From: Lepidodermella squamata
Lineage: Eukaryota; Animalia; Gastrotricha
Direction of reading: 5' to 3'
DNA: 64,000 nt
Assembly: GCA_047495785.1 (NCBI GenBank)
Contig: JBLDXI010000020.1
Span: 1,426,001-1,490,000 of the forward strand
The notes below the pieces were generated by a model. It ran no database searches and was not told where the DNA came from. It worked only from the letters and a program-made list of their open reading frames with translations. Of the stretch, positions 1-64,000 are shown in pieces. A program made the translations under genes and the position numbers. Each line of letters opens with the position of its first letter. The first letter of the stretch is position 1.

Positions 1-825
1 AAATCGTGGCTGCACATCATACAAGTCAACTGCCAGCAGATGTCAGTGGCGGCGATATAGGGTATATAAGTAATAGTGCTACCTTAGTGTCCACCGCACT
101 CCCTCTCTACCCTTCCATTCACTCCGAATGCCATATGGACTGTGGCGCCCTAAGTTAACATAAGGGTCCTCCTTATCACATAAGTAACTTTGAAACCAGC
201 ACAACTAGAGGCTAGAGGCATAACGCAAGTTGACCGGTGACAGGCAGTCGATTTTTTATGGCCATTAACATCCACCAACCATCAGAGCCAATCAGAGTTT
301 GATAGAATCTTGGGTGCCAGAATCATACAGCTTAAGCATTCAGGGGCAGGTGGCAGGTTGACAAGTCTTAGGTCTTAGCAAAGAGCAAAGGTGAGAAAGC
401 TATGAGAAAGCTGCGAAACGGATGAGAGCCGTTGGTTCTATAGCTAAGATTCAGTTAAAACCCAGTTTATTTCATCCAATAATGCCAAGGAAATGTTAAA
501 AACAATAAAAACGATTTAAAAAAAATGGGCTGCATCCTTCACGTCTTCATAAATTCAATGCGCGCCGTTCAATCTACAGCAAACATGCGCGGTTTTCTAA
601 GTTTTGGTCTGGTTTGAGACACTCTTTCAGGACAGTAGCTACATGTAACTCAATTCCTGATTACGTCGATTTCTTCGAAGCCAGTGAGTCTAACCTTCTG
701 ATTATACATAATCTGGGCTTTATTTGGCTATGTTTGGCTACATAAGCCTCTGCAACTCGAAACTCGAAATTGAACAATTAGCCACCACATCCTCTTTGAC
801 CTAGATTTTAGTACAAATTATTGAG

Positions 826-2962
826 ATGCTGCATCTCAAAGCTGCGCTGAATAACATCACCAAGCACGGCGCTAGGGTTAGTGTTTGATCATAAATAAGC
901 TGATTTTCATTTCTCACCCAACACTATTGCTGCAGAATGTTGGATTCAAATCAGTGCGCTCGCTGTCAACCGATCCGCGAACACAGCATCCTCGTCTTCA
1001 CCCTCCAGCTGGCAAGCGTATCAAAGTTGGTGGTAAAGATTTTCGAGTAGTTGACCATTCGTTCGATGCGTTGGTTATTGGCGCTGGTGGCGCTGGCCTC
1101 CGGGCAGCTTTCGGTCTCGCTAGCCAAGGCTTCAACACCGCATGCGTCACAAAGCTGTTCCCGACTCGTTCGCACACCGTTGCTGCTCAAGGTGGCATCA
1201 ATGCTGCTTTGTCAAATATGGAAGAAGACAAATGGCAATATCATTTTTATGATACCGTTAAAGGTTCTGACTTTTTGGGAGATCAAGATGCCATCAGTTA
1301 TATGTGCGAGCAAGCACCAAAAACCGTTACCGAATTAGATTCTTATGGCATGCCCTTTTCTCGCATTGATTCCGGCAAAATTTACCAGCGAGCTTTCGGT
1401 GGTGCTTCTCTTAAGTTCGGCGAAGGTGGTCAAGCCCACCGATGCTGCGCCGTCGAAGATCGAACTGGCCACGCCCTCTTACACACACTGTACGGTCGCT
1501 CTTTGATGTATGGTGACAACATCAAGTATTTTATCGAATATTTTACGCTGGACCTTTTGATGGACGAAAACGGTGCATGCAAAGGAGCAATTGCTATCAA
1601 TATGGACGATGGCACTATTCATCGCTTTGCTGCTCGCCACACCGTAATTGCTACTGGTGGTTACGGTCGTACATATTTCTCATGCACATCGGCTCATACG
1701 TGTACCGGTGACGGTACTGCTATGATTTCTCGCGCTGGCTTACCGAACGAAGACTTGGAATTCATCCAATTCCACCCCACTGGTATCTATGGGGCTGGTT
1801 GTTTGATGACGGAGGGTTGCCGCGGTGAAGGTGGCTACTTGGTGAACTCCAAAGGAGAACGCTTCATGCCTCGTTATGCGCCAAAGGCCCTGGATCTGGC
1901 TTCTCGCGACGTCGTCTCCCGAGCCATCACAATTGAGATCCGCGAAGGTCGCGGCGTTGGTCCTGATAAGGATCACATGCATCTGCAGTTGCACCATCTT
2001 CCGCAAGATGAACTGCGTAAACGGTTGCCTGGTATCCTCGAAACCGCTATGATTTTCGCCGGCGTTGATGGCACTAAAGAACCAATTCCAGTCCTCCCCA
2101 CGGTACATTACAATATGGGTGGTATCCCTACCAACTGGAAGGGTCAAGTCATTAAACTTGACAAGGATGGCAAGTCTGACAAGGTCGTCGAAGGCTTATT
2201 CGCAGCTGGAGAAGCAGCGTGCGCATCAGTCCACGGTGCCAACCGTCTTGGCGCCAACTCTCTTCTGGATATTGTTGTTTTCGGTCGCGCTTGCGCAAAC
2301 ACCATCGCCGAGATCGACAAACCGGGTCGCCCGGCTCCTCCCCTCAAGGATTCGGATGGCGAAGCTTCGTTGGCTAACGTCGCCAAGCTCGTAATGGGAG
2401 CCAAGCCGACCTTGGGTAAGAATGAAGTCCGCACGGCTGATGTTCGTCTTCGCATGCAGCGCATCAATCAAGAGCATGCTGCTGTTTTCCGCGACGAACC
2501 GACCATGCGTGCTGGTATTAAGAGGCTTAAGGAGCTTTATCCTGAAATGGTACTGATGATGAACAACTGTTTTATGATGTTTCTTTTATTTTAAAATGTA
2601 TTTTTCAGCAAAACATCCGCTTGGCTGACAACGGCCTAGTCTGGAACACTGACTTGATTGAAACCTTGGAGCTTCAAAACTTGTTCAGCAACTCAATGCA
2701 GACAATTGTCTCAGCTGAGGCGCGTAAAGAGAGCCGCGGTGCCCATGCCCGTGAAGACTACAGCGTTCGCGTTGACGAGTTCGATTATACGAAACCCTTG
2801 GAGGGCCAGCAGCGCAAGCCGTTTGAGCAGCACTGGCGGAAGCACACGCTGTCGCACTTCGACGAGTCATCTGGCGAAGTCAAGCTGTCGTACCGCCCCG
2901 TCATCGACAAGGTCCTCGCCGCCGACTGCACCACCGTTGAACCCGTGCCACGCAAATATTAA
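826..2962 (+). CDS. SDHA: Succinate dehydrogenase flavoprotein subunit, mitochondrial; exons 826-876, 936-2549, 2609-2962
   Basis: GAGGAG FAD motif, [10 protein letters not shown] covalent-FAD His, [30 protein letters not shown]. Two GT-AG introns join a mitochondrial-presequence-like exon and the C-terminus in frame. Confidence 0.97.
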
Positions 2963-5509
2963 CTTGTTATATTAAAAATATGACGAACTTGAGAACTATT
3001 CAGCAAAAGCGTTGTTAGCGTTGCTTAACTGGCGAAATAAGTGATAAAATTCGCTGCATTTCGAATTGTAGAAATGTAATTATTATTAAAAATAATTGCA
3101 GAATGATGATCACTATGAACACAGATCGTGATGAAACGCACCCACCCTAATTGATTAGTAGTTTATATTTAACCTTCCGGACCCGTGCTATCGCATCACT
3201 GAACTGAAGTGAGACTCCTCCTTATACGACTGACTCGCTTCTTGGTACATACTGTTATTTAAAACAAGTTGATAACGTATTGAGCGTAGCTACCAGTGAA
3301 TAAATGTTTTCTTCGAGATCTGGTATGTGTTTATGCACCATTTCAACGGCAAAATTTGGGCGGATGATCGAAGTTTCATAACCCCTTGGCCGAGCTGTAA
3401 ATTCGAATGTGAACAAGTCCAACCTGAATTTGTCAGCAACAACTTTATTATTTTATACAAAGAAATTCTCGAATTGAGCGCATTTATCGACGATTTTTTT
3501 TACAATTACATTTCCTTATAAATTCATCCTTTTCACAAGATAATTGCTCATAGAAAGCGGTCCGTAAAATTGGTGCCGACCGCCTTTCGAGTGAAATTTT
3601 TGCAGCAGAGAATCGTTCCAGTTAGTTTTACAACTCGGTCAAAAGATTCGCGTAAACTTTCGATTGCGTAAAGTTGTATATTATCATCATCGTTATCAAT
3701 CAAAAAGGCAGCGATATCGCATACAAATTACATCATAAAACACCGACAACATGAATGAAACACAGAGCAAATAGAATTATAAATTGATTATAATGGCTAT
3801 CAAGGACATTAGAAAGCAATACCTCACGTCGGTATCTAGTAAAGACGCGGGGTCGTGTTCCACGAATCGCCTTTCATTTCACGTAGGTCTGATGAAGAGT
3901 TAGCAAGCGGCAGATGATCTGCGTCACAGTGCAAATTTTAGAACGTGAATATCAGAAAGATGGCAGACACGAGTAAGTTTTGTGAACTGTGCATGACTAG
4001 TGTGCGAGCAAATTTCGTCCGAAAATTAAAAATCATCATCAAAATCGTTCACGACCAAGTTGAATTTCAAGTTTAAAACGCTCGGTTTTTGAAACTCGAA
4101 AAAACGGAGTTCATAGCGCAAATAGAATAAGAAGAAATATAACAAAGAGACCTTGTTAAGGACTTACACCGAATAGCTTTTCTTCTCAGCTTTTTATGGC
4201 CCGTTTTATGAGTAAGTTTTATACAAAATTGTTCAACAGAAAATGCGAGAGATAATGAGAAATTCCTCGCAATTTTGGAAGTCCATTGAGTTAGTAAAAA
4301 GTCGATCAAAATTCGTGAGCCAGGAAGAGCATTTTTAATTTTTCGAAGCTCGAGGTAACAGTTGTATAAAACGAGTAATTTTTCCAGAACAAAAACGTCG
4401 AGGGAAGATAACGGCTGTATTCAATAAAAATGATGCGATTTCGTCGGGTTTACCCAAAGGGCCAGCTAAGCGTTGAGGCAAGTTACGGGTCAGCCCAGAA
4501 AAATGTATGTGATCGAAAATCAGTAAAAGAACACAATTAAAAACAAAAATTGCAACCTTTGTTAGTCTGAGATACACTGTAAGGGAACAGAATTAAAATG
4601 ACAAACGACAAAATTCGAAATTTTAACGAACAGCAAGAACTACAAAAACTGCGTTAGATAGATTAGTTTTATTACTTTACAAGTATTTTGCGTATAATAA
4701 GAGATTAAATAAGTTGAGTTGTTAAAAAATGCTGACAAAATGTCCCGGATTTACGTTTCAGACTTCAGAAAGAGTAAAAGATTTTCGCAATAATTTATAT
4801 AATATATTTCTTAGTCCTAAATTTTTAATTACATATAATCGATCTTTTCACTCGTTTCCTCTTATAAATTCTTCAAATTTATCGTAGAAAGAAAATCGTA
4901 TATCATAAGGTCACTAGCTTTCCGATTAGATGAAAATGTAAGATAAAACAGACGAAAATTGAGGTATTACAGAATTATATGAGCCAATAATTTAATAAAT
5001 ACTTGATATAATATCGATATAACGATTCAAATATTGAAAAAATTGTAATCGTCGCAAGTTTTTTAGTCGCTCATATTACCAAAAAGTGACAACACGAAGC
5101 GTTTTGATACATTAGTGACGACCTTATCTGCTTTGCTTCCACGTTTTACCGAGCACAACAATTCCATCGAAGCAAGATCACACAGTCATTTGATTCAACG
5201 GCGCTTTGAAGCAAAACAAAGAATCAGGGATCTTTCATTGAGCAAAAAAAGATCAACCCGCTGCCTTTTTCACGATCATCATTCGTAAACGTGTTTCACT
5301 ACACATTAGATGTGTACTAGGAACGAGGCGAGTATTTAGTCGGTGCCATAATCAGGTCGAGAATGAGCGATGTTGGAGCAAAAAAACTTGTAACAACTCG
5401 TTTTAAATATATAATCAATGATGTATACATATAATATTGCGAATATGAATGATCAAATGATGGAAAAGACGAGGTAAAATTTGATAGAAGAAAGTCCTTC
5501 GAGTCGATC

Positions 5510-8500
5510 TCACGAATGCGCTTGCCTGGCAATGTGTAAAAAGAAGTCGACCTTGTCCCGACAAGCAGCGCCGCACATGTTGCACTTGTATGGATCAAGG
5601 AAACCATGGTAGCCCATGTGAATCGTGTACATAACCACGTCTCGGAACGCCATCTCACAGTGATTGCATCTGGTTAAATAAAAAAACATTGATTCTTCAT
5701 TCCTTCAAAAAATTGCAGAAACTTACTCGAAGTTGGGCGATGTCGAGGTAGTGGGTCGAGAAGCTTGCCTGACTGTTGCAGATGCTCCAGCAGAACCCGG
5801 CACATTGGAAGACGATTGACGACGGGAGCCGTTGCTAGCTTCACTAGCTTGGCCCGGCCGCGATTGCTGCTGCTGCAGCAACGCCGCAGCGGCAGGGTCG
5901 AGGTGCGACTGGACTGCCCAGTCATCGATGCGAGAACCAGCTCGTTGCGCGAAGCCTTCCTGGCCGAACTGGTCGCCCCAGCCGTTTTGCAACTTGGCCT
6001 GTTTCGCCTCACTGCCAGTCGCAGAGCTTCCTGAAGTGACGCCTTCGCCATCACCCTCACTGCCTCCACCACAAGACGGGCCTTGCCGCAATGTGCTGAG
6101 TTTGACCGCTTTGCCCTTACGCGCCCGCCTCCGGCCATTAGCATCGCCATTCGTTCCAGAGCCGGATCCCGACCCGGATCCACCCGAAGCCGGGGAGCTA
6201 GGGTCGCCGCTAGCCAGGTCACGCCGGCACAGAATGTCGAGACCAGGTCCGCTGACGTCGTTGCCGGTAAGAGGGGCGTCGTTTGATGACGATGCCGGGG
6301 TGTCGGTTGACCGAGACACCGAGCTACCCGATCCACCGCCATTCATTCCGAGCGAGGGTGACGACCGGCTTCGGCTATCGCGGTAACTTCCGCTGCCCGA
6401 GCCTGAGCCGCCGCTTTTTGTAAGATCAAGCGGCCACGGCGCGGTTGAACCCGGTGGCCGCGCGACACCAGGTTGCTGACCAGCGAGAAATTGACTAATA
6501 GCAGCGTTTTGCGCCGCCAACGGAGAACCGGTTGAAGCATGACTGCCGCGCCGCTTGCCTGACTGCTGCGCTGTTTGCTGCATAGCCGGCGGTAGCTGCA
6601 TTCCGGGTGGAAGACCGCCCAGCATTGCCGCCATAGCGTTGCCATTCCCACCCGGGAACTGCCCGCCGGGTAACATGCACTTGTTCAGCTCAGACAACAC
6701 ATCGGGTGATACGCCAAACGCGCGGAATAAATCGTTGTGCTCAGATGCATGCACCTTGAAGACGTGTTGCATGATCAGAGGCCAGGAGGGAGCCAAAAAG
6801 CCGCAAGTATTGCATTTTATCATCGTCGCCTGTTGCCCGTTTCCGGGTACAGCCGCAGCGCACATACTCGCCGGCATAGTCGGCTGGTTCGGAGCTTGAG
6901 GACCCATCATCGCGTAGTAAGCACCCATTAAGGAGGCCAGAGCGGCTGGGTCTTGGTTAGCCTCACCCGAAACCAGCCGAGACATAGCCGAAGCCATTTG
7001 AGGTGGAATACCTCTAGACGCCATCGCTGCAACGGTGGTTGCTGGGTTGACTAAACCTTGGCCCGCCACAACCGGGCTGTCTTGCAGACCCGGAAAACCA
7101 GCCATCGCCGCTATGGGCAGACGAGGCATACCGGTGCCGTTGCCTTCCATCAATCCGCTACCTGCGCTTGAACTGCTAGCAGCGCTCGAGCCGATCTTGC
7201 TCGGCATGGCGGACGGTTCGCCATCATCGTGGTCGTCGTTATCGCCGTTTCCATCGTGCTTCATGTCCATATCTTCGCCGTTTGGACCGAATAAGGACAT
7301 AGATAACGGCAGGCCGCTCGGAGTGCCGGGGTCATTCGTGCCCGATTGACTGTGCTCGCCCTTCTCGTCGACGACTAGCGACCCGTCCGCTGTCATCAAA
7401 TTCGACGCGTGGTGGTCGTATTTCCTAAGGTGCAGCTTGAGACTATGGCAATACTAGAGAAAAATTCACGAATATTAAACCATGAAATGATGACTCAATT
7501 CCGCGACAAACCTTGGTCGCATATGAACAATCGGCACATCGGTATTGATAAACGTTAGTATGCGATTTCATGTGAGAATTCAGCATAGATTTGTTCACGC
7601 AGCTATAGTTGCACTGTAAATCATCAAAAATTATTTCAAAATCTGGAATAGTTGTTGCCAAACAAACCTTATTGCATTTGAAAGGCTTCGACCCAAAGTG
7701 ATTGCGCAAATGATATTCGAGGTGGTGCTTGTACTCGGTGACGAACGGGCATTTCGGGCATTGCAAAAGTTTATCCTCCTTAATGTGAGCACGCGAGTGT
7801 TCCCAGAAATCGACTTTACTCGTCGCCGTGAAAGAGCATTGTTTACAGCGGTAGTTTTTCGGCCGCCCCGACCGCACAACCTTAACGGCGCCCGAGTAGT
7901 TTGTTGGCGGCACTTCGCTGTGAAAGTCCTTGATGTGCCGTTTTAACCGGCCCTCGGTCCGCGAGGTGTAATCACAAAATTGACAAACGTGCTCGAAATT
8001 GTGCGCAGAAAACGCGAATTTCGAATTACCGGAGCCGGATCCTTCGTTACTGTCTTCCCCACCCGCATTCGCCCCGCTACCACTTACACTGCTGCTCGAG
8101 GTCATCGGGCCCTGGGCACCGCCTGGGAAGTTCATACCGCCATCATTATCGTGGTGGTCGTTGTGACCCCCGACAGAACAATCCATAGGACCACCTTCAC
8201 CCATTTCATCACACTCAGGGCTAAGAGGACCGGCATTCGCCATTGGCATGATCATCGGGGTACCGGACAGGGCTAAAGAATGGCCACTGCTATTCGAAGT
8301 GGCCGGGCTGCCACTGGGTGACTCGGGGTGCGGACTAGCTCGCGGCGACGGGCTTTCTGACAGAGCTCGATCTGTCACCAGGGCGCCGATCGCGTCACCG
8401 AATGTCAAAGTTGCAGCCGGTAATTTGTTTAACAAAGAATTCGCCCCACTCGGGCCGTTTTGAAACGGGGTCGACTGAGCCATGGGCGGCGGACTAGTCG

Positions 8501-9795
8501 CGTTCGGACTCGGCGGCCTCGACGACCCGTTTTTCATGCCATTCTCTTGAATAACCGGACCGCCGTTGTTTTCATTCTCTTCAATTTCCTCCTCCCCTTC
8601 GTCTTCACTTTTCTCCTCCGCCTCGTCGACTTTAGGCGGCAAGATGGGAGGAGGATGTTCGGGTTCAATCGGGTGTTCCTCAGACTCAGAATCACTGGAT
8701 TGGCCGTCGTCGTTGCTGTTAGGTAGCGGAATATGCTGAGGCTGCTGAAGAGGCTGGGGCGCTTGGGGCTGGGATAACGGAGCGACCGGATCCGCCTTAA
8801 CAATAACGCTAGGCATAATCGGTTCCTCGATCACTGAAGACTTCATAATTTCAGGAGTGGGTTGAAGCATTGGAGAAATCCGCTGTTGTTGTTGCCCTGT
8901 TCGAAATAAAAAGAATTAACCTCAAGTAATTTTATATTTGAAATATGCACTAACCTGAACCATTAATTCCAGAATATTCGTTGCCATTAACCATGTTTAC
9001 CGAGGGTACTGATTGAGGAATATGAGGAAGAGGGGCGGGCTGTTGCTGCTGCTGTTGTATGACTTGCATAGGAGGGACAGGAGACTGGGCTGGAACCGAG
9101 GTATTGGTCATCATATAACCGCCGTTGTAAACCGGGTTACTAGGCGGCGGTTGCTGCTGCTGCTGCTGAGGTTGAGGTTGTGATTGAGGTTGAGGTTGAA
9201 ACGAGGTGAATTGCGAGGTAGGAACACCGTTCGACGCCGGCGTTGACGAGGTTGTGGAGTATTGCGGCGGCCACATGGTGTAGCCGTTCGACTGGCCGCC
9301 GTTTTGGGGCGACGTTGTCGCCTGCTGTGGCTCCATGTGACTCTGCATGCCGAAATACGGCTGTTGACTAGTAGCTAGTGGAATGTTGCTTCTAAACGAG
9401 CTGGGCTGGGTCTGCTGCGCCGCGACCACGGGCCCATTTTGAGACTGATACGGCGATGGCACGGTGTTCGTGCGTTGAGGGGTCGGGCATTGGTACATTT
9501 GCGGCTGGGGAGCGCCGTTGTACGGACTCCGGCCCGTTGCCGCGTAGTTCGAATTTGCGGTTTGATAAAAATGGTGATATTGCTGAGGTAACATTTGACT
9601 GGTTTGATTGGCGTTAACGCCGCAATGCATGCCCATGCCCATAGCCGCGACCAGGGGCGGCACATACGGACCACCGCCCGACATGCCGACTGCGGATTGA
9701 GGTAAAACTACTCCCTGACTGGTAACGTCGCCTTCGCGTTGCCCAACAGAACCGTTCGGAGCAACTGCGTTAGTTCCGCTGGTAATACTCGTCAT
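5510..9795 (-). CDS. hb: Hunchback C2H2 zinc-finger transcription factor, ~1352 aa; exons 9795-8955, 8896-7668, 7613-7512, 7453-5727, 5669-5510
   Basis: Diagnostic central fingers [61 protein letters not shown]-terminal pair [21 protein letters not shown] and [23 protein letters not shown]. Four GT-AG introns of 54-58 nt; exon lengths sum to 4059 nt, in frame. Confidence 0.95.
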
Positions 9796-10079
9796 AAAAC
9801 GTTAAAATAAAACGTAAGAAATTGCCCAGGTCGCGTCTATTCAAAACCGAAATGTGGCACTTCTTAACATCTCGGGCACCTATATGAAAAAAAACGAAAA
9901 AAATAATTATAACGGTTCTCCGCGAAATCAATAAGTTATTGCGAGACTTGTTAACGTTTTTTTCCTAAAAAATAACTAAAAAATTGCAACTTTTTATGAA
10001 AAAATCTAGAAACTTCGAAAAGAGCGTCCAAAATATACCAGGCTAAACATTGCGAGTGCATATATTGTGCGCGTAACTG

Positions 10080-11540
10080 TCACACGAGCGCGCGCACAAC
10101 ATTTTAGGCCGGACAATAAATAAAACGAGAGAGCGAAAGAGAGAGAGAGGAAAATTGTTGTGAATTGCTAGTGTTGGCCGATGTGACTGTCGTGAACAAA
10201 CAATCATCCCTTCTTTTATTATTGCTATATGATGATGATTATGGCCGATGGCCGGCTGTTCGTTGCGAGCCGAGAAGAACTGCAAGTTGCACTCGCATGT
10301 CTTTCTCCTCCGTCCGTTCGTTCGTTTCGCTCGCTAACAAATAATACGGGGAACACAACGAACATTACACATAGTATAGAGAGAGAGTGTAGAGAAATAA
10401 TATTCACATATTAGTATTGCAAGAAACACACCGCCGCACGAAAACATATGCTGTGGGCCTCGGAGATTCTGACCGTACCCCCTACGTAACCTCGCGATGA
10501 CCGAGCAATGACCTTTTGCAAGAACGAAAATGGTGCCCGTGCTTATTTTTCACCACACATCCCTTCTCTACACGCACACACATACACACACAGAAATCGT
10601 ATGTACACACACATGCGCACAAATAATTCGCGCGCGCGCACACACTTTCATGAAAGGCGAATGGCCGGCTGTTTCGTTCGTTTCGTTCGCTCGCGGCGGG
10701 CCGGTTCGAGTATTGAGCGCAGCCGTGCCTCATGAACTCTCGGACGTTGTTACGTATACGCGCATATATTTTAATATGTGCGGAGAGGAATAAAAGATAA
10801 TAGTACTGGAAATAACGAATGAACCTTCATTTTCAGTGCGAACAACGAAAACGAGGCTAGAAAGAACTGAGCGCAAAGAATAATACGTGACAAAGCCAAT
10901 ATCGTTTTGAGCGGGCAGGCAGCAGCGGCACACGGCAAAAGCGACTGCGTAACCGCACAGGGGGCAAGACCAACTACAATAAATATACACATGCGCACAT
11001 GCCCCCTACACAAATAACTAATGCCCGCGCTGAATTTTTGCATGCATGCGCGCATATAGTTTTATTGCCAGAACAACAACAATAACAACAACACAAACGG
11101 CGAACGAACAGGAGAACCAGAAGCGCGGTTACGCAATCGCAAATGAACGAAGAACGAACTGCGCAATTACCAATTATCCAGCCGCTCCAAAATACGAGTA
11201 CAGCGCAGAATTATTTGAGAGGTGCTTTGCCCAGCGCTGTTTAATAATGATATGACATATGTAACTCAATACTAGTAGTAATTCGGCAACGAAATAAAAT
11301 ATGGTTATCAGTCACCCCTAACATGGTAGCTTGGCCAAACTTACAACACTTATACTTGCACCCAACACCAACGACACGTTTTTTACCAAAAAAAATCAAG
11401 AGCAACAGGATTAGCAAAATTAAAAATGCATGTGTTGTTTTTGAAATATCATAAACAGGAAAAAACACAAAACTCACCGGACGCATTGGCCAAAGGCCAG
11501 CGGCGTATAACACACACTATACACACACACACATGATCAT
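10080..11540. promoter_or_regulatory. Putative hunchback upstream regulatory region with (GA)n, (CA)n, (CG)n and CGTT-type simple repeats
   Basis: Non-coding DNA directly 5' of hb with gagagagag, acacacac, gcgcgcgc and cgttcgttcg tracts. Function inferred from position only. Confidence 0.35.
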
Positions 11541-14068
11541 TTTTATTCAAAAATCCCCAGTAAACAAATAGGTAGTTTAAAACATTTTTGCCGCTCTCGC
11601 AGATATCACAACGTGTGTAATTCCGCCGGCCACCAATAAAATTCTGCGTGCATGTATAAATTTTTACGCTCGTGGTAATACCGCCGTAATAAAATGTTAC
11701 TTGAAAAGACCGCATCGGATAAATGAAAATAAATAACATGATATACTGTGAGAAATAGGGCAGTGCGGGTTCAAATTTATTGCCACGGTGAAAGTGCGAA
11801 TGCAGCGTGATAAAAAGCAAGTATGGGGGTAGCTGAATGGCTTTCAAATTATTCGGAGGGTGATGGCTGCGAAAGCGGGCAAGTGGAAATAAGCAAATAA
11901 CCCAAGGATGTTCTCTACATCAAAAAACTATTTCAACTTACTCCTGCGCCCTACTACATGACACATACATTGGTAAATAGAAGCAATGCATAGTTATTTC
12001 TTTAAAAGAATTCGCCATCTACCGACATGTGATTTATTTGATAATAGACGTTGAGGATGTTTTTCCGGAATATTGAACAGCATTTTTGAGATTTGCAGAC
12101 CAAGTTGCTGCATACCAAACCACATCCACCAAAAATGCAAGTGACGAACTACATTTTTTACGCGCCATTTCTTGAAAAGCGCGAAATGGGTATCATTATG
12201 AGTTCATCAATTAGTACAAATTCTTCAAATTAAATGTTTCCTTAACAGCATAGCAATAATTTTGAAAACTAATGCAACGAGATGAAAAATGAACGACAAC
12301 CTGCACGCGATCAATCAACTCGTTGAACTGACCAATTTCTCCTTTCAGTTATCCTCGACAATATCGAAAATATTCTCCTGAAAGTATCAGCAAAGTTCCC
12401 AAAGATATTACGCCCAACTTGCATTCCAATTCTGAACTAAAAAGCGTCATGAAATAAAGTACCCTGTTGGGCAGAGCTTTTTGAGACTCGAGAGCCCTTA
12501 ATGGCTGATTTGATCTCAACCGAAGCAATAACCTCCACTACAAAATTAATCGCGACTTCCTGCAGAATATACTTATAGTACATGCATGTATTTCGCGAAA
12601 AACTCTAGATTTTTCACCTCAAACAAAGAAAGCACAAATACGAAAGCGCTATACTGTGGTTAGAAGCCGCTGCATGATATGGGTAGTCACAAATTTTAAA
12701 ATCGAGCGCAAGGGCTGAAAAGGCGAACTTCATTTTTAACTTAAAGAAAGATAGCAAAATCTATCGCGACGAGCTTTACTCGACCAATTAACCGGCGCCG
12801 ATCAAGGGGGAAGGTGGCACGTAAGTACTTACGCCACAAGCTGATAATGGAGATTCTTGCTGTTTTTCCGCGGTCAAATCTCGTTAATTTGGCGGTTTTC
12901 TCTTGCACAAAGTACTACAGATAAGAGAAAATAATACCGATGAAAAACTTGGCATTCATCGGTTATTTTAGCAGTGCATAGGGTGCCAATTGCCTGCATC
13001 AAGAATTTTAGACATTTAAAACGCCGAAAACCTGAAAAGATTCATTAATAACACAAAATCCGGAGTCACCTTCAGTAAAAGATTCAACTTTACGGTAGAA
13101 TATATGAAAGATGAACATTTGAAGAGTGGCAAGTAAGGAGTCATGGTAATAGGTATAACTGCGCATTGCACGCAATATTCTCTATCTCCAAACAGTGTTA
13201 GGTATAGGAGGAACTGCAAAATGAAAGCCAGTCATAAGCTCAATACAAGCCCTAATTCCTATAATACAGGTGCTAACAAATCCTCTGACTAATTGAAACT
13301 GATCGACACATTTAGCGGTGAGGAATGATTGAATCAATTTTTCGATTTCCTTGACATTTGCTCAACGTGGAGGATGGAGGAGGCCTTATACCTTAAAAGT
13401 TGAAATTACTATTCAAAATTCTGCATGTGTATATGTTCGCATTGTTCTCATGCATACTGTATTCAGCACCGATCGGCCATTTACTTCCAACTCCAGAGTG
13501 TGATGTGAAAAACAGCAGCAAAAGTTTGAAGATAGGTCCGAGATTAAAATTCAAACTTTTTTCTTTCGAGCCAGAAAGTTGTCAACGGTAATTTTAATAA
13601 ATTCAATATATGGTAGATACGCCAATTTTTAAAAGTTTTTTATTTTGGTTTCGAGGGTAATTATTTTTTTCCAGCTCCCCGTGGGCGCGGTGGTCCTCTG
13701 ACGGAGCCGAATGCAAAAGGATGCTAGCTGACAAAGGCGCGCGTAAGCGCCGTACCACCTGATTTCAAAGCTTTTGGAATTTCATTTTGAAATTTCAAAA
13801 ATGGTGGTGTCAATCCTTCTCACTCGAGAGCCCCTTTTTAATTTTTCATTACTTCCGACAGATCAATGAGCACAGTGACATGATGGACTATTTCAGCATC
13901 ACATACTCGCAACCTTGTTTTCATTTCAGACTCATTTCAAGATTCTTGATCTTGAGATTTCAGATTTTAAAGATTCTCCTAAAGCTATTCCCTGATGCTT
14001 ATGGAGTCCAGTTATTAATATTTTTTGCGTACTGAATTATATAGGAGCCATTGTTGATAGCCGTCAGA

Positions 14069-15920
<1,852 letters not shown>

Positions 15921-17893
15921 GCTATTGAAGGTTGAGTGAAATCAAGCTGATGTAAAATTTAAAAGACAGTATCCTGCATGAAATCGGATGCAGCGTATAA
16001 GACTCGAATAAAAAATGAACTTGCATCTAGACAAAATATGATATGTTTATGTATACGACACATCCGCAATCCTTATCCTTCTCGTGATTGTTAGGAACCC
16101 AAAAGCTGATGGATTCTAGTGATTAGTAAATTTTACTCGGTCGATTTTGATGTTGAACGCGCCCCTTAAGAAATCAAAAGCACTGCCTCTTATAGCTGAC
16201 GTCAGCGCTTCACTAAGCATCAGCAACGTCCACTCTGTCATTAATGGGTGACGAATGAATGAAAGTTAATATTATTGATAATCGTGAAAACCGAGTGGAC
16301 TACCTAGAGATACCAGCTATCCCTGTGTGATTACAAGGCTGTGTTCTGAATATATCCTCTGCCGCTACTGCGAGCACGATGAAAATAACGATCACCAGTA
16401 ATTGTTTCTGACTGCCCCGACAATGCTGTCGCCAAATATTAAGTGGACAAGCGCTCTTTAATAAACTAATGAGACGAGAATCACGTTTCTTTTTTTAATT
16501 GTTACAACTGGTTAACAACGACAAAGTCGGTATTCAATTTTTGGATCTCGATGTCGTCGATAATAATTTTGAACCGTGATGGTGTTGCACGGACTTTGTT
16601 TTTCAAAGTTAGCTGTAAGCTGCTTAGCTTTCTAGCCACGTTACTACGATAGAAGTGTTTTATGCTCCTGATTCAGGTAGCAGATGTCCAAGTCCAAGTG
16701 TCATTTGGAGGCCATCATCGAGAGTAAGCAACATGGCACTCACAGTCGCAGAAGGCAGATGCTGCATGGAACTGTAGTTCCTTCAGTCTACAGCTGGTTT
16801 GATCTGAAGTTTTAGAGTATTCAAGTTCAAGTTAAAAGTGTACTTTTCACGAGCGTATTACAGTAAGGTCTGCAGAACCTCCTGACAACAAAGCTGGACA
16901 ATTCCGATTAGCCCATTGGAGCATTCAAATTTTCTTGAGCTTCTTGCAGAAATTAGTCACTCACGATTGAAGCAAGCTTTAGCTGCCGGTCTTTTTTCAT
17001 TTTCGCTCCGGAAATGCTTCAAATGAATTCAAAATTTACCGATAGTTTCCCGCTGCTCGGATAGGTATATTTCGTATAGGTAGTAGCGGAGTATATTTTT
17101 ACTATTCTAGGAATGATAAACTAGACAACGGATAGGTATGCAGACATTCTGCGATGATAACTGTGACACCCTGGGAATTCCGAACGCTCAGCCCTTACTA
17201 GACAATCAATTTTTCACGATTTTGGTCTGCGAGACGAATTTATCGCTCAAACGTTTTAAGTCTAACACATATCTCAAAAAACCAACAGAAGCTCAAAAAA
17301 GGGTTCATCGCTCAATTTATTCAGGTCAGCGTGAATTCTTTGATTATAGCGATTGGTACAGTATGTTTAGGGTATGCTAACCCATAAACTATACCTAAAA
17401 TCACGGAGATTTATACATCCTCTTGAATGTTTCGAGAGGCGGATCACATTGGAATCCCAGCGGGTAACAAGCATCGAAGCTCAACATTTTGATTCAGATC
17501 AATATTAAACGAAGTTGAAAAGCCTCAAACTTCGAAACTTTCAAAGTTATTGAAAGGCTTATGATACCTAACCCAAACTTCCTGCAATCTCACAGGTCGC
17601 AAATAATTCAGCTTTCAGTCGACTTGAAACAGTTCTGCGCACCTTTTGCTGCTCCCGTTTTATGTTGTCAATAAATGAAAGCTTTGTCTTTTCATCATTT
17701 CTTTTTGCGCAGTAGGAGGTACATTAGATGTAATGAATATCCGAACGCTAGTGACTTCAATGCAACATCATAATGAATTGAAACATCACCTTAAAGCAGC
17801 TACTCCTGAAAACATTCGGTTGCAGCTTTAATATGTAGGTAATATTAATGGGCCATCAGCTATCCTGAATTGGACTCGCTCGATTGGACTCAG

Positions 17894-18034
17894 TTAGAAG
17901 TTGGATTTCGGAAATTCTTTAATAGCTAATGACGATAACATGTCAATAAGCGAGAACATCTTCCCGCCATCGATGATAGCAAGCAAATCACACCCGTCCA
18001 GTTGAACAAATATCCTAGTTTTCCGCAGGGATGC
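17894..18034 (-). pseudogene. Possible degenerate retropepsin-type aspartic protease fragment (LTR-element remnant)
   Basis: Minus-strand translation FVQLDGCDLLAIIDGGKMFSLI resembles the V-x-I-N-G...A-L-I-D-[TS]-G-A pattern; it ends in a stop soon after. Confidence 0.25.
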
Positions 18035-20804
18035 CTAAAAATGAGAGATTTGCGTAATTCGATCCACAGAGTACCTAATACGTCTGAGAATGATCGATAA
18101 AAAATGATTGGACAAAAAATGAGAAACGATCATTTCATCGTTTATTCCTAACCAAGCTAGAAATGATTTCCCCGATATATTCATTCGGGTTTAACAAAGC
18201 ATAAACATGTATAATAAATTGAAAACTGCAACTTCGTATAGCTGTAACTAGAAAATATACATTTCATCAGAACATCAATGCACTTCCATTGCGATAAAAT
18301 ATAACAGACGGATAATTGACTCACGCGACGGTCGTTTGATTTTTCATTTTTTCCCTCGTCAATAGCGGTTTATCAGCGGGTGTTTGCTTTGAGAAGCCGA
18401 TTCTTTATACGCAGAATATAATTCATATCGAGAGCAAGTAAAAATCATTACTATAGATTGGCTTTGCGCGGGACATGTTATACAAAAAATATTTATTTTC
18501 AAATTAGCCGATATTATGTATTTTTACGATGGATCTGCTGTCATTTTTAACCGACCAAATTTTCTAGCATCTGTTTTATTAACACACACGCGAAGTTGTA
18601 GGCGATCCTCCAACACTGAAGAGGCGATGTCCAACATAAATCCGACCAAAATATCACCACTATGGTTAGAATAACGTTGCGCTATTGATATGTTATATGC
18701 AATTGACATAACTGCCAGTTCACCTAATATTAATACTTCATGACGGGAAAACAGTGAGCACCACGATGCGCGCATACAAATGCGAAACCGTTTTTTCTGG
18801 AGTCGGTGTGCACACATCATCAGCTCGCATTAGCCAATCATCATAAGTAGCGCATTATAGCCGCGCGATATTTCGCAGCAATAATTTATTCCGAAAATGT
18901 CTCAATACGTCAATGCAGATTTTCCCTTGATAAAATTGAAATAGCTGGAGTTGTCCGTCCAGGACAAATTTAGATTGGCTATTATTTTTCAAAAAATTCG
19001 TTGCGTGTTTCTGACATACTTCATTCCTAGTTATTTTTGCGTGCATTCATTTGAACGCGATCAACCTCTTATTCCTAGCTCCGTGCAAATGAAGATTCAG
19101 CGGCTCGTCGGATCGCGACTTTATTCAAGTGTATTAGCTAGGTACCTCTGAATCCTTGAATTTAGGCTGGAAAATTTCAACTATTCGCTGTTCGGAAACA
19201 TCCCGGAATATTCATTCTGTGCACTCTCACTTTCATGAGGAAATTAGCCAAAGATTTATAGCTTGTCCATGGCCAATAGCGAAACACGAAGCCTGAGATT
19301 GATGATATGGCGTTCTTTGCTTCGTTTTAGCCACGATCTTCGTTTTTTATTGCTATGTCTTTCAAAGCCATGCGCGGTGAATAAGTGCGCCCATTTAACG
19401 CGCCAAAACTACAGAGCACCTCGATGCATATCGTTCTGCTACAGCTTGTAGCTTGAAGTTGTCTAAGATAAATATTATCCAACATAAAGGAGAGCTATTC
19501 TTTCGCTTTTTTTGGTCCCGAGATAATCGTTGGTTTTTTACTACAACCGCGTATCGCGTTACCATATACGCAGCCGGTGTTTGGCGATGATTGCGATTCA
19601 TTATCACAGTAGATGGAGGCGCGGAGTTTTCTTCGAGCAATACGATTATTATTTCTTTATACATTATACTTCCGTCTGTAGAGTATTCCAGTATAGCGAA
19701 AAATGCGCTCGTTGCAATTTGCGATTCCACGTAGACACATGCACATGTTTATAGGCTCGAAATGCCCAAACCTTAAGCTTTTCCGCTATTTCGAGTATTT
19801 TAGCTTTGAAGACCATTTAATATTACGATTTGACCGTAATTTACTTTTGATTATGAACATGCAGAAAAACCGTATCATTCTGGTATGTTATCGCATCATC
19901 TGCTCTGGCCGCCATGAGGAAGAAATCTAACGAAGAACGCGCGTTTTTTACAAATTGTTCGGTGCTGGGAATAATTGAAGCAAATTAAAGGCGGCCGATG
20001 CGCAGGTAGATTGCGGGCTCGTTTACTAAGCGGGTTGTATTATATTCTTGGTTAAAGCTATTTCTTGTTAATACTGGTATCAGAAGATGCCATCATGCCA
20101 TTCGTTATAAATTTCCCTTTATATGTTGGGAATCTGACCTGGAAAAAGAATGTTTTCTTGACATTTTATTTTCCCATCGCAAGATGCTCCGATGTTACGG
20201 CTATTTTTGGTAACCTTTGGTCATTCGGCGCGAAATCATTGGTCAATTAGCTGTGGCGATCGAAAACCCTAATTGCCAATCTGCTTGTAAAATGTCGGAA
20301 AATCCTACATTTTTTTACAACGGTCTGATGCATTTGCAAATTAGAAACCCAGTGATATGCGTATGATATTTATCCCGAAATAGCGTCGCGACCCGTTGGG
20401 AACTTGGCTTGCCCTTCCGACAAAAAACTCCGTTGTAAAAACGAACTTACATATCACAGTAATCTCCGTAATAGCGTGGCTTCTTCTCGACAGTAGTTTG
20501 CGAAAGCGATGATAGGCTAGACATAATGCATGTGATAAGCGTCAATCGATTTTCTGAAAAAATGCCCTCTGGAAAAACAATATTTTGTGGATACCTATAT
20601 AGTAAAAAATGAAACAAATATGAATCAATAACATAATTCAATAGATTTAGCTGCGACTACTCATCTTATTTACGAATACTTATAAGCCAACTATTTTCCG
20701 TCGACAGTATTAATAAAAATAGCGACCCAATTTTTAGACGTTTCGATCAAGAGCAACTTCACTATACATACATACTGGTATGGTCAAAAATTGATAACAA
20801 TTAA

Positions 20805-22559
20805 ATGACACAGCCTGCGTCATTTTTATCGACAACCAAACGCTCAATTTTAACGAATGCCACGAAAGTTGCATCGAAAACGACGATTGCGAAAGCATCT
20901 CGAGCTTCGTCACTGCTATCATCGACAGTTTCCCGAACAACTCGATCTGTTACTATAGCCGCTTCGACAACACCTATAACCGTTTACAGCAATCGATTTA
21001 TTACCGGAAGCAATGGCATCGCTTTCCCGGGCAACAATATGACAGATTACGGGTTGAACTCATTCGATTGGAGTAATACAACACAAGTCGAGACGACTGA
21101 ACAAGACGTATCATCTCCTTCCTTCAGTGATGAATTCCGAGGATTCCTCATAGCCTGCTACACGCTCTCTTGCATCTTGGCCGTTGCCGGCAATATCATG
21201 TGCGTCATTGTTTTCGTCGAACAACGAAGAAGATCAAACCAGCCTGAGACTTTCACATATCTTATCAACTTGGCGGTCTGTGACATTCTCATGGCCGTAT
21301 TTTGCGTAATTAATAGCATGATTTTGTTGCAAAATGCGAATTTTCTCTTCTTATTGCAGATTCCTTTCACTGCCATCAATTTTCTCTATCAATGGATCTT
21401 CCCACGTATGATTTTTCTCATTATTTGCAAGTTGATTTATGGGAAATCTTTATTTTTCAGATTTTCTTTGCCCATTGGTCTTATTTTGCCAAATGTGCTT
21501 CGTCATCGCCTCAATAGGAACAAACATATGCATATCCTTGCATCGGTTAAACGGCATTTTACGTCCTCTAGATCTATCCTCTCACAGTAAGGCTTCCAAA
21601 AAATTGACCTGCCTTACACATTTTGGAAAATTACTTAGGTAACCTGGTGACAACCAGTATTTTAGGAGTTTGGCTTTTAGCTGCATGCGTCAGCACGGTG
21701 AATTTTGCAATCGGTGGCGTCAATCCGCAATCGAATCAATGCGGTGAAATCAATTTTATCGAAGGCTACGAAGCTTTATGGCAGTACGCCGTCAGTACTT
21801 TGATGCTTTTCTTGCCCATGGTTTGTCAACTTTTTATGCCGCGAATTTCGAAATTATTTTTCCGAAACTTTAGACTGTGATCATCTTAGTTTATAGCGGA
21901 ATCGGATACATTTTGTTCTGCAGACCTAGTGGCTTGGGACCCGTCCCAACTGCTAATGTTACCAAGCGTCCGAACTCCAAAGTTGCCGTGAAAGAGGATA
22001 GACGACTTGACGACAGAAGAAAGGTTTTTACTTCGCATTGAACTTTGATTCATTTTAATTAGCTTTTTCTTAGCTCATCGTCACCTTATTTTGCGTTGCA
22101 TTATGCTTCTGTATTGGCTGGAGCCCTATACACATATTTTTTATCGCCATAACAATGGACCCGTCCCTGCAAGAGCATGAAGCTGCTCTGTACATTTACG
22201 CGCTTTGGTAAGTATAACGCAGCCTATAAAACAATTTTATTAATATTTCCCTAAAATTAAGTCATATCATCGCGATGTCCCACTCTTTTCACAACCCGGT
22301 GGTCTACCTCTGCAGCAAACATTTTCGGGTAAGCCCTAAATAGCTATCATTGTTGAGGAAATAGGAAATTATCAATATGCCACTTTAGGATACTCTGTTC
22401 AACCTTGGTAGAGGAAGGCGGCGAAGAGCGGTAACCGAAAGGATCAGGAGTGGCACACATCACGAGAGGTCTTGCCTCAATCAGTCCGAAATCACGTCAT
22501 CAAACCACGTCACGCATGAGCGCAATAACATGCGCCTGAATAGCCATTCTTCAAGCTGA
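20805..22559 (+). CDS. Rhodopsin-family neuropeptide-type GPCR (loosely RYamide/luqin/GPR83-like), paralog 1, ~8 exons
   Basis: S/T-rich N-terminus; TM1 GN; TM2 YLINLAVCD; TM6 FCIGWSP; TM7 CHIIAMSHSFHNPVVY; short GT-AG introns. Confidence 0.85.
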
Positions 22560-23248
22560 AAGGCCATTTATATTTTATATAAAGTCACGCAGTTTTCTAG
22601 AACTTTTTGGCTTTTTACGCATTGAAAACACATTTATATTACGTTTGAAAATGCGGGGTTTTTGCTGAAGCAAGCTTTTAGCTATCTAGTCTGCGATTGG
22701 TGCAAATTATACCGGATATTAAATTACCTAATTATTCGTGAGGGTATGAATATCGGAATGCGAATGACAATTTTGTAAATAAAGAATTTCGGTGAAGCCT
22801 AAAAGCGAATCAACGAATGGTTCAATGATTTCAAGAATCTCATGTGTCCCAATTAACCTGTCAGCATCTTGTCAGCGGGCATCCTGAAAATGAAAAATTC
22901 AAAAACCTTTTTAATAAGATTATCTTAAGCTAAGGTTGATTACCTAATATCTATACTCAAGTTATATATTTTGCACTTGAAGCCTGCTTTTTGCGATAAA
23001 AAAGCCTGAAGCCCACTATAATGTAAACCATAGCCTGAACAAGTGGATTAGCGGACATAGCATTTGCTGGTGTTCTCATAATTATATACTTGCACAGAGT
23101 GATTTAGTTCTCATTCGCGTGTTGAGTTGAGTTATCCACACCTGGCAAATCACACGCAATAAAAAGAAAGTTTCACGCATATTTCTCGGCATGAATAATC
23201 TTTTGATCATAGCTTTCTTGGTCTTAGAATAAATTGCAAGCTAGAACA

Positions 23249-24888
23249 ATGAATGAGCATGTGAACCTGAGCGATTTAATTTCAACAACTCTAATAACGG
23301 GTAGTGGCGAAAGTGCGCCCCTGGAAGCCCATGACAAGGTGATTGGGGTGAACATTTCCCAGCCTGAAGCCGCCCAATTCAGCGATGATTTTCGAATTGT
23401 ACTCATAACAATATATTCCCTACTCTGCCTCCTCTCTGTGATGGGAAACATTGTCAGCATTCTCGTTTTTCTAAAGCAACGGAAGACTTTGCGACAAAAT
23501 GACGTACGCATCCTGCAGCTCTTCCTTATGAACATCCATTCCTTACGGCTGTTTTAACAGATATCACTCTATCTCATCAACTTGGCTGTTTGCGACCTCT
23601 TCATGGGACTGTTTTGTGTAAGAGGCTGATTTTAATATTTGAGCAACTATAGCTATAATCGTTTTCATACTTCTGACAGATTCCTTTTACAGTATATGGT
23701 TTATTGGACGAGTGGTCCTTGCCGGGTAAGTTTCGCCTTTGAAACAATTCCCGCTGTATTTTGTCCCATACCGTGATAGAAACCTTGTGCAAAGCGGTGC
23801 TGGCTGGCCAGATATTATTTGTGATGGCTTCTGTTTCAACTAACGTTGTGATAGCGCTTCAAAGGCTCAAACTAATAATGGACCCCCTCGATCAGTCATC
23901 TCACAGTATGATTCTGCCTAAGATCCTATCATTTACACTGTATACACCGATATTTTATCAAAAGAACTTCGCTTGCTTGTCAGTTTTGCAGCAATATGGC
24001 TGACGGCATTGGGGACTAGCGGGATCGAATTTTCAGTCGGTGGCGTCAACGAGCACAAAAAATGCAGCAATATAGGCAGCTACAATGCTCCAAACGAGAA
24101 CATATGGCTGTTGGCATGGGTGGTATTCGTACCAATCCTAACCCTGCTCGTTCCCACTGTAATTTTTTGTGACAAGTTCCCCAACTGGGTTGAGGAATTA
24201 CTCTGATTTTCGAATTCAGATAATAATTCTATCTGTGTATGGATGGAGCGCCCATTTACTGCAACATGCATCGAACGAAACGCCCCTGACCACATCTTAT
24301 AACGATAGAGGAGATGACAAGAAAAGGGTTAGTAGGGCCCATTGAAAGGTTTCATATAAGGCTCTATTTTTTCCTTAGGTAACAATCACGTTGTTCTGCG
24401 TTGCTGCTTGTTTTTGCATAAGCTGGATTCCGTTACACCTATTCAGCATTGTCACTTTGGTATTTCCTGAATTGGAACGTTCTCCTGTAGCTAAATACGC
24501 TTTCATTATATGGTAAATTACTTATACCTATCGAATATCATTCTGTAGTTCCATTTATTTATATGCCAGCCACGTTGCTGCTATGTCGCATTCGTTCCAG
24601 AATCCCATAATATTTCTTATATCAAGTCGGCAATTTCGCGTAAGTTATCAAATGCTCTAAGCATCGCTGTGTAACATCCCTCGTTTTACCAGCGTACCTT
24701 GGTTCTCCTGCTATCAAGGAAGAGCCTCAAAAAAGGCTTTATTTTACGGTTAGGACATTGGAACAGGGAAGAAGTATGTACCTAACCTGCACTATTACTA
24801 TATTTCATTAAAAATAATTATCGCGCAGAGATCGGCCTCCATCAAGCGCCAAATGCATAATCGATCGTACGAGCTGAGCTCTGTTTGA
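23249..24888 (+). CDS. Rhodopsin-family neuropeptide-type GPCR, tandem paralog 2, ~10 exons
   Basis: TM1 MGN; YLINLAVCD; FCISWIPLH; CHVAAMSHSFQNPIIF. Intron positions shared with the upstream paralog. Confidence 0.85.
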
Positions 24889-25214
24889 AGAAGCAGATTC
24901 TTCACGGCCGATACAGCGTCTAGCATGCGGAAAATTATCTAAGCAACTAGCGATGTTCTCTGCATTCTTTGTTTTATTTTGTGAGTTGTGCCTGAGAACC
25001 TTAAGGTCTCCTTAGAATAAGATGCTCGATGAATAAATTTCATCAGGGTTGAGATCGCTTCGAGAGCTTGTGTCGTAATGTAAGTGAATGAATGGAAAAT
25101 AATTAGCTCCGCCATTCGATTAGCCCGAGTTGTATTTTGCTAAAGGAAGTCAGTTCATTATGCCTCTCATTGCTGATCACAGAGTCACATAAGCTAGGCA
25201 GGATCAAGTGATGT

Positions 25215-25439
25215 TAAGTACCGGATGCTGAACTTCTGACTTCTCCATAATAATTTTCTCGCGCCGTCGAACCATTTTTTGCAAATGCTAAATATAGTAA
25301 CAAAATCTTCAATGTATAGTGATTTGCTGTAAATCTAAAGCTAAAAATAGAACGTGTTGTTACTTTTGGCATTGCAAAAAACGGATCGACGGCGCGAGAA
25401 AATTATTATGGTGATCAGTAGCTCTGCATCCGGTACTTA
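25215..25439. mobile_element. Fold-back MITE-like element with ~90-bp imperfect inverted arms and TA ends
   Basis: taagtaccggatgc...ccataataattttctcgcgccgtcga...tttttgcaa is mirrored by ttgcaaaaaa...tcgacggcgcgagaaaattattatgg...gcatccggtactta. Confidence 0.8.
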
Positions 25440-25503
25440 CTTGGGCAGGATGACCAATCAATGACGATCAATCCCTTTACTGAACTCTATCATCATCCAG
25501 AGA

Positions 25504-25841
25504 ATTTCTTAGATATTCATTATCAGAGAATTATACTGGGAAAATATTCCCTGAAAAGAATGCATGGCCTAAAGGTTGGCTATTATTGGGAGCCACAAGC
25601 CCGTGAACTGTGGTCTGCAGTTTCTTGAAAAAGTTGCGCCTTGAAAAAGTTCAGAAAAGACGTTGCTGGTGTGTGCTTGTGTGCTCTGACATTAACTCGC
25701 CAGTAATGACGGAGTATTGTGGCTTGGTTAAATTGGTCAACTACCGCTGGACAATTGTTGGTCCACTGAGAAGAACGCAGAACGTAGAACGCAGAAGGCA
25801 GAACGCGCAGAACGCAGAACAAAAAATAAAAAAACATGCGG
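25504..25841. repeat. Left copy (338 bp) of direct repeat flanking the LINE; putative giant target-site duplication
   Basis: Identical by eye to 30995-31333 apart from one A in a homopolymer run. Confidence 0.95.
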
Positions 25842-25963
25842 CCAATGCCAATGCCAATGATTTATTGCCGAGACCAGTCGACAACACCAGGTTATAAAAA
25901 TATAGAAGAAAAAAGGAAAAAAGCAAAATTAGGCAGATATAACACAGCAGCTTTGCAGCGAGG

Positions 25964-28900
25964 TCAAGTTGAGATGACTAATTTGTTTTTCAAAAGCAGA
26001 AGTTGTTCTAAGGCATATTTTAAATACGCGTCCCTTTCGGGGTCATCTGATTCGGACATGTTGAAGAGGTGAGCGAGCTTCTCTTCGGTGTAGCCATTCC
26101 TGGTGCTGGAGCGAAAAGGTACCATTTGATCAGCGGTGGTATGACATTCTAGCAGGAGGTGGCAAATTAGCCGCCATCCCCGGCCTTTTCCCTCGAACTG
26201 TAGTGGCTGGTGGCAGGCAAGACACACGCCCGGTCGTTGGAACTGTGCGGGCTTGAAGAGAGAATCGCATCGAATTGCCAGTAGCGTCTTCGCTGCTGTC
26301 AGTGGTAACTGGCTGAAATAGATTTCCGCTGCGCCTTTAGGCCTATGGGGTCCGAAAAACAGGTGGTCAGCGGGGTAGTAGGCCGCCAAAGAGTCGACAA
26401 GGCGTTGCTCTTGAGCGAGTAGGAGGTGCCGTTGAACCAGCGACGTTTTAATGTGCGCCGGGATTTCGAGGCGGCCGACTACGTCCAAGTCAAGCTCGCG
26501 AAGGAGTTTCTCCGCGCGCTGCACGAGGTTACGAGCTGTGTCCCCCATCCACTGCATAGCAGTGAATGCATTGCCCAACAGGCTGTGTCCGCTTCGTTGA
26601 GTCGAAAGTAGTGGCGCAGGCAGGCAACTTGGTGCGCCGTTTTGGGTGGCAGCAGGTTGAAGTCCCGCAAAAGAAGATCGTGCTTTGAGGCCTGCGGCAA
26701 ACCCAGACATTTCTTTGCGAAGCGAGCGTGATCCTGCAGCTCCTTCGAACCCGCGAAGAGCCCCCATAACTCGGCGCCGTAAGTGTAGGCGCCGAGCGCA
26801 CAGCCGTTGTAGAGGGCACGCAGGGCTGGCAGCGGGAACGAGCGGATATCCTCGAACATCGTAGGTATGACGGCGACAGTTCGCTGCAACTTGCTTCTGG
26901 CTTCTTTCACCGCTTTTCGATAGAGCAGGCGGGAATCGAGCCAAACGCCAAGGTACTTGAATGAGTCCACCCGCTCCAATTTATCACCTTTGAGGTAGAA
27001 CTCGCCGGCGGTGAGCGACGGTGACTTTTCAAACGCCATGACTTTGGATTTACTCACATTGATCGTGAGACCATTGTCTGCGGCGTAGCGTTCAAGCTCG
27101 TTCAAGTACAGCTGCAGTTCGGCGGCCGACTCCGCGACAATTGCGACGTCGTCGGCGTACAGAATCGCCCGGATGATTCTGTGACCCAGTTGTAGGCCGC
27201 GGCCGCCAGTCCGGTCCAGTCGATCCACCAGGTCATCGATGAAGATGCTGAAGAGCAAGGGCGACAATGGGTCACCCTGCTTGACCCCGATGGAGACAGG
27301 AAAGGACTCGCTGAACTCGCCGTTCGAGAACACTACGGCGTTGCAGCCCGTGTACATGTCGCCGATGACGCGGACGAAGGCCTCGGGGACGCCGCGCCGA
27401 CGTAGCTTGCCCAGCAGTAGGCGGTGCGAGACTGTATCGAAGGCAGCGCTGAAGGCACAGTGGACAGCCTCGTGTCGCAGCCGCTCCAGGGCGAAAGCTA
27501 CAGCGGTGTGGATGACGGTTACCGCGTCGATAGCAGAGGCGCCAGGCACAAATCCGAATTGCTCCGTCCTCAGTGGGGAGAAAAGGGCTAGCCACTTTCG
27601 TAGCCGTTTTTCGCACACCCTAGAAAATAATTTCGCAACGCAATTTTGTAGACAGATTGGCCTGTAATTCTCTACATCCGACCTGTTGCCCTTCTTGTAG
27701 ATGGGGCAGATGATGGCATCTTTCCAATTAGGCGGGAACGCCCCTTCGCAGAACACCCGCGTGTAGAGCGAGGCCAGGTACGGGGCGAGTGATTCAACGT
27801 TGTCCCGGATGTCGGCGAAAGACAGGCCGTCAGGACCAGCGGCCGAGTGGGCGTTGCAGGCTGAGAGGCAGGCACGCACTTCGTCTTCGGAAACCGGTCC
27901 CACCAGCATACCCTCTTTTGTGGGCGCTGTCTCGGCTGTAAGCGGTGGTTCCCCTTTGCTGTAACTTTTCCACCGCCAAAAACTGTCCGTGTCCGATGAG
28001 TAATATCGCGGCGGGCAGAGGTAGCGGTCCCAATAGGCCATGTCGCGGAGCGAGGAGAGGCTCACCGGTGTTTCTCCCGACAATACACGCCATCTCATAG
28101 CCATGTCGTCTGGCGCTAGCTTGAACTTGAACAGGTTAGTTGTCGCCATGCCCCAGAGCGAACTAAGCGGTGGGATCTTGCAAGCCGGTGAAGGGGGTAC
28201 TGCCTCGACAGGCGGGGGAAGGATGCCTTGAACCAGTAGTCTGAGAAGGTAGGCACGATAGGCAACAGCCGGCGGACCCGTACCATCCGGTTCACGGACT
28301 TTCTTCTGCCAGATCTTTGTCGGCTCCCGAAGAAGTTCTTCGAAGACTTGTTGATCCTCTCGCGAGGGCGATTTCGGGGAGTCGACCGGTCGAAGAGTGA
28401 AGCCGGTCGGGCGCTGAGCGAGTGTCCTCACCCCCGTAGGAAGCCGGGGGAATCGTGGGGCGAGAGGCTTTGAGCAAGCGACCGTGATTGCTTGGAGTTG
28501 CTCGGCCATCACCTGGGCTGAGTGGAAAGAGGCACAATCAAGTTCTGAAGAAAGTTTCACAGACAGCTTAGCTTTATTTATGCGAAGTCTGGTAGGCACC
28601 TGAGGGACCGATCTAACCGCGATGGTTGCGGTTATCCGGGCGTGATCGGTGTGCTCAGAGCACCTCTCAACTTCGAACGCGTGGATGGACTGGGCTAAGC
28701 TGACCGAGGCTAGGCCGTAGTCGATCACCGAGTCGCCGAGAACTGAGAAGTGGGTGTATGACCCGCGGCTGTCGGGCTCGTAGCGGCCGTTGAGAACGAA
28801 AGTGTTGAAACGCTCGATGAAAGAGACGAAGCGGCTGGCCTCGTGGGTCCCATAATCGAGACTGTGGCGTGCTGGGATTGACGAGCAGTCCGGTACGTCA

Positions 28901-29586
28901 CGTAGGTTGCCGATGCGGCAGTTAAAGTCACCGAGGATCAAGAGTTCCGCCTTTCCACCGAGCTTGAGCAGTGCGTCCTCGATTTGACTTTCGAGATTCT
29001 CGAGCAGATCGACGTGCTTCTGCAGGGTGGAGTCTGTAGGCACGTAGGCGAAGACCAAGAGGAAGACAGCCCCGTCGGGCATACACCAGGAAAACATCGC
29101 TGTGTAGGCGTCCTTGTAGTGTATTACCAGGCTGTCGACTAGTTCGCCCTTGATGAAGATGTTGTAGCCGCCAGACTTCCTTCCACCGGCGAGCGACACA
29201 CCGTCGACTTCCACGATCTTCTCGTAGCCTTTGACGGTCAGGTGAGGGGCTAGGCCGTGAGTTTCAGCCAAGGCTAGCATGAGGAGACCGTCGACTGCCT
29301 TGCACAGGTCGGTCACTGGGAAAGACGATGCGCCTTGTACGTTCAGGAAGCCGAGACGGTGTTCGCCGATGGGTAGGACCTTGTGGGGAGAAAGGTTCAG
29401 AGCAGTATTAAAATGCCTAAAGGACTTAGCTATTCTTTTGTGAAGGACTCGGTCCCGCCTAGGTGGCGCCACCTCAGGAGGATCCGGCAGTAGTGGCTGA
29501 GGCGGAAGAGATGGCGCCGGCGGTTCGGTCACTTCAGTCGAGCTGTTAGGTATAGCTAAGTCCGGCTGCGAGCTGCTGGTTGATTC
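25964..29586 (-). pseudogene. LINE ORF2 (APE endonuclease + reverse transcriptase), disrupted in this copy
   Basis: Frame is open from directly after the ORF1 TAG to 26479. The C-terminus continues in another frame to 25964 (frameshift near 26585). RT motif A reads CAFSAAFD and lacks the first catalytic Asp. Confidence 0.85.
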
Positions 29587-30897
29587 CTACTGGGAGCTGC
29601 CGCCGGCGCGTGGGCGCCTCGGAGCCGTGATCTTCGGGAAGTGATTGTCGAATTCCGGGTCGTCTGCGCGAGCTACGGACACGACTTCTTCGCCGTCAAC
29701 GTCGTAACGGACTCGTAGTAGGACCTTCTTTCCTCGTATCACCCGTGCGCGCAGGCCACGTATTTCGTAGTAGTTGGCCTGATTTTCGTCCACGGCCTCT
29801 CGACAGTAAGCTGACAGCTCGCGTTCTGCTTGCCATACGTTGCCGGGCTTGAAGAGCCGAATGCGGAGACCTGGGCGTAAGGCGTCGCGTATTGCTTCGA
29901 TGTTGTCGCGGAGAAAAGCGCCATTAGTTCGGACAAAGACGACGCGGTCCTTTTTTTCCTCCGGGCCGACACGATGACAGGACCAGGATCCGGCCTTTTG
30001 TAGGAGTGGGATAGCCTGGCCAACTACGCCTCGGAGGTTTTCCTTCGCTGATTCAGGCAACCCTGCTAGTACGGCGATGCCCTCGCCTCGTTTGGGGTAG
30101 TGGTCGATTTTTTGTCGCCCAGAACCTGACTGTGAGGGCTGAGCAGGTTTTTTCGATGCCGGTTTCTGGTTGCTAGGAGGTTCTTTCTTCTTTTTCGATG
30201 TGGCTTCCGGGGGATCATCCTTCGAGCTCTTCTTCGCAGGCTGTGCACTGCGTTCTTTCGAACTTTGCTGATGTTTGGCCGTTTTCTGGTTCGCATCGTT
30301 GTTTGGTTTCGACGACCTGCCTGCTTTTCGGGGCTCAGGGGGTTCGGATGAGTGAGTCATCGAAGATTCCTCGACAGTCTGGACGCCGAATGAGCGACGG
30401 CACAGCTTCTCCTGCAGCAGTTGCTCCACCTGCTCTTGGCATTGCCGTGTCAAAGTCGCGGTGTCCGCATAGAAGTGAATGCGGTCGACCTCGGCTTGTG
30501 ATTTGAACTTGCTGATATCGTTCCGCATGACGGCGATATCACCGAGCGCAAATTCTCGGAGGCTGTCGATTGCAATCTGTAGTGACTGCAGCTTGTCGCT
30601 GAGCGCAGCCCTGGCACGACGTTCTTGATCGAGCTCGCGTTCGAGCCGCTGTTCCCATTCAGCGTTTTTTCTCGCCAGTAGGAGCTCGACGGCTTTGACG
30701 ACGGCGACCGGTAGTTCGACGAAGGCGCTTTCCACGCGCGAAAGCCGGCACTCACAAGCTGATAGGTTGTCGCAGCCGTACGAATCCCGATTGTATCGGA
30801 GTTCATCGAACTTGCCGAGGATTGATTCCAGGTCGGGGTCCTCGTAATCGTGCGGCGCGGGCATGTCCCATTCATAACCCACGGTGGGGTTTAACAT
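29587..30897 (-). CDS. LINE ORF1 (coiled-coil, K/S/P-rich linker, basic C-terminal region)
   Basis: 436-aa ATG-initiated ORF upstream of ORF2 with a heptad-like helical segment (EWEQRLERELDQERRARAALSDKLQSLQ). Confidence 0.85.
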   Translation of the reverse strand: MLNPTVGYEWDMPAPHDYEDPDLESILGKFDELRYNRDSYGCDNLSACECRLSRVESAFVELPVAVVKAVELLLARKNAEWEQRLERELDQERRARAALSDKLQSLQIAIDSLREFALGDIAVMRNDISKFKSQAEVDRIHFYADTATLTRQCQEQVEQLLQEKLCRRSFGVQTVEESSMTHSSEPPEPRKAGRSSKPNNDANQKTAKHQQSSKERSAQPAKKSSKDDPPEATSKKKKEPPSNQKPASKKPAQPSQSGSGRQKIDHYPKRGEGIAVLAGLPESAKENLRGVVGQAIPLLQKAGSWSCHRVGPEEKKDRVVFVRTNGAFLRDNIEAIRDALRPGLRIRLFKPGNVWQAERELSAYCREAVDENQANYYEIRGLRARVIRGKKVLLRVRYDVDGEEVVSVARADDPEFDNHFPKITAPRRPRAGGSSQ

Positions 30898-30994
30898 TTT
30901 TAGAGATTAACGCTCTACGAAACAAAAAGTAGACGGCGGGGGACTTCGGCGACGACGTCTCCCGCCTCAGAAAATTTAATATTCAATCGCAGAT

Positions 30995-31333
30995 ATTTCT
31001 TAGATATTCATTATCAGAGAATTATACTGGGAAAATATTCCCTGAAAAGAATGCATGGCCTAAAGGTTGGCTATTATTGGGAGCCACAAGCCCGTGAACT
31101 GTGGTCTGCAGTTTCTTGAAAAAGTTGCGCCTTGAAAAAGTTCAGAAAAGACGTTGCTGGTGTGTGCTTGTGTGCTCTGACATTAACTCGCCAGTAATGA
31201 CGGAGTATTGTGGCTTGGTTAAATTGGTCAACTACCGCTGGACAATTGTTGGTCCACTGAGAAGAACGCAGAACGTAGAACGCAGAAGGCAGAACGCGCA
31301 GAACGCAGAACAAAAAAATAAAAAAACATGCGG
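30995..31333. repeat. Right copy (339 bp) of direct repeat flanking the LINE; includes a GCAGAAC heptamer array
   Basis: Matches 25504-25841; array gaagaac-gcagaac-gtagaac-gcagaag-gcagaac-gc-gcagaac-gcagaac near its 3' end. Confidence 0.95.
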
Positions 31334-31762
31334 TGCATTACTTACTTGTTTCATATAATAGCCGTGTATTTTACAAGATGTAGGCTAATTAATGCCAAAA
31401 TAAATGTAGTCATTATTGTCGCATTTTTAGCGCGCATCCTTGACGTTTTGAAGCGCACGTCATCGCTGATTTCAGCCAGCTCACACCGCGGCAAGCGGCT
31501 GGTAGCCGGCAACACGTTAGGCGCAACTGGTTGCTGGTTGTCGTCTACGTCCCGCCACGATGGCATCAAATGTCCTTGGTATTTAAGTGTGCACCTTGCT
31601 TCACCTGCAATGAGTCCATTCGACTTTGGTTGAATTGGGGATTGCACCACCTGTTTTTCGCTTATTACAGGTCTTGCGAATTGGCCTGAAGATGAATGTA
31701 GATTGAAGTTTAAAGTACATGGATTTATTTACAACCGGCATATATCAGTAGATGAATTGTAA

Positions 31763-34435
<2,673 letters not shown>

Positions 34436-35659
34436 GCACCCCGCGAACGATATGACTGAAAAAACTTGTCGGAAATGACTTACTTTATTATTCCTAGTAA
34501 CGATATATTGGGATTTGTGTAACAGATTGTGAGTATTTATCGTTTATCGCGACGCTATGAATATAAACTACCAAGGTATTTATTCGAAGTTGTGCATGAT
34601 AGCCACTGGACGTGCTATTATTTCCGAGAAAATCGGTAATTTATTGCAAATTATCTTAAACACTGGTGGATTGTAATTATATCTGAAAGCTATGACGCTT
34701 GATAAAGTTTACTGCTGCTGGATGTGTTATCCCTTGTTATTTTTTGTGATTTTCGGCGTTGCGTTCCTAAGGTCAATCCTGTGTGACAACACGAAAAAAG
34801 CTGTCAATGGCAATGTCTGGTGGGTACAAATCGCCTATGCTTCTTTAGGCGCGACGCTAAACGTCGTCGTGCATCATGCTATTATTAATATATGTTGTAT
34901 AATAACATTAATTATTGGAAACAATAAAGAATCTACGAAGGATATTCAAGGCTTTTGTAAGCAAGTACAACAACCTATTAGTAATAATTGGCGGTAGTCT
35001 ATGCCGCGAAACAAAAGTAAGAATCACGGCAATATGTCTAAATGGGTTGACAAAGCACCGGAAATTAGGGTGTCGAAACAACGCAAATCGCCGTCACCTA
35101 GCAGAATAACAAAAAATATTTTTATAACGAATCGAAGCCTCCCTAATGTCAAGTAGTGATACGGCTGTGTCGCGCCGGCAATTCGCAAACAAAAACATAC
35201 GGACTGCGTGTTTTTATCATACAGGTGAGCCGCCGCTGGTGTGGGCCGGGCGCCGTGCTTAGACGCTTGCCCAGCGCATCGATTCACTCATTGATCGCGG
35301 CGACTAAGAGGCCGTGTTTGCCGGCGACACGGCGAACAATGTTACGAATAATTATTATTTGTCACCATGAATTCCTGATAAATATACTAGGTACTATTAC
35401 CGAAGCAATGCATTTAATATTATTATTTTTACACTTTACGACACAGAGTCAGTCATCGCATATTTTGATAAAAATCGGCATTGGTATGTACACTTTGTTA
35501 TTACAAGCCCGGCCTTCGCTCGATCTCCTGCCACGGCACTGCCAGCAGCAGGCGTATATTGGAAGTTTCGGGTATATATTGCGGCTACGTTTTATTTCTT
35601 CGGACAAACATCACACGAAAAAGCGCAGCAAATACACCGCGCGCGAGATTATTGGTGAA

Positions 35660-36427
35660 TAGTAAGTTGGTACCCGCAAATTCGTAACGTGATATTTTCG
35701 TACAAACGAGGTATCTTTTCATATCACTTTCGGTGATCTTTTCGTAACGGATTTTCGTAGCAAAATAAATTTTCCCAAATTAATTTTGTGATCTTTTCAT
35801 AACAAATTAAGACGAAGTGGTGATCATTTCGTAACACTTTAAATTAGTGGTCCTTTCATCACAAGTTAAGACGAAGTCGTGATCTATTCGTAACGCTTAT
35901 AATATTGTTCCCTTCAAACACAGTTAAACAGATGATAGACATTAAGGCAGAGTGTTAGCAGTTATTCATCAGAGATAGTTGTATTATTTAGAGTTAAGCT
36001 CCCCGCTGAGGATGAAGCCGTGTTATCAGCATGATTTTCAGCTACATCTACCCTAGCCTTATCCGAGTGTACACGCCCAACATGTATCTTAAGGCCGCGC
36101 TCATTTTTAAAAACTTGATTGCAAATTGTACAACGCATCTTACGCAAAATCACGATGAATGGGCGCCGAATCAGCGAAACCACGGTTTTAATGGCGAGAA
36201 TATTACATCATATCACGCGTTTGCTTCGAAACGATCACTATTTTGTGTTTTCATTTAGGTCCGGTTACGAAAAGATCACCACTTTCGAATTGAAATTATG
36301 ATAATTTATTTTGTTACGAAAAAGTCACCACTTTTAATATGAAAATGTATTGATACGAACTTACTCTGTGCGATAATATCACGTTATGAATAAACCACTG
36401 TACGAATTTGCGGTTACGAATTTACTA
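35660..36427. mobile_element. Non-autonomous TIR DNA element (~770 bp) with subterminal repeats, TGAA flanks and an internal C2H2-finger ORF
   Basis: Left end tagtaagttggtacccgcaaattcgta matches the reverse complement of the right end, tagtaaattcgtaaccgcaaattcgta. GTGATCWTTTCGTAAC-like units recur on the left and inverted on the right. tgaa flanks both ends. Confidence 0.75.
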
Positions 36428-38407
36428 TGAATCGATTATTTACGAAAAAATTCGACCGCTTCGATATATATATTTATATACATATATATTTCCGAGGCGG
36501 CATCATCGCACTTTTTTAAGGGCCGACTATCTGTCGCCACAACACACCCGTAAGTTCGAAAAAGACCTTCGCCATCCTGTGTATAAATGTTTTTTATTTA
36601 TTTTTCGCTTGAAAATGATCGGCGCCGACAAACGATGGCCCGAGCTGATTATTTAGCCGACAAATCGTCCGCCATTTAGCAAGCCCTCATGAATCGCGTC
36701 GCGCGCGCCGCCGCCAACATCACATGGCATACTCGCTATCAATACACGCGCCCGGTATAAAATGCTATGTAATGCGTGTTCTGCTCTTTTTTCAAATTGA
36801 AATACACCGTAGACACCAATATACCAGGCGACGGGCGCGGAAATTATGCTCGTAATGCTGTCTATAATAAAATAATGTCATGTTCTTGCTGATATCGATG
36901 CGAGTCGCATGTGCGGTGTGCCTTTGCTGTATGCACCCACAGATTGATTAGATTTATTTTTTTTCGGAACAAGCCAACACCCACATTTTTAAAACGCCCG
37001 CCCGATAAATCACAACCCGCGCTCAACATTGCTTGAACAGAAATAATATTAGCGAAAATAGCCAATCGTTTCATCACTCAGCGGCATTATTTGTACAGTA
37101 ATTAGGACCGAAGGTTACCACAACTAGCGGAATCGCCTTTAGGAAGCAAATAGCGCAAGATTTTGTCAGAAATATAACACAGCAATAGGCAGACTCGTTA
37201 AACATCACTCCATTATTATCTCCTTATTAGTTTCAGGAAAGAGGTAAACAAAAAAGCATTGACCTATCTAAGTTGAGGCGGTAATCATGCTTGTCGATGA
37301 CAGGCAGAGCCCAGCCGCTCAGGCTTTTGAGCCACGTCTTAAAGTTGCGCGTTAAATGATACTATTCTTGTCTAGAATCGATTAAATCGAGGCAATCCCG
37401 TAGTAATAAGTATTACAAAACTTTTTCACTTTTTTATGTTGCCATTTATTATCGATGAAGAGAGAGAGCACGCTGGTATTGTGGCGCACCGGTTGATTAT
37501 ATTAATTGACTTTTTTATAGACATCCATCTGTTCGTCGGCGTGACATCGATCTTACAATACATGCGCGCAATTCAAGTTAATTTTTCCGCCTTTATTCTA
37601 GTTTTAGCGTCGCGCAATGACTACAGATACACGCAAAACGGCTTATATGCGTTCGCCTCGACATACGACATAACTTTTTACGATCCGCAACTAAAAGTCG
37701 GCAATCGGCCGCCGGCTTTACAAAATTCTGCAGCTTTTGTTATTACATTATTTATTAGCCCCAATCGCGCTGATTCTTATAGTCAATATACTCTGCTCAT
37801 TTCGTCATTCAAACAAATGCCTGATCTCCCCCCATCAGGCCCCCTAAGACGAGACAAAGCCTTTATATAACTAATGTTTTTGCTGAGAGTACACATTTTA
37901 ATTGCAACAAAATATTAGGTTTCTTATATGTCATAATTGATTTTATACCTTATCGATTGTGCCCGCAAAAAGTGGTCGCTCCCGCAACTGCTGCTCCTGG
38001 AGTCTTTTCGTTTCACGATGTCAAGGTAATTTAGAAATAATAATTGATATTCGAAAGAATTTCCTTGGGCAAGCTTAAATTATTGCTGAGAGATGCTAAT
38101 TTACTTGTGAGTAGAAGCTTAGAAATTTAACAAATTTATTGAGCAAATCAGAAATAGTTTAAATGCTTTAGAAATCGAGTCGTGCATCCTATAACTTGGG
38201 TTTATGTTTTATGTTGTTTCGCCCGAGGTTAGATGGGATTAGGCTTGCTTATCCTATTCACTATATCTAACATGAGATAATAGTTTAATTTAGGACCGAC
38301 TTTCAACCGCATTCACAAAAAGATTAAAAATCGTTCGATTTTATTTAATTTGCTACTGTTGTGCTTTCAGTACCTCTTAGTACCTCTTGTACCTCTGAGG
38401 GCGAGCT

Positions 38408-41400
38408 ATGTTAAGTGGGGACGTCGAAAAGATAGCACATCCTTCGTCATCATCATCAGCAAGGCGATCCAACATCGGCTTCATCGGCGCTAAACGAGGT
38501 TCATCTGACGAAGTCGTGAACCTGCTATCAGCGCCGGCGCTCAGCGATGCGACGGCGGCTGCCGGCGGGCTCAGTATGCGCGTGCAGCCGGGCGCAACGC
38601 ATTTGGCACTCGGCGAATCCAACTCGGTGCCGCTCAATACAATACTGCCCTCGACTTCTGACGCGCAACAAACGCCAGTTACTGCGACTACTTCGCAAAC
38701 TCGCGGACCACCTCGCCCTCAACTTCGAGGAGGCGGGGGCAATCTAGCCGGTGTGCGGCTGTACCGGCAAAGAACCGGCACCCAGAGCGGTAATCAGAAC
38801 GAAGATTCGGGCGCCCGTGAATCATCGGGTCCAAGCTCGTTTCAACAGCGCTCTCATCGCAATCAGTCGGTGTTTTCTATGCGCTCAAGCGCTGGCACAG
38901 CGACCAAAGACCGCGGCTCCTTGCGATATCGGCGCATACAAAACAAAATCTACAACATCCTCGAGAGACCAAAGGACTGTCGCGCTATCACTTACCACGT
39001 TCTTTCGTATGATTGTAATCTTGGGAAATATTTTTAATTTAAATTATACATTTTTCCAGTTTTGCTGTCGTTTTTGCTTGTCTCGTCCTTAGCATCGTTC
39101 AATCGGCTGATGATTCGGTAAATTTTTTAAATAAATTTGCCACATTTATTTTAACATTATTTATTTCATTTAGATAAATTTATTGAACGAGATTTCAATG
39201 AGTGTCGAGTAAGTTCGAAAACTGATAAAAAAAATATTTTAATTTGCGATCATTTTAGGCTGCTGATGCTTCTTTGGTTTACCTCGGAATATGTTCTTCG
39301 AATATGGTCTGCTGGTTGCAGAAGCAAGTACCAATCTTTTGTCGGTCGACTGCGCTTTGCCCGCCGTCCTCTTTGTATTATCGGTACTTAATATTGGGTT
39401 TCGATTATACAGCTGGATCAAACTATTTTTTTCGTGATTTTAGATGCTATTGTGATAGTTGCCAGTGTCATCGTTGTTGTGATGAATGCTAGCTCAAAAA
39501 TATCTCAAGCTGCTACAGCCCTCGTTGAAGACAGCTCAGAACAATCGGCGAGCGGCGGTAACATGGTTCCCGCGCTTCGAGGCCTCCGTTTCTTCCAAAT
39601 AATGGTCGGATTTAATTCAATTACCGAAATTTAAGCTAATCTCCAGGTTTTCCAATGCAGAGAATGATGCGACTCGACCGCCGCGGGTCATCTTGGCGCC
39701 TGCTCTCGTCTGTAATCTGGGCTCATCGCCAAGTAAAAATTGATTCGCGATGAGTTGTTGTCGTATATCTTGTTAATTTATTCATTATTTAGGAGCTCTT
39801 CACTGCAATTTACACCGGCTTCCTTGTCCTAATATTTGCGTCCTTCGCCATGTAAATTTATCATCTACTTATTGTTTACGCTTCGCTATGTTTACTACAT
39901 CCCTAAGGTACGTCGCCGAACGTGAGACCAACGAAAAGCAATTCAAAAGTTATGCTGATGCGCTCTGGTGGGGTGTGGTACGTTTCAGAGCTGTCCAATT
40001 TGTTAACTCAATTGATTTATATGGGTTAATCACAGATCACCCTATGTACCGTTGGTTACGGTGACAAGTGAGTTTCAAGTTCCAATTTTTTTTGTAAATT
40101 AATGACGTTTTTTGTCTATTTTTAGAGTTCCTCAAACTGCTATGGGCAGGGTAAATATTATTACAAAATCAAAAAATCACGCGATTAATTTTGGCGTATG
40201 GCGGCTATAGGTTATAGGGTCGTGTTGTGCGATGATCGGCATCTCGTTTTTCGCCCTCCCTCCCGGCATTCTTGGTTCAGGCCTTGCGTTGAAAGTTCAA
40301 CAACAGGTATCTCAGTGAAATCGGCTGATTATCGATTTTTCGTAAATTTGGAACCTTTTAGCAAAGACAAAAGCACCAAATACGTCGAAGAGTCCCGGCT
40401 GCAATGCTTATTCAAGCGCTTTGGCGTATGGTTGCCACGGAACATGACACTGTTCTGTTTTCGACTTGGCGCTACTACATTGCTCATCAACGCCGCACCA
40501 AGCAACTGCTGTGTAGCGGAGTTCCTGCTCAACTTCCTTGGGCTCCTTCTTCAGTTACCGATCGTCTGCAGTTGGCAGCGTAAGCATAACTTTCGATATG
40601 TCCGATCCGGACCCTTTTTTTGACCTTAGATCGATTTATATTTTAATTCTTTAAATTCGCGCTTATTACCTGAACAAAATATGCGATCAAATGTTTCCAC
40701 TTTTTAGAGGCCGATTGGTCAACGTTAGTCGGCGTAGTTTCCGAGACAAGTCGACTTCATCGAATCCAATGGCTTCAGCGCCTGGTATAACGATGCGGCA
40801 ATATAATATCCCACCATCGCATAGTCCTGAGGCCTCCCCACTTCCAACGCGAGTCCGTTCCCCATCTCAGGGTGAGCAGAAATTGACATGGCTTATCATG
40901 CAAACCAAGTTTCTTTTTATTTATAGATAATTTTGATCAAAGTGTTACTGGGCCGTTGACGGCTGCGCAGTGCAACGTCATCCGCGCCGTTCGCCGAATG
41001 AAATTTCTCGTGTGTCGCCGGAAATTAAGGGAGAGCATGCGCCCATACGACGTCAAAGATGTTATCGAACAATATTCAAGCGGTCATGCGGAAATTTTAT
41101 CGAGACTGCGACACTTGCAATACCGGTCAGTCATGAGTCTGTTTGGTATATTCGGGAAATTGACGCATTCATTTTATAGTATGGACGATATGACCCTAAC
41201 GTTACAACGCAGTGGTGCAGCTGCGGCGTTTCAAAACGTAGCCCGAGAAAACAGCTCGCCACCTACTGCTCAAATTAACCAAACATTGGACTCGCCTCTT
41301 CGCCAAATGACTGCACCCATAGGCCAACCTGACGATAGCGTGCAATGGAAGGTTAGAGAACAATTTAAATAGGTCTTATGTCTGGGAATTTTTGTGGTTA

Positions 41401-41808
41401 AATTTCTAGATGCACCTGCTTGATCGGAAGTTGGACATGGTGTTAGAATACATAGCAGCCACTCAAGCCGGTGCTGGTGCGAAGGCGGTGCCTTTGGAAA
41501 TAAACGCAACAACTACACGCAGCTCGGCACCTGCTGAAGGTGCTCGCTCACGTCCAGGACCTATGTATACCCAATCACTGCCGCAAACGCCAGCTCCCTC
41601 GAAGGCGCATTTGCAGTCTTCGAAACAGGAATCGAGCGCGCCGGCTGGCATCGATGATTCGAGCCTGTCTCAGCAAACCTCGTCTCACTTCACTGCCGCC
41701 GATGGCCGGCCTGTCTCTGCTGCTGCATCTCTGACCACAGCGGGCGATGACGAACATTTGGACGCTGTAGTATCCGAAATCGTCGTTGACAATGAATCTT
41801 CGGTGTAG
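38408..41808 (+). CDS. KCNQ: KCNQ (Kv7) voltage-gated potassium channel; ~16 exons
   Basis: [27 protein letters not shown]4 [38 protein letters not shown] pore, LKVQQQQRQKH, IQ-like helix [17 protein letters not shown]. Confidence 0.95.
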
Positions 41809-42407
41809 AGACGTTTTTATGAAATCGCAGGCCTGCAAAACTTGTTCAGCCAATGAATCAACTGAAAACACTGCTTACAATATATTCGCGTATTGTCGGC
41901 TTTATGTTATAACGTTTCCTCGCGTTTATACTGCGGATTAGCCAATCTAACAGCAAACTGTTTGTTTTCCTTTTTATCAGATCAGTTAAAATTCTTACAC
42001 ATATATTTTGAAACTTTTCTCTGGTGCATAAAAATAACAAGTAATATGAATTTAAATCTCATCCTGTTGGCTTGTATACATATATTTGTAAACAGGTTAT
42101 ATGCGCAGGAGGATTGAGAATATCAAGATCTCGAATAAAGGCGTGGAAATTTTCAACAGCCATTGTACGTGTTTTTGATTTTCTATCGATTTGCGTGCGC
42201 CTTTTGATCGTCTTTTGCGTGACCAGTCGACTAAGACCCTTGGCCTAAATGCCGATTTGTTACAAGTTGCGTGTGCGAGTTACTATTTTCGGAATACCCA
42301 GACGCTGCTTTGCGTGATACAGAACAAAGCAACAAAATGCACAGTCTGCTGCAGAGACTAAACTTTCTTGGACATAACACTACATTTGAAATAGCTCAAC
42401 ATCAGAA

Positions 42408-43237
42408 ATGCTCATTTTTGTTTCTATCCTGCTGTCAATTGCTCATTTTTCAGGTAATATTCCGAGAATTTCTTCAATTATTTTGGCATATTTGTTCCGT
42501 GTTAGAATCAGCAAAAATCACCCTAGGATGCGACCCAATGAACAGCACTTGCCCGCCGTTCGCGACTTGTGTTCCCGCTTGCCATACAAATAACATCGAT
42601 CATATTTGCCGATGCGACGAAAAGAACTTCTTTTTCAAAGATTTGCAGACACTCGACTTCCAATGTTACACAAGTGAGCATTTAATTAATCCCTCCTTAA
42701 ATTCTTTTGAAATTACGATGATTTACAGTGGTGCGAATCGGCGCTTCATGTAATGCGACGCATCGCTGCCCAGGCTTGGAATCAGAATGTGCCAATGGAA
42801 AGTCAGTCGGATTTTTCTAATATTTTGTACGATTTTAGCTTTTCGTGTCTCCTTTCAGATGTGTTTGTCGTCCGCCTTACAGTCCGACAGATAATATGAT
42901 GCGCTGTAAGCCTCAGCCCTTCTTCAAGCCCCAGCCTGTTGAATTCGCTGTACTTGGAGAGTTCTGCAATGAGGTAAACTGCCTTAAATTTTGAGGATTT
43001 AAATAAGCTTTGAGCTTATTTCAGGACACGCCAATATCCCAACTCACAGGCCGCAAGCCCTATCGAATTCATTGCGTAAACCCTGAGGAGATGGAATGCG
43101 TATCTGGAACGTGCCGTTGCCGTCTTGGTTTGCGCCCTGCTTCTATCTCAGAAATGATTCGAAACATCAACTCCGGATTTTACTGCCGACCGGAAAATCT
43201 TCAACTCCTGCGATCAGACCATTTCCGCTACAATTAA
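42408..43237 (+). CDS. Small secreted cysteine-rich protein with ~3 EB/EGF-like modules; 5 exons
   Basis: Hydrophobic signal-like MLIFVSILLSIAHFS, then repeated G-x-x-C...C...C-x4-CxC modules (ECANGKCVCRPPY; ECVSGTCRCRLG) joined by GT-AG introns. Confidence 0.7.
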
Positions 43238-43494
43238 TACTTGAAGCTCAAAATAATTGAAATCGCTCGTGTAATCGCTTTTTACGTTGCTTGTTGTTAA
43301 TCGGCGCTTTTAAGAATTCTCAATGTGGCTATCACGTTTGATAATATTATGATATCAGAAAATAAATTTGCGTTTGCTCTCGTGATTTTTCCACCTTGTA
43401 AAAAAAGGCCTGCGATCTCAAAAATATATCAAACTTTTATTTCTCCTCGACGAAATCTTCACTTAGTGAACATGATTTGACTAGCATTTTTGGT

Positions 43495-46400
43495 TTACTG
43501 ATAAGCGTTGGCCTTGTGCTTCGGAACAAATGTAAAGCCATCGGGAACAGGACCTAGCAGCATCTCGCTGATTTTCACCCAGTCCGAGCAGTTCGGGCTG
43601 GCCATCAGTGTTTCAAGGTCGTCACGGCCGAAATAAGCCGGCGGCCGTTCGTTGATTTTCTGCGGCAAAACCTCAAGCAAACCGATTGGAATGTAACGGT
43701 AAAGGAAGGATTGCCATTCCAGCAAGAAACGGCGCGTAGTTTCAATGCCGCGAGTATCCGAACCCCAATGCTCCAAGCCATAATTCGCGTAACGTTTCAA
43801 CATGTCTAAACGCTCAGATGATCGAATATCCCAGTGGCGCTTTTCGGTAATTTCAGTGAAAATCCACGGTTTAATGAGCGCACCGCGGGCGACAACCACA
43901 TTTCCAATAGAAGAGCCGTCCAGGTGACCGTAAAAGTCCTCGTACGACAGCGTATCACCCACTCCAAAAACAGGGATAGATTTTTCCAAGCCAATTTTCG
44001 CACATCTGAAATGGAAATTTTCTGTGTGAAATTCTACCTTGAAATATTTTGGGAAAAATGCTTTCTACCATCAATTTTCACCAATAAATCGGAAAAATCA
44101 AATTTCACCATCAATTTTGGGTTTTCTACCGTCAAATTTGAGCTTTCGCAAACGCAACGGAAATTGCCACGAGGAGTCGAGGGACGAGGGTCGGTTATAG
44201 GCTAATGTCGGCCTACGGTGCAAATTTGATGAAATTAATATTGCTAGAGAGCCCGGGATGTGCTGCGTCCAATTACATGGTCTGTAGTTAGGTGAGAGCT
44301 ACTTGGACAGGTGAAAAAATTCATCAAAAGTGACCAAAAACGCAAAAATGGCATAAAAATGGCATTTTCTGACACTTTGAGCGATTATTAGGGGCACAGC
44401 AGACTCGAGTTCCTAAAATATTTTTAGATCAAAATGAGCGTCTCAACGAGAAGCATCTTATTATGCAAGAAAAAATTAGGAAGTCAGGTCTGCTGGGGGT
44501 CAAATAGAGAAAAAACCGATTTGCGAAAATCGCATGTTTTTCGTTGAAATTTGTGGTTTTCAGAGTCATTTGACCTTGACATGCATTAATTTTTTTTATT
44601 TTTGAATTGGATTTCAAATAAGCTATCTATTTCAGTCTACCTAATAGCATGTTTAAATTAATTCATTTTTTGCCGCAAGAAAACGCTAATGAATTTGATG
44701 AGTTTTGAGTCATGTGACCGGTTTTAACGTCAAATAGTATCAACTTTACCGAATTTTGTACCCACTACCTGAGCGTTTCGCCGCACCCGGATTTTTTCTA
44801 TGATATATGACAGTCATTTCTTGATGACTAAAATTAGTTTTGAACTATTTTACACCTGGGGCGGATTTTACCTACTAACCGGCCCTCGTTCTTTTGCCAA
44901 CAAAATGGGTTTTCTTTCCAAGAAATCCGACAAGTACCCGCTGGTTTAGCCTAAAGTAACTAAATTGATGGCGATTTCCGTTGCGTTGGCGAAAGCTCCA
45001 ATTTGATGGCAGAAAACCCAAAATTGATAATATTTGAATATTTCGACTTTTTTGATGAAAATTGAGGGTGAAAATATTGGTAGGAAATTTTTCACCCAAT
45101 TTTTTCGACTAACCGATCAACGTAATCCCAGTCTGCCAAGCGAGTATAGCGTTGATCTCTCGTTCGGCCGTGAATCGCAACGAAATCTGCTCCGGCATCA
45201 GCTAACTGAGGCACCAGCTCGTGAGCAAATCGCTTTTCGTAGTTATCACTCAAACCCGTGCGAAGTTTAACCGAAATCGGCAGATTTGTGACAGATCGCA
45301 TGGCTGTTACCACATTCATTAGGCGGGCGGGTCGGGCTGTTAAGGCGGCGCCTTCGCCCTTGGCGCAAACTAAATCGATGGGACACGCGGCGTTGATATC
45401 AATGAAGTCAACGTTCAACTTTTCTGTTATCATTTCAGCGCATCGAGCCATCATGTCCGGATAGCCGCCGCACAACTGCACGCCGAAGCAACGCTCGGAT
45501 GAGTGGCGCTTCAGAAGCGCCCACTCACCCGCGTGGCCAGACAGCAACTGGCCGACCATAGCCATTTCTCCACATGTAACCTCAGCGCCGTATTCGGTAC
45601 AGATGCGGCGAAACGGGAGATTGCCTAGTGTGGTCAAGGGGGATAAATAAGGTCGGCGAAGCATGTCAGCAACCCGAGCGCGACGAGCAGCGGTGGCGGC
45701 ATCGATTTCCAAACCGACACGCGGTTCTTTTTTAGCAACCTCTGGGGCAGGAATCGCCTCAGCCTGGCCTTCAAGTTTTTCCTCTGCTTTAACGCCATCT
45801 TCAAGCTTCGGAGTTTCCTTACTCATCTTCGGATGTTTGCTTTGAGTAGAAGTGAATTCTTTGGTTTTCGGGAATTGCAACGTTCGTTTACGGAGGGCAA
45901 CTTGTAACTCTTTGGTCAAATCGTTATAAGTCGTCTGCGACCCTTGAAATTTCGCCCATTTTTCCTCATCAATCTTTGAACGAAAACTTGTAACTTCCAA
46001 CTGTTAAATAAAAAGCAGTCTTACAATGTTGGTGCCATCTTCATTGATGTGGCTAGCGCCATATCTGCACAACACACCAAATCGGCAACGTCCGAATGTT
46101 AAGAAATTGTAGCAATTTTCTCCAATATCGGCTTGACGTTTCTCCAAATAACCTTTCAAATCATGCGAGTTCTTGCAGCTTTCACCTAGAAAATCGTTAA
46201 ATTATGATATATGGTTGACCATTAGCGGGATAATTAACCATATGGGCATTTATCTTCAGGAAAGCCACGAGCTGTGTATTGACATAATTGGTGCCTTTCA
46301 GCCTTGAAAACAGGTCTATCAGTTTTCCGATTGCGGCCTTTCAGCTTTTCAGGCTTCTTATTATCATCAGCGGGTTGCAGCTTTTCGGCTAAATCTTTTG

Positions 46401-46607
46401 CCACTTCTTTTGGCAGACACTCAGTCGCTAACACACGCTTGTGATCGACAGCCAAAAACCTGATCAAGTGATTGATTACATAATGAATCTCGTAATTGCA
46501 TGTGAAACCCACTCTTTCTTGATAGGGGCGACGCCCTTCGGTTTGTAGTTATCTTCCTTGGCAGTTTCTGTCTTCTCGTGCATCGCGGCACAATTCTCAT
46601 TTTCCAT
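43495..46607 (-). CDS. DUS3L: tRNA-dihydrouridine(47) synthase DUS3-like; exons 46607-46513, 46459-46239, 46185-46025, ~45973-45114, 44005-43495
   Basis: GVAPIKKE, two CCCH fingers, [72 protein letters not shown]. Confidence 0.95.
44048..45100. mobile_element. Nested inverted-repeat elements filling DUS3L intron 4 (outer arm cores 44110-44169 and 44969-45028; inner element 44184-44889)
   Basis: The 60-bp outer cores match as reverse complements with about 5 mismatches. Inner ends are acgagggtcggttatagg and cctactaaccggccctcgt. Confidence 0.75.
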
Positions 46608-46751
46608 TTTTCAACAAGAATATACCAACAAAATAAAACTCTAAAAAACTTTACTAGTCATTTCCAGTGCAAAAATTGTCAAAACAAAGTATTTAAAAAT
46701 TGAGTGCAAAATTTGTGAGCGAAAATGAGAAATTGAGCGAGACGTTGAATT

Positions 46752-49700
46752 TCAATATGGAGATGTGCTAAAAATGCTATCACTAATGCCGCCCAGAGTC
46801 GATGTTGTGTGCTTGGGCCGATGGTTGTTGACACTCTGCTGACGTTGGTGGTAGTCTCCAGGACCAATAAAGCTTTTGTCGTCACGGCTGATAACTGCAC
46901 TCTGGCAGCACGCCGGGCGAGTTAATAGGTAACGCAGGTGGTCGATGAAACAATTGAAGAGTGCGTCTGAAAGTCGATTTGCGAACTGAGTAGCCTCCTC
47001 AACGATTGAATCGCCATCACAAGAGCTGTTTTCGAGAAAAAAAATTTAGTTTAGTAATAAGAAGTGACACTGGAATACTTCGGGACATTGGATTTGGTTC
47101 GATGTTCAATTTGATTTATGGCTCAGATCACGGGCCACCGTCAATCCAAAAATCGAAATCAAATCATCGGATGGGAATGGGTCCGACAGCTCTCAAGTTC
47201 AGAGAATGAACGATAGAACGCGAATTTTGAAGTAATTGCACCTTGCATAACGTAAGGTGAATTTTCATCAAGAAAAATGGGAAATGTATCCAACCGTTCA
47301 AGCTCAGCACGAGGGATTTTAAGCATAAATGAAAATGAAGCTAATTCAAAGTCAATCATTTCAAATCTTAAAATTCGGAAAAATGGGCTTTCACATCAAA
47401 GTAAAAGTAATATTTGGTCCAATTTACCCACCTTAAAAGAAAAGAATGGCCCAATTAAAAATTGTAACTCAAATGTTTCATCATTGGCGGAAACTTACAA
47501 TATAGGTCTAAGAATATTCGTGATCTTCCGGTGAAAAGCTTCAATCGGGTCGAATTCCATGCTAGAGGGCGGAGGAGACGCGTCTACGCTACCAAGTAAT
47601 TCCGCGGCTTCAGCAGCCGACAGCTTCAAATGTGCCTGGGCCATCGATGCAGCTCGACTGATGAGACTAGCCTCTGAAGATAATTGAGAAGTCGCACGAC
47701 GCCCAGGAGAGCTTTGCCGGCGAGATTTGTTGTGGGAAACAGACATTTCACAACCGTTTACAGAGCGACGATCGCCACGAATTCGGTCGAAAAGCAACTC
47801 AAATAGCGCCTCGAAAAACCTCCGAAATTCACCCACCTGCGTGTTGCGGAATGCCAGTTGATTTTGAATTTTCTTCAACCCGTCTTTGCACTCGCTTTCT
47901 ATACGCGAAACGTTCGCCTTTTCGGAGTTACACATAACTTCAAGATATTGACAGCGCGTTTTAGCCTTTCTAACTTGCTCGGCCAGGCGATCGCATTCGC
48001 TGCGTTTCTCCTCGAAACGCTTCAGCAATGAGTTTTTCTCCGATTCAAACTCATCGATTCGACGCTTCATGGCAGCAACTCGCGCTGCTGCGCTTCTATC
48101 GTTCCGCTCAGCGTAGGCCAGCCTGTCACTTAGATCTTTAATGCGACTTGCATCAGCCGAAGCCTGCATGTCCATAGCCCTCATTTTTTCCCGCTGTTCC
48201 TCAAAAAACCGCTTATCTTTTGCGTGATCCCGCTTTGCGTCATTCAAACGCTCTCTCGACAGGGCTAGATCAGCGGCTAAACGGTCGCACTCGACTTGGT
48301 AATGCGCTAAGCGAGCCGCTTGCTCGCGTTCAGTTGACAACATTGACGCTAGTCGTTGTTTCATTTCTTCATACATAACCATTGGAATGTGGGATGGAGA
48401 AGGCGGGCATGATTCTAATTGATCGGTTATGACCGATTTATCAATTCTAGGCGACACGAAACACTGCTCAGCTGCCCGTTGTTCGGCATCAATCGCCGCT
48501 TTCCTCAACCTGGCAATGTCAGATTCTGCGTTAACAAGCTTACTCTCTAGAAGTTCGCTATTCGCCATAGCCGACGCGAGCTGATTTTTCACTCCTGGTA
48601 AAGCGATTTCCAATCGTTGCCTCATCTGCTGCTCATCAGCTATAGCCCTTCTCAATTTCATACGATCCGTTTTCAGCTCAGCGGCTAGACGCAGCAATCT
48701 TGCCACTCGCATTTTTTCGACAACCAGTTGTTGCTTTGTCGACGCGGAATTCTTTCTTGATGTTCGAGATGTCGCCAACGAAGCGGATGGACTAGCTGTA
48801 CGCTCCGTGGGTAAATAATCGTCCTCAGTCTGAGTAGCCATGTCGAAGGATAAAGCTGGTTTCTTGAGCCGCGGCGGCGAATCTTCGGCCGAGCAAAAAC
48901 TGGCCGAGCGAGTTCGCCGACGCCGCGTGGCTACTTCGGCCAATTTTTGCTGCTCAGCGGCCTGAGTCCTTGCCGCAGCTAATTTAGCGCTGTTTGACAA
49001 CGCATTATTCTCCAATTCAATCAATCGGTCATTTTGCCGGGCAACGAGAGTACTTTCCCGAGCTAAACGTGCTTGACAAGCGGTCAGTTGAGATCGGAGC
49101 TTCCGCTTTTCCGATTGCAAGCCTTCAATTTTCTTCTCGAGGATCGAGTTATCAGAGCGGATTTTGTTTAATTCCGTAACAATTTTCCCGCTTTGCTGCT
49201 TTGACAATTCGTTTAAACGGCGTTCGCAATCCGCGTGAATTTTCCTTATTTCCGCCTCGCGATCACGTCGTAGATTAGAAATTTTAAGCTTTAAATCTGC
49301 CACTGTTGATTCTCGATTAGCGACTTGTAACTGCGCACGTTCCAATCGGCCAGCTAAAACATCGCGGTCGTTTGCAAGCTCGCGACAGTGTTGTTTTAAA
49401 AGAGCCACGAGTCTTTCCGATTCAAGCGACGACTCAAGCTCTTTGATTAAATCTCCGAATTCGCCTAATTTGTTGTCCTTTTTCAACCGGACATCAAGAC
49501 CTTCTAAGCCGTCGTGAATAGCGCGTTGCTCAGAGTGTAGGCGTTCTATAGCGTTGAGTCGTTCATCTTGTTTCGAGCGCAATATTTCGATTTCTTGCGA
49601 CTGTTTTGATTAGAGGTAATTAAAAATTTAGTTTAACTTAAAGAGTGCCTACCTTCGCTTCGTACGCTTTCGTTACGCGTGCCAGTTGCTCCTTGAGTTC

Positions 49701-51116
49701 GCTCACCTCCGTCATCAAATTTTCAGAACAAACACTATAGTCGTCAAGTGGCGCGCCCGCAGCCGATTTAGCCTGCCGCCGAAACGCGGCGTCGGCTTCT
49801 AGTTGCCGGTTTTGCGAATGGAGAGTGGCGAGCTGAACTTCGAGATCACGCACTAACTGCGCACAGCGGTTCCTGTGTTATAGAATATGTAAGTAAGATA
49901 GAGTCCGGCTGAGGCAGGTTACCAAAACTGAGAATAAATTAATATAAAAATGCAATAATTCTAACATTTCAGCGCTGCAGAAATCTTTATCAGCCAGAGC
50001 GCATTCAAGTTTAGCGGTTTGATCAGCAAGTGACTTCTTGAGCTGCTCATTCGTCGCTTTCAGGTCACTCATCTCTGCCTCCATAATAGAAATCTGCAAA
50101 AACGACAGTGAAACAAAATTCAAATTCTAGTGACAAACAGACCATTTGTCGGTACGATGAAAGTTCAGACCAAAGGGTACTGCTGGAGCTATTTGCGGCC
50201 TGAGAAAAATTCGTTTCAAGTTGAACATTTGAAAAGCAATGAAAATATTTACGTCGAAATGCGACTGCAATTTCGCAAAGTTATTTTCGCTTTCGCAAAG
50301 TTCTCGTTTCAGAGTATCAACTTCGTTCTTCAGGTCTGTTTAAGAGATGATAGTTCCCAAAGGAAAATTACACCAAATTTATTACCGTTGTTTTCTTTTT
50401 CCATGGAAACCAGCAAACGATTGTTAACTTCATCGCTGTCTAAGAGCTGTTTGTTCAAACGCTCCACCTAAACACCGAAAATGAATTAACACCGAAGCAA
50501 TTTTCTGAGGCAAGTCTACTCACTTCGTCTTTAAGTTGCTCCTCAATCGCAGAAGCTTCTGCATAACGAGATTTTAATGTTGCTTCCGATGCTTTGTATT
50601 CAATGATCCTGGAAAATAAATATATTGTTGGTTTCAAGAATAGTGAGTAATAATATATTTCGGTTACTGAGATGATAAAGACTTGATTTCATTATCTCGA
50701 CATTCCAATTGAGCTTCAAGATGTTTAACGATATTATCGCGCTCTTCGACCAGGCTCCAAATGTGCTGCTCTTTAGCCGCGAACTTTTTCGCCTCTCTAA
50801 AAGAATAATGATTCAATAATTTGATGATTGGCAATGAAGAAATTATTGCACCTGTCCATAGTGATAGCAATAATTTGAGTTACATCAGGTTTGGATGACT
50901 GAACTTGCTTCCATAAGTCCCACATTAACTTATTGTCATCCTATTAAAAAAAGAAATTGAAAACAAGCCAACAGAAAAGCCAGAGCAGCTAACCGTGAGT
51001 TGTCGGAGATCTCTCTGAAGTTTGGCATTCTGCTCTTCGAGTTCAATGTATCGGTAGTCTGACAAAATAATATAATATTAATTAATTCGATAGTCAAACC
51101 ATCTCATCATACCCAT
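46752..51116 (-). CDS. Centlein-like long coiled-coil protein; ~11 exons
   Basis: Spliced N-terminus DDNKLMWDLWKQVQSSKPDVTQIIAITMDREAKKFAAKEQ resembles the centlein motif DKEFVWSLWxRLQxxNPDLTQxVSLVVERE as I recall it. Long heptad-rich exon 49582-47499; last exon ~47025-46752 joins in frame. Confidence 0.7.
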
Positions 51117-51974
51117 TTGTCAGTCTATAGTCTGTATTGCACTGAATCTCTCATACAGAAGGTAACTAGCAATACGAATACTATGAAAAATGAAACAAAT
51201 TATTACGATATCAAGGGATTTACGAAAACACCGTAATGCTCCCTGATGAAAATTAAATAAGTATGCCAAGCCGCCATTTCTGGCTATAGAACAAGGCGGA
51301 TAGTTCTCAGAAAAACCTGCTTGTTCGATGACACTCACGCACGGCGCCAGGGTTCCACAGCGAGCAGAGGAAAAATATTCAACAATACTTCATCCACAAA
51401 CATCATAATTTTTTATGAAATGTGCCAAATCAAGGCAGGAGGTCAGGTTCGCAGACCTACACGCAAGTTTCAGGGATTTTTCAGGGATAAGCACGAGAAT
51501 GTTTAGCATATTATTTACAGGGGGCAAGAACTTGGTTTCTGGCTTCTTTGTCATCACATCAATGACATCGCCTAATTTCCCAATAATCAAAACGCCACTC
51601 CGAATAAAAGGGCGGCAGCAGATAATCAGAATTATGCACAGCTTGGCAGTTGCACGCGTGAAGCTGAAGCGAATATAACTGAAGATAGTCTTAATTGATA
51701 ATCAACATCACAGGAAGGCGGGTAAACCGTTCAAACCAACCACACTAGGCACTTCAGCCTCTAACTTCATATCTCAAATCTCAAATCTTTATTGTTTACC
51801 GTTCGCTTTGCACCTATTATTAGTCATAATGTTTATAAAATTCAGAATGAGTACAAAGGTGGCAAAGGGAGGCTCGAGCGCAAAGAACAAGGCGTCCGGG
51901 ACTGCATAAAATTAATTACAGCATGATGCATACAACTGTATACATACTTAGATACAGGAGGAATGGTACAAAGA

Positions 51975-52890
51975 TTACATGTTCGGGAGGATAGGTAGGA
52001 ACTCGAGAATATAATGGCGCATTTTGGTAGCAAAAATCAATGTAGAGTAAATACTGGTGATATTATTAGGTAGTGAATTCCACAAAGATGTCAGGCGCAA
52101 AATAAAGGAACAATGCCGTTGTTTGTAGTTCCACTGAGGAAAAATTAATTTATTGTTATGACTAGAACGAGTAGTAGAAGTGGACGGGGGATAAATAAAT
52201 TCATTATGAAGCACAGAAATATGATTATGAATGATTTTGTGGGCTATTTGAAGGTCCCTGAACAACCATCTCTGATGAAGTGATTGAATGTTAAATTTTT
52301 TCAGCCTTTCCAAGTAACATAAAGGAGCAAAGGGAGGAACTATCATTCGAGAAGTAAAAATTTTGAGACACTTTTCCAAGAGGATTTTATCAGAAGCATT
52401 AGTGGGGTTCCAAACAGTTGAACAATACAGGAATAAAGGTAAGACATAAGTATTAAAAGCACGCATTAGAACAGAATTATCTCGCGATACAAAGGAGTTC
52501 AAGATCAGACCGCACATGCGCCTGGCTTTTTCGTAGATATAATTGCAATGAGAGGAAAATGATAATTTGCTGTCTACGATTACACCAAGGTCTTTAATTT
52601 TATATACTGATTCAATAGCGTGGTTCGACACGGTATACGCAAAACACGGATTATTTGAACCTAACCTTAAAACCACACATTTTTTCATGTTTACAGCTAG
52701 CTGATGGCTCAGAAAATAAGCTACGATGCAGTCAATATCAATCTGAACTTGAGAAGGAAGAGAATCAGGCTTCGGGTAAATCTTGACATCATCAGCATAG
52801 AGTTTAATTACACAGTGCTTGACAACAGAAGGCAAATCATTAATAAAAATTACAAATAACAGAGGACCCAGAACACTGCCCTGTGTCATA
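51975..52890 (-). mobile_element. 5'-truncated CR1/L2-type LINE reverse transcriptase remnant
   Basis: QGSVLGPLLFVIFINDL, LYADDVKI, KDLGVIVDSKLSFSSH, YCSTVWNP, LWNSLP. Confidence 0.9.
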
Positions 52891-54910
52891 CTTGAACAGA
52901 GGTGCATATTACGAACGCACAATTCATGATTCCACGGATGTTGGGAGTGCGAAGAATAACTTATCGACCTACCATTCAAAACTTGTGAGTAACAAATAAC
53001 AGTCGTAAGAATAAAAGCGAGCGTAAGACTGGTTTGCGCGGCAAAATTTCATAAATTTCTTCAAATAGTCGCCACGTTAAATATCAAACCAATAATTCAA
53101 TATAATTCAGGCTATCATTTAATTTTAATTAATGAGATCAGATAATTTATTTTGTATTTTTATAATGTTTCGGCAAGATTGAGTGGGTGGCCCGTCCCGG
53201 GGGCCCATAGCGGTTTTTGGATGAACCGAAACCTCTGAAAAGGCCCCTCGTACCCTGAATGTACTGAATGTACTCTGAACTGAACTCACCACGAGTTGAA
53301 GAAACATGTGATGTCTCGTGTTTCTTACTCCTGTGAGCTCTTAGCCCCCAGTTTCGTCGAATGAATGACAATGGCGTCTTCAATCGACTTGAGGCGATTG
53401 GGCGATTGGCGATTGGCGTTTGGCAATTATTGAGTTCCTTTACGCTAAATGATGATCTGAGATTTCTTCGTATCGAGATGTCTCTACGTCGCACGTTAGA
53501 AATATGTTTTTGTCGAAGATTAGCTTGCAAGGAGATCTTGGTATAACATATTTCCAATTTCCAATCATTATCTGAGCCCTTTCGAGGCTGATTGGTAATA
53601 TTTGCCACAAATAATTGCAGATTGCAACAAGATTGAAAGTTATCATGAAACCAAAACATGGGAAGTATAAACGATTCGATTGGTGTAATGGTGGTTCCCC
53701 ACCCTTGGGCAATATTTGAATACTTTGAATTCGGCGTTACTTAACTTTATGCATGCGCTGTAAGCTTTCCTACAGTCTTAAGTCTTAAATTGTGTAAGAC
53801 TTGATCTGCTAAGAAGTCACTCTCTTAAGTCATCTGGTATATTTAAATCGGATTGGGGTCGTAAGAAACATTCAAGTATGAATTGAATTGACTTATGAAT
53901 TGATAGCTTTTATCAATACCATGAGAAAGTGTGGCACAAATTAATCATTAAGACCTTAAAATAAAACTTAATTTTCATAATTTTTCTGCACCCTGATTTC
54001 GTCGGGGCTGACCCTCCGCTTGGGATAGGAATTTGTGAATGACCCGTCGATGTGCAGCCGTCTTCAATTTTTCGGTCTTGTTGGTGCTTCGATGAGCCGA
54101 TCGCCTCGTGGTTTCAGTTTCGGTATCAACCATAACGATGGACGATCTTGATTTTAGCGGGCATTTACTGCCGCAACTATACCTTTAAAATACTTAAATC
54201 TTTATATGCGACACTCCCAATTCCCAATCCGCATCTTGTTTCTGAAGATTTGCTTAGTATTGCAAATCTTCATCACAGCTATGACTTATTGCTTTTCTGT
54301 GCCCAATGATTAAATTAGCTAAGGCTAAGGATTGGCAGACCAATAATGGTCTGGAAAGCTGACTGCTCCAATTCCTTTTAGCTATTGCTGAAAATCTCAA
54401 CGTTACGAAATTGCCTTACCCGCACGTCATGTGTTTTCCAAAATTTAACCAATGCGTGCATTTCTAATTTTATTAGACGAGTGAACAGAAAATTCCAAGT
54501 TCTGTAGAGTATTTTTATAAAATTCTGGGTATAATTTCTGCTAAAGGGGTTTAATTGCCAAAAAAAGGAAAGTTGCAAGGAAATCAAGAGAACAAGTTTC
54601 ACCAAAGATCTTATTAAAATTAAATCGCACATGGGAACTGTCGATTTCAAAGCCAGTTAGGCTTGCGTGAGTCCTTTCCTTTTTTGCGATAATCCAAACC
54701 TTCCAAATCTAAACCAAAATTTCGATCGCTCCAAGCTTTTTGTAGATGATTTTCTCTGGGGAATCTGATTGCTATGTTTTAAAGCGGTCTATGTGATGCT
54801 GGTGGTTTCTTGGGAATCAAAAATAACGTTTTATATAACATAGAATCGCTGCATGTGCCGTATTATTGATTTTTCTACTATACTGTAGCGTCCATTTTAT
54901 TTACCGGTAC

Positions 54911-58335
<3,425 letters not shown>

Positions 58336-59683
58336 GCGCAATCTCAAAGTTGCGGTGAATTAGAAATTTATTGCTTCGGTAATGCACTTCTAATTGGTTG
58401 AAATATTTTAAATTCTAGCCTTAGTTTTTCGTGTGAAGACTGACTATTTTGCTGGCTGCTGTTTTATTGTTATTATTATTATAATTATTATATTTAGTCT
58501 CTTGTCTGTGCTAAGCCTAACCGTGGGACTTCGTTCTAAAGCTGACCGTATACTTAGCCCTGAAAAATACCGTGATAGTCCGTTTTAATGTTTGGCTATG
58601 AATGCGAAATATAGTTTGGCAATGTAACATAGTCGATTCGCTTGTCTTTCGAAGTTTTCCCGTCTGCCTTGTGCGGTCCTAACGACAAATCATGTTATTA
58701 CTCATAATCATTGTTTTTTTCGGAACGGAAACCCTCATTTTCATCTAATTTCTATTCGATGAATGCGATGCCTTACACATGCCCTCGCAATCCTAATAAC
58801 CAAATATTTTTACCGGCTAACTGTTGCATCAGTGTTTTAGCGCACTGTTATTTGAGGTTTGTGATTTATAATTTTCTAGCTTACACTTAAATCACCCTTA
58901 ACAATCAAATATCGCATAATATCGAAAACTGCTACACTTGAAACTATTTCCACCGTTCCAACTTTTTCTAGCTCGGCAGAACAGTTTGTGGAACTGCCCA
59001 TTAATCAAGAGAAGACACGCTGTTTGATTCCATAAAATAGCGATCTTCATGCTTCAATATCTATTTGCGTGTGTGTGACCTCGATGTTAAAGGAACAAGC
59101 AGTCATAAATCTTGTTGCGTAAAACTCTCCGATCGATAATTATAGTCATTATATTGATATCTTGCGATTATAGTTTGGCTTGCGATTTTTTGTGCTTACG
59201 TACACCAATCTTGAAAACTGTTTGTCTCGAACTTTTTACGTCCAGCTTCGATGCCATGAGTTCTTTTTGCAAATAGCTCCGAGTCTTATTTTTCTTGAAA
59301 ACGTGTGAGTTGGAAATTAATTTTGCTGGAAATAGAGCAATTAAAAGTACAAAGAATCGGTGGTCTTGTACATGAACTTCTTGTTAGTTGCCGTCGAGTT
59401 GAAATTTTGTGTAATTCTGCATATAAACACTGCTATCAGTTTTGTTGTTGTCTGAACGTTTAAAACAAATATATATATTAAAGCCGCTTTTTCCGGAGTC
59501 TGCATGAGAAAAGTGGCAGTGAAAATTATATTATTTATTACAAAGATTAATATCATTTCCTTTGAGAGATGACACGTGATTAGGAGCTAATTTTCTCTAT
59601 GAAAACTATATAAGTGACAAAATAGGAGGAATAAAATTGAAATTGTTCAGATCGCTTTTTGTTTTTTTGTTATAGAGTTTGAT

Positions 59684-62600
59684 ATGAATATTCCCGAGAG
59701 AATTCGAAGCCTCGACTTCACGGGTTTGTCTCACTTATATGCAAACTGTTATCGAACGAGAGCTATTTTTAGATTCCAAGTCCATGGATAGTGCAATAAC
59801 GTCCCTAGCCGATAACAGATCGATATATGCGCAAATGGGTATCTTGGGAAGAGGCATTTGGAAAACGCAAGATGCTATTTTAACCGGAACTCAGCGATAC
59901 GCCAGCGGTTGCTTAGACAAGGAAAGCGATAAAATGATATAAATTGCCGTGTTATTAGGCGATTGCAATGTATCTGGAGCAGAATTATGCTGGCCAGAGG
60001 AAGCTATCTTAACGAAACATTTGGCTCCAACATCGCTTGATGGTACCCCGGTACAGACTTGGGCGGAATATTACGAGCTATGGCATCTTGTCAAATGGAA
60101 TCCGATTTCTATACTTTTGTGTCCTGTAATGACGCTGTATAGAATCATCAGTCGGCATTGCCAGGCTTTAAATCGATGCGGTACTGAGAAATTAAGTGTT
60201 CATGTCATCGGAGTGGAGATTGAAGCTGATCTTTTAGTCTTGTTTGAGGTAAGCAAACTTTTTCCCGAAGCCATATCATGCCATATCATGCAAAAACAAG
60301 TAATGAAAAAAAATCAATTATTCCGGCTGATAAATCATAACTTAGCGCGATAAAAACAGATAAAAAACTGGGTTCCCAATGTCTGTGTTTTTATATTTAC
60401 GGAAAATTTCAGGTGCACACAGTACTTATTAGTAGGCTTGTAGAGGTTCATCTTTCCTTCAAAAATAGTGATGTTGAAGTGTCAGGGAAGGTTCATCAAG
60501 GTTCGTCAAGGTTCGATCGTCAATCGTTCCACTGATTGACCATCTCTTGTATGCGAATATGCGTTGACCCAGCGGTATCATTTTGGCTTCCGTCATCTTC
60601 ACAAATATGTTTTGGACTGCATCGAGTTTTTCCAAGCTTCGCCGACGCCGCGAATGTGTATGGTACCATGGCGAATTCGAGGTATGATAGAACTTAAGCA
60701 TTTTCAAGCTGGCGTGTCGATAAGTAGGGCCTTTGGTAACTGAGTCTTAGGAGTTTGATTGCTCTGTTGGCCTGACCGTTCTTCTTAGTCATGCATTCTT
60801 CCATTGATAGACCAGTTTCGAGTAATAGGCCCAAGGCCCAGTAACGTTGTGGTGGCTGTGTCGTGGAATTGGTGCTTTCGAGCGAGCTATCTTCTTTTTC
60901 CGTAGTTGAAATGGGGATAGGAGAACCTTGTGTCTACCCTCTTCTTCGGATCTATCGAGACTCAGTGAGCTCTCGCCCAATTTTGCCGTATTAAGCCGTT
61001 TTCTTTATACAGCAATGCAATGAAATCACAGACGATATTTAACGGAAGTAAATCTCAAGCCCCATATAGAATTAAAAATTCGTTGAACCTTAATTGCGCA
61101 TGGATTCACGAATTTAAGTACCGCGGTGTGGGGTGACTAGTTTGGAAAAGTCTCTTTTTCGCAACATTTAGACCTGGAAACGGGAGATTACCAGAGACGG
61201 AAGATCGGGAAAATATGACCCATGAGACCCATCCTCCTCACCCTCACTGCTTGGAACCTATACAGTTTTCCCGAATTCTAGAAGTAGTCTCAGTTTTACA
61301 TCGATTGGTATTAGCAGCCAAATCGGGCTTCAGTTTCTCAGAATTCAGAAACAACATACAGCAAAACAGAGAGGTCTTCCGAGATCACGTCGTTTGACTC
61401 AGCGACCTTAGACTAATTACTATAGCGACTATTCGAACTATTCGAAATACAAGCAGCGGCAATATGACCGTGCTTGCCACAGGAATTACAGTCGTAGTCT
61501 CGATACTGACGATTTGCGCGGATGACCACAGTTTGATCATAAGACTATAAAACATCAATTTGTCTAAGACTAAGTTCCCTGAGCTTTCGAAGAACGTAGG
61601 CAGCAGTTCAGGTTGATCGGGGTGACCCGTGTCCATCAAATTGAGCAAGCGAGCTAGTTGCGAAATGAGAGTGATGGAACGAAAAGGCTTTTTCGAGGTG
61701 TTGATGTTGTAGAATGAGGTGCTCTATTCGTCACCAGCCGGCAACTTTACCTGCGACGGGTGGATCAACGCCGCAAATTAGTCAAGTGTTTGGATGACGA
61801 AATTGAGCAGGTATGAATAGTGCATCGCATCTGATTAGTAGCAGTGTTTTTGGCTACTTCGACCGGGAGGAATAGAAAATTTTGCCCATCTATGTCTACC
61901 GCGCGTCATTTAATTCTCTAATCCCCCGATCATACAGCAGCTGTACCAAGCGTTGCTGCAAATCATCGGCGTACATTGCGCCAGTCCTTTCGAAGCATCA
62001 AGCTTGTCGGCGCGCCACAAACCTTTGGGCTGGGATGCCGCAAATGATTTCAAATGGGGCCATTCCGCTAACGTTTGGTGAGGTGAAGTGTTGTACGCTC
62101 GGGCTGCCAGTCGAAGCTCCTTGTCCCTATCTCGACCATTTCTCAGAGGTAAGACCATGCCATGAAGGAAGAGGATAGGTCGAAACACTGGACAGATTTC
62201 TTGTCAAAACAATGTACTCGTTATACTGGTGATCGTAAGGACCAGCATTTGGATACGGGAAATGATTGTTAACTTGTTCTCTAACCCATTCTGGTAGTAG
62301 TATGGGTCCAGTGTCAAAGGTTTTCCTTGGTAGATTTATGTGTGAAACGGTGTACCCTCCACCGCTGGCCATCACCCAACATTTGTAACTGAATCTGATA
62401 GGCTTTCCTTTAATGAACATTTTCAAAGAGTTGGCATCAAAATAAACAATCATGCATTCTTCGATCGAAATTTCCGTTGTGAAATAACCAAACTGTTTGG
62501 AATTTCAATTTGGTTCCTAATTGTGGGTTGCATCTCATTTGACATAAACTGAGTAGATTCAAGGCCCAGAAATTGACGAATTCAAGTTGGCTTTTTCTAG

Positions 62601-63380
62601 ACTGGGTATCCCACTCATGAATCTTTACTTCAAGCTTTCGATTCCTAATAAATCGAAACATTTCAACACGCCGAGTACACCCCGCATGATTCACCTTATA
62701 TTATGATGAATACTTTATCAAAATAGCCGAGTTGTTTCCAAATTGTTCTGACGTCCTAAATCATCTTAGTTTTTTATTCATTTTCACGTCTTATTTGATT
62801 CATTTTGAACTTCGTGCTTCCTAGGAGCTGAATCGGTTGCTACCATATTCGATTGATCTCACTTTCGTCGGCTGCAATTTATCGTCAAGACTTCATGGCA
62901 AAAGTTTCCAGTTCGAAATTAACGATAGAAGATTGACATTGAAAATTCACAAGGGATTATATCAAGACTTTCTCGATCATAGCAACAAACCTTCTATTGC
63001 GATAGGTAGCTTGATTCTCTAATTTTCATCAATCGAACGTCTCTGTATTTCAGCTCTGAATGCTGGAATAGGGGTTTGTCCTGAATGGCTGCCAGCTTTG
63101 AGGAAGCTTAAGGTATTTACTCGTAATTTTGACTTCGATTTTCTTTAAATTTCTTTCATTTCAGGCGATCGATTGTCCCTTTTTCGCAACCGATTTTTGC
63201 AAGGAAGCAGTTGATTTTTCTGGTGGATATTTACGCCACCACAAATTGGGACATGTCAAATGCGTAGAGGAGAATCCATTTCAGTCTCCGATCAGGGCCA
63301 TTTTTTGCGATGACGCCACCGACTATCAGCCCGAGGCACGCAGTAACAAATGTGTTTACTCAATTGAATGGCAATCTTAG
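59684..63380 (+). CDS. MSS51/ZMYND15 C-terminal-domain-like protein; 6 exons with a 2576-nt intron (60249-62824)
   Basis: TWAEYY, CPVMTLY, VHVIGVEIE, LTFVG, KGLYQDF, ALNAGI, WLPAL, FATDF, EENPFQSP follow the motif order I recall for MSS51/ZMYND15. Confidence 0.75.
60590..60700 (-). mobile_element. Degenerate LINE RT C-terminal fragment
   Basis: NSPWYHTHS...LEKLDAVQNIFVKM resembles the W-x-P...LExVQrxF motif of CR1/L2/I elements. Confidence 0.35.
62040..62140 (-). mobile_element. Retroviral-like integrase fragment
   Basis: DKELRLAARAYNTSPHQTL matches the 'AYNTs.h.t' segment of Gypsy/Ginger integrase cores. Confidence 0.55.
62340..62450 (-). mobile_element. piggyBac-family transposase fragment
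   Basis: LKMFIKGKPIRFSYKCWVMASGGGY matches the K-x-[YF]-I-x-x-K-P-x-[RK]-[FW]-G-x-K-x-W...GY piggyBac motif. Confidence 0.75.
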
Positions 63381-64000
63381 TTTTTTTCTGTTCACAAAAT
63401 TTGATAATAAAAATGAAAGGCGTTGGGTGATTACTATACCAGAAAAATCAGGCTGATTGATTCTAAGTGGCCGTTGCCACGTGCCTTGTCTGGGCAGCTT
63501 GCGCCGCGCACGTGACCGACATGAGAAAGCCGCAGAACAAACGTGACAATTAGCGCCGTTATCGTACGATTGGCGGTTCTTTTGAACAGCCGATAAAGTA
63601 ACTTATGGGGCGAGAGATATGGCATGCGAGTGGATGACACCGTCTGGCGGTCGTGTGTCTTATCATTAGCGCGTTGAATTGCGTTATTTTATTGGGCCAT
63701 GTAATGCATCAAGTGGTGATATATCCATGTTGCGCGCGCATGAAGTGCGCGAGACCGAAACTTTTATTAACGAGTGAAATTTAGTGTGAAAAAGTGAGTG
63801 TGTTATTTATTGCAACACGAGTTGAAACGAATCCACATGCGCGCTCGGTCAGCAGAAAGTTCAGCTGAGGGTCGCTGCGTTTAATACATATACGAGCCGC
63901 GCGTATCAGGATCCATCACGTTTACACGAGCGCGCTTAAATAGGCGATTCGATCCGCCAACTTTCTTCTCGTTTCTTCTTCTCCGTCTTGCTCTTCTGCT

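Follow-up and report, generated by a model that had tools for sequence, protein, structure and literature searches.

A probable one-off, oversized target-site duplication flanks a young LINE upstream of Sec23

The C. elegans element RTE-1 has a flanking duplication of approximately 200 bp, and other LINEs are known to duplicate long pieces of their targets. R9, which inserts specifically into the rDNA of bdelloid rotifers, has a target-site duplication (TSD) of 126 bp according to Gladyshev and Arkhipova (2009), as cited in PMC9977147. De novo insertions of Dualen-4b_cRei in Chlamydomonas reinhardtii are accompanied by duplications with a median length of 900 bp, and the authors suggest that the two endonucleases of Dualen (RLE and APE) are the cause (PMC9977147). 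An earlier note on this DNA gave 126 bp (R9) and about 200 bp (RTE-1) as its examples of long TSDs; as a ceiling, these lengths are outdated by that median. Long TSDs (L-TSDs, >20 bp) also turn up singly. One of 25 de novo insertions of ZfL2-2 in DT40 cells had a TSD of 1,228 bp (PMC2666801), and tandem duplications of 1–10 kb at human L1 junctions are counted as large TSDs, for which break-induced replication is the explanation given (bioRxiv 10.1101/2024.12.14.628481). The literature shows, then, that ordinary LINE insertion yields an isolated long TSD on rare occasions.

Here we describe a LINE of 5,153 bp that lies on the minus strand between two copies of a 338-bp direct repeat, within a window of 64 kb (the whole stretch of DNA that was analysed). 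From its 5' end, the element comprises ORF1, ORF2 (putative APE endonuclease and reverse transcriptase), AATAAA and a (CATTGG)3 tail. The features of the locus are as follows.

25504–25841, no strand: R1, the host DNA copy (338 bp) next to the 3' (tail) end of the LINE
25842–25859, minus strand: LINE 3' tail, (CATTGG)3, following AATAAA and a T
25860–25963, minus strand: LINE 3' UTR
25964–26590, minus strand: C-terminal part of ORF2, in a different frame from the main ORF2, with a Cys/His motif region
26479–29532, minus strand: main frame of ORF2, 1017 aa
29587–30897, minus strand: ORF1, 436 aa
30898–30994, minus strand: LINE 5' UTR, 97 nt
30995–31333, no strand: R2, the host DNA copy (339 bp) next to the 5' end of the LINE
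31790–34076, plus strand: host Sec23 gene; its first coding exon starts with the ATG (31790), and 32355–34076 is a large exon

A repeat search and a global alignment bear out the earlier observation that 25504–25841 (338 bp) and 30995–31333 (339 bp) are the same bar one A. This sole mismatch is an extra A in an A-run at repeat position 317, and no base is substituted from one copy to the other; an identity of this length cannot have arisen by chance. The sequences outside R1 and R2 are unrelated on all four sides by alignment, so the boundaries of the repeat are sharp. R1 holds an imperfect (AGAACGC)~7 microsatellite at 25772–25820 together with an A-rich run. No third copy of the repeat was detected in the 64-kb window by blastn, and a scan of the sequence found no N bases in the window, hence no gap adjoins the repeat.

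Where the element itself begins and ends can be judged from its relatives in public assemblies. ORF2 is homologous along its full length to P0141 (50% identity) and P0142 (43%), and ORF1 is homologous to its relatives in the C-terminal domain. The window LINE and the two related loci, L003 and L005, have a common 5' start, ATCTGCGA(A)TT, which lies at 30994 in the window, at the first base of the contig in L003, and at position 416, after unrelated flank, in L005. The conserved terminus ATCTGCGATTG of the window LINE begins exactly at 30994. At the other end, relatives finish in (CAT)3, (CAT)6 or (CAT)8, and in all of these elements, the window LINE included, an A-rich signal is followed by a short CAT-type microsatellite that closes the element. 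Read on the minus strand, the window LINE finishes ...GGCAATAAA-T-CATTGGCATTGGCATTGG at 25842, flush against the repeat, the signal, T and tail spanning 25842–25866; the claim that the poly(A) signal and (CATTGG)3 end at 25842 thus stands, with the tail directly abutting the repeat. The last base of the repeat (G at 25841) would extend the hexamer register, which leaves an ambiguity, or microhomology, of 1 nt. Comparison with L003 and L005 thus places the termini of the element precisely at the repeat's inner edges. Since the element stops where the repeat starts at both ends, the 338 bp lie outside it and are host DNA.

That host DNA is promoter-proximal. R2 lies 457–795 bp upstream of the start codon of Sec23, and the LINE is antisense within the 5' flanking region of the gene. 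The insertion itself is young: the repeat copies have no substitutions and the ORFs are almost intact.

The reverse transcriptase of ORF2 (residues 613–864) is matched strongly by the Pfam family RVT_1 (E 5.5e-34, 118 bits against a cut-off of 29.6). The putative APE-type endonuclease, at about residues 160–294, is matched weakly by Exo_endo_phos_2 (E 4.7e-05, 23.7 bits, below the gathering score of 27.4), a family recorded weakly for the relative P0142 too. These two were the only Pfam matches of ORF2. Its frame changes within 26545–26590, a stretch that includes a G5 run and in which P0141 and P0142 are continuous. ORF1 consists of a coiled coil, then a basic, disordered linker, then a C-terminal alpha/beta domain; it has no match in Pfam, and the best fold matches of its model in the PDB are the RRM-CTD of human L1 ORF1p (2ldy and 2yko), weak at E > 1e-3. 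A small stem-loop occurs in the 3' UTR immediately ahead of the tail, and the 3' UTRs that were folded scored overall no better than shuffled sequence.

In its two-ORF layout, its modelled ORF1 (coiled coil plus alpha/beta domain) and its reverse transcriptase, which matches L1 ORF2p at E 1e-32, the element resembles human L1; unlike human L1, it has a microsatellite tail rather than poly(A). Matches of the ORF2 reverse transcriptase to those of L1 ORF2p and R2 in the PDB range from E 1e-32 to 1e-26, with R2 about equally similar (E 7e-29), and do not separate L1 from R2. The cluster names of more distant matches were uninformative as to LINE clade. Hebe, from Adineta vaga, is ruled out as a relative by its poly(A) tail and zinc knuckles. 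The window LINE appears to belong to an undescribed lineage with an L1-like ORF1 and CAT-type microsatellite tails.

Its kin are sparse. The nearest match in about 15 billion public proteins was 50% identical. In a word-indexed protein search, the best match to ORF2 reached 27%, a search with the reverse transcriptase region alone returned the same few relatives, and an exact look-up of ORF1 found no record. Scanning of metagenome contigs yielded only fragments of 29–38% identity. An exhaustive HMMER search of 1.84 billion representatives gave P0141 (50%), P0143 (50%) and P0142 (43%) as its best, all in 90% clusters of one or two members on contigs of 3–8 kb. No other copy of this LINE's family was found in these protein, metagenome-contig and HMMER searches, and blastn revealed no second copy in the 64-kb window; a reverse transcriptase fragment at 51975–52979 was ruled out as the same family (26% identity). 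A literature search on the CATTGG tail returned nothing relevant. An AHCYL1 exon shows approximately 70% identity to many protostomes, and 88% only to an ENA metagenome protein from the sample of L005; the closest kin of the host are thus represented by ENA metagenome contigs alone.

How, then, does the locus compare with the described systems? As with RTE-1, a long flanking duplication surrounds a LINE, here of putative APE type; RTE-clade elements are not known to have an ORF1 of the kind found here. As with R9, a non-LTR element is flanked by a repeat of target DNA far beyond the usual 5–20 bp, 2.7 times the R9 length in this instance; R9, however, targets a specific site in 28S rDNA and yields an identical TSD at every insertion, whereas the target here is a unique promoter region. 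Like Dualen-4b_cRei, the element duplicated hundreds of base pairs of host DNA on insertion, but where Dualen combines RLE and APE, the window LINE shows an APE domain only (a weak match), plus an ORF1. The long TSDs of ZfL2-2 and L1 likewise involve APE-type LINEs with microsatellite or poly(A) tails, and hundreds of base pairs of unique host DNA whose duplicates directly adjoin the element. TSDs are short at other insertions of those lineages, and L005, in the window lineage, has no long one. The ZfL2-2 and L1 cases come from cell culture or tumours, whereas the window copy is germline, fixed or segregating, in an invertebrate.

We consider it probable, at roughly two chances in three, that the locus records a recent insertion by target-primed reverse transcription with a 338-bp TSD, a one-off of the rare long-TSD class. 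A full-length APE-type LINE would have inserted antisense into the 5' flank of Sec23. From the geometry of the junctions we infer that the first nick fell on the plus strand of the window, between 25841 and the nucleotide now found at 31334 (...CATGCGG^TGCATTAC), and that the second strand was broken 338 bp away, on the minus strand (...AAGAAAT^TCTCTGG), where the break would have primed second-strand synthesis. The intervening 338 nt would then have been present on both ends, and fill-in would have turned them into two copies. Counting against this reading are that it rests on one copy and that the two nick sites have no motif in common. Two origins have been put forward for the rare long-TSD class: a second-strand break that is distant or non-canonical, and fill-in of a replication type that starts from the reciprocal end. 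For this copy the evidence supports a giant TSD rather than LTRs, as first proposed: the direct repeat is flush both with the conserved 5' terminus and with the tail, and the termini defined by the relatives are its inner edges. A further suggestion, that two nucleosomes set the spacing of the second nick, finds nothing in our analysis to back nucleosome phasing.

It is improbable that such TSDs are typical of the family, its machinery routinely breaking the second strand about 340 bp from the first. TSD length is specific to the LINE species (PMC4245944), and family-wide long TSDs do occur elsewhere, in R9 and Dualen-4b_cRei. Those cases, however, are site-specific or involve two endonucleases, and the window LINE shows neither property; the two break sites, moreover, share no common motif. 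L005 is the one full-length relative with sequence on either side (415 bp of 5' flank, 2.6 kb of 3' flank), and its flanks share no long repeat, although with an ORF2 just 43% identical L005 says little about the window LINE's own family. The expectation in the earlier note that insertions of the family copy hundreds of base pairs gains no support from L005, nor from the searches for further family copies. Slightly less probable again is the particular form in which an APE-only, ORF1-bearing lineage, marked by the ATCTGCGA terminus and CAT-type tails, may systematically break the second strand about 340 bp away; were this so, each insertion of the lineage would copy a stretch of host DNA as large as a promoter, and it would be the third, mechanistically distinct, family-wide case of giant TSDs after R9 and Dualen. 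The endonuclease of the element probably does not produce such a long TSD as a rule.

About as improbable as family-wide duplication is an artefact of assembly, in which a single genomic 338 bp was written twice, for example where the insertion was heterozygous or where contigs were joined. The copies differ by homopolymer length only, and the ORF2 frame changes in a stretch with a G5 run; both are typical of long-read error, and some error in the sequence is therefore plausible. But an artefact must itself have joined the exact conserved 5' terminus of the element to the first base of the repeat, a junction that would be absent from every read were the true TSD short, and the window is free of gaps.

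A shade less probable than an artefact are separate events: a LINE that hit the junction of a tandem pair of the repeat already in place, or a later rearrangement that copied the repeat. The microsatellite in the region could favour slippage or duplication. Yet the LINE would have had to strike one phosphodiester bond of about 676, leaving no TSD of its own, and the repeat adjoins it directly at either end.

Some retroelements do encode their flanking repeats. LTR retrotransposons have TG...CA LTRs, an integrase, and a 4–6 bp TSD outside the LTRs; Penelope-like elements have a GIY-YIG endonuclease and terminal repeats that belong to the element itself and in many cases include hammerhead ribozyme motifs; and the PNTRs of TART and the modules of TRE5-A are repeats inside the element termini, present in all copies. 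An element-encoded repeat would explain the order of direct repeat, coding region and direct repeat, but is hardly credible here: an LTR retrotransposon is ruled out by repeat termini of ATTTC...GCGG instead of TG...CA, by the lack of integrase, RNase H and protease in Pfam searches (the earlier note, too, saw no TG...CA ends or integrase), and by the lack of a short TSD or a tail outside the repeats; a Penelope-like element by the lack of GIY-YIG in Pfam and of any hammerhead or other ribozyme match in Rfam (24000–33000, E ≤ 1); and a LINE with internal repeats of the TART or TRE5-A kind by the position of the repeats outside the 5' terminus and the tail, with the poly(A) signal and tail at the inner edge and not the outer end, and by the absence of terminal repeats or anything resembling the 338 bp from L003 and L005.

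The oversized TSD at Sec23 appears to be real, and is probably a one-off of a rare kind already known from other LINEs. As such, it would be a clean natural example of rare long-TSD integration by a LINE, with exact junctions at both ends that are useful for reasoning about the origin of the second-strand break. If long TSDs were instead typical of the family, they would open a new approach to how APE-type LINEs cleave the second strand, though even then with precedent in Dualen and R9. For the host, the insertion has duplicated 338 bp upstream of an essential gene, Sec23, and shifted one copy 5.5 kb away, a change that could affect the regulation of Sec23.

The LINE (25842–30994, 5,153 bp, minus strand) lies between two copies of a direct repeat: R1 (25504–25841), on the side of the LINE's tail, and R2 (30995–31333), on the side of its 5' end and of the Sec23 gene. 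The near-identity of these flanks, observed in the earlier note, was confirmed by a repeat search of the window, in which 25504–25803 matches 30995–31294 and 25821–25841 matches 31313–31333, both at 100%. By global alignment, R1 (338 bp) and R2 (339 bp) differ solely by one extra A, in the A-run at repeat position 317. The 30 bases beyond each edge of the repeat are unrelated, and its boundaries are thus sharp. Blastn of the 338-mer matched only R1 and R2 within the 64-kb window, with no third copy, and blastn of the internal 5,153 bp found no second LINE there.

Read 5' to 3', the element comprises:
30994–30898 (-), 5' UTR, 97 nt
30897–29587 (-), ORF1, 436 aa
29532–26479 (-), ORF2, 1017 aa, with RVT_1 and an AP-endonuclease-like match
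running to 25964 (-), C-terminus of ORF2, in another frame
ending at 25842 (-), 3' UTR, AATAAA, T and (CATTGG)3

RVT_1 in ORF2 is a clear Pfam match (E 5.5e-34); the AP-endonuclease-like match (Exo_endo_phos_2, E 4.7e-05) falls slightly below the Pfam cut-off. Tblastn with relatives places the ORF2 frame change within 26545–26590, a stretch that includes a G5 run. Two related ORF2 proteins from public assemblies, P0141 and P0142, read continuously across it, so the frameshift in the window copy is either mutational or a sequencing error. This frame change and the A-run difference between R1 and R2 may both be homopolymer assembly errors rather than mutations. ORF1 has no Pfam match. Its predicted structure (four-sequence alignment; mean pLDDT 62) has a long coiled coil (42–169), a basic disordered linker and an alpha/beta domain (274–420), and the model's top PDB fold matches, though weak (E 2e-3 to 4e-3), are to the RRM-CTD of human L1 ORF1p (2ldy, 2yko). 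Domain and ribozyme searches of the LINE found no integrase, RNase H, GIY-YIG domain or ribozyme.

Whether the 338 bp are host DNA or part of the element is decided by the element's true termini, and these are set by relatives. A word-indexed protein search gave a best match of 27%; an exhaustive search of 1.84 billion representatives gave ORF2 relatives that are 50% (P0141, P0143) and 43% (P0142) identical. Three DNA loci of relatives were fetched:
L003, a Logan contig (5,535 bp) consisting almost entirely of one complete element
L004, a partial copy
L005, an 8,423-bp ENA contig (k141_181864), a full element with both flanks

The window LINE, L003 and L005 share the 5' end ATCTGCGA(A)TT, which begins exactly at 30994 (-) in the window, at contig base 1 in L003, and at 416 in L005, after unrelated flank. 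At the 3' end, L003 finishes with AAATAAAA-(CAT)3, and the tails are (CAT)6 in L004, (CAT)8 in L005 and AATAAA-T-(CATTGG)3 in the window LINE. The repeat therefore starts exactly at the element's edge on both sides, and nothing similar to it occurs in the relatives' loci. The C-terminal domain of ORF1 is also homologous between the window LINE and its relatives. The retention of this 5' terminus among LINEs just 43–50% identical in ORF2 suggests that it has a function: it may act as an initiator or promoter, or be recognised during 5' joining. Directly 5' of the microsatellite tail, both the window LINE (25866–25895, minus strand) and L005 (5714–5740) have a stem-loop of 6–8 bp, an arrangement reminiscent of stringent-type LINEs, whose 3' ends combine a stem-loop with a repeat; taken whole, the 3' UTRs of these two elements show no excess folding over shuffled sequence (z about 0).

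We consider an assembly artefact unlikely. It would need a spurious junction joining the exact, conserved 5' terminus of the LINE to the first base of the repeat, and the window has no gap and no N bases. It is equally improbable that giant target-site duplications (TSDs) typify the family. The earlier note expected the family to copy hundreds of bp of host DNA, an expectation left unsupported: no second copy of the family was found in the window or in any collection searched (protein, metagenome, 1.84 billion representatives), and L005, the sole full-length relative for which both flanks are available (415 bp 5', 2.6 kb 3'), has no repeat common to them beyond chance matches of 10–18 nt. Its TSD is thus at most a few bases, which speaks weakly against a lineage-wide trait, since its ORF2 is only 43% identical to that of the window LINE. 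Somewhat less probable again is a pre-existing tandem of the repeat with the LINE landing exactly on the junction, which would need a hit on one bond in about 676 by a LINE without a TSD of its own. A repeat carried by the element itself, as an LTR, pseudo-LTR or PNTR-like structure, is highly improbable, being at odds with where the LINE ends, which domains it encodes and what its relatives contain; the same evidence, conserved termini meeting the repeat edges, no integrase and no such DNA in relatives, supports the earlier note's choice of a TSD over LTRs.

The 5' flank of L005 also contains a 5S rRNA gene (5–124; Rfam 105 bits), 292 bp upstream of the LINE.

As a TSD, the repeat–LINE–repeat geometry fits target-primed reverse transcription. 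The plus strand would have been nicked after ...CATGCGG (25841/31333), priming cDNA synthesis from the tail; G at 25841 extends the hexamer register, a possible 1-nt microhomology. The opposite strand would have been broken after ...AAGAAAT, 338 nt from the first nick, and the intervening segment, carried on both ends, would have become two copies upon fill-in. We infer this order of nicking, priming and fill-in. No motif is common to the two break sites, so they do not support the idea that the element's endonuclease made a sequence-specific second cut. Nor did we find support for the spacing of two nucleosome repeats on which the earlier note had speculated.

The insertion's right-hand neighbour is Sec23. 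An exon at 31790–32014 matches human Sec23A starting at residue 4 (E 2e-31), and a 573-aa exon at 32355–34076, also supported by Pfam, corresponds to residues 132–657 (E 3e-174). The proximal repeat copy, 457–795 bp 5' of the start codon, thus falls where a promoter or 5' UTR would lie, and the LINE runs in the opposite orientation to the gene. Other long exons are:
885–2594, SDHA flavoprotein
7443–8870, C2H2 zinc-finger protein
20805–21590, 7TM receptor (weak match)
56992–58335, AHCYL1

The host is a non-human animal. The AHCYL1 exon has about 70% identity to many protostomes, and 88% to one protein only, which comes from the ENA sample (ERZ27332993) where L005 was also found; the collections searched thus contain no closely related sequenced species.

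The window holds further repeats. A MITE-like hairpin (25215–25439; arms 25215–25284 and 25372–25439, 88–93% complementary) lies 65 bp left of R1. Its Rfam matches to MIR841 and MIR8706, plant miRNA families derived from MITEs, are sub-threshold (62.7 bits vs a gathering score of 200), and we regard it as a foldback repeat rather than a called miRNA. Two other terminal inverted repeat pairs, at 44110–45028 and 35648–36439 (one of 60 nt, 92%, arms 799 bp apart; the other of 55 nt, 75%, 682 bp apart), suggest small DNA-transposon or MITE insertions. A second reverse-transcriptase fragment (51975–52979, minus strand; RVT_1 E 4.6e-10), with just 26% identity to the LINE at 25842–30994, represents another LINE family and is degraded.

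Each LINE species has its own characteristic TSD length (PMC4245944), for instance 15 bp in L1 and 5 bp in ZfL2-1. A separate class of long TSDs (>20 bp) is recognised; among 25 de novo insertions of ZfL2-2 in wild-type DT40 cells, one carried a TSD of 1,228 bp (PMC2666801); those of L1 reportedly reach several hundred nucleotides (PMC1291365). Long TSDs are family-wide in R9 (126 bp) and in Dualen-4b_cRei of Chlamydomonas, where duplications flanking de novo insertions have a median length of 900 bp (PMC9977147). The insertion described here is young, as the repeat copies have no substitutions and the ORFs are almost intact. The window LINE belongs to an undescribed lineage; the outcome of its integration is itself known, but rare.
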